Shown here one piece after another: positions 1-32,000 of a stretch of DNA of 32,000 bases. This stretch comes from Fibrobacter succinogenes subsp. succinogenes S85 (GTDB taxonomy: Bacteria; Fibrobacterota; Fibrobacteria; Fibrobacterales; Fibrobacteraceae). The position numbers and the translations under genes are program-made. How positions within the stretch are numbered: the stretch's first letter is position 1; the number at the start of each line of letters is the position of its first letter. The stretch lies in assembly GCF_000146505.1 (NCBI RefSeq), contig NC_017448.1, positions 1,920,001-1,952,000 on the forward strand, in the 5' to 3' direction. Under the pieces are notes generated by a model. It had not been told where the DNA came from, searched no databases, and worked only from the letters and a program-made list of their open reading frames with translations.

Positions 1-2
1 AA

Positions 3-56
3 TTCGATCTCTCCAAGAAAGCTCAGGCCGCAGCCCGCAAGATTACCATCGCCTAA
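3..56 (+). CDS. 3' end of an unidentified CDS entering from the left edge (..FDLSKKAQAAARKITIA*)
   Basis: This is the frame open from the window edge whose codon choice (gcc, aag, atc, acc) matches well-supported genes such as pgi. TAA at 54-56, and a hairpin terminator follows at 124-154. Only 17 codons are visible, so the product cannot be identified. Confidence 0.3.
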   Translation, partial: FDLSKKAQAAARKITIA

Positions 57-123
57 AAAGCGATTGGGCTAACGCCTAAAATTTCATAAAGTCCTTTTTC
101 ATACCTCCTCCTTAGAACAACAG

Positions 124-154
124 ATTCCCGGCAGCGATGTCGGGAATTTTTATT
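124..154 (+). terminator. Rho-independent terminator candidate
   Basis: Stem attcccg (124-130) pairs with cgggaat (141-147) around a 10-nt loop, followed by a T run (tttttatt). Confidence 0.6.
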
Positions 155-183
155 GCCAAATTTTCTTTTTTGTGTTATATTTG

Positions 184-206
184 AATTTGCAAATGATTCG
201 CAAATT
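184..206. promoter_or_regulatory. Candidate Zur/Fur-type operator upstream of the COG0523 GTPase gene
   Basis: 23-bp near-perfect palindrome AATTTGCAAATGATTCGCAAATT (10 of 11 arm positions pair), about 30 nt upstream of the ATG at 237. It shares the core TGnnAATnATTCnCA with the palindrome at 1394-1410. Confidence 0.5.
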
Positions 207-236
207 GTAATTTCACATTCCATATAAAGGATTCTT

Positions 237-1385
237 ATGAAAAAAAATAAGAAACCGGTAATTCTCATTACTGGGTATTTGGGTTCTGGCAAAACGACAC
301 TTTTAAACAATATTCTCAAGCAAGAGAAGCGAAAAGTCGCCCTCATCGTGAATGATATGGGCAGCATCAACGTTGATGCCGAAATTTTAAAGAAGAACGG
401 TTCAAATGTCACCGAATGTCCAATGTTTGAATTGCAAAACGGTTGCATTTGCTGCACTCTGCGCGATGAATTCATTCAGCAAATCGAGAAGATTTCCAAT
501 CTTGATTCTATCGAAGTCGTATTTGTTGAAGCCTCCGGCATCAGTGACCCCGGCGCCGTCAGCGCAAGCTTCCTCGCCTACGAAGATGAAAATCCCAACA
601 CGAACGTTTACTTAACTTCCATCGTCACGGTGGTCGATGCCGACCGTATTTACCGAGAATTTCTGAGCGACCTCAAGCTCAGAAAAGACGAAATGTTTAA
701 CGACATCGAACTTTCTCAAGAAGAAATATCAACGCTTATTGTTGACCAGATTGAATTTTGCAACTTCATCGCCTTGAACAAATGCGATTTGCTCAGCGAA
801 GACCAACTGAAAGAAGTGGAATCCATCGTACGTGATTTCCAGACTCGCGCCCCGATCATCCGCTCGGTCAACGCCGAAATTGACATTGACAAGATTATGA
901 CGAAAAAGCCGTTCAACTACGGGCAAATAGACTCCTCGTCCGCAATCCAGAAGGCCATGGAAAGCCTAAAAAACCCCAGCCGTTCAAGCAGCGGTTGCGT
1001 TGATGAATACGGAATTTCTTCATTTGTCTTTGAAGCCCGCAAACCGTTCAACAGAGAACGCTTCATGGAATTTGTAAACAACCGCTACCCCACACAGCTC
1101 ATCCGTTCCAAGGGCTACATCTGGTTCTCGGACTGCAGCCGCGACGTGCAACTTTTTGAACAGGCAGGTCGCAATTCGTCAGTAATGCCAGTTTCATATT
1201 GGATCGATGCACTCCAGGAAGACGTAAAGCAATCCTATATTGCAAGCAATCCCGAGCTCAAGGAAAACTGGGATTCCCGATTTGGCGACCGAGAAAACCA
1301 GGTCGTATTCATCGGAAGGGGCTACAACAAGGACGAGATCATGCTCGAACTTGAAAAGTGCCTGGACGAGCGGGCGATCGCCTAG
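237..1385 (+). CDS. COG0523-family (CobW/YciC/ZigA-like) GTPase, putative zinc metallochaperone
   Basis: P-loop GYLGSGKTTLLN near the N-terminus; the COG0523 hallmark CxCC motif (GCICCTL); NKCD G4 motif; CobW C-terminal-type region; sits next to zur-znuACB. Confidence 0.9.
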   Translation: MKKNKKPVILITGYLGSGKTTLLNNILKQEKRKVALIVNDMGSINVDAEILKKNGSNVTECPMFELQNGCICCTLRDEFIQQIEKISNLDSIEVVFVEASGISDPGAVSASFLAYEDENPNTNVYLTSIVTVVDADRIYREFLSDLKLRKDEMFNDIELSQEEISTLIVDQIEFCNFIALNKCDLLSEDQLKEVESIVRDFQTRAPIIRSVNAEIDIDKIMTKKPFNYGQIDSSSAIQKAMESLKNPSRSSSGCVDEYGISSFVFEARKPFNRERFMEFVNNRYPTQLIRSKGYIWFSDCSRDVQLFEQAGRNSSVMPVSYWIDALQEDVKQSYIASNPELKENWDSRFGDRENQVVFIGRGYNKDEIMLELEKCLDERAIA

Positions 1386-1393
1386 TGGCATAC

Positions 1394-1422
1394 TTGACAA
1401 TCATTCTCAAATTGACTAAATT
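1394..1422 (+). promoter_or_regulatory. Sigma70-like promoter of the zur operon overlapped by a Zur-box-like palindrome
   Basis: TTGACA (1394-1399), a 17-nt spacer, then TAAATT (1417-1422). The palindrome TTGACAATCATTCTCAA (1394-1410, 7 of 8 arm pairs) covers the -35 and spacer, and its core matches the box at 184-206. Confidence 0.5.
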
Positions 1423-1455
1423 TCAATTTGGGAATGAATTGCATTTTCAAAGGCA

Positions 1456-1866
1456 ATGGTGAAAATGGTTAAAACGGAATACAAAACACAGACTCGCCAG
1501 ATGATTCTGGACTATATGGTCAAAAATCCTGACCGTATTTTCAAGGCTTCCGAAATTGCACAAAGTCTGCCCGATGTTTCGTTGAGCACCATCTACCGCA
1601 ATTTGGCAAGGCTTGAAGAAGCAGGAATGGTGCAAATCGTTGGAGCCGAAAAGAACAACGAACTTCAATACCGCTATACAGGCCCGGGCCGCTGCGCCTC
1701 CAAGATGCACCTCGTCTGCAAAGACTGCGGAAAGTTTTTTCATCTGGAAGGTCCCGCGCTCCGCCTTTTGCAGCATTCCATTGAACGCCTGAATGGCTTC
1801 ATTCTTGACCAGCAGCAATCGGTTTTACTCGGCCATTGCGCCGTTTGCAGCAGACAAAGGAAATAA
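1456..1866 (+). CDS. zur: Fur-family transcriptional regulator, most likely Zur
   Basis: Winged-helix segment (..ASEIAQSLPDVSLSTIYRNLARLEEAGMV..). Two CxxC pairs (CKDCGKFFH and CAVC) typical of the Fur-family structural Zn site. Context between the COG0523 gene and znuA. The start could instead be the ATG at 1465. Confidence 0.8.
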   Translation: MVKMVKTEYKTQTRQMILDYMVKNPDRIFKASEIAQSLPDVSLSTIYRNLARLEEAGMVQIVGAEKNNELQYRYTGPGRCASKMHLVCKDCGKFFHLEGPALRLLQHSIERLNGFILDQQQSVLLGHCAVCSRQRK

Positions 1867-1867
1867 A

Positions 1868-2134
1868 TTGTTCCATTTATTTGACAAGTTGGTGGTAGCG
1901 ATAGCGCTCTTTTACGCAGAGCACCGCACAGAACATCATTGTCATGGCGAGCATTGCCACGTCTGCCACCACATCCACCATTGTCTGGATATCATTTCAG
2001 AATTTTGTTTTGAGCTTGTTGAAGCTCCGATAGCATCAACTTGCCGTTGCTTTCTTTTTAAGTTGGTAAAGTTCGCAGTCATCGTACTGCGCCCGACAAC
2101 GCTTGTTTCACAAAAAATATTACTGCTAAATTAA
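1868..2134 (+). CDS. Small (about 88 aa) His/Cys-rich two-hydrophobic-segment protein, paralog of 5231..5509 (TTG start proposed)
   Basis: This is the part of track ORF 1793..2134 that lies after the zur stop. TTG at 1868 is preceded by AAGGA (1857-1861). The core EHCHVCHHIHHCLDI aligns with EDCPICALIHECEDI of ORF 5231..5509 (8/15 identical, including all 3 Cys). Total length and hydrophobic N- and C-segments are similar. The nucleotide sequences have diverged, so conservation is at the protein level. Confidence 0.45.
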   Translation: MFHLFDKLVVAIALFYAEHRTEHHCHGEHCHVCHHIHHCLDIISEFCFELVEAPIASTCRCFLFKLVKFAVIVLRPTTLVSQKILLLN

Positions 2135-2204
2135 TTTTCAAAGCAGAACAACAACACAACAAGCAGTTTTCCACAAAAATTCCAACATTCCCAAAAGGAT
2201 AAAA

Positions 2205-3197
2205 ATGAAAAAAATTTATTCTCTGGCCTGCGCCATTTTCGTCGCAGCCTTGTTCGCTTTTGTCGCCTGCAACGACGCTCCCCAAAACAACACCACCAAA
2301 GAAAGCAAGCTTTCTGTGGTCACCACCATCTTCCCCGAATTTTCTTGGGCAAAGTCCATTCTCGGTGATCAAACCAATTCCGTAGATCTCGCTTTGCTAA
2401 TCAAGAACGGCATCGACCTGCACAGTTTCAAGCCGACCGCACAAGACATCGCAAAGATTGCAAGCGCCGACATGGTCATTTACGTTGGTGGTGAATCCGA
2501 CGATTGGATTGAAAAAGCTCTTGAAGCAACACCGAAAAAAGGCCGCACAGAAATCAACTTGATGAAGGTTCTTGGCGACCGCGTAAAGGTGGAAGAAGTT
2601 GTCGAAGGCATGCAAGCCGAAGAAGAACACGAGCACCATCACCACGATGAAGAAGTCGAAAACGATGAACATGTTTGGCTTTCACTGAAAAATGCCGAAA
2701 TAATCGTCAATAAAATTGCCGAAGAACTTTCCAAGCTTGATGCCGCCCACGCAACAGTCTACAAGCAAAACGCCGATGCCTACATTGCCCAAATCCAGTC
2801 CCTTGATAAAGAATATCGCGAGGCCGTCAATGGAGCCACCCGCAAGACGGTCCTCTTTGGTGACAGATTCCCATTTCGCTATCTGGTGGACGATTATGGT
2901 ATTAAGTATTATGCCGCGTTTGTTGGTTGCTCCGCTGAGAGCGAGGCAAGTTTCGAGACCATCGCATTCCTCGCAGGAAAAATGGATGCAGAATCGCTTC
3001 CGGTAATTTTCACGATCGAGAACAGCAACGATAAAATCGCCAAGGCCGTCCTCGCTGCAAGCAAAAATTCCAAGAGCGCACAAATCCTCTCCATTAATTC
3101 AATGCAATCCATCACAGAAGCACAAATCGCAGGAGGCATAGATTACCTCTCGCTGATGAAATCCAATTTGGACGTTCTGAAAAAAGCATTGAACTAA
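2205..3197 (+). CDS. znuA: Zinc ABC transporter substrate-binding lipoprotein (ZnuA-type, cluster A-I)
   Basis: Lipobox LFAFVAC; acidic His-rich loop EEEHEHHHHDEEVENDEH typical of ZnuA; DEHVW motif; followed by ATPase and permease genes. Confidence 0.85.
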   Translation: MKKIYSLACAIFVAALFAFVACNDAPQNNTTKESKLSVVTTIFPEFSWAKSILGDQTNSVDLALLIKNGIDLHSFKPTAQDIAKIASADMVIYVGGESDDWIEKALEATPKKGRTEINLMKVLGDRVKVEEVVEGMQAEEEHEHHHHDEEVENDEHVWLSLKNAEIIVNKIAEELSKLDAAHATVYKQNADAYIAQIQSLDKEYREAVNGATRKTVLFGDRFPFRYLVDDYGIKYYAAFVGCSAESEASFETIAFLAGKMDAESLPVIFTIENSNDKIAKAVLAASKNSKSAQILSINSMQSITEAQIAGGIDYLSLMKSNLDVLKKALN

Positions 3198-3223
3198 TTT
3201 CTCTCTTGCTAAGAATAAATCGC

Positions 3224-3904
3224 ATGAATAACAATTTAAATACAAATTCCATAAGTCAAACAAAAAGCCCTTTACTCAAGTGCAGCAACATCACACTTGG
3301 TTACGGGAGCAAGAACATTGTAAACAACTTCAACTATACGATTCATTCAGGCGATTATCTTAGCATTATCGGTCGGAATGGTTGCGGCAAGACAACTTTT
3401 TTGCGCGGGCTCGCAGGCGTTTTGCACCCAAGAGCCGGCAAAATTGAACTCAGCAGCGGCCTAAAGCGAAACCAGATTGGTTACCTGCCACAAATAACAG
3501 TGACGCAAAAAGATTTTCCCGCATCTGTTGAAGAAATTGTTCTCTCGGCGTTCCAAGGGAAAAACCTTTTATTACCATTCTACGGGAAAGCCCTCCGCAA
3601 GCGTGCAGACGAGTGTTTGGAATTGACGCACGCCACAAATTTGCGCAAGGAAAGCTTCCGTGAACTTTCGGGAGGCCAAAAGCAGCGCGTTCTTTTAGCA
3701 AGGGCATTATGCGCTGCCGAAAGGCTTCTGCTTTTAGACGAGCCCGTCACTGGGCTCGATCCCGAATCATCGCAAAACATGTACAACATCATCAAGGACC
3801 TTCACGAAAACAAGAACATGACCATCGTGATGGTAACGCATGATATAGACGCCGCCCGCAACAACTCCACCCGAATACTGAACTTCAACGAAATAATGCA
3901 ATAG
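3224..3904 (+). CDS. znuC: Zinc ABC transporter ATP-binding protein
   Basis: Walker A GRNGCGKTT, signature LSGGQKQR, Walker B LLLLDEP, H-loop VTHD. I prefer the ATG at 3224 to the TTG at 3206 used in the track. Confidence 0.85.
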   Translation: MNNNLNTNSISQTKSPLLKCSNITLGYGSKNIVNNFNYTIHSGDYLSIIGRNGCGKTTFLRGLAGVLHPRAGKIELSSGLKRNQIGYLPQITVTQKDFPASVEEIVLSAFQGKNLLLPFYGKALRKRADECLELTHATNLRKESFRELSGGQKQRVLLARALCAAERLLLLDEPVTGLDPESSQNMYNIIKDLHENKNMTIVMVTHDIDAARNNSTRILNFNEIMQ

Positions 3905-3915
3905 TAACCTGTTTA

Positions 3916-3936
3916 CTAACCACTAATCACTAACCA
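3916..3936. repeat. Heptanucleotide tandem array (CTAAYCA)x3 in the znuC-znuB spacer
   Basis: Read directly: ctaacca ctaatca ctaacca. Confidence 0.9.
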
Positions 3937-3943
3937 CTTTGTA

Positions 3944-4786
3944 ATGCTCGACAAACTCTTCTTCTACCTAGACTTCCCTTTTGTTCGTTATGCGATTATC
4001 GTAGGAACACTCATATCGCTGTGTTCCTCGCTTTTGGGAGTCACGCTCGTTCTAAAGCGCTATTCTTACATTGGCGACGGACTTTCACACGTTGCATTCG
4101 GAGCACTCGCAATCGCGGCAGTTCTTAAAGTCACGAACAACATGCTCATCATTTTGCCCGTGACCATCGTTGTAGCCATTTTGCTCCTCTGCGGAGGTAA
4201 AGACGCGCGAATCAAAGGCGACGCCGCCATTGCCATGGTATCGGCGGGGGCTCTAGCCATCGGCTATCTGCTAATGAACATTTTCTCGTCTTCGGCAAAT
4301 ATCGCAGGCGATGTTTGCACAACGCTTTTCGGTTCCATGTCCATTCTTACGCTCAAGCCGACAGACGTTTATCTTTGCGTAACCCTTTCTGCAATCGTCC
4401 TTGTCACATTCGTCCTCTTTTACCACAAGATTTTCGCCATCACCTTTGACGAAAATTTCGCACGAGCGACAGGCGTCAACGTCAATTTTTTCAACCTCCT
4501 TATCGCAATCATTATCGCAGCGATTATCGTCCTTGCCATGAATCTCGTCGGAGCTTTGCTCGTTTCGGCGCTCGTTGTTTTCCCCGCGCTTTCAGCCATG
4601 CGAGTTTTCAAAAGCTTTTTCACGGTAACAGTTGCTGCAGCCACAATTTCTGTAATCTGCTCACTTACAGGAATCATCGCCGCCATACTTGCCGGGACTC
4701 CTGTGGGTTCAACAATTGTCGCAGCAGACATAGTCGCATTCCTCATTTGCTTCATTGCAAGTACCCTTCGTAATAGGAGAATGTAA
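3944..4786 (+). CDS. znuB: Zinc ABC transporter permease
   Basis: Polytopic hydrophobic protein of about 280 aa, the ABC-3 family size and pattern, immediately after znuC. Confidence 0.85.
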   Translation: MLDKLFFYLDFPFVRYAIIVGTLISLCSSLLGVTLVLKRYSYIGDGLSHVAFGALAIAAVLKVTNNMLIILPVTIVVAILLLCGGKDARIKGDAAIAMVSAGALAIGYLLMNIFSSSANIAGDVCTTLFGSMSILTLKPTDVYLCVTLSAIVLVTFVLFYHKIFAITFDENFARATGVNVNFFNLLIAIIIAAIIVLAMNLVGALLVSALVVFPALSAMRVFKSFFTVTVAAATISVICSLTGIIAAILAGTPVGSTIVAADIVAFLICFIASTLRNRRM

Positions 4787-4787
4787 T

Positions 4788-5213
4788 TTGCATAAAGCAT
4801 TCACCATCATCCTCACAGCACTCGTTTTTACCGTATCTGCTTTTGCCAAAGTATCCACAAATACTCACGCCGATATTGATCTCACGCGCATGAGCAGTAC
4901 CATGGTCTATTCCATAGTTTATCAAATGGTCACCGACCCACAAAAATACACCGGCAAGACCATCAAAATGAAAGGAATATTTTCAAGCTACGTTGACGAA
5001 GAGACAAACCGTCGCTTTTTCGGTTGCGTCATCAAGGACGCTCTCGCCTGTTGCTCGCAAGGTCTCGCTTTTGAGCTTGCCAAGCCACGTAAATATCCAA
5101 GCGAATATCCATCCGAAGGAGCATCCATCACCATCATCGGAACTTTTGAATTCGAAAAAGAAGAAGACGGAATCGGATTCCCGATTATCAAGGACGCCAT
5201 ACTTTTCAGATAA
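4788..5213 (+). CDS. Secreted or lipid-anchored small protein with a CC motif, operon partner of znuACB
   Basis: A TTG at 4788 lies 1 nt after the znuB stop and 8 nt after GGAGA, giving a signal peptide (HKAFTIILTALVFTVSAFA). The segment YTGKTIKMKGIF..FFGCVIKDALACCSQG..ITIIGTFE recalls, from memory, the C-terminal domain of DUF1980/TIGR03943 proteins found in low-zinc regulons. Confidence 0.5.
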   Translation: MHKAFTIILTALVFTVSAFAKVSTNTHADIDLTRMSSTMVYSIVYQMVTDPQKYTGKTIKMKGIFSSYVDEETNRRFFGCVIKDALACCSQGLAFELAKPRKYPSEYPSEGASITIIGTFEFEKEEDGIGFPIIKDAILFR

Positions 5214-5230
5214 TTTCGTAAATCAGTCCA

Positions 5231-5509
5231 ATGATAAACCTATTGAACATGCGTAAATTCGCCATTGTGCTTATCGCGGCAAGCCTTTTGGCAATTGCCC
5301 AGCATCACCATGACGATTTTGACGGTCACGAAGACTGCCCTATTTGCGCATTGATTCACGAATGCGAAGACATTAAAGACCATACACCAGAAGTTACTGT
5401 TTTCTGGTTCATTCTTTTCCTTATAACTATACCACACCTCACACAAAAAACTTTTTCAACAATCCTTCATTACAGGCCACGCGGCCCGCCTAACATCTGT
5501 TTGGCATAA
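5231..5509 (+). CDS. Small His/Cys-rich membrane protein, paralog of 1868..2134
   Basis: N-terminal hydrophobic segment (MRKFAIVLIAASLLAIA), the cluster HHHDDFDGHEDCPICALIHECEDIKDH, and a second hydrophobic segment (VTVFWFILFLITIP). The start may be the second ATG at 5249. It is the last gene before the hairpin at 5540-5569. Confidence 0.55.
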   Translation: MINLLNMRKFAIVLIAASLLAIAQHHHDDFDGHEDCPICALIHECEDIKDHTPEVTVFWFILFLITIPHLTQKTFSTILHYRPRGPPNICLA

Positions 5510-5539
5510 CTCATCCAAAAAAAATAAAGAACACAAGTC

Positions 5540-5569
5540 CGCCTAATTACACCTCTTTAGGCGCTTTTG
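5540..5569 (+). terminator. Terminator candidate ending the zur-znu operon
   Basis: Stem cgcctaa (5540-5546) pairs with ttaggcg (5557-5563), followed by cttttg. Confidence 0.45.
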
Positions 5570-5588
5570 AAACGTTGTCTTAAAAAAA

Positions 5589-5600
5589 GCACAACTGTGC
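5589..5600. promoter_or_regulatory. Perfect 5-2-5 inverted repeat GCACA-AC-TGTGC just upstream of the lipoprotein/TonB-receptor pair
   Basis: Read directly, flanked by A runs, 17 nt upstream of the ATG at 5618. Operator function is inferred only. Confidence 0.3.
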
Positions 5601-5617
5601 AAAAAAAAGGATTTATA

Positions 5618-6121
5618 ATGAAAAAGATTCAATGCTTGGCAATAGCACTTCTCTGTTCACTCTTCGCCGCATGCAGCGACAGCAATTCCACCTCCACCGA
5701 TCAGCACGAACACTTCGAAGCCGAAGGTTGGAACCTCTACTGGCCCGACAGGAAACTCGCCTACAGCGTTTACCAGGGCAAAGAAGACACAAGTCTTGAA
5801 ACGCTCCGCGTCAATGCAAACTGCCTTAGCGAACATTTGACCGTTAAGTTCCTTGATGACGAAAAGAAAGAAGTTTCCGCACCCAAGGACGACGAGCACA
5901 CACTCGGCTGGAGCATTGGCGACGAATCTATCCTCGACATCGAAGCATGTGGCAGCTGGGGTTTCCACTTAAAGGGCGTCAAGGAAGGCGAAACAACGTT
6001 GACGCTCAAGGTCAAGCACCACGATCATGCCGACGCACGTACGCCGGAAATTCGCGTCATTGTCGACAAAGCCTTGAAGGCAGAAGATTGCCCGTTCCAG
6101 GACGATGACGATGATGACTAA
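5618..6121 (+). CDS. Lipoprotein with His-rich patches and a hexa-Asp C-terminus, partner of the TonB-dependent receptor
   Basis: ATG at 5618 preceded by AAGGA; lipobox LFAACSD; HEHFEAEGW and KHHDHAD patches; a Big_2/Ig-like looking segment (GVKEGETTLTLKV); ends in DDDDDD. Its last 17 nt overlap the receptor start. Confidence 0.7.
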   Translation: MKKIQCLAIALLCSLFAACSDSNSTSTDQHEHFEAEGWNLYWPDRKLAYSVYQGKEDTSLETLRVNANCLSEHLTVKFLDDEKKEVSAPKDDEHTLGWSIGDESILDIEACGSWGFHLKGVKEGETTLTLKVKHHDHADARTPEIRVIVDKALKAEDCPFQDDDDDD

Positions 6122-8084
6122 CACCCTTTTTAGGGCTGTCATGGGGAGCCTCCTTTGCGGAGGCTTCCTTCATTTTTCTCTTGCCCAAGAATTTATCCAA
6201 GATTTAGGCAATTCAACAGTTATTGCCGAGCAATCTAGCGAAACAATTTTAAATGGCCTCCGCGAAGACGAAGTTTTAAAAGACGAAAAACTTAACCGCA
6301 AAATTTCTACAACTATCGCAGAGACTATAAAAAACGAGCCCGATATTGCCATCCGTTCGATGGGCCCTGCCGCCGCACGCCCTGTCATCAAGGGGCTTTC
6401 AAGCAGTCACGTCACGCTTACCGAAGACGGTTCCTTTTGCGGAGACATGAGCGCCACCTCGCCCGATCACGCCGTTGCATCCGAAGTCCTGACCGCACAC
6501 AAATTGCGCATCACGCGCGGACCGCAAATTCTCGCACAATCTTTCGCCACCGCAGGCGGTGTCATTCAAGTCAATCACCAAGACATTCCCTACGATGATT
6601 CGCTTTTCCACAGCAACATTGCAAACTACGCCGAAACAGGCCAACCGGGATTCGCAACCGTTATCAGTGCAAATGCCAACGTTCACGGCGTTTCGCTCAA
6701 AGGTGAAGTTTCCGCCCGCAACATGGGCGACATGGAAACATCCAAAGGCACGCTCAAAAATACGGATATCGAAAACAGGAGCATCGCCATCGGTGCCGCC
6801 TACAGCCTCGAACACTTCAAATTCGGAGCATCCTTCCGCTCGTTCAATTCCGATTACGGCATTCCCGGCGGATTCATCGGTGGTCACCCCAACGGCGTAG
6901 ACATTGAACTATCCAAACGCGATTTTACTTTGCAAGGACTGTACATTCCCGCAGCCCGCCCCGACACACTGAACGTCATCTTCCGTTACAATCAATACCA
7001 CCACAAGGAATTTGAGACAAAGAAATACGTCGGTGCAGAATTCGCTGTCAATCAGGCAAACTTGCGCATTGAAAAATTCATCGCCAATAGCGGTCCATTT
7101 TTCGGCATCCACCTCGGTACAGAACTAGACAGCCGCTCTGTCGAAATGGGCGGTTACGTCTTTACACCACCCACCAATTCTTACGCCGCATCGCTATTTT
7201 CCATCGCTAGCATAAACGGATGGGATGGTTTAGAAATCACCTTATCCGCACGACTTGGCGGAGCATTTTTCAGGCCACGCGAAAGCGTCGTTGCAGACAA
7301 AGACGCTATTGAAGACCGCAATTTTGCACTATGGGCTTTCGCTGCCGAATTTTCACAAATCGTCGCCCCCGGGAAATTCCTGACTCTTGATGTTTTCCGC
7401 ACCACACGCGCCCCGACCATCGAAGAACTCTACAACCAAGGTCCGCATCTCGCCGCCTACACTTACGAACGCGGCTATCACAAGCTCGATGATGAAAGCG
7501 GTTACGGAGCAGAACTCGAATTTCGAGATTACGGCGAGCACTTCAACTGGCGAGCCTCAACACACATCACCTGGTTCCTGAATCACTTGGCACCACGCGC
7601 CACTGGAGACACCAACTGGTCCCAACTTTTGCCGATTTATCAAGTCAGCGGAGACGACGCGCTCCTCATGGGCGCAAACGCATCCATCGAGACTTCTGCA
7701 GAGCAGGGATTCTATGCCCAAGCAGGCGCAAGTTATGTTTGTGGATTCTACCAGAACGAAAACTGGAGCGATATGCCACAAATTCCGCCGTTCCATTTTC
7801 ACGCCGAAATGGCTTACATCTGGCAACACGTCCGCGCAGGAATTAACACGGAATTTGCGCTCGCGCAAAACCGCCTAGACCGCTACGAACAACGCACACC
7901 CGGCTATATCACGTTTGGTGCGCTCCTAGAATTCCACTGGTCGCTTGCACTCGCCAATTACAGCATTGTCCTCCGTGGCGATAACGTGTTCAACGCCGAC
8001 GTACGCAACCATCTTTCTCGACTCAAATCCGTCATGCCCGAGAAAGGACGCAATATAAGCATCCTCGCAAAAGTCGAGATTTAG
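6105..8084 (+). CDS. TonB-dependent outer-membrane receptor (metal-type; zinc or copper uptake suspected from context)
   Basis: Signal peptide. Plug-domain motifs (IRSMGPAAARPVIKGLSSSHVTLTEDG, then ITRGPQ..AGGVIQV). Long beta-barrel-like region with alternating hydrophobicity. Alternative ATGs at 6111 and 6114. Confidence 0.85.
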   Translation: MTMMTNTLFRAVMGSLLCGGFLHFSLAQEFIQDLGNSTVIAEQSSETILNGLREDEVLKDEKLNRKISTTIAETIKNEPDIAIRSMGPAAARPVIKGLSSSHVTLTEDGSFCGDMSATSPDHAVASEVLTAHKLRITRGPQILAQSFATAGGVIQVNHQDIPYDDSLFHSNIANYAETGQPGFATVISANANVHGVSLKGEVSARNMGDMETSKGTLKNTDIENRSIAIGAAYSLEHFKFGASFRSFNSDYGIPGGFIGGHPNGVDIELSKRDFTLQGLYIPAARPDTLNVIFRYNQYHHKEFETKKYVGAEFAVNQANLRIEKFIANSGPFFGIHLGTELDSRSVEMGGYVFTPPTNSYAASLFSIASINGWDGLEITLSARLGGAFFRPRESVVADKDAIEDRNFALWAFAAEFSQIVAPGKFLTLDVFRTTRAPTIEELYNQGPHLAAYTYERGYHKLDDESGYGAELEFRDYGEHFNWRASTHITWFLNHLAPRATGDTNWSQLLPIYQVSGDDALLMGANASIETSAEQGFYAQAGASYVCGFYQNENWSDMPQIPPFHFHAEMAYIWQHVRAGINTEFALAQNRLDRYEQRTPGYITFGALLEFHWSLALANYSIVLRGDNVFNADVRNHLSRLKSVMPEKGRNISILAKVEI

Positions 8085-8159
8085 TGGCAAAGCGGTGGCG
8101 ATTATGGTCTTTCTCGCGCGATATTTGTATATTCTTTAGCGTAAAAAAGAAGAATTACG

Positions 8160-9065
8160 ATGGCCGATAAAGAATTGCTTGATAAAGAAGTTTTAAAGAC
8201 CGTTAGCCGCATTGAACTTTCCGTGCGCGGCACGCTCGACACCGTGATGACCGGAGCTTACCACAGTTCCTTCAAAGGGAACGGTATGGAATTCAGCGAA
8301 GTTCGCGAATACATGCCCGGCGATGACGTGCGCACAATTGACTGGAACGTGACCGCTCGAACCGGCACGCCTTACGTCAAAAAGTTCATCGAAGAACGCG
8401 AAATGACTATGCTCCTCATGGTCGATGCTTCAAGCAGCTCCGAATTTGGTTCTGGCAAGCAAATGAAGGGCGAAGTCATGGCAACGCTCACGGCTCTCCT
8501 CGCCTTTGCGGCCATCAAGAATAACGACAAGGTCGGCCTCCTCATTTATACCGATCAGGTCGAACTTTTCATCCCGCCCGAAAAAGGCCGCAAGCACGTA
8601 TTGCGCCTCATCCGCGAAATTCTTTACTTCAAGCCGCAACACCATGGCACCAATACGCAAGTAGCCTTGGAATATGCCGGCAAGATTTTGAACCGCAAAG
8701 CTGTCGTTGTCGTAATGAGTGACTTTTTGGATGAAGGTTTCGAAAACGCATTCAAGATTTTGCGCAAGCGCCATGACGTTCTCGCCGTGTCCGTCGTTGA
8801 CCCGCGCGAAATGGAACTTCCGCCCGCAGGCCTCGTAGAACTCGAAGACCCCGAAACCGGCGAAACGCTTTTAATCGACACTGGCGATGCCGCCTTCCGC
8901 GAAGCATTCGCCCGCGAAGCCAAACGTCAAGGCAAAGCCACCAAGGAACTCTTCCAGCGCATGTCCATTGACTTTGTCCGCATCGAGACTCACGACGACT
9001 TCAAGGAAACCGTCGCCCCGCTCATCGAGCACTTCCGCCGCCGCGCTCGCGCTGCCAGCCGGTAA
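8160..9065 (+). CDS. DUF58 domain protein (vWA-like partner normally coupled to MoxR ATPases)
   Basis: Characteristic segment FSEVREYMPGDDVRTIDWNVTARTGTPYVKKFIEERE followed by a vWA-like MLLMVDASSS block. Confidence 0.85.
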   Translation: MADKELLDKEVLKTVSRIELSVRGTLDTVMTGAYHSSFKGNGMEFSEVREYMPGDDVRTIDWNVTARTGTPYVKKFIEEREMTMLLMVDASSSSEFGSGKQMKGEVMATLTALLAFAAIKNNDKVGLLIYTDQVELFIPPEKGRKHVLRLIREILYFKPQHHGTNTQVALEYAGKILNRKAVVVVMSDFLDEGFENAFKILRKRHDVLAVSVVDPREMELPPAGLVELEDPETGETLLIDTGDAAFREAFAREAKRQGKATKELFQRMSIDFVRIETHDDFKETVAPLIEHFRRRARAASR

Positions 9066-9105
9066 CGCGAAAGCCGCAAGAATGTAAAGCAAAAGCCGTG
9101 CGACT

Positions 9106-11067
9106 TTAAACCGTCGCCGGTCTATACCCGAGCAATTTCATGCTATAAAGCGCAGTGCCCTTGCTGATGCTACGAACACCTGTTGCATATCCGAAAATTT
9201 TTCGAAGCGGCACGTCAGCTTTCAAAAAGTGCGTTTTGCCATCGCCTTCGATTTCTTTCACTTTGCCGTCACGGGCCTGGATATCACCCGTCACAAGCCC
9301 CGCAAAATTCACAGGGCATTCGAGTGAAAGTTCCATCACAGGTTCATACAATTGCACATCAGCAGGTTTCACGAGCTTTGCCACCGCATCCGCACAGCAT
9401 TTCTTGATCATCGGCGGGAGCGCCCCTTCCGTCCATTCAAAGCGATGGACTTCAAAACGCACACCCACAAGCGGGCCCTTGCCGAGCACGCCAACTTCAG
9501 TCGATTCCAAAAGTGCCGAGCGCACGCCTGCCAAAATTTCAAGCGGAGCCTTTTCCATAAATTCCGCAGACAAGCGAATGTCATGCGCATCGCCTTCTAG
9601 CGGAGATGCCGAAATACTGATGGCCATTTTGTGCGGGCCAATCTGGAATGTATTTTCGGCAGGTCCAACTTCGCGGCACAAACGTTCTTGCCACCGCACC
9701 TCAGGGCTCCCTGCACGCACTTCGCAACCAAATTCACGTTTGAGGCGAGCGAGCAAAACATCAAGCTGCACCTCGCCCACGGTATGCAAATACCAGAATC
9801 CGCCATCGTCCTTTTGCACGCGGAAACTCGGATCCATTCGTGCAAGCACTGAGAGGCTGCGTTCCACGTGGGCATAATCTTCCGTGCGTACGCATTCCAC
9901 ACGTGTTTGCAACAATGGCAAATAATTTTCGCTGATTGACGGCGCGGCATTCCCCGCCGCACTCTCGTCTCTCGTCTCTCGTCTACCATCTAACCAAATC
10001 ACCTGCCCGAGTTCCGTTTCAAACGGCGAGACCATCGCATAAATATCGCCCGAACGGATTTCATCCACAGGCAAAAGCATATTCGCCTTGAGCCTTGAAA
10101 ATTCAAAACCCGCCGGCCAATCGCGACGCAACAAATCCACGTGACTGCGGAACAGCGAAATCTCGCCCACGCCACGGAAATGTCTCAAGCGCACAACTTG
10201 CCCAAGCTCATTTTTTACAAACGTCGGGACTTCCGGCAAAAAGAACGAAAGCGCCGTCACAAGGCTGCGAATGCCAAAGCCTTCCAGCGCAGAACCCGCA
10301 TAACAAATCACGTACTCATCGCTAGCCGCAAGAGCTTTGAGCCCACGCAAAAGCATCTTCGGCGGCACCGGCTTATTTTCAAGCGCAAGTGACAAAATTT
10401 CATCGTCAAAATTGCTTGCAAATTCCACCGCTTCATCGTAATACTTTTTCAAAAGCGCACGTTCTTCCGCCGCACCCGCATCCGATTCCCAACCGTCATC
10501 GAGAACTTCCGCGCCCGATTCCGAATGCACCAAGCGGCTCTGGCTCAGCACATCGAGCATCGCGCACATCTTGCCATTTTTAAACTGCGGCACAGACATG
10601 AGCACCGGGCGCACGCCAAGCGTTTCTTCAATGTTGATGAGCGTTTCATCCAGCGAGTAATCGGGATTATCGAGCTTATTTACAAACAAAATCGTACGCA
10701 CGCGAGATTCGCGCAACTTGCGAAATGAAGCAAGCGTCTGCGTTTCAACGCCACTTGCGGCACTCACCACAAGCACAGCGCCTTCCACAGCCGTAAGCGC
10801 CATATCGACTTCGGCACCAAAGTCGACATGCCCCGGCGTATCAATAAAATTGAACCATGTATTTTTCCATTCGAAATGCGCCACGCCACTTTCAATCGTG
10901 ATGCCACGTTCCTTTTCTTCGGGCATGTAGTCCATCGTGGCTAAGCCATCTTCCACACGCCCTGGGCGGTGAATCTCGCCCGCCGCGAAAAGGATTCTCT
11001 CAGAAAGTGTCGTCTTGCCCGCATCAACGTGGGCGAGAATGGCAATATTTCGAATCGGCTGTTTCAT
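9106..11067 (-). CDS. Translational GTPase of the EF-G / Tet(M)-Tet(O) ribosomal-protection-like family
   Basis: G1 AHVDAGKTT, G3 DTPGH, G4 NKLD. At 653 aa its length is closer to Tet(M)-type proteins than to EF-G. ENYLPLLQTRVE resembles the Tet(M) ENPHPLLQTTVE segment as I remember it. Confidence 0.85.
   Translation of the reverse strand: MKQPIRNIAILAHVDAGKTTLSERILFAAGEIHRPGRVEDGLATMDYMPEEKERGITIESGVAHFEWKNTWFNFIDTPGHVDFGAEVDMALTAVEGAVLVVSAASGVETQTLASFRKLRESRVRTILFVNKLDNPDYSLDETLINIEETLGVRPVLMSVPQFKNGKMCAMLDVLSQSRLVHSESGAEVLDDGWESDAGAAEERALLKKYYDEAVEFASNFDDEILSLALENKPVPPKMLLRGLKALAASDEYVICYAGSALEGFGIRSLVTALSFFLPEVPTFVKNELGQVVRLRHFRGVGEISLFRSHVDLLRRDWPAGFEFSRLKANMLLPVDEIRSGDIYAMVSPFETELGQVIWLDGRRETRDESAAGNAAPSISENYLPLLQTRVECVRTEDYAHVERSLSVLARMDPSFRVQKDDGGFWYLHTVGEVQLDVLLARLKREFGCEVRAGSPEVRWQERLCREVGPAENTFQIGPHKMAISISASPLEGDAHDIRLSAEFMEKAPLEILAGVRSALLESTEVGVLGKGPLVGVRFEVHRFEWTEGALPPMIKKCCADAVAKLVKPADVQLYEPVMELSLECPVNFAGLVTGDIQARDGKVKEIEGDGKTHFLKADVPLRKIFGYATGVRSISKGTALYSMKLLGYRPATV
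9962..9982. repeat. (CTCTCGT)x3 heptanucleotide tandem repeat inside the GTPase CDS
   Basis: Three perfect copies, read directly. They encode part of ..RRETRDES.. on the minus strand. Confidence 0.95.
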
Positions 11068-11085
11068 AAGCCCAAAGATACATTT

Positions 11086-12195
11086 TTACCGGTTCATGAA
11101 CGAGAGTTTCAGCGCATTCTTGTAGAGTCGATTTGCCCAAGCTTCGTGACCCGAAGATTCACCATAAAGGTCATCCAGAATCGTCCGGATTCCCGCCACA
11201 CCGCCACCTTTTTTCAAGATGTACACCACAAGCAGGCTAATCACACCCAGCGACGAATTGATAATGTCCAAGTCCGTATTTGCAAGCTGAAACGCTGCCA
11301 AATGGTACGCATCATCGGAATCCTCCTTGATGAGTTTATCTACATCTGCAAGCGTTTCAAAGCGTAAGAACTTCAGCGCCTTCAAAAAAGGCATCATCGA
11401 CGACTCGTGAATTTCCGCCTGGTTGATTGCCGCAATACGCTGGTTCAACTTATCAAACGGTCGCAATTTCAGGTAATTCGTAAACGAGTCGCCGTTCAGC
11501 GCCACCTCATCAAAGCGTCCCGAATGCACAAGCGACTGCACATGATACCTGTAATTATTGATATCCGTACGAATCTTGCAGAACTGCTCATCAACAAGTT
11601 CCAACATTCCCGCCAAGCGGTTCAAATTGCGCAAGTATTCACGAGGAATTTCAAAGCCCGACTTGTAACCCGTATCGTGGTCTAGCGTTGCCCACACATG
11701 TTGCAATGCCGTACGCATCTGAATTTCAAATCGAATTTCATTGAGTTCAGGGTACTCCGGATCTTCGAACAAAGCTTTCGGAATGGTACATATAAAATGC
11801 AACGAGTTATAGCCAAAACTATCGAGTTCGTGCATTTTGCGCTTGTCAACGCTATTTCTCCAGTCAATTTCAAACAAGCTCTCGACAAGCGCTGCGATTT
11901 TATCCACATCGTCGTTATAGAACGCAATCACGCGAGCACCCAAAATGTCCGTCAAATCAGTCAGAGACTTATACTTGCCATTTTTACGTTCAAGCTTTTC
12001 GGCAAGGCTTGCTTCTGCCTTGATTCGCGCTTCAACGGCAGTCACATAGATATTGTTCTCTGCCACTTTTTTCTTGAGCAAATCGCAGACAAAATCCCTC
12101 ATTTTTTCAAAAACAGGGAGCTTATCGCGATAATCTTCAAGAATCATCGTTTCTGCAGGATTCAACCCATATTTTTCAACAGAGTCTTCACTCAT
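11086..12195 (-). CDS. RelA/SpoT-homolog small alarmone synthetase (SAS) with a ~170-aa C-terminal extension
   Basis: Synthetase motifs DILGARVI, GYNSLHF, EIQMRTALQHVWATLDHDTGYK. No HD, TGS or ACT domains. The start ATG overlaps the upstream stop (TAATG at 12193-12197). Confidence 0.85.
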   Translation of the reverse strand: MSEDSVEKYGLNPAETMILEDYRDKLPVFEKMRDFVCDLLKKKVAENNIYVTAVEARIKAEASLAEKLERKNGKYKSLTDLTDILGARVIAFYNDDVDKIAALVESLFEIDWRNSVDKRKMHELDSFGYNSLHFICTIPKALFEDPEYPELNEIRFEIQMRTALQHVWATLDHDTGYKSGFEIPREYLRNLNRLAGMLELVDEQFCKIRTDINNYRYHVQSLVHSGRFDEVALNGDSFTNYLKLRPFDKLNQRIAAINQAEIHESSMMPFLKALKFLRFETLADVDKLIKEDSDDAYHLAAFQLANTDLDIINSSLGVISLLVVYILKKGGGVAGIRTILDDLYGESSGHEAWANRLYKNALKLSFMNR

Positions 12196-12764
12196 TATCT
12201 TCTACCGCCAAATATTTTTTCAATAAGGTCCGTAAATTCTGCATACGCAAAAGTACCTTCGAGTTCTTTCAACGATGCAGCCAAACCGCGATAATGCCAC
12301 TCGTGTTCCTTAATATCGGTCACGTGGAAAATTTTCCAGAGTTCATCGCCTTTTTGGACAAAATCACGATAAATGATTCTTGCATTGCTGAGTTTATCGC
12401 CCATCGCCACAATCTTTGCATCGCGACTGGCCCCTGCCAAGCGGTCAATTGCCGCCTGCTTGCGAGAATGCCAAGAATCCGATTCGCTCACGCCTTCCAT
12501 GAACACGTCCGATTCTTCTTCCACAAGTTTCGCCACGCGCGGTCCAAACTCGCGACTGATATCATCCAAAGTAACAGACGTATCTTCAACGGTATCGTGC
12601 AAAGCGGCAGCCGCCATCAATTCCTGGTCATCCGTCATAGTCGCTACAATTTCCACAGCTTCCATCGGGTGAACAATGTAGGGAAAGCCTTTTCCGCGGC
12701 GACCCGTACCAGCATGCGCCTTGACCGCAAAAACAATTGCCTTGTCGAGAACAGAAGTATCCAT
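12195..12764 (-). CDS. HD-domain small alarmone hydrolase (SpoT/Mesh1-like, SAH)
   Basis: HAGTGRRGKGFPYIVHPMEAVEIV..AAALHDTVEDT..FGPRVAKLVEE matches the (p)ppGpp hydrolase HD signature. The protein is 189 aa and standalone. Confidence 0.85.
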   Translation of the reverse strand: MDTSVLDKAIVFAVKAHAGTGRRGKGFPYIVHPMEAVEIVATMTDDQELMAAAALHDTVEDTSVTLDDISREFGPRVAKLVEEESDVFMEGVSESDSWHSRKQAAIDRLAGASRDAKIVAMGDKLSNARIIYRDFVQKGDELWKIFHVTDIKEHEWHYRGLAASLKELEGTFAYAEFTDLIEKIFGGRR

Positions 12765-12766
12765 TT

Positions 12767-13465
12767 TTAGTCCTCCAGGAAGTACTGAACATTGGTCACA
12801 ACGCGCACGTTCTTGATAAACGGCGTATTTTCATCACGGTCGCTAATGGAGAACTGTCCCTGCGTTGCTGTCTTGATTTTACCGAGCTTGCTTTCGGAAT
12901 CCGTCGCAAACTTTTCAGCAGCAGCACGGGCGTTCTTGTTCGCTTCGTCAATCATCGCGGGCTTGATTTCGTTCAGGCCATTGAAACTGTAAATTTTGCG
13001 GTAGCGGTAATCATCGCCACTGAATGCAATTCCCTGTTTCAAAAGTTCGCCCTGCTTGCCCATGATTTCACGGACGCGATCTACATTCTTCGATGCAACC
13101 GTCGTCACCACTGTTGCAATGTAGCGGAACGGACGACGGTTATCGCCATAGCGTTCGCCTTGGGCATCTTCAATTTCCGGAGCAGACCAGCTGATTTCAG
13201 CCGCATCCACGCCATTATCGCGCAAGAACTTTGCAAGCGTTGCATTTTTCGTCTGCACGGCATCGTGAATCAATGAAAGGTCATTCCCGACTTCTTTGTA
13301 CACAATAGGCCAAATCACAAAATCGGCCTTGACCTCGCGTTCCGAGAGTCCCCGGACCGACACAACACGGTCCCTATCTTTCGTGTGGATCATAGCGCAA
13401 TAGAGGAATGCGCCAAGCCCGAGAATACCAATAGCCAACAATAAAGCTTCTTTAACTCTAGACAT
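12767..13465 (-). CDS. SIMPL/DUF541-like membrane-anchored protein
   Basis: An N-terminal TM helix, then VSVRGLSEREVKAD.., and a C-terminal ..NARAAAEKFA..LGKI pattern reminiscent of YggE/SIMPL proteins. Its stop lies 2 nt from the SAH start. Confidence 0.55.
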   Translation of the reverse strand: MSRVKEALLLAIGILGLGAFLYCAMIHTKDRDRVVSVRGLSEREVKADFVIWPIVYKEVGNDLSLIHDAVQTKNATLAKFLRDNGVDAAEISWSAPEIEDAQGERYGDNRRPFRYIATVVTTVASKNVDRVREIMGKQGELLKQGIAFSGDDYRYRKIYSFNGLNEIKPAMIDEANKNARAAAEKFATDSESKLGKIKTATQGQFSISDRDENTPFIKNVRVVTNVQYFLED

Positions 13466-13519
13466 ATATTTCTCCTTCGCCGCGAAACACCCACGGCTAT
13501 AAGTTTAATATACAATCTT

Positions 13520-13553
13520 GAGTAGTTAGTAGTCACTGGTCAATGGTCATTAG
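13520..13553. repeat. Degenerate heptamer array (AnTrGTC)x4.7 ending ..AATGGTCATTAG
   Basis: agtagtt agtagtc actggtc aatggtc attag, read directly. Same family as 25075..25100. Confidence 0.85.
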
Positions 13554-13573
13554 CCGCAAACATCCCCTATTTT

Positions 13574-13601
13574 CTCTCGTCTCTCGTCTCTAGTCTCTAG
13601 T
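13574..13601. repeat. (CTCTMGT)x4 heptanucleotide tandem array in the divergent SIMPL-operon / pgi intergenic region
   Basis: ctctcgt ctctcgt ctctagt ctctagt, read directly. Same unit as the in-CDS array at 9962-9982. Confidence 0.95.
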
Positions 13602-13657
13602 CTAATTTCTAAATTTTCCCCCGTAACAAAAACCCGCGTGTGCGGAAAGGATAATCT

Positions 13658-15322
13658 ATGTCTAAACTGACTGATTCTAAGGAATGGAAGGCCCTCGAGG
13701 CCCATGCCGAAGTCGCCAAGACTTGGCAGATGAAGGAACTCTTCGCGAAGGACCCGACTCGCGCCGACAAGTTCAGCGCCGAAGCCTGCGGACTCTTCCT
13801 CGACTACTCCAAGAACATCATCACCGACGAAACCATGGCAAAGCTCCAGGACCTCCTGAAGTCTGCCAATTTCGAAGACATGCGCGCCAAGTACTTTGCT
13901 GGCGAAAAGATTAACACCACCGAAAAGCGCGCCGTGCTCCACACCGCACTCCGCTACAAGGGTAACGATCCGATTTGCGTCGATGGCAAGGATGTCATGC
14001 CTGAAGTTCGCGCCGTGCTCAAGCACATGGAAGATTTCACGCATCTCGTCCGTAGCGGCAAGTGGAAAGGCCAAAGCGGCAAGTCCATCAAGTACGTTGT
14101 CAACATCGGTATCGGCGGTTCCGACCTCGGTCCGGTGATGGTCACCGAAGCTCTCAAGCCGTATGCAGAAAAGCCGATCGCAGGCGAAACTTCTCCGGAA
14201 GTCTACTTCGTTTCTAACATCGACGGCACCCACATGGCCGAAACCCTCAAGAAGGTGAACATTGAAGAAACGCTCTTCATCGTTGCTTCCAAGACGTTCA
14301 CGACTCTTGAAACCATGACGAACGCCGAAACTGCAAAGGCCGCCGTCCTCAAGGCATTTGGCGGTGACAAGTCCGCTATCGCAAAGCACTTCGTCGCTCT
14401 CTCCACCAACACCGAAGCCGTTACCGAATTCGGTATCGACCCGGCAAACATGTTCGAATTCTGGAACTGGGTTGGCGGCCGCTATTCCCTGTGGTCTGCA
14501 ATCGGTCTTTCCATCAGCCTCCGCATCGGCTTCGAAAACTACATGAAGCTCCACCAGGGCGCTTACGAAATGGATCAGCATTTCAAGACCGCTCCGGCTG
14601 ACAAGAACCTCCCGGTCATCCTCGCCCTCATCGGCGTTTGGTACAACAACTTCTTTGGCGCATCCAGCTACGCCATGCTCCCGTACGACCAGTACCTCCA
14701 CCGCCTCGCCGCCTACTTCCAGCAGGCAGACATGGAATCCAACGGCAAGACCGTTGACCGCGATTCCAAGCGCGTGAACTACCAGACGGGTCCGATCCTC
14801 TGGGGCGAACCGGGTACGAACGGCCAGCACGCCTTCTACCAGCTCATCCACCAGGGCACCAAGATGATTCCGTGCGACTTCATCGCCCCGGCAAACAGCC
14901 ACAACAAGATTGGCGATCACCACCAGAAGTTGCTCTCCAACTTCTTCGCTCAGCCGGAAGCATTGATGAACGGCAAGACTCTCGCCCAGGCTCAGGAAGA
15001 ACTCCGCGCCGCCGGCAAGTCCGAAGAAGAAATCGCATTTCTCGCTCCGCACAAGGTATTCGAAGGCAACAAGCCGACGAACTCCATCATGATGGACTAC
15101 GTGAGCCCGGAACGCCTTGGCGCTCTCATCGCCATGTACGAACACAAGATCTTCACGCAGGGCGTTATCTGGAACATCAACAGCTACGACCAGTGGGGTG
15201 TTGAACTCGGTAAGCAGCTCGCCAAGAAGATCCTCCCGGAACTTGCAAAGGCCGACGCAGAACTCCACCACGACAGCTCCACCAACGGACTGATCAAGTG
15301 GTTCAAGGCTCACCAGGCTTAA
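13658..15322 (+). CDS. pgi: Glucose-6-phosphate isomerase
   Basis: Full-length PGI signature throughout ([87 protein letters not shown]). Confidence 0.97.
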
Positions 15323-15335
15323 TCAAGACCTTTAT

Positions 15336-15372
15336 AGAAAAAGCCGCAGCACTCCGCTGCGGCTTTTTTTTT
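15336..15372. terminator. Bidirectional rho-independent terminator between pgi and the GGDEF-EAL gene
   Basis: Perfect 10-bp stem aagccgcagc (15341-15350) with gctgcggctt (15356-15365), loop actcc, a T run downstream and an A run upstream. Confidence 0.85.
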
Positions 15373-15391
15373 GTACTCAATCTTACGCGTC

Positions 15392-17332
15392 CTAAACTTC
15401 CACGCCTTTTTCCTTGAGCACCGCCATCACCTCGTCATACGGGAGCGGCTTCGAGAAATAATAACCCTGCACGCGGTCGCATCCGATTTCCTTCAAAAAG
15501 TCTAGATGTTCCTTTATCTCCACACCTTCCGAAAGCGTGCCAATATGCAATAGCTTAGCCATTTCCACAATGGCGCGGATAATCACCTTGGACTTTTCCG
15601 AGAAGTTCCGCAAGAACATCATGTCAATTTTCAAAAAGTCGAAATCGTAATCTTTCAGCACGTTCAACGACGAGAATCCCGAACCAAAGTCATCCATCCA
15701 GACTTCAAATCCGTCATTTTGGAAACGCGTCACCTGTTCACGGATATAGCCATCCTCGTCACCGTCCAGCACGGATTCCGTAATCTCGATATGGATCATC
15801 TCATGCGGCACGTTATATTCTTTAGTCAACCGCGTGAGTTCCTTATAAATGTCACTCAGCTTAAAGTCCAGACGCGAAAGGTTGAACGAAATCGGAACGC
15901 ACTTGTTCCCCAAATTCGTTTCCACACGGTATTTTTCGCAAATTTTCTTGAGCACGAACAAGTCCAATTTCTGGATCAAGTGAGCGTCTTCTAAAACGCC
16001 TACAAAATCAAGCGGCGGCAAGAATCCGTGCTCCGGGTCATCCCAACGGGCAAGCGCTTCAAAGCCACAAAGCTTGTTCGTATTGATATCCACGACGGGC
16101 TGATAAAAGACCTTGATGTATTCCTTTTCTACAGCCTCGTCAATGTGTGCAATCAAGTACATTTTCAAGCGTTCACGGGCGCCCATTTCATCGGCATAAA
16201 CGGCGACATATTCATCGTAGACGCCCTTGGTCGTCGCTTCGGCAAGGCGAGCCCGCATAAAGCAACGTTCTACGTTTTCATTTTCAACACGCTGCACATA
16301 CACGCCCGCCTTGAGCTCTAGCACACCTTGAGTCGAGAAGCTACGAATCTTGTCATGCGCTTCCTTGATTTTTGCCTTCATCCCGGAGGCATCACCTACA
16401 ACGCGGAACGTATCGCACGACACATGCGTCACATAGCGCTCGCCAAACAGCGTCTTAAACGTATCCGCCATGAACTTCAGCGCACCGTCACCTTCTTCAA
16501 AGCCAAACCTCTCGTTAAAGGCCTTGAAATTTTCCAAATCAAAAGCGACAAACGCATAGCGTTTCCTCGGGTTCCTAAAGAGCAAGTCCTGCACGTAGTT
16601 TGAGAACAGAAGCGCATTCGGGAGCCCCGTCAGCTTGTCATGGTTACGCGCAATTTCCGCCTGTTGCGTCAAGCGCACCGTCCTGAAAATAAGCTTCACC
16701 GCAATCGTAAGCGTAAGCCAGAAGAACCACGATACAAAGACAAGGTAATTCAAAAATTCAGGAGTTACCTCAATCATGCGCACGCACACATACATGGCGA
16801 GGTTCACTAGCATACTAAATAACGTGACAAAACCCAAGAACCCAAAGCGCGCAAAGATTTGCGTGTTACGGACAAATAAAAGTTCATTCCAAAGGAGTTT
16901 CCACCAAATGAAAATTGCAACCAAGTTTACTAGGGCAGCACCAACCTGCGTCTTGCCCACCACCATGCCGAGGTAACCCACACCGACAGATGCCGAAAGC
17001 ATGAACAGCGATGGAGACCAGTGGATCGAAAGCACCTTCCCAAAAACAAAAATCGCCACAGGAATCAGAATGACGCGGCTCATGTAGTCCACTATCACGT
17101 CGAGCAATAACGGAACCTCGCCCATCATGCACCCAAGCAAGTGCATCATCCCGTGATAAATCAAGTCCGAATAAATCATGTAGGGGGTCAGCGAAAAAAC
17201 GGCACCCCAAAAAAGAACATTCTTCAAGTTCTGTTTTTCACCAAGCGCAGCCAGCGTAAAAAGCAAAAACCCGCTCGCCAACAGCGACGGAAAAAAGAAC
17301 ACATGATTTGCGTAATCCAGAAAATTTATCAT
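15392..17332 (-). CDS. Membrane-bound c-di-GMP phosphodiesterase: polytopic N-domain, degenerate GGDEF, intact EAL
   Basis: About 220 aa of TM helices. GGDEF-domain fold (KLTGLPN.., FNERFGFEEGDGALK), but the GG[DE]EF position reads SCDTF. EAL motifs are intact (EALARW, NLS, EITES, DDFGSGFSSL, KID, EGVE, QGYYFSKP). Confidence 0.9.
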   Translation of the reverse strand: MINFLDYANHVFFFPSLLASGFLLFTLAALGEKQNLKNVLFWGAVFSLTPYMIYSDLIYHGMMHLLGCMMGEVPLLLDVIVDYMSRVILIPVAIFVFGKVLSIHWSPSLFMLSASVGVGYLGMVVGKTQVGAALVNLVAIFIWWKLLWNELLFVRNTQIFARFGFLGFVTLFSMLVNLAMYVCVRMIEVTPEFLNYLVFVSWFFWLTLTIAVKLIFRTVRLTQQAEIARNHDKLTGLPNALLFSNYVQDLLFRNPRKRYAFVAFDLENFKAFNERFGFEEGDGALKFMADTFKTLFGERYVTHVSCDTFRVVGDASGMKAKIKEAHDKIRSFSTQGVLELKAGVYVQRVENENVERCFMRARLAEATTKGVYDEYVAVYADEMGARERLKMYLIAHIDEAVEKEYIKVFYQPVVDINTNKLCGFEALARWDDPEHGFLPPLDFVGVLEDAHLIQKLDLFVLKKICEKYRVETNLGNKCVPISFNLSRLDFKLSDIYKELTRLTKEYNVPHEMIHIEITESVLDGDEDGYIREQVTRFQNDGFEVWMDDFGSGFSSLNVLKDYDFDFLKIDMMFLRNFSEKSKVIIRAIVEMAKLLHIGTLSEGVEIKEHLDFLKEIGCDRVQGYYFSKPLPYDEVMAVLKEKGVEV

Positions 17333-17486
17333 TGCTATACCCTAGAGCATCATAAATATAATGTATAATCCCATCCCGTGTACGCAGATGGTGAAAAAAC
17401 GCACATTTTGGGCGCTATACATTGGAATAAATACTAGGATTTACTTCACTTTACTAAAATCAAGCCTATCATCAACCGGAATCGGT

Positions 17487-17711
17487 TCATTCTGGTTTTG
17501 AACATTGACGTCCACCGGCTCGGGCGTACCAAGCTTCCGTCGGAGGCGCAGGCATTTTTGCCATTTGAGCGGACTGGTCATCGCGGCCATCCTTTCTCAG
17601 CTGCATTTCATCTGAATTATTGCCGACGCCGATTACAGCAGGGCAGCCCCTCGGATTATCGCACGCACAACCTAAAACAAACAAAGCAAAAGCAATTAAA
17701 ACAAATTTCAT
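17487..17711 (-). CDS. Small hypothetical lipoprotein (about 74 aa)
   Basis: MKFVLIAFALFVLGCACDN lipobox taken from the second ATG of track ORF 17487..17726. No recognisable domain. Confidence 0.4.
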   Translation of the reverse strand: MKFVLIAFALFVLGCACDNPRGCPAVIGVGNNSDEMQLRKDGRDDQSAQMAKMPAPPTEAWYARAGGRQCSKPE

Positions 17712-17833
17712 GATTTTAATATACAAAAGAAGTCAAAAATAGACAAATAGTCAACGAAAATCGAGCATAACGAGCTCGGCAGTAAGGACAAAATTTTTAA
17801 ATTTGGCGCGAAAATCTTATTTGGGAGCAATGT

Positions 17834-20800
17834 ATGAAATCCAAATTACTCTTAACAACATCTATCTTCACGCTTTCCATGCTCTATGGCTGCCTTGACG
17901 AGGTAAGCGAAGCAAGCGCCCCGGACTTGTCCGAACTCGCCTGCAAAACAGAACCGCTAGACGACGATAGCGGTCTCAAGATTATCTGCGGCGGTGATTC
18001 CGTAGGTGTCGTTTTGAACGGCAAAGACGGAAAAGATGGAGCCGATGGTAAAGATGGCAAAGAAGGCAAATCTGGTGCCGACGGCAAAGACGGATCATCC
18101 TGCTACGTCACCGAAAACGCAGAAATCAACGGCTACGACGTGTTCTGCGGCGATGAAAAAATCGGTTCAATCGTGAACGGCAAGGATGGTGCCGACGGTA
18201 AAAATGGTGAAAACGGCGCCAACGGTAAGGATGGCGACAAGGGTGACGATGGCAAGGACGGTAAAGACGGAAAAGATGGAACTTCTTGCCGCATCGAAAC
18301 CAACAAGGATATCAATGGTTACGATGTTATCTGCGGTGACAAGAAAGTTGGTCAGCTCCTTAATGGAAAGGATGGCGAAAACGGCAAGGATGGTAAAGAT
18401 GGCAACGACGGTTCCTCTTGCTCGGTCGAAGTAAACGATGACATCAACGGTTTCGACGTCGTTTGCGCAGGCAAGAAGGTCGGCGAACTCCGCAACGGTA
18501 AGGACGGCCAAGACGGAAAGAATGGTAAAGATGGCAACGACGGTTCCTCTTGCTCGGTCAAAGTAAACGATGATATCGATGGTTACGATGTCGTTTGCGC
18601 AGGCAAGAAGGTCGGTGAACTCCGCAACGGTAAGGACGGCCAGGACGGAAAGAATGGCACCGATGGTAAGGATGGAACCTCCTGCACGGTCGAAGTAAAC
18701 GATGACATCAACGGTTTCGACGTCGTTTGCGCAGGCAAGAAGGTCGGTGAACTCCTTAATGGAAAGGATGGCGAAAACGGCAAGGATGGTAAAGACGGTA
18801 ACGATGGTTCTTCCTGCAGCGTTGTAGAAAATAAGGATATTAACGGTTTCGATGTCATCTGCGGCGACAAGAAGGTCGGAGAGCTCCTCAACGGAAAGGA
18901 TGGCGCTGACGGCAAGAACGGTACCGATGGTAAGGATGGCAACGACGGTTCCTCTTGCTCGGTCAAAGTAAACGATGATATCGATGGTTACGATGTCGTT
19001 TGCGCAGGCAAGAAGGTCGGTGAACTCCGCAACGGTAAGGACGGCCAGGACGGAAAGAATGGCACCGATGGTAAGGATGGAACTTCCTGCACGGTCGAAG
19101 TAAACGATGACATCAACGGTTTCGACGTCGTTTGCGCAGGCAAGAAGGTCGGCGAACTCCGCAATGGTAAGGACGGCCAGGACGGAAAGAATGGCACCGA
19201 TGGTAAAGATGGAACGTCCTGCTCTGTCGTAAAGAACGAAAAGGTCAATGGATACGAAGTCTACTGCGGTACCGAATTCCTCGGATTCCTCACTAACGGA
19301 AAGGATGGCGCTGATGGCAAGAACGGTATCGACGGTAAAGACGGAACTTCTTGCACTGTTGAAGAGAACAAGGAAATCGATGGCTATGACGTCATCTGCG
19401 CTGACAAGAAGGTCGGTGAAATTCACAACGGTAAAGACGGTCAAGACGGTAAGAATGGTACCGATGGTAAAGACGGAACGTCCTGCTCTGTCGTAAAGAA
19501 CGAAAAGGTCAATGGATACGAAGTCTACTGCGGTACCGAATTCCTCGGATTCCTCACTAACGGAAAGGATGGCGCGGATGGCAAGAACGGCATTGACGGT
19601 AAGGACGGAACTTCTTGCACTGTTGAAGAGAACAAGGAAATCGATGGTTACGACGTCATCTGCGCAGACAAGAAGGTTGGCGAGCTCCATAACGGTAAGG
19701 ACGGCCAAGACGGAAAGAACGGCACTGATGGTAAGGACGGAACCTCTTGCCGTGTTGAAGTAAACAAGGATATTGACGGTTACGACGTTATATGCGGCGA
19801 CAAGAAGGTTGGCGAACTCCGAAACGGCGCTAAGGGCGAAAACGGCAAGGATGGTAAAGACGGTAACGATGGTTCTTCTTGCACGGTCGAAGTAAACGAT
19901 GACATCAACGGTTTCGACGTCGTTTGCGCAGGCAAGAAGGTCGGCGAACTCCGCAATGGTAAGGACGGCCAGGATGGAAAGAATGGCACCGATGGTAAGG
20001 ATGGAACTTCCTGCTCTGTCGTAAAGAACGAAAAGGTCAATGGATACGAAGTCTACTGCGGTACCGAATTCCTCGGATTCCTCACTAACGGAAAAGACGG
20101 TGCTGATGGCAAGAACGGTATTGATGGTAAGGACGGAACTTCTTGCACTGTTGAAGAGAACAAGGAAATCGACGGATACGATGTCATCTGCGGTGACAAG
20201 AAGGTCGGCGAGCTCCGCAACGGTAAGGACGCAGTCCTTCCTTCCTCCAGCAGCATCGCTTCTTCAAGCAGTGCAGCACCTTCTAGCAGCAGCAAGGTTT
20301 CCTCTAGCAGTGTCACACCGTCTAGCAGCAGCGTCGCTTCCTCTAGTAGCGTAACGCCCTCAAGCAGCAGCGTAGCCTCCTCTAGCAGCGAAACCCCGTC
20401 TAGCTCCAGCGTTGAACAGCTCAGCGAAAAGTGCAAAACGCTCCGCGCCACAACAGACGTATTCAATTCCCTCTACGACGTTCTCGGTTGCACCCGCTCT
20501 GATGAAAAGGTCGCCATCATCTTGCGCCACGCCCAACGCGACATCAACAAATACGGCGACGACGATGGCCTCATTGACGTCGGTAGAGCACAGGCAAAGC
20601 AAGTCGGCGAAAAACTCAAAAAGCTCAACCTCGACGACTTCTATTACATGTACACCAACGTCAAGCGCACCGCAGAAACCGCACAAATCATCGCCGTGAA
20701 CAAAGGCGAAAACGTTTCGTCAAACATTAACGACTGGCACAAGCATAGCATCGAAAACCTTACTGAAATCAACCAGAACCTGAAGGAATCCTGGTATGTC

Positions 20801-21256
20801 AAACCCAATCAAAGTGCAAGCAACTGCAAGGGTAACGCCAGCTGGGGCTGGAGTTCTTATTCCAAAATTGCCTACCAGGAATACGACAACGATAACAACC
20901 GTCAAAACTGCGAAAATGCATTCTACCCCATCGCTGACAGAGTTAACGATTTCATCAACACCTACTTCACATACGAACAAATGCACAAGTACACCTTGGC
21001 CATTTCGCACGACCAATACCTTGTACCGTTCGTCATTACAATCAGCAACAAACAAATCCACGATGACGTTAAAAATTCCAAATACGATCTCCGCTTCCAC
21101 AAGCATGATCGCGACATCAATTGGAATCCGGATTTTAACTATTGGATCAACTACCTCACCGGCGTAGTACTCATCGTTGATTCCGACAACAGCGTTATAA
21201 AGCTCCCCGTCAAAGCACTAGACGACGGATTCCTGCGCGAATACAAAAATCCATAA
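17834..21256 (+). CDS. Giant repetitive surface lipoprotein: ~16 (Gly-X-Y run + Cys-loop) modules, poly-Ser linker, C-terminal histidine-phosphatase-like domain
   Basis: Lipobox SMLYGC. Repeated NGKDGxDGKNGxDGKDG(T/S)SC-x14-C-x(3)KVGEL modules. SSSS(V/A/T)PSSSS linker at 20233-20410. C-terminal ILRHAQRD.., VGRAQAKQVGEKL, KRTAETAQI and AISHDQ match the RHG-type histidine phosphatase pattern. Confidence 0.85.
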   Translation: MKSKLLLTTSIFTLSMLYGCLDEVSEASAPDLSELACKTEPLDDDSGLKIICGGDSVGVVLNGKDGKDGADGKDGKEGKSGADGKDGSSCYVTENAEINGYDVFCGDEKIGSIVNGKDGADGKNGENGANGKDGDKGDDGKDGKDGKDGTSCRIETNKDINGYDVICGDKKVGQLLNGKDGENGKDGKDGNDGSSCSVEVNDDINGFDVVCAGKKVGELRNGKDGQDGKNGKDGNDGSSCSVKVNDDIDGYDVVCAGKKVGELRNGKDGQDGKNGTDGKDGTSCTVEVNDDINGFDVVCAGKKVGELLNGKDGENGKDGKDGNDGSSCSVVENKDINGFDVICGDKKVGELLNGKDGADGKNGTDGKDGNDGSSCSVKVNDDIDGYDVVCAGKKVGELRNGKDGQDGKNGTDGKDGTSCTVEVNDDINGFDVVCAGKKVGELRNGKDGQDGKNGTDGKDGTSCSVVKNEKVNGYEVYCGTEFLGFLTNGKDGADGKNGIDGKDGTSCTVEENKEIDGYDVICADKKVGEIHNGKDGQDGKNGTDGKDGTSCSVVKNEKVNGYEVYCGTEFLGFLTNGKDGADGKNGIDGKDGTSCTVEENKEIDGYDVICADKKVGELHNGKDGQDGKNGTDGKDGTSCRVEVNKDIDGYDVICGDKKVGELRNGAKGENGKDGKDGNDGSSCTVEVNDDINGFDVVCAGKKVGELRNGKDGQDGKNGTDGKDGTSCSVVKNEKVNGYEVYCGTEFLGFLTNGKDGADGKNGIDGKDGTSCTVEENKEIDGYDVICGDKKVGELRNGKDAVLPSSSSIASSSSAAPSSSSKVSSSSVTPSSSSVASSSSVTPSSSSVASSSSETPSSSSVEQLSEKCKTLRATTDVFNSLYDVLGCTRSDEKVAIILRHAQRDINKYGDDDGLIDVGRAQAKQVGEKLKKLNLDDFYYMYTNVKRTAETAQIIAVNKGENVSSNINDWHKHSIENLTEINQNLKESWYVKPNQSASNCKGNASWGWSSYSKIAYQEYDNDNNRQNCENAFYPIADRVNDFINTYFTYEQMHKYTLAISHDQYLVPFVITISNKQIHDDVKNSKYDLRFHKHDRDINWNPDFNYWINYLTGVVLIVDSDNSVIKLPVKALDDGFLREYKNP
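18017..20232 (+). repeat. Coding tandem-repeat region (132-141-nt modules, with higher-order 264-nt and ~405-nt units)
   Basis: Modules read directly. For example 19201-19463 vs 19464-19727 vs 19993-20230, and 18531-18755 vs 18936-19160, which are near-identical. Confidence 0.95.
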
Positions 21257-21267
21257 CAAACAAGCTT

Positions 21268-21295
21268 CAAAGCCCCCGCCCGGGGGCTTTTTTCG
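21268..21295. terminator. Bidirectional terminator between convergent genes
   Basis: agcccc (21271-21276) pairs with ggggct (21283-21288), followed by tttttt; A-rich on the other side. Confidence 0.75.
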
Positions 21296-21299
21296 TATT

Positions 21300-23930
21300 C
21301 TACTTTTCCAGTGTTTTTATCAACGAGTCTAAACGAGAAGACAAATGTTTTGCACCGACAAAGCTCAGATGGTCGCAATCATTCGCCATATCATCCGTAT
21401 AGTCGTGCATCCCAAATTTATTTTCGTCCACCATTATAAAATGCGGATAGACTTGCGCTAAAGAATCAAAATAGGCCGCCGTTTTTAAAGCCTGGCTACG
21501 CTTTGTCCCATGCCGCCCAAAGCTGCCCGTATTCGCATACCCAGGAGACTGCGGGTAAACAAGCCCAATAATCTTAAAGCCCTTGTTTTGCGTACTGTCA
21601 ATAAAGGCCGTCAGGCTATCCACACTATTGTCATAATTTTTCTGCCAACTCGTTTGCATAACAGTATCATACTTAATTTCCGGCTCATCACTCCAACAGT
21701 TAGGTTCCAACATCAACAATCCTCTCATATTGACGTAATTCAAGGAGTCGGCTCCTGTATAGCAAACATTAGCATCAACAAAGCGAACAAAAGATTGCGG
21801 CAGCCCATTTCTCCAAAAATTATGGTTCCTGTCATAAAAATAACCCGGTGCCTGCCCAAACGCAAATTGCATTCTACTAGCCTTAGAATTGTGCATCAAG
21901 TCATACGATATTTCAACAATCAAATACTTTAAATTTTTAGCATGCGGAATAAAATAATTATCCATCAAATAGAGAGCCGCCCAAATATTTCCACCAACGT
22001 ATCCAAAATTAAGGGCCGATTTTGATATCTGCGTTGGATCAAATCCTCTTTCAGTACGGGATGTTCCTACGGCAATCACTTCTAAAGAATCGCGTTCGTC
22101 CCAAAACATGCGCATTTTCAAGCTTGCCGACCTTTCACCGCCCTGATAAATAGGATCCCAATACAAGCCTGCACTATCCAAATCAAGGTCTTTATTTCCA
22201 AACGTATTCTTAGGCATCACCCACATATTAGGGTGCCACAAATCTCCGCCTTCAACCAATTCGGTTACACTAGAATCAAGAACATTCACTAGCGCAAGTT
22301 TTGCATGTTCTCCTTGAACATTGACAAGCGATACAACAGCCAGATTGTCGCGATTCACCCATTCAGAATGATCAAACGAAAAACCTTTCGGTGCAGGAAT
22401 TGCTCGTACCATTTTGCCACTGCTATCCGCGACAAGCAAGCGTTCATGCACCCCATATTTATCACTTGCAAAAGCCCTCCCTGTAGAACCGCCAAAATCC
22501 AAAAACAATGTCTGATTCAAGCCATCCTTCGAAAGTGACGCATTGCAAGCCTGCTCACCATTATACCATACATCATCTTTTCCATTCACATGCACGCGCA
22601 ACCTACGCGCTCCCGATACAGCACGGTTCAGGCTTTGCGAAACACCGCTGTGATACGCACCATCCATCAGCTTCTTCGCTTGTCCAAACTTTCCATTTGA
22701 GAAAGGAACAATCCATGTCCCGCGAGCCAAGAACTCCGCATCATCGCTATTATCGGATGCATCGTCGACAAACACAATCGAAGTATCGCCACCTTCACTC
22801 ACATGCCAACGTGGAATCACAGCCTTTTCAACATCAAGCTTTACAAGGCCACCACCATTTGCATCCAAGTTTCTTACATATACCGAAGAGGGGCCATCAA
22901 CACCTTCCATCCCCGTGCAAAAAGCAACCTTGCTTCCATCAGGCGAAATATCGGGATGAAATACTTGAACCGTATCAAAAATTTCTATAGCACCTGGACT
23001 TCTGCCATCATAATCAATATAAACCAAATTGCCGGTCACATTGTTTCTAAAAGCAAGTTTCGAATGGTATGTTCCCACCTTCTCACGAACATCCGACGAG
23101 AAAGCCTTCATCTTCATATAATTTGTTGCAACACCATTTTGCTCATCCAGTCCAGTGGCTTCCGGAATTTTTCCAAACACCAAACGAAATCCTATATACC
23201 CAGATAACGTTGAAGGGGTTACAGGATAAACATCTCCACGAGTATTCAGATTCATTTCAGAAGGAGCCTGAACCATCATACCCCCCTTGACGACTTTTTC
23301 AAGCGAACCAAACCAATCATTCGTCAGTTCAAGAGCGTTACCTGCCAAATCACAAAAGCCAATCGAATCAGGGAACGCACACGGTTCATGGAGTTCAAAA
23401 TTTGAATTTGTAGAATTCCAACTATACTTTTCAGGATTCCACGACTGCGACGCGGCCATCACCCATTCCGCTTCGGTCGGTAAACGAAAACCTTCTACAT
23501 CAGAACGAACTTCAAGTCCTTCTAAATTAATGCAATGACCTTTCGCATTAAAAAAGGGCCTATGGTACGCATAAACCGAATCATATCCAAACAACCTGCT
23601 ATACGCATTTGCAAAAAGGACAACATCATAATAGGACACATTAGTTACAGGCAACTTATCATTTGCACAATCCAATGCAAAGTACCAGTCCTCATCCTTG
23701 GCAATTTTATCGAATTCAGAGCATGTCACTTCATGAATTCCTAGCGAGTAAGCGGAAGAAGCACCATTAGGTATAATTCTCATCATTCCTTCACGAAGAG
23801 AATCCAACACGATTACAGGAGCAGACTCCGAATCGGCACTCTCAGCCGGATTTTTACGTCCATCTCCATGCGAATCCGAGCATGACGCAAGAGCCACGCA
23901 TAAAAGGAAACACGCAAACCATCTTTTCAT
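21300..23930 (-). CDS. Multidomain lipoprotein: FGE-sulfatase (SUMF1-like) domain, TolB-like beta-propeller segment, C-terminal SGNH/DUF1574-like region (resembles Fibrobacter TIGR02171 paralog family)
   Basis: The start is taken at MKRWFACFLLCVALASCSD (ATG 23930), because the upstream extension runs through the moxR terminator. FGE-type motifs GFRLPTEAEW, DLAGNALELTNDW, GFRLV. PDISPDGSKVAF propeller-like repeat. C-terminal VIAVGTSRTERG .. DCDHLS (GDS / DxxH-like). The TIGR02171 assignment is from memory. Confidence 0.75.
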   Translation of the reverse strand: MKRWFACFLLCVALASCSDSHGDGRKNPAESADSESAPVIVLDSLREGMMRIIPNGASSAYSLGIHEVTCSEFDKIAKDEDWYFALDCANDKLPVTNVSYYDVVLFANAYSRLFGYDSVYAYHRPFFNAKGHCINLEGLEVRSDVEGFRLPTEAEWVMAASQSWNPEKYSWNSTNSNFELHEPCAFPDSIGFCDLAGNALELTNDWFGSLEKVVKGGMMVQAPSEMNLNTRGDVYPVTPSTLSGYIGFRLVFGKIPEATGLDEQNGVATNYMKMKAFSSDVREKVGTYHSKLAFRNNVTGNLVYIDYDGRSPGAIEIFDTVQVFHPDISPDGSKVAFCTGMEGVDGPSSVYVRNLDANGGGLVKLDVEKAVIPRWHVSEGGDTSIVFVDDASDNSDDAEFLARGTWIVPFSNGKFGQAKKLMDGAYHSGVSQSLNRAVSGARRLRVHVNGKDDVWYNGEQACNASLSKDGLNQTLFLDFGGSTGRAFASDKYGVHERLLVADSSGKMVRAIPAPKGFSFDHSEWVNRDNLAVVSLVNVQGEHAKLALVNVLDSSVTELVEGGDLWHPNMWVMPKNTFGNKDLDLDSAGLYWDPIYQGGERSASLKMRMFWDERDSLEVIAVGTSRTERGFDPTQISKSALNFGYVGGNIWAALYLMDNYFIPHAKNLKYLIVEISYDLMHNSKASRMQFAFGQAPGYFYDRNHNFWRNGLPQSFVRFVDANVCYTGADSLNYVNMRGLLMLEPNCWSDEPEIKYDTVMQTSWQKNYDNSVDSLTAFIDSTQNKGFKIIGLVYPQSPGYANTGSFGRHGTKRSQALKTAAYFDSLAQVYPHFIMVDENKFGMHDYTDDMANDCDHLSFVGAKHLSSRLDSLIKTLEK

Positions 23931-23961
23931 GACTAAATCGCTAAACCGCATACTCACAAAA

Positions 23962-23998
23962 TAACAAAAAACAACGTCCCGCAAGGCGTTGTTTTTTT
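23962..23998 (-). terminator. Rho-independent terminator of moxR
   Basis: aacaacg (23970-23976) pairs with cgttgtt (23987-23993). On the minus strand the stem is followed by ttttttgttatttt. Confidence 0.6.
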
Positions 23999-24027
23999 AA
24001 GCTTTAAAATCTCGCGAGTTCTTTAAA

Positions 24028-25011
24028 TTACGGCACCTCGACGCTGTCGAGAATCTTCTGCACGACAGTTTCGGCAGTGACTTCTTCCGCTTCAGCTTCG
24101 TAACTCAGAATCACACGGTGGCGGAGCACTTCCATTGCGACAGCCTTCACATCTTCCGGCGTCACGTAGGCACGGCCCTGGATAAACGCATGAGCCTTCG
24201 AAGCCTGGGCAAGACCGATAGAAGCACGCGGCGAGGCGCCCACTTCCACAAAGCCCACCAAGTCGCTACGCTTGATGCTACCCGGATCACGCGTTGCCAA
24301 GACCAAGTTCACGATGTATTCGCGCACGCGTTCGTCCACATAAACCTGCTTCACGAGCTCACGAGCCTTCAAGATATCTTCCTTCGTTGCAACAGCCTTC
24401 GGCTGGCGGAGTCCTGCACCCGAAACAGCATCGAGAATTTTCATTTCGTCGGCCTTGTTCGGGTAGCTAACCTTCACCTTCAAGAGGAAACGGTCCACCT
24501 GAGCTTCCGGCAGCGGATACGTACCTTCCTGCTCAATCGGGTTCTGCGTGGCAAGCACCAAGAACGGTTCGTCCAGCTTGAACGTTTCATCGCCAATCGT
24601 GATGTGGCGTTCCTGCATGGCTTCGAGCAAAGCGCTCTGTACCTTCGACGGCGCACGGTTAATTTCATCAGCAAGCACGAGGTTCGTAAAGAGCGGGCCC
24701 TTGCGCGTTTCGAACTTTGCTTCACGGGCGTTATAAATCGTCGTACCGAGCAAGTCTGCCGGCAGCAAATCAGGAGTAAACTGGATGCGCTTGAAGTCGA
24801 GCGAAACAGCATCGGCAAAAGCCTTCACCGCAGTCGTCTTGGCCAAGCCCGGAAGGCCTTCCAAAAGCACGTGGCCATCTGCCAAAATACCCGTCAGAAT
24901 GCTTTCGACCATTGCCTTCTGACCAATCACCGTATCTTCAACTTCACGTAGCAAGTTCATGCAAAAAGAACTCTGCTGCTTCACCTTTTCCGAAAGTTCC
25001 TGAATATCCAT
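24028..25011 (-). CDS. moxR: MoxR-family AAA+ ATPase
   Basis: Walker A GLPGLAKTT, Walker B VLADEINRA, sensor region ATQNPIEQEGTYPLPEAQVDRF, and a C-terminal lid GASPRA. Confidence 0.95.
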   Translation of the reverse strand: MDIQELSEKVKQQSSFCMNLLREVEDTVIGQKAMVESILTGILADGHVLLEGLPGLAKTTAVKAFADAVSLDFKRIQFTPDLLPADLLGTTIYNAREAKFETRKGPLFTNLVLADEINRAPSKVQSALLEAMQERHITIGDETFKLDEPFLVLATQNPIEQEGTYPLPEAQVDRFLLKVKVSYPNKADEMKILDAVSGAGLRQPKAVATKEDILKARELVKQVYVDERVREYIVNLVLATRDPGSIKRSDLVGFVEVGASPRASIGLAQASKAHAFIQGRAYVTPEDVKAVAMEVLRHRVILSYEAEAEEVTAETVVQKILDSVEVP

Positions 25012-25074
25012 TTATTTTACCTCTAAGATTTTCATGCTTTAAGATACTAAAATCTTTGAAAAAAAACAAATGAG

Positions 25075-25100
25075 ATTAGTCGTTAGTCAATAGTCATTAG
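25075..25100. repeat. Degenerate heptamer array (nnTAGTC)x3.7 ending ..AATAGTCATTAG
   Basis: attagtc gttagtc aatagtc attag, read directly, 64-89 nt upstream of the moxR start. Confidence 0.85.
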
Positions 25101-25215
25101 AAGATTCAACGCAAGGCATAAGGGGGAAGCCTCCCCCTGGCTTCAGCCCCGTCGGGTCTTCCACCACCCCTTCTAGCGGGCGCTCAGACGCCGCCCCGCA
25201 ACGCCCCAGCATTTA

Positions 25216-25974
25216 CTACCAACCCATAACACTTATCGTCAAAACAAATCTATCCATATTAGAAAACTTCTCGTACTTTTCAGGATAGTTACTATAATCC
25301 TTACGTTTATAAGTCAAATCCCGACCATATCGAAATTCCAGACCGAACCGCAAAGTTTCGCGAGGAACAAACGATATATAGCCACCACCACCAATTTCAT
25401 CATAAAAAATAGGAGTATCATGAGTACAAGCAATTCCCGTATCAAAAGCACAAGCATGTCGTCCATTTCTAGACAAATGTTGCGTCAACCCCATTCGAAA
25501 ACTATCCCCTATAGGCAACTGTTCAATAAGGGATAATCCACCACCCCATTGAAAATACTTGTGTTCAACTTTTTCCAATTGCCACAGCCATAAATTGCCC
25601 CAACCCATGACTCCTAAATAATCAGATACAAACCCAATCTGTAAATAGGGCGTTAAAAAATCTAATCCACCGCCAAATTTAAAATATCCAATACTCCGCT
25701 GAATTTCCAGCATTATATCGACGGGAACTTCTCGCTCTACATACGCCCAATCATCATTCACTTCTTTTTTTATTTCCTTGTTAGGCACAAAATCAACACC
25801 CAAGCCACCATAAGCCAAATCCCCCAAATATAAAGAACCTGATACGCTTTTTAAAAACGCACCGTCACTCTTTTCCATAAAAGTAGCTGCAGAAGGTGGG
25901 TGAATGCTAGAAACACCGCACCCCGCAAGCATCATCGTCACAAACAAAACAAATAAACAAGCCAACCGATTCAT
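25216..25974 (-). CDS. Paralogous lipoprotein P1 (probable outer-membrane beta-rich protein), unknown function
   Basis: MNRLACLFVLFVTMMLAGC lipobox. Shares blocks with P3 (IGFVSDYLGVMGWGNLWLWQLEKVEHKYFQ.., IEQLPIG, GLTQHLSRNGR, PIFYDEIGGG, EFRYGRDLTY). Terminal Trp. Confidence 0.75.
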   Translation of the reverse strand: MNRLACLFVLFVTMMLAGCGVSSIHPPSAATFMEKSDGAFLKSVSGSLYLGDLAYGGLGVDFVPNKEIKKEVNDDWAYVEREVPVDIMLEIQRSIGYFKFGGGLDFLTPYLQIGFVSDYLGVMGWGNLWLWQLEKVEHKYFQWGGGLSLIEQLPIGDSFRMGLTQHLSRNGRHACAFDTGIACTHDTPIFYDEIGGGGYISFVPRETLRFGLEFRYGRDLTYKRKDYSNYPEKYEKFSNMDRFVLTISVMGW

Positions 25975-26008
25975 CACGTATAAAGCCAATTAAATTTCAA
26001 AAAAAACA

Positions 26009-26668
26009 TCAGTGCGATTGCGCATCAAACATCACACTAAAATCAAGATAAAATCGCTTATTATCTGAACCAGGCTCATTTCCATAACGGAATTCTAAAG
26101 AATACCCATCATAACTGACATACGCCCCTACACCTAGTTCCCCATAAAATTTCATATAATAATCAAGATTTATTGAGCAACATTCATCCAAAACTCCTGA
26201 ATAAGAATTGTAAGCAAAAAACTGATGTACGCCCACTTTAATTTTTGAGGTAATGGGGAGCTGTTCAATTATCATAATTCCAAAGGGTCGTTTCCAATTC
26301 GTTGAGCTATCAGCATTAAGTACAATAATATCTCCCCACCCCTGAACACCAAAATAATCACTAACAAAACCCAAATTCAAACGAATAAGAGAATGATCTC
26401 CCGAACTTAAACCAAATAAAAAATGATCATTTCTAAAAAAGAGCACCCCATCTAGTAAAAAATGCGATTCCTCATATCTGTAAGCTTCCTGAGCACTCTT
26501 CTCTTCACGATGCGAATTATCATCGCCCCAAAAGCCTCCACCGCCAACGCCAATACTAATAGAATTCGGTTTGGCACTCATAAAACGCGCTGCTGACGGA
26601 GCATGCGAACTGCACCCCGCAAGCATCGCAGCCACAATCAAAACAAGTAAACAAGCCAACCGATTCAT
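26009..26668 (-). CDS. Paralogous lipoprotein P2 (divergent member), unknown function
   Basis: MNRLACLLVLIVAAMLAGC lipobox. Conserved blocks LGFVSDYFGVQGWG, IIEQLPI, GVGAYVSY, LEFRYG. Lies 19 nt upstream of P1, so probably an operon. Confidence 0.75.
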   Translation of the reverse strand: MNRLACLLVLIVAAMLAGCSSHAPSAARFMSAKPNSISIGVGGGGFWGDDNSHREEKSAQEAYRYEESHFLLDGVLFFRNDHFLFGLSSGDHSLIRLNLGFVSDYFGVQGWGDIIVLNADSSTNWKRPFGIMIIEQLPITSKIKVGVHQFFAYNSYSGVLDECCSINLDYYMKFYGELGVGAYVSYDGYSLEFRYGNEPGSDNKRFYLDFSVMFDAQSH

Positions 26669-26820
26669 CACGTATAAAATAGCTTTAATTCAAAAAGTTT
26701 CAACGTAATCTATCAGCAAATTTCAACCACCCATCAGGCGATTTAAACAAGAAGGCGATTCCGCATACTTCGACTACGCTCAGCACAGGCTCCAGCCAGA
26801 ATGACATTCGGGATGGGCAT
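26669..26820 (-). repeat. Conserved ~150-nt leader, copy A (upstream of P2)
   Basis: Aligns by eye with 28685..28838 at about 11 substitutions and 2 indels; the first 42 nt are identical. Confidence 0.9.
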
Positions 26821-26829
26821 GACTATGCA

Positions 26830-26864
26830 TAAAAAGACCATATTGCTGACGCCAGCAATATGGT
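26830..26864 (-). terminator. Rho-independent terminator downstream of dinD
   Basis: Perfect 12-bp stem accatattgctg (26837-26848) with cagcaatatggt (26853-26864), loop acgc. On the minus strand it is followed by ctttttat. Confidence 0.75.
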
Positions 26865-26870
26865 TCACGC

Positions 26871-26901
26871 TATCATTTTCCCAGCGCCGGGAAAAATGAT
26901 A
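26871..26901. repeat. Palindromic hairpin immediately after the dinD stop; near copy of the intragenic palindrome at 27523..27552
   Basis: tatcattttcccagcgccgggaaaaatgata differs from the intragenic copy by one substitution and one extra A. Confidence 0.9.
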
Positions 26902-27738
26902 TTACTTTTTCTTCTTTTGAACATGCAAAAGAGACCCATCAGTCCTTTTCAAACGACGCACCACTTTCTTAACATCTTCACTTGCAGGCAAATTTTCGGG
27001 GACAATACCACGATCAAGAAGCATTTTGCGGACAGCGCGATTGTTATCCACATGTTCCTTCTCAATTTTCTTTTGTCCAAAAAGATTTTTTGTTTGAGTT
27101 TTGACAGAAGTCATTTCCGCAGCAAGATCCTTAGCCTTGATGCTTACCGTAGGCAAAAAATCCGCTAGCGGGCGACTCGCAGGAACATTATACTTACGCT
27201 TTAAGAGATTCGTATCAATGTTGAACAACGCCTGATCGCCCTTGGAACGGATAACGGCAAAACCCTTGCTATCTACGCCTCGTTCAAACAATACTCCCGA
27301 TAGGACCTTTTCGGTATGCGCAAGTTTCTCCCTCGCCTGCACACGTTCCAATTCATGAATACGGTCTTCAACAATTTCCGCCACACGAGTCTGCACAGCA
27401 AAGTAATTCTGCGCAAAAGAAATTTCCGGCTTGCGAGAATCACCATTTTGAGCAATCAAATAACAAGCGTAACGAGTAAGCATATAGTCATCAACTTCAC
27501 GTACCGCCCCCTTTGCAAGATGGATCATTTTCCCGGCGCCGGGAAAATGATCATCTACAATTTCGCCTGCATTTTTACAGGCTTCCTTCGCCTTTTCAAT
27601 AGCATTACTAAAACGCTCCCATTTAGTATATCCAAGTAACATACTCAAGTCACGAGCACTCCAACATTCCACCCCTTGGTATTCGCAAGCAATAGCTTGG
27701 AACTTTTCGAACAGAGTCTTGATCTCTTCGGACTTCAT
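26902..27738 (-). CDS. dinD: DNA-damage-inducible protein D (DinD family)
   Basis: Matches the E. coli DinD pattern as I remember it: [56 protein letters not shown]. Start taken at the ATG at 27738, preceded by GGAGG; the track start at 27750 is also possible. Confidence 0.85.
27523..27552. repeat. Perfect 30-nt palindrome inside the dinD CDS
   Basis: GATCATTTTCCCGGCGCCGGGAAAATGATC is its own reverse complement. It encodes [10 protein letters not shown] on both strands. Confidence 0.98.
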
Positions 27739-27754
27739 TATAGCCTCCATGTAA

Positions 27755-27767
27755 TCGTATTATACGA
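27755..27767 (-). promoter_or_regulatory. Candidate dinD promoter -10 (TATAAT) embedded in a 13-bp palindrome
   Basis: Minus strand TCGTATAATACGA (perfect 6-1-6 palindrome), 17 nt upstream of the ATG at 27738. I could not place a good -35. Confidence 0.35.
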
Positions 27768-27830
27768 CGCCGTTTTTGCGGCAAGTTTATGATTAGAGGC
27801 GTTCCTGCAAAATCAAATTATGATTAAAGC

Positions 27831-27865
27831 AAAAACGCACCTCGCCTTTGTATAGCGAGATGCGC
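27831..27865 (-). terminator. Rho-independent terminator of lipoprotein P3
   Basis: On the minus strand cgcatctcgc pairs with gcgaggtgcg (one mismatch), followed by tttttgcttt. Confidence 0.7.
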
Positions 27866-27937
27866 AGTCATTAATGTATCTATATATTAAAAAGTTGGCA
27901 AGGGGTTCATAAAAATTTTACATAACCCAACAAAAAA

Positions 27938-28684
27938 CTACCACCCTTGAAAATCAATCATAAACGTATACCGGTTGAAATCGCTTATAATGTTACCGTC
28001 AATTTCTTTTTCATCAAAACGATAATACGTTAGATCTCTTCCGAGCCGAAATTCAATACCAACATTTGTTCCTGTTCCAACACCAAATGAAACATATGCA
28101 CCTCCACCAATTTCATCGTAGAATATAGGCGTGGGTGTAGGAATGCTGAAGCCCAAGTCATATATACCATGAGCTATATTTTCACGACCATTTCTTGATA
28201 AATGTTGCGTCAAACCAATGCGAACGCCATTCCCTATCGGCAACTGTTCAATAACAGACACACCGCCCGCACACTGAAAATACTTGTGTTCTACTTTTTC
28301 AAATTGCCACAAGCAAAGATTGCTCCAACCCATCACGCCAAAATAATCCGAAACAAACCCCACCTGTATATAAGGTGATAATAAATCAAATCCAAAACCG
28401 TATTTAAAATATCCATAGCGTCGCTGAAACGAAACAGCAACTTCTACAGGAGACTCCTCTTCTCTATAGCTGTATTCTTCATTTACTTCTCTTTTCACAT
28501 ACTTTTTAGGAATAAAATCATAAGCCACACCCCCTACTGTAGCAGAAATTGAAGCATCGCGCACAAAGCCATCTCTATCATTTTCCATAAACGCCGAAGC
28601 AGAAGGTGGATGAACAAGCATTGTATTACATCCCGTAAGCAAAGTCGCAACAACCAAAACAATTAAGTAAGTCAACCGATTCAT
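27938..28684 (-). CDS. Paralogous lipoprotein P3, unknown function
   Basis: MNRLTYLIVLVVATLLTGC lipobox. Long blocks shared with P1. Terminal Trp (..DFQGW). Confidence 0.75.
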   Translation of the reverse strand: MNRLTYLIVLVVATLLTGCNTMLVHPPSASAFMENDRDGFVRDASISATVGGVAYDFIPKKYVKREVNEEYSYREEESPVEVAVSFQRRYGYFKYGFGFDLLSPYIQVGFVSDYFGVMGWSNLCLWQFEKVEHKYFQCAGGVSVIEQLPIGNGVRIGLTQHLSRNGRENIAHGIYDLGFSIPTPTPIFYDEIGGGAYVSFGVGTGTNVGIEFRLGRDLTYYRFDEKEIDGNIISDFNRYTFMIDFQGW

Positions 28685-28838
28685 CACGTATAAAATAGCT
28701 TTAATTCAAAAAGTTTCAACGTAATCCATCGTCAATTTTCAACCACCCATCAGGCGATTCATACAAGAAAGGCGATTCCGTCATACTTTGACTACGCTCA
28801 GCACAGGCTCCAGCCGGAATGACATTTGGAATGGGCTT
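28685..28838 (-). repeat. Conserved ~150-nt leader, copy B (upstream of P3)
   Basis: See 26669..26820. Confidence 0.9.
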
Positions 28839-28853
28839 GACAAAATAAAAACA

Positions 28854-28883
28854 GACCATTTTCCCCACGCCGGAAAAATGGTC
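28854..28883 (-). terminator. Terminator hairpin of the TfoX-N gene, related to the dinD palindrome
   Basis: gaccattttccccacgccggaaaaatggtc starts immediately after the stop. On the minus strand it is followed by tgtttttatttt. It shares the CATTTTCCnnGCGCCGGnAAAATG-type core with 26871..26901 and 27523..27552. Confidence 0.7.
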
Positions 28884-29201
28884 TCACTTCTTTTTCACAG
28901 CGGGCAATTCCGGGAGCATGGCGTTGAGCAAGCGCACAAGCAAGCCGTTGTCTGCAATTTGCTCTGCGGTGACACGAAGCATCGGCTTTGCACCATCGTA
29001 AGGCAACTGCAATTTTGCATTTGGGAGCATCGCTTTTGCGGCGGCCACAGGCTTCACCAGCAAGCGGTCATCGTAAATCCCGCCAAAGATTTTTCCATCA
29101 GCGTAAAAGATGTACTCGCCCATCATCTTGCGGGGCGTCACACGCAACTCCCCCTTGAATTGAGCCAAGACATAATCGCGAAACTTTTCAGAACTCGGCA
29201 T
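28884..29201 (-). CDS. TfoX/Sxy N-terminal-domain protein
   Basis: 105 aa. RKMMGEYIFYADGKIFGGIYDDRLLVK fits the TfoX_N pattern (MFGG.. Y.DG..F..I.DD.LYLK). Confidence 0.7.
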   Translation of the reverse strand: MPSSEKFRDYVLAQFKGELRVTPRKMMGEYIFYADGKIFGGIYDDRLLVKPVAAAKAMLPNAKLQLPYDGAKPMLRVTAEQIADNGLLVRLLNAMLPELPAVKKK

Positions 29202-29267
29202 AAAAATCCTTTATTCAATGACGTTTTTGACATTGTAATATAAAAAATTAATTTGTATATTCTTTCT

Positions 29268-29600
29268 ATGCTCAATTATCTATTCCTGTTGCTCGCCATT
29301 TTCGCAGAAGCCGCCGGCACCACGTTCCTCAAGATGTCAGAACAATTCACCAAACTTGTTCCTTCCATAGCCTCGCTTATCTGCTATGTCGCCTCGCTTT
29401 ACCTGCTGAGTCTATGCCTGCGCACCATTCCCATCGGCATTGCATACGCCACCTGGTCCGCCCTCGGAATTGCACTCATCACCTTAAGCGGCATAATCTT
29501 TTTCAAGCAAATTCCAGACATAGGCGCCATCGTAGGATTATTCCTGATTATCTCAGGTGTCGCCGTACTGAACCTTTTCTCCAAAATGGATATTCATTAA
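29268..29600 (+). CDS. SMR-family small multidrug efflux protein (EmrE/Qac-like)
   Basis: 110 aa with 4 TM helices. TM1 has AIFAEAAGTTFLKMSE with the essential Glu. IGIAYATWSALGI parallels EmrE TGIAYAIWSGVGI. Start taken at the ATG at 29268. Confidence 0.85.
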   Translation: MLNYLFLLLAIFAEAAGTTFLKMSEQFTKLVPSIASLICYVASLYLLSLCLRTIPIGIAYATWSALGIALITLSGIIFFKQIPDIGAIVGLFLIISGVAVLNLFSKMDIH

Positions 29601-29613
29601 GAGCAAAAGACTC

Positions 29614-30459
29614 ATGATATCAAACTTCACTGAAGAATATCTCAAGGATTATAAAGAACAAATTCGCAAGTTGCCACTTGACGAGCTTTATGAAGTTTTA
29701 GACATCATTGAAAAAGACGATTCTCCAGAACGCCAGAACATCGTCAAAACACGCATCGCAGAAATTGAAGGCGAAGAAGACGAAATAGACGAAACAAACA
29801 CCAAACATAATTTCGCGCAGTTCGAAACATTTCCAAAGCAACCTATTGAATCAAATCCAGACTTAAACGACTTCCAAATTACAACTCAAGACCCTGAACA
29901 AGCTCCCCCCGAAAGCGAAGACCCATCAAATCACGAAATTACACAAGAAGAAATAGACAGCTACAACAATACACAACCCATGCCCGACTCTGACGGATGT
30001 GTTTCATTCATTTTATGTATGGCAACCGGGTTTGGTATTGTCCTTTTTACTCTAGTTGGATTTTCAATGGGCGCAAACCGATCTGCAGGCTTTCACGATT
30101 TAAAATTAATAACCATTCTGCCATATATCAAATATATCCCTATAGGCGCCATCCTGCTTTTTTGTTTCTTTACAAAAAACAACATAGTCCGAGACTATTG
30201 GCTAAACCATCTTAAATTTGCGCTTGGTATTGCGTCAGTTCTCGCCGTAAACGCAATCACTACATTCATCTCAGGGACATACAGTGGCATATACCGCTGT
30301 TGCTCAGGAACACCCGCCTACATAATAGCCGCAGGCATTCTCTTTTTTTCGATATTATTTATCCTAAATACATTCTTTACCATCAACAAAAAAATCCGTC
30401 CCAAAAACGGGCTTACGCTAATTGCACTCGCCCTAATCCTTGAAACGGCGCTCCGATAA
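29614..30459 (+). CDS. Hypothetical membrane protein (acidic cytoplasmic N-domain, ~5 TM helices)
   Basis: Long ORF 14 nt after the SMR gene. No recognisable motif. Confidence 0.55.
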   Translation: MISNFTEEYLKDYKEQIRKLPLDELYEVLDIIEKDDSPERQNIVKTRIAEIEGEEDEIDETNTKHNFAQFETFPKQPIESNPDLNDFQITTQDPEQAPPESEDPSNHEITQEEIDSYNNTQPMPDSDGCVSFILCMATGFGIVLFTLVGFSMGANRSAGFHDLKLITILPYIKYIPIGAILLFCFFTKNNIVRDYWLNHLKFALGIASVLAVNAITTFISGTYSGIYRCCSGTPAYIIAAGILFFSILFILNTFFTINKKIRPKNGLTLIALALILETALR

Positions 30460-30465
30460 CCGTTT

Positions 30466-31506
30466 TTACAATTTCTTTTTCAGCACCTTCGCACAGGGCT
30501 TTTCTACAAGTTCATGTAACGCAATTGCCATAACCGCGCACAACGCGACCGACATTACAATCTGCAATACGTTATTCTGGATATCGCACGCAGCAAACAG
30601 CCAGTTCTCAATTTCAGTATTGAAAGTCTGCGCCAAGAAAAACGCATAGCTTGCCGCACTCGCATAACGAAGCACCGCAGAATTATGCAGCCGAGGTGAC
30701 TTAAGCCCTGCTAGCGTTAAAATCATAAAGGCAAACAGCGGAATCACAATCCAGTCGTAAAGCATGTAATTGCCCACGAAAATATTCAGCCGCACGGCAA
30801 TTGATATTCCTGCAACTAAAAGCAAAACTTCAACAAGCAAAGCTTTCCAAGTCGCAAGGATTTTCGCAATGCCATCGCGGATTGGCAACGAGCACAAAAG
30901 CACGCCAATGAAAAATTCCAGCCCACGGAAAAACGGGTTCGAATAAATCGAGTCCGTCGAAAATGTATGCACGACAAGCGGAGACCAGAACAAAACCGCC
31001 GAGCATATTGCAAGCGACATCCACTTCGTGCGAGCCGTCATCTGCTTTACGATTTCTTGCATCAGCGGGAACGCCAAATACGCAAACAGCAGGCAAGAAA
31101 TAAACCAAGTCCCGCCATTATGGCTCACTGGGAACAGCGTCGAAAACACGCTTTGCAATCCCAAGATTTCAATCGGCAAAAGCACTAGATTCTGGAACAC
31201 CGATTCCTCCCCCAAGGTCACAACGTACAACACCGCCACGACCAAGTACAAAGGAAAAATTCCGAAAATGCGTTTCAGATAAAAGTTTTTGAGCGCCGGA
31301 GCCTGTACAAGCGATTTATCCTTGTACGTCAAGAACAGCACATAACCCGAAAGCATAAAGAACGCTGTCATGAACACGGCGCCCATCGAGACAAATCCCG
31401 TCAATGGTCCAAAATTGCTTTCGTGATGGATATTGCAATGGAACAGCAATACCATCACAGCGGCTACAACGCGAAAGAGGTCAAGCCCCGCCGCACGGTG
31501 TTGCAT
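30466..31506 (-). CDS. Acyltransferase family 3 (OafA/YrhL-like) membrane protein
   Basis: N-terminus MQHRAAGLDLFRVVAAVMVLLFH is typical of Acyl_transf_3. About 10 TM helices. The track start (GTG at 31527) is also possible. Confidence 0.8.
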   Translation of the reverse strand: MQHRAAGLDLFRVVAAVMVLLFHCNIHHESNFGPLTGFVSMGAVFMTAFFMLSGYVLFLTYKDKSLVQAPALKNFYLKRIFGIFPLYLVVAVLYVVTLGEESVFQNLVLLPIEILGLQSVFSTLFPVSHNGGTWFISCLLFAYLAFPLMQEIVKQMTARTKWMSLAICSAVLFWSPLVVHTFSTDSIYSNPFFRGLEFFIGVLLCSLPIRDGIAKILATWKALLVEVLLLVAGISIAVRLNIFVGNYMLYDWIVIPLFAFMILTLAGLKSPRLHNSAVLRYASAASYAFFLAQTFNTEIENWLFAACDIQNNVLQIVMSVALCAVMAIALHELVEKPCAKVLKKKL

Positions 31507-31526
31507 TTTGGACTTGTCGATAATCA

Positions 31527-32000
31527 CTAATCTTCTTCCTTGATGCCCATGAGCGTCATGGCAAGTTTCCAGGTTTCCTTGTTTTCAAAGCTGTCGCGCT
31601 TGCCGCCGCCGTAGCGGGCGTGCGCAAATTCCTCGAGCAGGGGCTTCCAGCCGTCCAGTTTGCCATCGGCCACAAGAGCATCTAGATTCACCGCGGAGGC
31701 GGCGGCAGTTCCTTCGGCAGCACCAAACTGGTGCAGAGCATATTCCTTGCAGATTCCTTCAAGTTCCAAGAGCCATTCGCGGCTATCGGCCACCATCACG
31801 CGCTGCTTCAAGACAACCATCTTCTCGCGTAACGCATTCTCAAATGCATTCTTCGCGGCAGTCGCTGCACGCAAATGAGCACGCTTGCGCATGCGCCACA
31901 ACGCAGCAAGCAGCACACAAACGCCTACCGCACCGCCTGCAATAAACGGCATCGCATTAAACGGCGCATCGACACGTATAGGCACGCTATCGCTACGCAA
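31527..32000 (-). CDS. C-terminal part of a membrane-anchored hypothetical protein, truncated by the window edge
   Basis: Open to the window edge. One TM helix (PFIAGGAVGVCVLLAALW) followed by RMRKRAHLR and a helical tail. Loosely reminiscent of Bat-operon membrane proteins (DUF4381/BatD tails), but not supportable. Confidence 0.45.
   Translation of the reverse strand: MRSDSVPIRVDAPFNAMPFIAGGAVGVCVLLAALWRMRKRAHLRAATAAKNAFENALREKMVVLKQRVMVADSREWLLELEGICKEYALHQFGAAEGTAAASAVNLDALVADGKLDGWKPLLEEFAHARYGGGKRDSFENKETWKLAMTLMGIKEED

Follow-up and report, generated by a model that had tools for sequence, protein, structure and literature searches.

CruR (Bp2923), a DUF2946 protein of Bordetella pertussis, is a copper-responsive upstream ORF that gates an uptake receptor, and its defining layout is CXXC-45(+/-2)-RAPP-3 together with an export signal (PMC9426467). 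CutF of Rhodobacter capsulatus is a DUF2946-like periplasmic copper sensor with CxxxC and PPP, which stalls and melts a stem-loop that hides a Shine-Dalgarno sequence; copper causes more stalling and a detoxifying oxidase is switched on (PMC9973294; bioRxiv 10.1101/2025.02.05.636593). Neither protein is a metal relay: each senses through its nascent chain in cis, stalling the ribosome and thereby gating a downstream gene. They act only in cis, are degraded after export and are undetectable in cells. RGPP and RAPP have been found experimentally to be strong arrest motifs; among arrest tetrapeptides RGPP is both the strongest and the one most strongly avoided. A class of arrest peptides is known in which either motif lies close to the C-terminal end of a small secreted protein encoded 5' of a TonB receptor. 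CzcI and CzcI2 of Cupriavidus, and the products of DUF2946 genes 5' of czr/czc zinc efflux operons, are CutF-like small proteins. It has also been reported, from experiment, that a ribosome is freed from arrest when a small zinc-binding domain undergoes Zn-dependent folding at the tunnel exit (PMC4571824).

The window analysed here is a 32,000-nucleotide stretch of the Fibrobacter succinogenes S85 genome, and it contains two small ORFs, P1 and P2, in a zinc-uptake operon (Table 1). An earlier note had described them as paralogous His/Cys-rich membrane proteins, and the coordinates and sequences that it gave are confirmed here for both.

Table 1. Mapped features of the zinc-uptake operon (positions in the window)
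Feature	Position	Strand	Remarks
Zur-box-like palindrome over sigma-70-like promoter, 5' of zur	1394..1437	+	promoter-like 1394-1422; inverted repeat 1401-1437
zur, Fur-family regulator	1456..1866	+	PF01475, E = 1.2e-15; stop codon TAA 1864-1866
P1, 88-codon ORF	1868..2134	+	TTG start at 1868; AAGGA Shine-Dalgarno 1857-1861; unannotated; full-length member of the wide family
P1 metal motif H23-C39	1934..1984	+	HHCHGEHCHVCHHIHHC; invariant H and C columns, synonymous third-position variation
P1 invariant tail T78-N88 (TLVSQKILLLN) and stop codon	2099..2134	+	candidate arrest/termination-control module
P1-znuA spacer	2135..2204	+	A/C-rich, 9% G, without stable structure; znuA AAGGA at 3' end
znuA, znuC, znuB	2205..4786	+	2205-3197, 3206-3904, 3944-4786; order conserved in 32 loci
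orf152, secreted, DUF1980_C-like	4755..5213	+	weak PF21537 match; syntenic; stops 17 nt before P2
P2, 92-aa putative CruR/CutF-like leader ORF	5231..5509	+	identical to FSU_1657
P2 predicted Sec signal peptide	5249..5299	+	MRKFAIVLIAASLLAIA, AxA end; sequence inspection and hydropathy
P2 metal motif	5303..5365	+	HHHDDFDGHEDCPICALIHEC; near-invariant HHH...H..CxxC; CxxC at 5336-5347
P2 RGPP arrest-type motif	5480..5491	+	44 residues past CxxC, 5 before stop
P2-lipoprotein spacer, 108 nt	5510..5617	+	two hairpins: terminator-like 5540-5563, then CTTTTG, and 5589-5600; Shine-Dalgarno 5607-5611
His/Asp-rich lipoprotein	5618-6121	+	lipobox LFAAC; first gene P2 would gate
TonB-dependent receptor	6105-8084	+	weak Plug domain match; second gene P2 would gate

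P1, a conserved gene between zur and znuA

At the Zur-box-like palindrome, TTGACAATCATTCTCAA has 1 mismatch against TTGAGAATnATTCTCAA, which was derived from relatives, and this region is probably the start of the zur-P1-znuACB...receptor transcript. The homologous operons give Pfam ZnuA, ABC_tran and ABC-3 matches. P1 starts one base beyond the zur stop codon, and its AAGGA-N5-6-start layout recurs in front of both znuA and the lipoprotein gene. The TTG start, the Shine-Dalgarno sequence and the 88-codon frame, which includes HRTEHHCHGEHCHVCHHIHHCLDI, are as the earlier note described them. The exact P1 protein, searched for in four start variants, was not found in a collection of 15 billion proteins, which does contain P2, under the name FSU_1657 (F. 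succinogenes S85); P1 is really hidden in an annotated gap.

The missing annotation in the S85 genome and the location inside a regulatory gap could indicate a chance ORF, or an element conserved as DNA or RNA rather than as protein. However, the frame is free of stops and frameshifts in the loci of 32/32 Fibrobacter species at identities down to 40%, and loss of the frame in relatives, which the earlier note had contemplated, is not seen. ATG, GTG or TTG stands at or beside the homologous start position across these loci, and the called homologues in Fibrobacter are mostly 88 aa long. Third codon positions dominate the variability, with entropies by codon position of 0.65/0.41/1.23, and dN/dS has a median of 0.10 in the Fibrobacter loci. 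P1 is a real conserved gene under strong purifying selection at the peptide level, tail included. The reading as a chance ORF or nucleic-acid element, against which the 194 homologous cluster representatives across phyla also speak, is hardly credible and is refuted already by codon-level analysis.

These 194 representatives, from Clostridia, Treponema and Margulisbacteria, have P1 as a full-length member and match no Pfam or NCBIfam model. On these sequence comparisons, P1 belongs to a large, cross-phylum, hitherto undescribed family. The earlier note had missed this membership and the fixed location of the family between zur and znuA. The family is always encoded just 5' of znuA or cobW and usually just 3' of zur. 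Among metagenome loci, znuA is immediately downstream in 77/77 and Fur/Zur upstream in 71/76, and the zur/znuA placement is the same in Lacrimispora, Margulisbacteria and others. The gene order in Treponema is zur-X-cobW, without adjacent znuABC. In 8 Fibrobacter species without an upstream zur, P1 is the first gene of a Zur-box operon.

The family signature is HxCxGExCx[IV]Cx5C, and the distance from the CxxC to the tail, 44 residues in P1 itself, is 44 in 97/124 members (range 42-46). The tail always stands 11 residues from the end; in the wider family it reads TLVSxK[VI]xLxN, is invariant and proline-free, and ends at the stop codon. Across 33 Fibrobacter sequences the tail is invariant with third positions free. 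All 31 of 31 tails that end in Asn use AAT for it, against a share of only 32% for AAT among local Asn codons. There are no prolines and no known arrest motif in P1. Two hydrophobic segments stand out clearly in the wider family, with uncharged runs of 22 and 18 residues; the second of them is unconserved in sequence. Most of both has been lost in Fibrobacter P1, where hydropathy gives longest uncharged runs of 10-11 and 6-7 residues, while motif, spacing and tail are retained. The two transmembrane helices proposed earlier for P1 are not upheld, and by its sequence Fibrobacter P1 is not convincingly a membrane protein. AlphaFold models consist of low-confidence helices (pLDDT 60-63), two of them in P1, and do not discriminate between a leader and a stable protein.

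It is possible, though we hold it only tentatively, that the P1 family comprises stable small zinc-binding proteins acting in trans, as two-helix membrane proteins in Clostridia and Treponema and as peripheral or cytosolic proteins in Fibrobacter. They might serve as a zinc chaperone or antenna for ZnuA/ZnuB, as an MntS-like modulator of ZnuABC or Zur, or as a zinc buffer, with the invariant tail as a docking peptide. The two hydrophobic segments of the wider family and its Cys4/His site are consistent with such a role, but both segments have decayed in Fibrobacter while spacing and tail persist, and the second lacks sequence conservation anyway. Strong peptide-level conservation and the strict zur/znuA linkage also fit, whereas the Treponema gene before cobW argues against an obligate transporter subunit. 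A fixed length would be natural in a helical hairpin, as are the two modelled helices.

In most lineages the P1 tail codons pair with the znuA Shine-Dalgarno sequence. They form the best anti-Shine-Dalgarno window of the ORF in 19/33 Fibrobacter loci (dG -9 to -18.6), and compensatory changes are present in the pairing. Together with the selection on the last codon, this points to a role at the mRNA or ribosome level rather than in trans. Some Clostridial and Treponema loci have similar pairing or Shine-Dalgarno-hiding hairpins; in the Clostridial loci the pairing is inconsistent, with 13/34 in the top 10%. The window lacks the pairing (dG -0.5), as do the six relatives closest to it, and any control by P1 in the window would therefore take another route. 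The G-poor P1-znuA spacer, whose G content is in the lowest 3% of 70-nt windows and so only moderately unusual, suggests Rho. The pairing in many relatives and the single base between zur and P1 could also reflect passive zur-znuA translational coupling, in which translation opens the znuA ribosome-binding site without metal sensing or stalling. This we consider very improbable: it leaves the Cys/His motif, the fixed 44-residue spacing and the cross-phylum tail peptide unexplained, P1-family ORFs come first in operons where zur is missing, and the pairing itself is missing in the window.

P2 and its relation to DUF2946 and P1

P2 is internal to a long same-strand gene array and is not the first operon gene. 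It is a real conserved gene under purifying selection (entropies by codon position 0.87/0.63/1.34). R[AG]PP is invariant in the 21 P2 loci, being RAPP in 7, and RAPP and RGPP interchange among loci with synonymous variation. The order CxxC, 44 aa, R[AG]PP, 3-5 aa, stop is present in 20/21. PF11162 (DUF2946) is weakly matched by 16/17 family members (best E = 4.5e-4), the score of P2 itself being under the Pfam gathering threshold. These matches place P2 as a distant relation to DUF2946 (CruR/CutF). The resemblance to DUF2946 that the earlier note had suggested for both ORFs thus holds for P2, in weak matches and in CxxC-spacer-R[AG]PP geometry, but not for P1, which has neither a Pfam match nor a proline motif.

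P2 occurs in 21/24 receptor-bearing loci (window and relatives); every locus that continues past orf152 without a receptor lacks it. The spacers 3' of P2 are 65-303 nt long across loci and hairpin-bearing. In one Fibrobacter group, CTCTCTC just past RAPP pairs with the lipoprotein ribosome-binding site GAGAGA.

The signal peptide of P2, its His-rich CxxC cluster, its hydrophobic stretch and its position beside the receptor would suit a stable periplasmic or membrane-anchored metal binder that relays zinc between ZnuA and the TonB receptor or lipoprotein. Such a role is unlikely, however, given an invariant PR[AG]PP that precedes the stop by 3-5 residues and keeps the CruR-specific distance to the CxxC, the exceptional arrest strength and avoidance of RGPP, the long structured spacer, and the precedent of CruR and CutF, cis-acting and degraded once exported. 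Of the alternatives raised earlier for P2, a sensor or a membrane-tethered relay, the sensor stands while the relay probably does not, DUF2946 CruR and CutF being nascent-chain sensors; a membrane relay is less likely than a nascent-chain sensor.

P1 and P2 have in common a 15-residue motif with 8 identical residues, encoded by 23/45 identical bases and 3 identical codons, and match by BLASTP with E = 5e-4. When only the two Fibrobacter families are compared by profile, the match is weak (14% probability), whereas the wider P1 family against P2 reaches 91.6% (E = 8e-7), in the motif module only. On this comparison the homology is solid only through the wider P1 family and only for the motif module. 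The 8/15 identity claimed for the motif is correct, but the third aligned Cys is not conserved in the P2 family, most members having Gly there. The term paralogous suits the N-terminal segment and the Cys/His motif and not the unrelated C-terminal modules: metal-motif module and 44-residue spacing are common to both, and in P1 the TLVSxK[VI]xLxN tail replaces RAPP. The homologous module of P2/DUF2946 resides in proteins that are cis-only and undetectable in cells, a further point against a trans-acting P1.

A proposed leader-peptide explanation

We propose, giving the proposal as a whole an even chance, that P1 and P2 are leader ORFs which sense metal and act in cis. In their common design a hydrophobic N-terminal segment is followed by a Cys/His metal motif, then by about 44 residues of spacer and, where the ORF ends, by an invariant motif. 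This reading is well supported for P2 and is only a hypothesis for P1. The sequences show that both are coding and conserved, and they show the motif geometry, the synteny and, in most relatives, the pairing of the P1 tail codons with the znuA Shine-Dalgarno sequence; stalling, metal specificity and direction of regulation we infer for both.

P2 would be the counterpart, in a zinc operon, of the CruR/CutF (DUF2946) ribosome-arrest peptides. Stalling would occur at RGPP when the CxxC/His cluster has just left the exit tunnel, and metal on the nascent chain would alter the duration of the stall, which in turn would decide whether transcription and translation get past the structured 108-nt spacer and reach the genes for the lipoprotein and the TonB receptor. 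If P2 behaves as CruR does, the stall would persist at low metal and expression would be ON, and metal would bring release and turn it OFF.

P1 would represent a sister family with the common metal module and spacing and a proline-free TLVSxK[VI]xLxN followed by the stop. Zinc-dependent folding of the emerging Cys4/His motif might set the dwell of the ribosome on the last codons and thereby control znuA. Ordinary translational coupling also yields anti-Shine-Dalgarno pairing, and a fixed length with a conserved tail also fits a small two-helix protein with a docking tail; both observations weigh against the leader reading of P1. So do its want of prolines and of any known arrest motif, the missing pairing in the window and the inconsistent pairing in Clostridial loci. 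Against P2 as a leader count its sub-threshold Pfam score and its operon-internal position, and spacer structures that vary between lineages speak against the leader reading in general.

Comparison with known systems

RNA pairing of the CutF type, between the leader 3' end and the downstream Shine-Dalgarno sequence, is found with the P1 tail in 19/33 Fibrobacter loci and with the P2 tail in one group. Unlike CutF, P1 and P2 precede genes for uptake, for which the reverse regulatory logic is to be expected, and the window is without such pairing. P2 resembles SecM, ApdA/ApdP and the RAPP/RGPP arrest peptides in its RGPP core near the C-terminus and its export signal, but these monitor protein export and not metals, and P1 is without such a core (PMC12992588, PMC10951233). 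CzcI/CzcI2, compared by description only, are alike in their zinc, cobalt or cadmium context and in that some are without the C-terminal proline motif; they differ in preceding efflux pumps and not uptake systems, and their descriptions indicate no known relation to the TLVSxK tail.

MntS-type small proteins are co-regulated with a metal regulator and have no fixed geometry to the stop codon. MntS is a model for a trans-acting P1, without homology to it. TnaC and SpeFL are leader peptides whose stalling, at the stop codon or close to it, depends on a ligand bound inside the tunnel. The proposed P1 would be similar in having a conserved peptide up to the stop and control through ribosome occupancy at the leader end. 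However, its proposed ligand site, Cys4/His, is ~50 residues from the peptidyl-transferase centre, and there is no sequence similarity.

P1 has the overall geometry of CruR and in some species is the first gene of the Zur-box operon, but RAPP is wholly absent from P1 and another invariant tail ends at the stop. P2 differs from CruR in its Zur-linked zinc operon in Fibrobacterota, its extra HHH/His cluster, its sub-threshold Pfam score, its operon-internal position and the lipoprotein between it and the receptor. Like CruR, P2 is small and exported; in both, R[AG]PP follows the invariant CXXC at a distance of 44-45 residues and lies a few residues short of the stop, with a long spacer and a TonB-dependent uptake receptor downstream.

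Organization of the zinc-starvation cluster

The first 8 kb of the window is filled by a zinc-starvation cluster whose genes all lie on the same strand. Zur-box-like palindromes are located before cobW (187-203, TTGCAAATGATTCGCAA) and before zur (1394-1410, TTGACAATCATTCTCAA), and both of them overlap promoter-like sites; TTGACAATCATTCTCAA also sits within an inverted repeat with 15-bp arms, the whole element before zur covering 1394-1437. The Zur-box consensus AAATTGAGAATnATTCTCAATTT comes from relatives that have it directly ahead of P1, the small open reading frame (ORF) between zur and znuA. A search for a Zur box upstream of P2, the second small ORF of the cluster, found none in the window, and scanning the entire window for Rfam families and tRNAs likewise gave no match.

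Features of the zinc-starvation cluster (positions within the window)
Feature	Positions	Strand	Remarks
cobW-type GTPase	237-1385	+	
zur, Fur-family regulator	1456-1866	+	
P1	1868-2134	+	
znuA	2205-3197	+	
znuC	3206-3904	+	
znuB	3944-4786	+	
orf152, DUF1980_C-like secreted protein	4755-5213	+	weak DUF1980_C match
P2	5231-5509	+	
His/Asp-rich lipoprotein	5618-6121	+	true start ATG 5618 inside a 184-aa ORF (5567-6121); lipobox LFAAC
TonB-dependent receptor, divergent in sequence	6105-8084	+	weak Plug match only (E = 1.2e-3)

A loop rich in His and Glu, EEEHEHHHHDEEVENDEH, is present in ZnuA, as is typical for zinc-specific binding proteins of cluster A-I. The lipoprotein has His-rich patches and a poly-Asp C-terminus which overlaps the start of the receptor. 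Clostridial znu operons also end with DUF1980 proteins, and in a contig from Margulisbacteria the DUF1980_C domain is fused to ZnuB. Together with the match of orf152, these arrangements suggest that the DUF1980 domain is a conserved extracytoplasmic accessory of Znu systems. In seven Fibrobacter loci (L002, L003, L006, L007, L008, L010 and L012), the spacers after P1 and P2 contain repeated GC-rich hairpin units (for example GTCATTCCCGCGAAGGCGGGACAAT and CATGCCC...GGGCAT), which resemble a family of small palindromic repeats that has inserted into these regulatory gaps.

P1 and its cross-phylum family

The hidden ORF that the earlier note had placed at TTG 1868 proves to be a real gene. Its start lies one base past the zur stop codon with AAGGA six bases upstream, an arrangement also seen at znuA and at the lipoprotein gene. 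A genome scan finds the frame open in all 32 Fibrobacter species loci, with the start codon at or adjoining the same position, and a protein search with the ORF returned 32 homologue clusters, most of them called at exactly 88 aa. Entropy at the three codon positions is 0.65/0.41/1.23 and the median dN/dS is 0.10, while the His/Cys block and the last eleven residues are invariant with variation at third positions. Because the variation concentrates at third codon positions and dN/dS is this low, we consider P1 to be conserved as a peptide and not as a DNA site; the possibility that its tail is a DNA element (Zur box or promoter) was rejected, since third codon positions vary freely. P2, which is identical to FSU_1657/Fisuc_1196 of F. 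succinogenes S85, shows the same pattern, with entropies of 0.87/0.63/1.34. The exact P1 protein, searched as four start variants, is absent from a collection of 15 billion proteins in which P2 is present, and P1 is unannotated in this genome. Searches of plasmid and phage collections by tblastn, with a member of the P1 family and with P2, gave no match, which argues against either being a mobile-element gene.

P1 has no match in Pfam or NCBIfam; it and ten distant members of its family gave only spurious sub-threshold hits, FA_hydroxylase and CbtB among them. An exhaustive profile search of 1.8 billion cluster representatives yielded 194 hits, nearly all of 95-105 aa and matching end to end, and P1 aligns with this wide family over its full length (hhalign, 99.6%, E = 1.7e-23). 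Database entries for these proteins are unnamed, called "hypothetical" or wrongly called "AraC family regulator". P1 is an unannotated member of a large, undescribed, cross-phylum family of putative zur-znuA leader ORFs. Members begin with a K/R-rich start and a hydrophobic helix of about 22 residues, followed by the motif E-A-x-H-[DH]-C-x-G-E-[DH]-C-[PH]-[IV]-C-x2-I-x2-C (short signature HxCxGExCx[IV]Cx5C), a poorly conserved second hydrophobic stretch and the tail [TS]-[LP]-[VI]-S-x-K-[VI]-[RK]-L-x-[ND], with the stop codon directly after it. Of 124 representatives, 97 have 44 residues between the CxxC and the tail (range 42-46), and 123 have a tail that begins exactly 11 residues from the end. 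One predicted protein of 509 aa from the representative search (P0051) contains a P1-like sequence of which the N-terminal half, as far as the Cys/His motif, is present; this protein probably stems from a chimeric assembly or gene call.

Genomic context is strikingly regular. Scanning with a subfamily alignment located 80 gut-metagenome loci, in which znuA directly follows the ORF in all 77 informative cases and a Fur/Zur gene precedes it in 71/76. Writing X for the P1-family ORF, the order is zur-X-znuACB-cobW-...-DUF1980 in Lacrimispora and zur-X-cobW in Treponema, while in Margulisbacteria and others X heads the operon (X-znuACB). P1 likewise heads the operon, directly past a perfect Zur-box palindrome AAATTGAGAATnATTCTCAATTT, in eight Fibrobacter species that have no upstream zur. 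A position immediately upstream of znuA or another Zur-regulon gene, usually just past zur, is common to the window, the 32 Fibrobacter loci, the metagenome loci and those of other phyla. In Fibrobacter, the two uncharged runs of P1 have shrunk to 11 and 6 residues, against 22 and 18 in the wider family, with motif, spacing and tail kept. Because most of both hydrophobic segments has been lost in this way, membrane insertion of P1 seems dispensable, like the signal peptide of the Bordetella copper-sensing leader ORF CruR (PMC9426467).

Codon and RNA features of the P1 tail and possible zinc sensing

For 19 of 33 Fibrobacter loci, no other window of the ORF pairs as well with the znuA ribosome-binding site AAAGGACUU as the tail codons K-[VI]-L-L (AAGUCCUUU), for which dG is -9 to -18.6 kcal/mol. 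RNAalifold picks this long-range helix between the tail and the Shine-Dalgarno sequence, which carries compensatory changes (GUC/GAC, AUC/GAU, GGUCC/GGACC). The window and its six closest relatives have lost the pairing through synonymous changes (dG -0.5). Outside Fibrobacter, pairing is recurrent but not universal (among Clostridial loci, top 10% in 13 of 34 distinct cases). It is present in Treponema; in gut Clostridial loci the partners are the region of the tail and stop codon and the GGAGG region, on either side of a three-way hairpin that resembles a terminator and has a U-tract after it, and one gut Clostridial lineage has a simple Shine-Dalgarno-hiding hairpin starting five bases past the stop codon. 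A uniform RNA mechanism, be it a single terminator or a Shine-Dalgarno-hiding hairpin, was rejected, since the spacers vary by lineage and the window has neither after P1. Its P1-znuA spacer is 70 nt long, unstructured and A/C-rich, with 9% G (lowest 3% of windows), features that would fit, if weakly, Rho-type control like that of CruR.

All 31 Asn-ending Fibrobacter tails have AAT as their last sense codon, whereas AAT makes up 32% of the Asn codons in neighbouring genes, and of 29 distinct tails from other phyla, 27 end in AAT or GAT; position 3 of all other tail codons varies freely. Such selection on the base before the stop codon suggests that the termination step, or else local RNA structure, is involved. 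Almost all P1-family ORFs thus have U before the stop codon against local codon usage (2126-2134 in the window). In many Fibrobacter loci TTGAATTGA, encoding Leu-Asn-stop, is complementary to a conserved spacer motif, TCAATTCAA.

Control of zinc uptake is thought to lie almost entirely with Zur, at the level of transcription. The tail fixed at the stop codon, the selection on the last codon and the anti-Shine-Dalgarno tail codons lead us to the hypothesis that P1 is a candidate ribosome arrest peptide. We tentatively suggest, with less than even confidence, that the family represents a new class of regulatory nascent peptides, free of proline, in which a zinc knuckle sets the dwell time at the stop codon and thereby gates znuA or cobW. 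The Cys4/His knuckle would emerge from the ribosome about 50 residues behind the invariant TLVSxK[VI]xLxN-stop tail, and its zinc-dependent folding would determine how long the ribosome sits on the stop codon; gating would then proceed through Shine-Dalgarno unmasking, terminator bypass or Rho. Where the tail pairs with the ribosome-binding site, a ribosome occupying the final codons would leave the Shine-Dalgarno sequence accessible, and the helix would close again once that ribosome is released. Such coupling has a physical basis, because a small zinc-binding domain that folds with zinc close to the tunnel exit is known to pull hard enough to end a SecM stall (PMC4571824). A constant length and a conserved end are also expected if P1 is instead a stable two-helix zinc-binding protein with a docking tail, a rival reading of appreciable though less than even probability; even so, the family would be a new conserved component of the Zur/ZnuABC system. 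AlphaFold2 models are uninformative here, consisting of low-confidence helices (pLDDT 63 for P1 and 60 for P2), and a literature search for a zinc or znuA arrest peptide found none.

If the arrest-peptide reading of P1 is true, gut Clostridia, Treponema, Margulisbacteria and Fibrobacter would all have a post-transcriptional zinc sensor added to their Zur regulon, and the tail may be a new arrest motif. With both ORFs working as proposed, the operon would contain a second, translation-coupled zinc sensor, one also present in many abundant gut anaerobes. P1 reveals a large cross-phylum family for which Pfam and NCBIfam have no model, missed by annotation here and unnamed or misnamed elsewhere.

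P2 and its relation to P1 and to copper-sensing leader ORFs

DUF2946 proteins such as CruR (Bordetella, PMC9426467) and CutF (Rhodobacter, PMC9973294) are small exported proteins that serve, only in cis, as ribosome-arrest peptides sensing copper. Their defining traits are an export signal, a CXXC (or CxxxC) and, some three residues short of the stop codon, a C-terminal motif of RAPP or prolines, with 45 +/- 2 residues from CXXC to RAPP; a long spacer separates them from the TonB receptors or other metal genes that follow, and they control the next gene via Rho termination or a Shine-Dalgarno-hiding stem-loop (PMC9426467; PMC9973294). No stronger core arrest motifs are known than RGPP and RAPP, and both are enriched C-terminally in small secreted proteins encoded ahead of TonB receptors (PMC12992588, PMC10951233).

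P2 has a signal-peptide-like N-terminus, as seen by inspection and hydropathy (MRK, a 14-residue hydrophobic core, AIA|Q), followed by the metal motif HHH...H-E-D-C-P-I-C. C36xxC39 is invariant in 21 Fibrobacter loci with synonymous codon variation. The same loci end in RGPP (14 loci) or canonical RAPP (seven), placed 44 residues past the CXXC in 20 of them and 43 in one, and three to five residues before the stop codon (five in the window). P2 starts 17 nt past orf152, within a longer same-strand array, and is separated from the downstream lipoprotein and TonB receptor genes by 108 nt in the window and by 65-303 nt, with hairpins, in relatives. It is present in 21 of 24 loci with the lipoprotein-receptor pair (window counted) and absent from loci that run past orf152 without a receptor. 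Three Fibrobacter genomes (L007, L008, L012) keep the lipoprotein and the receptor and lack P2, the lipoprotein gene abutting orf152. A RAPP-like string in an alternative frame inside zur (around 1755) was dismissed as a chance match.

The earlier note had drawn a loose likeness to DUF2946 and proposed metal relays or sensors, and of this the DUF2946 likeness stands for P2 and a sensor is the probable role. The Pfam search that it called for gives weak matches to PF11162 in 16/17 members of the P2 family, all under the cut-off (best E = 4.5e-4; 13.3 bits for P2 itself against a gathering cut-off of 23.7). None of 33 P1 members matches PF11162, and the RAPP-like or proline motif is missing as well, the tail TLVSQKILLLN having no proline. 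The 15-residue motif noted between P1 and P2 was correctly read as 8/15 identical (23/45 bases and three codons are identical); its three Cys do align in the pair, but the third is not conserved in the P2 family. Compared alone, the profiles of the two Fibrobacter families reach 14%, too weak for a claim of homology. With the wide P1-family profile, hhalign reaches 91.6% against the P2 family (E = 8e-7); the 26 aligned columns span the end of the first helix and the E-D-C-P-I-C-x2-I module. In both families an invariant terminal motif lies 44 residues past the CxxC; since these motifs, TLVSxKVxLxN-stop in P1 and PR[AG]PPxxxx-stop in P2, are unrelated, "paralogous" is fair for the sensing module and architecture and not for the output module.

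On the basis of its signal, CxxC, 44-residue spacing, R[AG]PP near the stop codon, spacer and co-occurrence with the receptor, we file P2 as a putative CruR/CutF-like ORF and distant relative that falls below formal Pfam membership. It would be a new, Fibrobacterota version of the arrest-peptide leader ORF in a zinc operon, and a mechanism described for copper in Proteobacteria would then extend to a locus for zinc uptake. [quoted passage not shown] The CXXC-to-RAPP distance is 45 residues in CruR and 44 in P2. The P1 family shares its sensing module and geometry with CruR/CutF, whereas its terminal motif is a different one that lacks proline, and if its proposed role is true, it would be a sister to copper-sensing CruR/CutF that shares one operon with a CruR-type ORF.

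Follow-up and report, generated by a model that had tools for sequence, protein, structure and literature searches.

Four open reading frames lie closely packed on the minus strand at positions 9106-13465 of the window, by which we mean the whole 32-kb stretch of Fibrobacter succinogenes DNA analysed here. They encode a SIMPL protein, a small alarmone hydrolase (SAH), a small alarmone synthetase (SAS) and an EF-G-like GTPase. The features of this cluster are as follows.

9106-11067, minus strand: EF-G-family GTPase gene, 653 aa
9934-9987, minus strand: hypervariable linker joining GTPase domains II and III, residues ~361-378, from homolog alignment
11086-12195, minus strand: SAS gene, 369 aa
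11089-11550, minus strand: C-terminal domain (CTD) of SAS, residues 216-369, ~155 aa, mostly helical, family-specific and without a match in fold class, from alignment and model
11551-12153, minus strand: catalytic (RelA/SpoT synthetase) domain of SAS, residues ~15-215, from Pfam RelA_SpoT and alignments
12193-12197, minus strand: TAATG, where the SAH stop and the SAS start overlap by 1 nt (12195), coupling the two genes
12195-12764, minus strand: SAH gene, 189 aa
12767-13465, minus strand: SIMPL gene, 232 aa, the first of the cluster
13466-13657, no strand assigned: divergent intergenic region of 192 bp, common to the cluster and pgi, the presumed promoter region of the cluster

The original prediction described junctions of 2 nt between SIMPL and SAH, a 1-nt overlap between SAH and SAS, and 18 nt between SAS and the GTPase gene; the coordinates of the open reading frames confirm all three (gaps at 12765-12766 and 11068-11085), and the Pfam assignments (SIMPL, HD_4, RelA_SpoT and GTP_EFTU) agree with the domain identities it gave to the four proteins. 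A scan of the junctions between the four genes detected no terminator-like sites. The SIMPL start is preceded by a ribosome-binding site (GGAG), and a single promoter-like match, a consensus match only, was observed at 13536-13507 in the pgi intergenic region. The four genes are probably co-transcribed.

The neighbours of the cluster are housekeeping genes (pgi, DUF58 and zinc uptake), the GC3 of the locus is ordinary with no compositional anomaly, and no defence-island or prophage context was seen around the four genes in the window. The pgi gene adjoins the locus in many Fibrobacter species, and our searches found no full-length homologs on phages or plasmids. By these criteria the locus is a chromosomal site beside pgi with vertical inheritance, and it resembles neither a mobile toxin-antitoxin system nor a defence island; this does not support the toxin-antitoxin or phage-defence function proposed earlier.

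The catalytic domain of SAS matched PF04607 RelA_SpoT over residues 57-180 (63.8 bits, cut-off 27, E 2.2e-17). In alignments the core residues R57, K59, D83, G86, R88, Y129, H133, E157, Q159, R161 and H166 are kept, S63, K67, G128 and S131 are likewise invariant or nearly so, and the ATP, Mg2+ and acceptor motifs RxKxxxSxxxK, DxxGxR, GYxSxH and ExQxRT are all present. The nearest solved structures found in a PDB search were the (p)ppGpp synthetases RelP and RelQ (E 2.5e-13); CapRel was matched weakly and over the catalytic core only (E 4e-4), and no other solved toxSAS was detected with the SAS query. RelP and RelQ are its best matches among solved structures in fold as well as in sequence, and it is nearer to them than to any solved toxSAS. 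Even so, SAS differs from the RelQ/RelP enzymes of Firmicutes (SAS1/SAS2), with which it shares a single synthetase domain and all of the ATP- and acceptor-binding motifs, in being only ~22-28% identical to them, in carrying the additional CTD, and in having a dedicated SAH; its score against the RelP/RelQ (YjbM/YwaC) equivalog NF053588 was 64.4 bits, far below the cut-off of 320. With a pI of 5.0, the catalytic domain is acidic. Among the four proteins, SAS gave the only PADLOC match, a weak one to PDC-S33 (64.6 bits), which covered profile positions 36-176 of 349, corresponding to the catalytic core, and did not extend to the full length of the profile.

The ~155 C-terminal residues of SAS carry no Pfam annotation. 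Nevertheless, the original prediction was right to single out this extension, which alignment and a confident AF2 model (pLDDT 91.7, pTM 0.86) indicate to be a real, conserved domain. Mean column identity across the genus is 69%, and the motifs IAAINQAEI, TDxDII and GGG are kept; the same invariant motifs occur in the window SAS and in a relative linked to partner-switching genes (P0110, locus L003). A Foldseek comparison of the model with the PDB and BFVD returned no match better than E=2, CapRel (7ztb/9erv) included, and neither sequence nor alignment contains a conserved YXXY motif. A CapRel-like CTD was rejected on these grounds, namely the failure to match the pseudo-ZFD fold and the missing YXXY. 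The domain probably serves in regulation or docking and sets the output of the enzyme.

SAH matched PF13328 HD_4 (69.5 bits, E 3.5e-19), retains an intact HD...ED motif (AALHDTVED) and aligns to the SAH structures 7qoc and 7qoe, which together with 4yf1 and MESH1 are its best PDB relatives. Its sequence identifies it as a putative Mesh1-like HD-domain 3'-pyrophosphohydrolase, and the Fibrobacter SAH has been catalogued as Mesh1-L (PMC3153485). The SIMPL protein matched PF04402 SIMPL/DUF541 (54.8 bits, cut-off 25.2, E 2e-14) and bears an N-terminal hydrophobic anchor.

The GTPase matched GTP_EFTU (6.7e-54), EFG_III and EFG_C in Pfam, with no match to EFG_IV or to domain 2. Its G motifs (AHVDAGKT, DTPGH and NKLD) are intact, and among EF-G and its paralogs (EF-G2 included) it aligns end to end (residues 5-648) with the Thermus thermophilus EF-G homolog 1wdt; it has the five-domain layout, a G domain with G' insert and an intact catalytic His. 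It differs from EF-G in several respects: it falls below every curated NCBIfam cut-off for EF-G, EF-G2 and Tet proteins, including those of housekeeping EF-G (TIGR00484, 313.9 bits against 659.4) and tet_protect (NF012153, 248.6 against 775); it is encoded outside the str operon; in domain IV, other residues stand in place of the decoding-loop motifs of the EF-G consensus; and it contains the hypervariable linker. Insertions lengthen that linker by as much as ~60 aa in near-identical homologs, so that proteins of at least 90% identity range from 653 to 713 aa, and outside the one linker they are 96-99% identical with an intact GTPase centre. Because the score lies below the EF-G equivalog cut-off and the decoding-loop motifs are replaced, we classify the protein as a divergent EF-G paralog and not as housekeeping fusA, in agreement with the original prediction. 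The further proposal that it resembles ribosomal-protection proteins more than EF-G did not hold, since EF-G scored higher both in NCBIfam and against PDB chains (~263 bits, compared with ~159 bits for Tet(M)/Tet(O)).

We compared gene order at 80 related loci, drawn from both Fibrobacter and Bacteroidales. SAH adjoins SAS in 66 of the 80, in two phyla and in both gene orders, while ~14 have no nearby SAH. That adjacency is kept across two phyla even with the order flipped supports a functional pairing of SAS and SAH. In contrast, the GTPase gene follows SAS at only 5 loci, all belonging to the closest F. succinogenes clade, and in one of these relatives (L009) a gene for an unrelated secreted paralogous-domain protein is inserted between the two. 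SIMPL is on the SAS strand at 6 of the 80 loci, directly upstream of SAH at half of the 6; two loci (L006 and L007) have the GTPase gene and no SIMPL, and SIMPL is linked in none of the Bacteroidales loci of the set. The distribution suggests that the GTPase and SIMPL are recent, lineage-specific additions and not obligatory parts of the system. Of the four-gene module that had been proposed as hard-wired, the SAS/SAH pairing stood, and the GTPase and SIMPL as fixed members did not; the four genes are largely not syntenic in relatives, an outcome that the original prediction itself had named as counting against it.

The commonest additional partners of SAS are of another kind. In relatives, genes for HATPase_c_2, STAS and SpoIIE-type PP2C proteins share an operon with SAS: among the 80 loci, the SAS strand carries a STAS gene at 41, an RsbW-like kinase gene at 39 and a dCache-SpoIIE phosphatase gene at 29, and an APH-like kinase gene, which with Y_phosphatase3 is often found in these operons, at 29. 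The genes are often separated by 1-20 nt or overlap, and there are seven abutting genes at one locus (L043); at another (L055), STAS is followed by SAS. Such operons resemble the partner-switching modules RsbU/RsbV/RsbW and SpoIIE/SpoIIAA/SpoIIAB, except that no sigma factor gene was found in them, which makes SAS the likely output; on our analysis it is plausibly the output of a partner-switching cascade. Four loci (L058, L063, L081 and L083) retain RsbW-STAS-SAS while lacking an SAH within 8 kb, which argues that SAS would be controlled post-translationally and not by an antidote alone. No partner-switching genes occur anywhere in the 32-kb window, so that regulation of this kind is extrapolated to F. 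succinogenes S85 from its relatives.

More distant members of the family are found elsewhere. Stand-alone SAS+CTD relatives of 30-40% identity occur on plasmids and phages and within defence islands, some beside Gabija-like or Abi/RES/McrB genes; in the catalytic domain, proteins from a phage-plasmid, a 3.5-kb ColE1-type plasmid, a filamentous phage and defence islands are 33-37% identical to SAS. Defence and mobile contexts do occur for distant relatives of the same architecture, a point in favour of the original prediction, and they hint at a toxic ancestry. In a separate sporeformer lineage (L089-L091), more than 20 contigs carry a family member immediately upstream of RF3/prfC, within a row of housekeeping genes where the adjacency could be due to chance.

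The explanation we favour, to which we give about an even chance, is that the locus encodes a regulated alarmone synthetase/hydrolase pair together with a lineage-specific, co-transcribed EF-G paralog. SAS would use ATP to pyrophosphorylate a purine nucleotide at its 3'-OH, most probably GDP or GTP to give (p)ppGpp, and the translationally coupled Mesh1-like SAH would take the pyrophosphate off again, so that the two together would act like a split Rel enzyme whose synthetic output is probably set by the CTD of SAS. In most relatives, which are Bacteroidales and members of several Fibrobacter lineages, the pair shares an operon with genes for an RsbW-like kinase, STAS and a dCache-HAMP-SpoIIE phosphatase, and would be under their control; in the F. 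succinogenes clade the linkage in cis is absent, and the EF-G paralog lies directly downstream and SIMPL upstream.

A type IV toxin-antitoxin pair like FaRel/ATfaRel, in which a growth-arresting toxSAS makes (pp)pApp or pyrophosphorylates tRNA, SAH is the antitoxin, and the GTPase and SIMPL are bystanders, appears unlikely to us. The tight coupling and frequent adjacency of SAH and SAS are what such a pair would show, as in Cellulomonas marina, where a small synthetase lies beside, and sometimes overlaps, a small HD hydrolase able to undo its product (PMC7229694). Enzymes of the SAH class act as antitoxins to toxSAS, have neutralised every toxSAS tested and are able to remove pyrophosphate from tRNA (PMC7229694; bioRxiv 10.1101/2021.04.30.441581), and the mobile relatives of the catalytic domain and the PDC-S33 match point the same way. 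Yet ATfaRel is a PbcSpo-type SAH whereas that of Fibrobacter is Mesh1-like, and the Fibrobacter pair is vertical, lineage-wide and syntenic across a genus, not patchy, with signalling proteins and not mobile-element genes as its commonest extra partners. SAS also lacks a nearby SAH at some loci, its nearest solved enzymes are the RelP/RelQ housekeeping synthetases, and the acidity of its catalytic domain is only weak evidence against tRNA binding. We regard as very improbable a single-protein phage defence like CapRel, whose CTD would autoinhibit SAS until a phage protein is sensed, with SAH as a safety valve. The two proteins are alike in length (369 and 373 aa) and in having an N-terminal SAS-type domain followed by a C-terminal domain of similar size, more distant relatives of SAS lie in defence or mobile contexts, and the PDC-S33 match covers the catalytic core. 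However, the SAS CTD is highly conserved whereas that of CapRel is fast-evolving (PMC9712102), its fold does not match the pseudo-ZFD, similarity is confined to the core, the chromosomal context is housekeeping-like, and no second protein of the cluster matched PADLOC.

Translational GTPases are established targets of (p)ppGpp, and the cluster might instead be a multi-part ribosome circuit, as originally proposed. Here the co-expressed EF-G paralog on the ribosome would be either the target of the alarmone or the route by which it is triggered, with SIMPL as a membrane link. The 18-nt junction without a terminator, the strong purifying selection on the GTPase outside its linker and the RF3 adjacency in sporeformers are consistent with this, but the restriction of the GTPase to 5 loci, the insertion at L009, the loci lacking SIMPL, its want of linkage in Bacteroidales and the housekeeping surroundings of RF3 make such a circuit doubtful. 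The 18-nt spacing and the RF3 adjacency could mean a real functional link between SAS and a GTPase; the regulated synthetase/hydrolase pair, which remains our preferred explanation, treats that link as optional. The EF-G paralog, specific to F. succinogenes, is in its own right a candidate alarmone-linked ribosome factor.

A broader proposal, which we put forward as a long shot, is that SAS+CTD proteins of Fibrobacterota and Bacteroidota are the direct output of sigma-less partner switching, its proteins docking on the CTD, and that in F. succinogenes the pair has been rewired to the EF-G paralog to form a ribosome-linked alarmone circuit. We found no description of a partner-switching route into (p)ppGpp-type signalling in the literature searched. 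The usual view of small alarmone synthetases divides them into simple housekeeping enzymes such as RelP/RelQ and toxins, the toxSAS; the present family belongs with neither. The SAS/SAH pair is a core, vertically inherited component in major rumen and gut fibre degraders, namely Fibrobacter and many Bacteroidales. If the link to partner switching is real, extracytoplasmic signals received through the dCache phosphatase would feed straight into (p)ppGpp-type signalling in these gut anaerobes, and docking on the CTD would be a previously undescribed on/off switch for alarmone synthesis.

Four minus-strand genes make up the cluster. Their ORFs agree exactly in position and spacing with the original prediction, and Pfam confirmed the domain identities proposed for all 4 proteins:

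12767-13465, minus strand: SIMPL/DUF541 protein, 232 aa
12195-12764, minus strand: small alarmone hydrolase (SAH), 189 aa, HD_4
11086-12195, minus strand: small alarmone synthetase (SAS), 369 aa, RelA_SpoT at residues 57-180, then an unannotated C-terminal half
9106-11067, minus strand: EF-G-like GTPase, 653 aa, GTP_EFTU, EFG_III and EFG_C

The SIMPL and SAH genes are 2 nt apart, SAH and SAS overlap by 1 nt in a TAATG stop/start, and 18 nt separate SAS from the GTPase gene. A 192-bp intergenic region lies between the cluster and the divergent pgi, and GGAG precedes the first start codon. Pattern scans of the junctions between the 4 genes revealed nothing convincing, promoter and terminator scans of the region gave consensus-level matches only, and neither Rfam nor a tRNA scan gave a match anywhere in the window. 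A minus-strand ORF of 587 aa, antisense to pgi at 13550-15313, is almost certainly no real gene, but a long open frame facing a gene of high GC3. The surroundings include the following features:

237-8084: zinc-uptake-type cluster (CobW-family GTPase, ZnuA, ABC ATPase, ABC-3 permease), then a protein of 659 aa without a Pfam match, TonB-dependent-receptor-like by eye only
8160-9065: DUF58/VWA protein, convergent with the GTPase gene
17834-21256: 1140-aa protein with collagen triple-helix repeats and a His_Phos_1 domain

GC skew turns positive (+0.21 to +0.23) across 18001-20000. At 25000-31000 lies a possible mobile or phage-derived island: GC is low (0.40-0.43), several ORFs lack a Pfam match, and 26902-27750 encodes a protein with a Bro-N domain.

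We scanned an SAS profile against one genome per GTDB species, which found a relative in at least 518 species, and compared the best 80 loci, about half from Fibrobacter and half from Bacteroidales MAGs, with SAS proteins 54-98% identical to that of the window. Neighbours were counted by tblastn with the window proteins and proteins from a relative.

Genes on the same strand as SAS among the 80 loci (tblastn)
SAH: 66/80
STAS protein: 41/80
RsbW-like HATPase_c_2 kinase: 39/80
dCache-HAMP-SpoIIE phosphatase: 29/80
APH-like kinase: 29/80
Y_phosphatase3: 15/80
SIMPL protein: 6/80
EF-G-like GTPase: 5/80

Since SAH is common at these loci and the GTPase and SIMPL genes are rare, it is the SAS-SAH pair that is conserved as a unit, and the 4-gene arrangement, which had been proposed to be a hard-wired module, is a trait of the closest (F. 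succinogenes-type) loci. Among the 80 loci, the GTPase was found only in L004-L007 and L009, whose SAS shares 74% identity or more with that of the window; 2 of these loci, L006 and L007, lack SIMPL, and in L009, a Fibrobacter MAG, a 205-aa secreted protein at 9172-9789 splits SAS from the GTPase gene. Judged by its motifs, the inserted protein looks like a Fibrobacter (major) paralogous domain protein. The adjacency of SAS and SAH, on the other hand, survives a flip in gene order, from SAH->SAS in most Fibrobacter to SAS->SAH in Bacteroidales and some Fibrobacter, which is strong evidence of selection on the pair itself. About 14 of the 80 loci lack an SAH within 8 kb. L032 and L038, labelled Bacteroidales / Cryptobacteroides, encode an SAS with 64-66% identity to that of the window, as close as in many Fibrobacter species; this suggests either that the MAG contigs are mislabelled or that the gene has crossed between phyla in the gut.

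Alignments showed that the synthetase motifs of the SAS are all invariant throughout the family. The nearest solved structures are RelP/RelQ (E about 1e-13), and Foldseek concurs, yet the SAS, with 64 bits, falls short of the 320 bits that NCBIfam requires for YjbM. The CapRel match was much weaker (4e-4) and covered the catalytic core only; no solved toxSAS other than CapRel was detected with the SAS as query. When all 4 proteins were submitted to PADLOC, the sole match was a partial PDC-S33 on the SAS catalytic core, which is not diagnostic because distant relatives give the same partial match. In all family members the catalytic domain has an acidic isoelectric point, which as a proxy for tRNA binding is not decisive.

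The predicted helical C-terminal extension of the SAS was borne out as a well-conserved domain of 154 residues (216-369; hereafter CTD) with the motifs IAAINQAEI, TDxDII and GGG, which was modelled with confidence as mostly helical (pLDDT 91.7, pTM 0.86). We modelled the CTD separately because Foldseek results for the full SAS model were dominated by the catalytic domain. The model had no significant structural neighbour in the PDB or BFVD (best E=2.1), which argues that the CTD is not the pseudo-zinc-finger domain that forms the C-terminus of CapRel (PMC9712102), as the suggested likeness to CapRel would have had it.

The SAH carries HD_4 with an intact HD...ED motif, and its closest structural relatives are the bacterial SAHs 7qoc, 7qoe and 4yf1, plus MESH1. 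An earlier survey listed for Fibrobacteres a Rel, 2 unplaced 'divRel' and one Mesh1-L (Atkinson et al. 2011, PMC3153485), and the SAS-SAH pair fits one divRel and the Mesh1-L of that set.

At 39-41 of the 80 loci (L004-L083), SAS, with or without SAH, lies in same-strand operons of abutting genes with a partner-switching set: the RsbW-like kinase, the STAS protein and the dCache-HAMP-SpoIIE phosphatase. Phosphatase and kinase are sometimes one fused protein, Y_phosphatase3 and the APH-like kinase are often alongside, and the STAS gene often ends just 3-20 nt ahead of the SAS start. In the Bacteroidales MAG L043 (3728-9659), SAS, SAH, HATPase_c_2, dCache/HAMP/SpoIIE, STAS, Y_phosphatase3 and APH form 7 abutting or overlapping genes, and in L055 (4152-9110) the order is SAH, APH, a dCache-SpoIIE-HATPase_c_2 fusion, STAS and SAS. 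Four loci (L058, L063, L081 and L083) retain RsbW-STAS-SAS although no SAH lies within 8 kb. In many loci (about 25 Bacteroidales) the APH-family kinase gene comes ~7-10 nt after SAH; in 2 Fibrobacter MAGs (L010:1495-4002; L011:4873-7381) it separates SAH from SAS. The SAS operons include no sigma factor gene, which makes the SAS itself the obvious candidate output. The 32-kb window contains no STAS, RsbW-like, SpoIIE, APH or Y_phosphatase3 gene. Our literature searches found no paper joining alarmone synthetases with partner switching, and none on this F. succinogenes locus.

The GTPase retains intact G1, G3 and G4 motifs and the catalytic His, and over its whole length it can be aligned with 1wdt, an EF-G homolog from T. 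thermophilus. It had been thought nearer to ribosomal-protection proteins than to EF-G; we observed the reverse, in both NCBIfam (EF-G model 313.9 vs Tet model 248.6 bits) and the PDB (EF-G 263 vs Tet about 159 bits), with every EF-G and Tet score far under the curated cut-offs. Pfam gave no match to EFG_IV or domain 2, and where the loop motifs of EF-G domain IV would be expected, the sequence departs from the EF-G consensus. On this evidence the GTPase is a divergent EF-G paralog, neither a recognisable ribosomal-protection protein nor the housekeeping fusA. Among the matches listed, its homologs were all at least 90% identical and named Fibrobacter succinogenes or Fibrobacter sp.; identity among F. 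succinogenes-type strains is 96-99% except in the domain II-III linker (residues ~361-378; window 9934-9987), which is hypervariable: inserts there reach about 60 aa, and the homologs accordingly measure 653-713 aa. A link of the GTPase to the upstream zinc-uptake cluster, as a Zur-type paralog, was dropped: the genes are convergent, DUF58 lies between, and nothing supported it.

Proteins of ~350-380 aa with the SAS+CTD architecture form a large superfamily (1183 clusters at E<=1e-30 in an exhaustive search of 50%-identity representatives). Phage and plasmid collections contained no full-length homolog of the window's SAS, only catalytic-domain relatives. Members at 30-40% identity stand alone, without SAH.

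Stand-alone SAS+CTD relatives (27-37% identity)
L084: 4013-5086
L085: 436-1572
L086: 3959-4969
L087: 5001-6062
L094: 5001-6071

Such relatives are carried by a phage-plasmid of B. finegoldii, by a filamentous phage of Vibrio and by a ColE1-type plasmid of Klebsiella, only 3.5 kb long, of which the SAS+CTD gene is the main cargo. Bacillus relatives lie in defence islands, either with integrase/Abi_C/McrB/RES genes or beside a Gabija-like OLD-TOPRIM+UvrD pair; other stand-alone relatives are in neutral contexts. The wider family thus leans towards defence or mobile settings, and the stand-alone members from mobile elements and defence islands are candidate single-gene defence or toxin proteins. 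The Fibrobacter/Bacteroidales subfamily is set apart by its SAH partner and signalling neighbours. In a spore-forming lineage, a family member of 366 aa is encoded 108 nt upstream of prfC, the gene of an RF3-type translational GTPase (L089:5001-7810), the two being located between spoIIIAH and asp23/nusB, as also in L090, L091 and 20 more similar places. This second adjacency of SAS and translational GTPase may be fortuitous.

The likeliest reading, at roughly an even chance, is that SAS and SAH are a regulated couple: SAS would make a 3'-pyrophosphorylated purine nucleotide and SAH would degrade it. SAS would be controlled through its CTD, with the partner-switching proteins as input in relatives; the EF-G paralog and SIMPL of F. 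succinogenes are lineage-specific neighbours, probably co-transcribed with the pair. A FaRel-like type IV toxin-antitoxin pair seems unlikely: SAHs have a known antitoxin role (PMC7229694; bioRxiv 10.1101/2021.04.30.441581) and SAS relatives occur on mobile elements, but genus-wide synteny, the loci without SAH and the signalling neighbours all weaken this explanation.

Tight gene spacing and the family member upstream of prfC would suit a genuine ribosome circuit of SAS, SAH and GTPase, which the narrow distribution of the GTPase and the insertion in L009 nevertheless render improbable. CapRel-like defence we consider highly improbable.

Neither SAS and SAH enzymes nor the pairing of the two is new, and the Fibrobacter copies were counted in 2011 but left unclassified. 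To this we add a distinct SAS+CTD/SAH subfamily, defined across Fibrobacterota and Bacteroidota and frequently embedded in partner-switching operons, a C-terminal domain that as modelled has no detectable fold match in the PDB or BFVD, and an EF-G paralog as a clade-specific neighbour. The conserved SAS-SAH pair and its signalling context merit experiment.

Follow-up and report, generated by a model that had tools for sequence, protein, structure and literature searches.

A Fibrobacter succinogenes S85 lipoprotein in which a periodic collagen-like stalk is fused to a histidine-phosphatase domain

Fibrobacter succinogenes S85 is a rumen bacterium that degrades cellulose. In the window analysed here, a 32,000-nucleotide stretch of its chromosome, positions 17834..21256 of the forward strand hold a single open reading frame with an ATG start and a 1140-aa product, exactly the coordinates and length given by an earlier, sequence-only reading. 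The public S85 annotation lists it as Fisuc_1207, "phosphoglycerate mutase", and as FSU_1668, "putative lipoprotein". Its upstream neighbour is divergent and its downstream neighbour convergent, and Fisuc_1207 is therefore a single-gene unit. An intrinsic-terminator-like hairpin (21269..21300, forward strand; a 9-bp stem including 6 GC pairs, followed by a run of T) begins 13 nt past the stop codon and is common to Fisuc_1207 and the convergent downstream gene; the search found one such hairpin, against 0.1 expected. Transcription is low-level, with values of 5.8-8.1 compared with about 10 for pgi (PMC6204037 supplement), and detection of FSU_1668 in the cell-envelope proteome is weak (coverage 4%, score 6.5; PMC6851124 supplement), its location being listed there as 'Unknown' (PMC6851124).

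The product consists of a lipobox, an orphan Cys loop, 16 modules containing collagen-like runs, a Ser-rich linker and a 276-aa C-terminal domain. This order of parts, a lipoprotein whose periodic collagen-like and Cys-loop stalk leads through a Ser linker to a histidine-phosphatase-like domain, had been proposed before and was borne out by sequence parsing and by the Pfam searches that the sequence-only reading had suggested, which on the whole protein matched Collagen (E=2e-30, 13 stretches) and His_Phos_1 (PF00300; E=1.5e-7). We are highly confident of this architecture and of the fold of the C-terminal domain. The N-terminus (MKSKLLLTTSIFTLSMLYGC) is a signal peptide (17834..17893, forward strand) read from the sequence as MKSKLLLTTSIFTLSMLYG followed by the cysteine of an L-Y-G-C lipobox, and Cys20 is predicted to be lipidated and to start the mature protein. 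The lipobox pattern is kept in orthologs (ALNGC, MLTGC, MLSGC, MLGGC), and a lipobox is present in all inspected homologs with a complete N-terminus and in most carriers of stalk modules. It is followed by an acidic segment, LDEVSEASAPDLSEL (17894..17938), and a CLDxVTEA or CSDxx pattern recurs at this place in the homologs; the Asp/Glu residues at +2/+3 past the lipid Cys resemble the surface-export signal of Bacteroidota (FCB-group) lipoproteins. The orphan 'base' loop, A-C-KTEPLDDDSGLKII-C-GGDSVGVVL (17939..18016, aa 36-61), has no Gly-X-Y run before it, and a near-identical base loop occurs in many other Fibrobacter and Fibromonadales lipoproteins, seven of which were noted individually. 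At the other end of the stalk, the Ser-rich linker (NGKDAVLPSSSSIASSSSAAPSSSSKVSSSSVTPSSSS...; 20219..20425, aa 796-864) is a degenerate SSSS-x-x-x repeat, with 37 Ser among the 70 residues 796-865. The 39 cysteines of the protein are distributed over the lipobox (1), the loops (34) and the C-terminal domain (4).

The stalk array occupies 18017..20218 on the forward strand (aa 62-795). Parsing confirmed the earlier estimate of about 16 modules of proline-free, charged Gly-X-Y triplets (6-12 per module) followed by S-C-x14-C and KKVGEL: 16 were counted, each made up of N-(Gly-X-Y)n, S-C-x14-C and a third strand that reads KKVGELx or TEFLGFLT, so that together with the orphan loop there are 17 C-x14-C loops. 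From module 1 to module 8 the runs contain 9, 12, 6, 6, 6, 6, 7 and 6 triplets, and all of modules 9-16 contain 6; the 16 runs are thus uninterrupted stretches amounting to 106 triplets, with 6 triplets in 13 modules and 7, 9 or 12 in the others. Proline is absent from all 16 runs, X is Lys in 53 of the 106 triplets and Y is Asp in 69, and the stalk as a whole carries 94 K, 112 D and 44 E. Its best NCBIfam match is the Scl2/SclB model NF038329, at 94 bits (family cutoff 325), and the product belongs with the bacterial collagen-like surface proteins. No Pfam model covers the Cys loop. When a loop-run-loop unit was modelled with AF2 as a monomer, each loop comprised three beta strands (pLDDT 73-84) and the Gly-X-Y run was left disordered (pLDDT <50). 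The hairpin turn of the loop follows N-x-x-[IV]-[ND]-G, with Lys at the third position in some modules. The suggestion that the Asp-rich runs or loops bind Ca found no counterpart in the profile searches, in which none of the TSP3, EF-hand or RTX families matched Fisuc_1207 at E<=10.

Tandem Repeats Finder reported periods of 132 and 264 nt in 18251-20231 (scores 1261 and 1570), DNA identity between modules ranges from 48 to 98%, and no exact repeat is longer than 149 bp. A recent higher-order duplication with a 264-nt unit comprises module pairs 9-10 and 11-12 (19163..19690), and this pair type recurs as modules 15-16 (19955-20218); modules 9, 11 and 15 are mutually 92-98% identical in DNA, and modules 10, 12 and 16 88-90%. 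Unequal recombination between the 132/264-nt repeats would readily alter stalk length. Identical stretches of up to 149 bp also raise the question, posed for the repeat region by the sequence-only reading, of whether misassembly produced the array or its module count, and contigs from short-read metagenome-assembled genomes do often break in this gene, five of them beginning inside it. However, the window is part of a finished chromosome sequence, that of S85 (CP001792.1), modules of 48-98% identity with a 149-bp maximum exact repeat are resolvable with Sanger-length reads, neither the reading frame nor any Cys pair is broken across 2.2 kb, and independent assemblies hold 3 to at least 10 modules of the same kind. 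We therefore regard the repeat as real and give an artefact a negligible chance.

Orthologs at the same locus, with conserved GGDEF-EAL and MoxR neighbours, differ in module number, as the earlier reading had thought worth checking: compared with 16 modules in S85, there are 8 in L001, 3 in L002, 10 in L008 and at least 8 in L012. The same module type is found in orthologs from independent assemblies, and some same-locus orthologs contain other module types. More distant homologs (L009, L010, L013, L014, L016 and P0016-P0027) have no collagen modules, a Ser-rich linker alone lying between lipobox and domain. All named relatives of the C-terminal domain are from Fibrobacter.

The stalk itself is far more widely distributed. 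A search with the stalk module retrieved 1608 cluster representatives at E<=1e-3 and 304 at E<=1e-10, and among 72 module-bearing proteins examined the C-terminal heads were Fib_succ_major in 52, Lcl_C in 7 and His_Phos_1 in 3. In 77 cluster-representative carriers, 111 of 149 inter-loop segments are perfect (Gly-X-Y)n, with 2-8 triplets in most relatives and only 2-4 in some runs. The stalk is therefore a generic, length-variable cassette of Fibrobacter lipoproteins that is mostly fused to Fib_succ_major, and the perfect periodicity of these 111 segments, the predicted beta-meander loops and the Scl2-like composition show it to be a real, selected structure. The stalk, shared by some 300 protein clusters, is thus not peculiar to Fisuc_1207; what is distinctive in this protein is the rare phosphatase cargo and the record number of modules. 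Our literature search found no paper describing this cassette, a design that many Fibrobacter lipoproteins have in common.

The C-terminal domain (20426..21253, forward strand; aa 865-1140) was assigned by Pfam, AF2 and Foldseek to the branch 1 fold of the histidine phosphatases. In isolation it matched His_Phos_1 at E=9.5e-9 (35.6 bits vs cutoff 21.7), and its AF2 model has a pLDDT of 92.5 and a pTM of 0.92, with predicted disulfides C867-C886 and C998-C1026. Foldseek returned 179 PDB matches at E<=1e-3; among the matches listed, all are branch-1 histidine phosphatases, including RosC, PGAM5, TIGAR, PspA, BPGM and PhoE, except ranks 43 and 45, a TFIIIC subcomplex chain and a Francisella histidine acid phosphatase. 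The domain is divergent: identity to the solved branch-1 members is 11-15%, with TM-scores of about 0.45-0.6. With hhalign, E. coli GpmA (1E58) aligned at 85% probability across the N-terminal 64 columns.

The RHAQR motif (20525..20539; R898, H899, R902) is invariant in 20 and in 15 family members. R898 and H899 align with R10/H11 of BPGM and GpmA and lie at the C-terminal end of strand 28-34 of the AF2 model, and H899 is the predicted phospho-accepting nucleophile. The second phosphate-pocket arginine, R945 (20666..20668), is likewise invariant and aligns with R62 of BPGM and GpmA. In the S-H-D motif (21005..21013), H1059 and D1060 are both invariant, including in members that are 33-40% identical; H1059 stands between strand 189-194 and helix 196-206 of the model, the canonical strand-His-helix position, and is predicted to be the second catalytic His, with D1060 as a candidate general acid. 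The roles of these two residues are drawn from invariance and topology, because the C-terminal half of the domain has no sequence-level match to solved phosphatases. The Glu general acid of branch 1 is not strictly kept, the acid at position 985 being absent in one member (L011) of the family alignment. Of the four signature strings singled out earlier, those with RHAQR, KRT and SHD do hold invariant residues, whereas the Arg of VGRAQAKQ is not conserved; only its G and Q are, matching the branch 1 L-x3-G-x2-Q motif. The catalytic Arg/His set, whose loss had been named as fatal to the phosphatase assignment, survives in the family alignment, R898, H899, R902, R945, H1059 and D1060 being invariant down to 33% identity.

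Like the members of branch 1 (PF00300: dPGM, PhoE, PspA, RosC, PGAM5, TIGAR, SixA, Ais/PmrG), the domain has the fold, the RH(G/A) nucleophile motif ending strand 1, the L-x3-G-x2-Q motif, the second Arg and the second His in the strand-His-helix position. Unlike them, it combines Arg at His+3 (RHAxR) with an HD pair that never varies in the family, two features that elsewhere mark branch 2. It also has a helical cap insertion of about 70 residues and an extension at the N-terminus, each with a predicted disulfide, and it is part of a lipoprotein on a stalk. The branch 2 histidine acid phosphatases and phytases (PF00328, e.g. E. coli AppA) share with it the local RH[GA]xRx and HD motifs and an extracytoplasmic location, but its structural neighbours are overwhelmingly from branch 1. 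The description 'phytase-like' was accordingly dropped: the domain matches branch 1 (PF00300, and RosC, PGAM5, PspA and BPGM by Foldseek) and had no match to His_Phos_2, and hhalign to AppA gave a probability of 2.7%, covering a 17-residue motif only.

Taken together, we infer a phosphomonoesterase that is tethered to the envelope, probably displayed at the surface, and mounted on a generic Fibrobacter spacer of variable length, a reading that we consider reasonably probable. An extracytoplasmic location is favoured by the lipobox of the protein and its homologs, by cysteines that all fall into putative pairs and by the detection of FSU_1668 in the envelope proteome. After cleavage by signal peptidase II, the protein would hang from Cys20, and the base loop, the 16 modules and the flexible Ser-rich linker of about 70 residues would hold the phosphatase away from the membrane. 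Judging from the conserved residues and the model, the domain is rather probably an active phosphatase, which would cleave phosphomonoesters hydrolytically in the two steps usual for the superfamily: H899 would attack phosphorus in a pocket of R898, R902, R945 and H1059, with D1060 or the E/D at position 985 as general acid, and the phospho-histidine intermediate would then be hydrolysed. Its likely role would be to free phosphate from organophosphates, either at the surface of the cell or further out, in the glycocalyx or on particles of plant material; on surface exposure itself our judgement is evenly balanced.

Each 26-residue loop may fold into a beta meander of three strands, with the C-x14-C disulfide closing the first hairpin. 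It should be kept in mind that disulfide formation is not guaranteed at the surface of an organism that is strictly anaerobic and lives in a highly reduced habitat. The short Lys/Asp-rich runs would most likely act as Scl2-like, charge-stabilised triple-helix segments of a parallel homotrimer, making the stalk a jointed rod of about 100 nm. We propose this triple helix tentatively, at somewhat less than even chances, and runs of six triplets without Pro are very short for a stable helix, which counts against a trimer. A rather unlikely alternative is a monomeric tether resembling beads on a string, in which the runs are never triple-helical and serve as extended, polyproline-II-like charged spacers between disulfide-stapled mini-domains; the stalk would then be a flexible leash, like the Ser-rich linkers of the shorter homologs. 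Runs of six triplets in Fisuc_1207 and 2-8 in most relatives, their lack of Pro and the low pLDDT of the run in the monomer model all suit such a tether; no histidine phosphatase is known to be a trimer or to need to become one, and five of the homologs with Ser-rich linkers only reach the same end, so that a rigid rod is not required for function. However, a mere spacer needs no Gly at every third residue, while all 16 runs keep it without exception, as do the relatives' 111 of 149 segments, and every change in length is by whole triplets; in addition, the composition is that of the triple-helix-forming Scl2, and heads of the Lcl_C type, trimeric in Lcl, ride the same cassette.

The enzyme might also face inwards and modify the envelope, as Ais/PmrG does with the heptose(II)-phosphate of the LPS core, without scavenging external phosphate. 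Diderm lipoproteins are by default oriented toward the periplasm, the 'Unknown' location in the proteome study is compatible with this, and there is a weak similarity to the NCBIfam PmrG model (E=9e-7, 28.5 bits) among other branch-1 models; yet that score is far under the cutoff of 170 and no better than those of PhoE-like or dPGM models. A 734-residue stalk and 70-residue linker, which would measure about 90-125 nm if extended or helical, greatly exceed the width of the periplasm, the same cassette carries Fib_succ_major, inferred to be extracytoplasmic (PMC4704652), and the acidic residues past the lipid Cys point outwards if they do act as the export signal. We therefore judge a periplasmic phosphatase improbable. 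More improbable still is an adhesin whose stalk and/or domain binds a phosphorylated glycan, the plant cell wall or Ca2+-bridged polymers, the domain being a pseudo-enzyme or a phosphate-ester-binding module. In most proteins with this stalk the head is indeed lectin-like, either Fib_succ_major or Lcl_C, the stalk carries a high charge, and the collagen-like region of Lcl itself aids glycan binding (PMC11162425); nevertheless, no Ca-binding family was matched, and the invariance of the R, H, R, R, H, D set argues for retained chemistry.

Among the closest known systems are the Fib_succ_major lipoproteins (TIGR02145 / PF09603) of the same genus, which share the lipobox, the base Cys loop and the alternation of short Gly-X-Y runs with C-x13-15-C loops. 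They differ in a lectin-like head, in place of the histidine phosphatase found in 3 of 72 proteins, and usually have 1-8 modules rather than 16. The Fib_succ_major domain has been reported in 54 copies in S85 and listed with putative cellulose-binding proteins (PMC4704652). The collagen-flanked surface repeat CFSR (PF19079), of about 49 residues, aligns over its full profile (1-49) with one Fisuc_1207 module, at E=0.17 and 12.6 bits vs a cutoff of 27, a score that comes partly from the Gly-X-Y flanks; CFSR was not among the families found at E<=0.001 in the 72 module-bearing proteins.

Legionella Lcl is likewise envelope-associated and has a collagen-like stalk, whose repeat number varies among strains, and a globular head at the C-terminus (Lcl_C/DUF1566), a type of head that 7 of the 72 Fibrobacter cassette proteins examined also bear; its trimer and lollipop shape have been demonstrated experimentally (PMC11162425). 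Unlike Fisuc_1207, Lcl has a continuous Pro-rich 15-residue repeat (GPQGLPGPKGD(K/R)GEA) without Cys loops, an amphipathic N-terminal helix that replaces the lipid anchor, and a head that binds glycans and is not an enzyme. The streptococcal Scl1/Scl2 proteins (NF038329, NF038330) are bacterial surface proteins with a Pro-poor collagen-like region and charged GKD-type triplets, as in Fisuc_1207, and Scl2 forms a stable triple helix without hydroxyproline. However, their collagen region is single, long and without interruptions, they trimerise through an N-terminal V domain and are anchored by LPXTG, and they possess neither Cys loops nor an enzyme domain. In animals, ColQ-tailed acetylcholinesterase, C1q, collectins and ficolins use a collagen stalk to anchor globular heads and space them from a surface. 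These stalks differ from that of Fisuc_1207 in being long, Pro/Hyp-rich and uninterrupted or with a single kink. ColQ-acetylcholinesterase, an enzyme head on a collagen stalk, resembles Fisuc_1207 by analogy only, with no homology, and its enzyme is a separate polypeptide, whereas in Fisuc_1207 stalk and phosphatase are one.

Fisuc_1207 (FSU_1668) of Fibrobacter succinogenes S85 runs from an ATG start at window positions 17834..21256 on the plus strand and encodes 1140 aa, exactly where and as long as the sequence-only reading had it. Its N-terminus (MKSKLLLTTSIFTLSMLYGC) has a basic n-region (MKSK) and a hydrophobic core leading to L-Y-G-C20, which fits the lipobox [LVI][ASTVIY][GAS]C and is kept in orthologs; judged by this pattern, the protein is a lipoprotein, as had been claimed. 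Behind the lipobox lie a base Cys loop that is not preceded by a collagen run (aa 36-61; C37...C52-GGDSVGVVL), an array of 16 modules (aa 62-795), a Ser-rich linker (aa 796-864) and a C-terminal domain of 276 aa (aa 865-1140; window 20426-21253, plus strand). Each module consists of an uninterrupted Gly-X-Y run (six triplets in 13 modules; 7, 9 and 12 in the others), an S-C-x14-C loop and a strand KKVGELx, which reads TEFLGFLT in three modules. The runs comprise 106 triplets devoid of Pro, with Lys in 53/106 X positions and Asp in 69/106 Y positions. All 39 Cys residues can be assigned: one to the lipobox, 17 pairs to the loops and two pairs to the C-terminal domain. At the DNA level, Tandem Repeats Finder reported repeats at 18251-20231 with periods of 132 and 264 nt, and the module pairs 9-10, 11-12 and 15-16 correspond to a recently duplicated 264-nt unit. 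The Pfam Collagen profile (PF01391) matches the protein with E=2e-30 (104.6 bits; cutoff 27.2), and His_Phos_1 also scores above its gathering score, so that both Pfam families proposed beforehand were recovered. The architecture described is far beyond chance, and every element of the predicted module (about 16 copies, Pro-free runs of 6-12 triplets, S-C-x14-C and KKVGEL) was found.

Other domain assignments of the stalk were rejected. CBM53 reached E=2e-6 (28.4 bits) as a sum of weak repeat matches with no individually significant stretch, and the Pfam matches to Laterosporulin, Galaxin_repeat, IGFL, Carb_bind and Sublancin are Cys-spacing noise. The suggestion that the stalk might bind Ca found no support: single modules searched at E<=10, and the whole protein at E<=1, gave no match to TSP type 3, EF-hand or RTX repeat profiles. 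Nor is a DxDxDG-type ligand pattern conserved, the hairpin turn having D, E or K as its third residue depending on the module. The repeat array also contains long antisense and off-frame ORFs, the largest of 513 aa (18167-19708, minus strand) and several of 80-137 aa within 18186-20466. These ORFs are not genes; they arise from the repetitive GGN-AAR-GAY codon pattern, which also accounts for the flipped GC skew of +0.22 over 18001-20000.

The exact protein is encoded at CP001792.1:1,491,116-1,494,538 of the finished S85 chromosome. The tags of two neighbours, pgi (Fisuc_1204 = FSU_1665 = C9RQH1) and an AAA_3 ATPase gene (Fisuc_1209 = FSU_1670 = C9RQH6), are given in the supplements of PMC6204037 and PMC6851124, and the gene studied here is therefore Fisuc_1207 = FSU_1668 = C9RQH4. 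Existing annotations call Fisuc_1207 a "Phosphoglycerate mutase" and FSU_1668/C9RQH4 a "Putative lipoprotein". Because DNA identity between modules is 48-98% and no exact repeat exceeds 149 bp, a finished assembly is able to resolve the array, and an assembly artefact, which the earlier reading had named as a way in which it could fail, is very unlikely. The gene forms a single-gene unit, with a divergent gene upstream, a convergent gene downstream and a strong terminator-like hairpin 13 nt past the stop codon. Its expression values across conditions are 5.8-8.1, compared with about 10 for pgi (PMC6204037 supplement). Upstream, the divergent intergenic region of 500 nt holds an ORF of 74 aa (17441-17711, minus strand; a public gene call, by gene order apparently Fisuc_1206), which has no Pfam match and for which very low expression values of about 4-5 are given. 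Operon context was discarded as a clue to function, the neighbours (pgi, a GGDEF-EAL gene, a gene for an FGE-sulfatase lipoprotein and the MoxR operon) having no functional link. An 894-aa protein with an FGE-sulfatase domain (PF03781) and a lipoprotein-like N-terminus is encoded at 21300-23984 on the minus strand, between Fisuc_1207 and the MoxR gene in S85. By tblastn at E<=1e-10, it has no homolog at the syntenic loci L001, L002 and L008 of other genomes, so that its gene looks like a strain-specific insertion.

The stalk module is a general Fibrobacter cassette. An exhaustive profile search against 1.84 billion cluster representatives, using the loop-run-loop units of Fisuc_1207 only, matched 1608 representatives at E<=1e-3 and 304 at E<=1e-10. 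The best 150 matches are mostly lipoproteins with an identical loop pattern: behind the lipobox comes a base loop C-x14-C-GGDSVG, followed by (Gly-X-Y)n runs alternating with S-C-x13-15-C-x3-4-[VIL]G-x-[VIL]-x-NG loops, a pattern to which Fisuc_1207 conforms. In 77 cassette proteins, 111/149 inter-loop segments are perfect (Gly-X-Y)n runs with n = 2-25, and most of the remaining segments contain loop variants missed by the search pattern. The 72 cassette proteins with at least two loops carry mainly Fib_succ_major heads (PF09603/TIGR02145; 52 proteins), and further Lcl_C (7), His_Phos_1 (3) and OmpA (1) heads. Fib_succ_major, with 54 copies in S85, has been inferred to be extracytoplasmic in one paper, which also lists it among putative cellulose-binding proteins (PMC4704652). 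The stalk of Fisuc_1207 is common in the genus, and its phosphatase head is a rare cargo. No Pfam family covers the Cys loop; CFSR (PF19079) was considered for the module and rejected, scoring 12.6 bits (E=0.17) where 27 is the cutoff, and literature searches on CFSR found no work. Searches of the literature on Fibrobacter and collagen, and on the locus tags in main texts, returned nothing relevant, and we found no paper describing the cassette. The design may extend beyond Fibrobacter, since two lipoproteins on IMG/VR contigs (L018, 2653-3873; L019, 2950-3375) have similar DGKDG(T/S)SC...C...NG modules; the C-terminus of one of them resembles, by eye, a PA14 domain.

In several Fibrobacter genomes the syntenic position of the gene lies between a GGDEF-EAL gene and the MoxR operon, and a comparison at this locus answers the question, raised beforehand, of whether orthologs differ in module count. 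Against the 16 modules of S85 there are 3 in L002, 8 in L001, 10 in L008 and at least 8 in L012, in which the Gly-X-Y runs are much longer, while L007 has a mosaic stalk that includes a different type of module (GKSAFDIAKEKDPxLTVDEWLASLKG and a Cys hairpin). A homolog with two modules, P0011, is encoded on an 8.7-kb metagenome contig that lies away from this locus or is too short to place, and the distant family members L009, L010, L013, L014 and L016 have no modules and only Ser-rich linkers. Short-read contigs often break inside the orthologs. Thus, the phosphatase cargo stays constant, whereas the spacers vary strongly in length and are not even all of one kind. The other module type, NGxxGKSAFDIAKEKDPxLTVDEWLASLKG followed by a C-x12-C hairpin, was seen in L007 (251-2827), L005 (3-1052), P0009, P0012 and P0013; the motif also occurs in phage tail-fibre and collagen-like proteins. 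Its presence in Fibrobacter relatives means that stalk modules seem exchangeable among the phosphatase lipoproteins of the genus. The distant member L015 (4072-6840) has long Pro-containing collagen runs and, interspersed, a beta domain of a third kind (SPSVITVSLEGSEEHPNGGVMIISTYKDSEGNIKSDTTYVWNG), in three copies before the phosphatase domain. When L008, L001, L002 and L012 were compared with window 15392-21256, the phosphatase domain of L008 was 54-57% identical to that of S85 and its GGDEF-EAL protein 88.7%, while the respective values for L002 were 88% and 72%; this mismatch, which comes from very few genes, hints at allele exchange or strong diversifying selection at the locus.

The C-terminal domain is a member of branch 1 (PF00300) of the histidine phosphatase superfamily, by profile, by fold and by its N-terminal catalytic motifs, and the histidine-phosphatase-like assignment made from the sequence was therefore correct. 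His_Phos_1 scores 31.7 bits on the whole protein and 35.6 bits on the isolated domain (cutoff 21.7), the match covering profile positions 2-100 of 194 only. An AlphaFold2 model of the domain based on the family alignment has a pLDDT of 92.5 and a pTM of 0.92, and Foldseek found 179 PDB matches (E<=1e-3), aligned over 240-300 columns. The top matches listed are branch-1 histidine phosphatases, except those at ranks 43 and 45, and include RosC, a B. anthracis PGM-like protein, PGAM5, TIGAR, PspA, BPGM and PhoE; identity to these branch-1 matches is 11-15% and the TM-score 0.45-0.6. On its branch-1 fold the family carries local motifs typical of branch 2, the acid phosphatases/phytases, namely RH[GA]xR and HD. 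The phytase-like activity that had been considered can nevertheless be set aside together with branch-2 membership: PF00328 has no match in Fisuc_1207 at E<=1, and hhalign to a provisional AppA sequence gave a probability of 2.7% over a motif of 17 columns. Relatives of the domain form 27 protein clusters by domain search and 64 by family profile, every named one being from Fibrobacter. A scan of one genome per species yielded 16 phosphatase-family loci, each of them in a Fibrobacter MAG of rumen or horse-faecal origin. The search patterns came from the family itself, so that very distant relatives could be missed. Domain residues 116-188 form a mostly helical insertion of about 70 residues between the third and fourth core strands. 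It holds the conserved C998-C1026 pair, differs in length among family members (10-15 residues extra in P0012 and P0013), and in the model probably represents a substrate-specificity cap.

Six residues (R898, H899, R902, R945, H1059 and D1060) and four Cys are invariant in the family alignments, down to members 33-40% identical. R898/H899 align to R10/H11 and R945 to R62 of dPGM-type enzymes, both by hmmsearch against PDB sequences, including BPGM, and by hhalign against E. coli GpmA, whose sequence was verified against 1E58. This part of the catalytic Arg/His set proposed earlier holds in a proper alignment; the second His does not have the same footing. The C-terminal half of the domain had no sequence-level match to solved phosphatases, its profile giving chance matches only against PDB sequences, and a forced global hhalign to GpmA was meaningless (probability 0.2%). 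In the model, H1059 lies between strand 189-194 and helix 196-206, the canonical strand-His-helix position, and its invariance together with this topology makes it a candidate second catalytic His, comparable to H184 of dPGM. An acidic residue (E/D) at domain position 121 (aa 985; compare E89 of dPGM) is conserved in the 20 closer members; in L011, L015 and L016 it is displaced or missing. Because the branch-1 Glu is so loosely conserved in the family, the invariant D1060 is an alternative candidate for the general acid. A non-catalytic adhesin head, in keeping with the Fib_succ_major heads of most cassette proteins, is a much less likely reading. With its invariant residues, the domain is best seen as a divergent extracytoplasmic histidine phosphatase that is probably active.

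How the stalk is built is less certain. An AlphaFold2 monomer of one loop-run-loop unit has a pLDDT of 70.5, with values below 50 in the Gly-X-Y run. Each loop is predicted to fold as three beta strands (S-C-TVEVN, GFDVVC and KKVGELL), and the outermost positions of the first hairpin are taken by the two loop Cys, as would fit an intra-chain staple. Foldseek found no PDB match to this unit at E<=1e-3, so that, at that model quality, no solved structure can be recognised as a relative of the mini-domain. That the Gly-X-Y runs form a homotrimeric triple helix is a possibility to which we give somewhat less than an even chance. It is favoured by the strict periodicity of Gly, run lengths changing by whole triplets only, by the Scl2-like GKD composition (NF038329 being the best NCBIfam match), and by unequal run lengths per chain, which fit a parallel in-register trimer and not an intramolecular bundle. 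Lcl_C heads, moreover, share the cassette, and the Legionella protein Lcl has been experimentally proven to be a trimer with a collagen stalk (PMC11162425). Against it speak the shortness of the runs and their lack of Pro, the homologs that manage with plain Ser-rich linkers, and a phosphatase with no known need to trimerise, all of which would suit a stalk that is purely a flexible monomeric leash. A polyproline-II bundle formed within one chain, as in snow-flea antifreeze or phage gp38, is considered unlikely, since the runs of a single protein are of unequal length (6, 7, 9 and 12 triplets here; much more in L012 and L015) and the X and Y residues are bulky and charged and not small. The most far-reaching version of the trimer would be an undescribed segmented collagen: a parallel homotrimer of very short, Pro-free, Lys/Asp-stabilised helices (2-12 triplets), each held at its two ends by beta-meander nodes with disulfide staples, forming a jointed rod of about 100 nm that serves Fibrobacter as a length-tunable display scaffold. 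We consider this proposal as a whole rather unlikely.

Taken together, Fisuc_1207 is most likely, by prediction, an envelope-anchored phosphomonoesterase whose spacer is generic and variable in length. With His899 phosphorylated as an intermediate, it would free phosphate from organophosphates close to the cell surface or on plant particles. According to a rival reading, it would be a periplasmic, envelope-modifying enzyme of the Ais/PmrG type. FSU_1668 was weakly detected in a cell-envelope proteome (4% coverage, 4 peptides, score 6.5; PMC6851124 supplement). If helical, the stalk would measure about 90-125 nm (318 Gly-X-Y residues x 0.286 nm, with 2 nm assumed for each of 17 nodes), far beyond a periplasm, which favours surface display; we put the chances of surface exposure of the phosphomonoesterase at about even.

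Because the gene is already annotated and the stalk is common in the genus, what is new lies in the recognition of the cassette, its regular segmentation, its extreme expansion and the rare enzyme cargo. F. succinogenes is among the most effective cellulose degraders and, to our knowledge, has no cellulosome. An uncurated, common cassette between the lipid anchor and the heads of many Fib_succ_major proteins, which can carry an enzyme too, gives a definite hypothesis on how the surface layer of Fibrobacter is structured. If the segmented-collagen reading is true, the cassette would be the scaffold of dozens of surface lipoproteins, with Fib_succ_major lectin-like heads, Lcl_C heads or, as here, an enzyme, and repeat expansion and contraction would set the reach of the cargo through the glycocalyx towards the plant fibre. 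For collagen biology, runs of six triplets that lack Pro, are regularly interrupted and have small disulfide domains on either side would make a naturally minimal design for the nucleation and clamping of triple helices, of interest for collagen-mimetic engineering. The phosphatase constitutes a divergent, so far Fibrobacter-only clade whose substrate may matter for how phosphate is acquired in the rumen. Should the stalk prove to be no more than a flexible leash, and the enzyme an ordinary phosphatase, the gain would amount to little beyond a tidier annotation.

With respect to known systems, the domain has no real similarity to branch 2 other than the shared local motifs. Collagen-tailed acetylcholinesterase resembles Fisuc_1207 by analogy only and is not of the same family. 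Scl2/SclB (NF038329) matches with 94.4 bits, compared with a cutoff of 325, and Fisuc_1207 has a lipobox instead of LPXTG. Although it belongs to neither the Lcl nor the Scl family, Fisuc_1207 is like both in the stalk-and-head working principle of bacterial collagen-like proteins.
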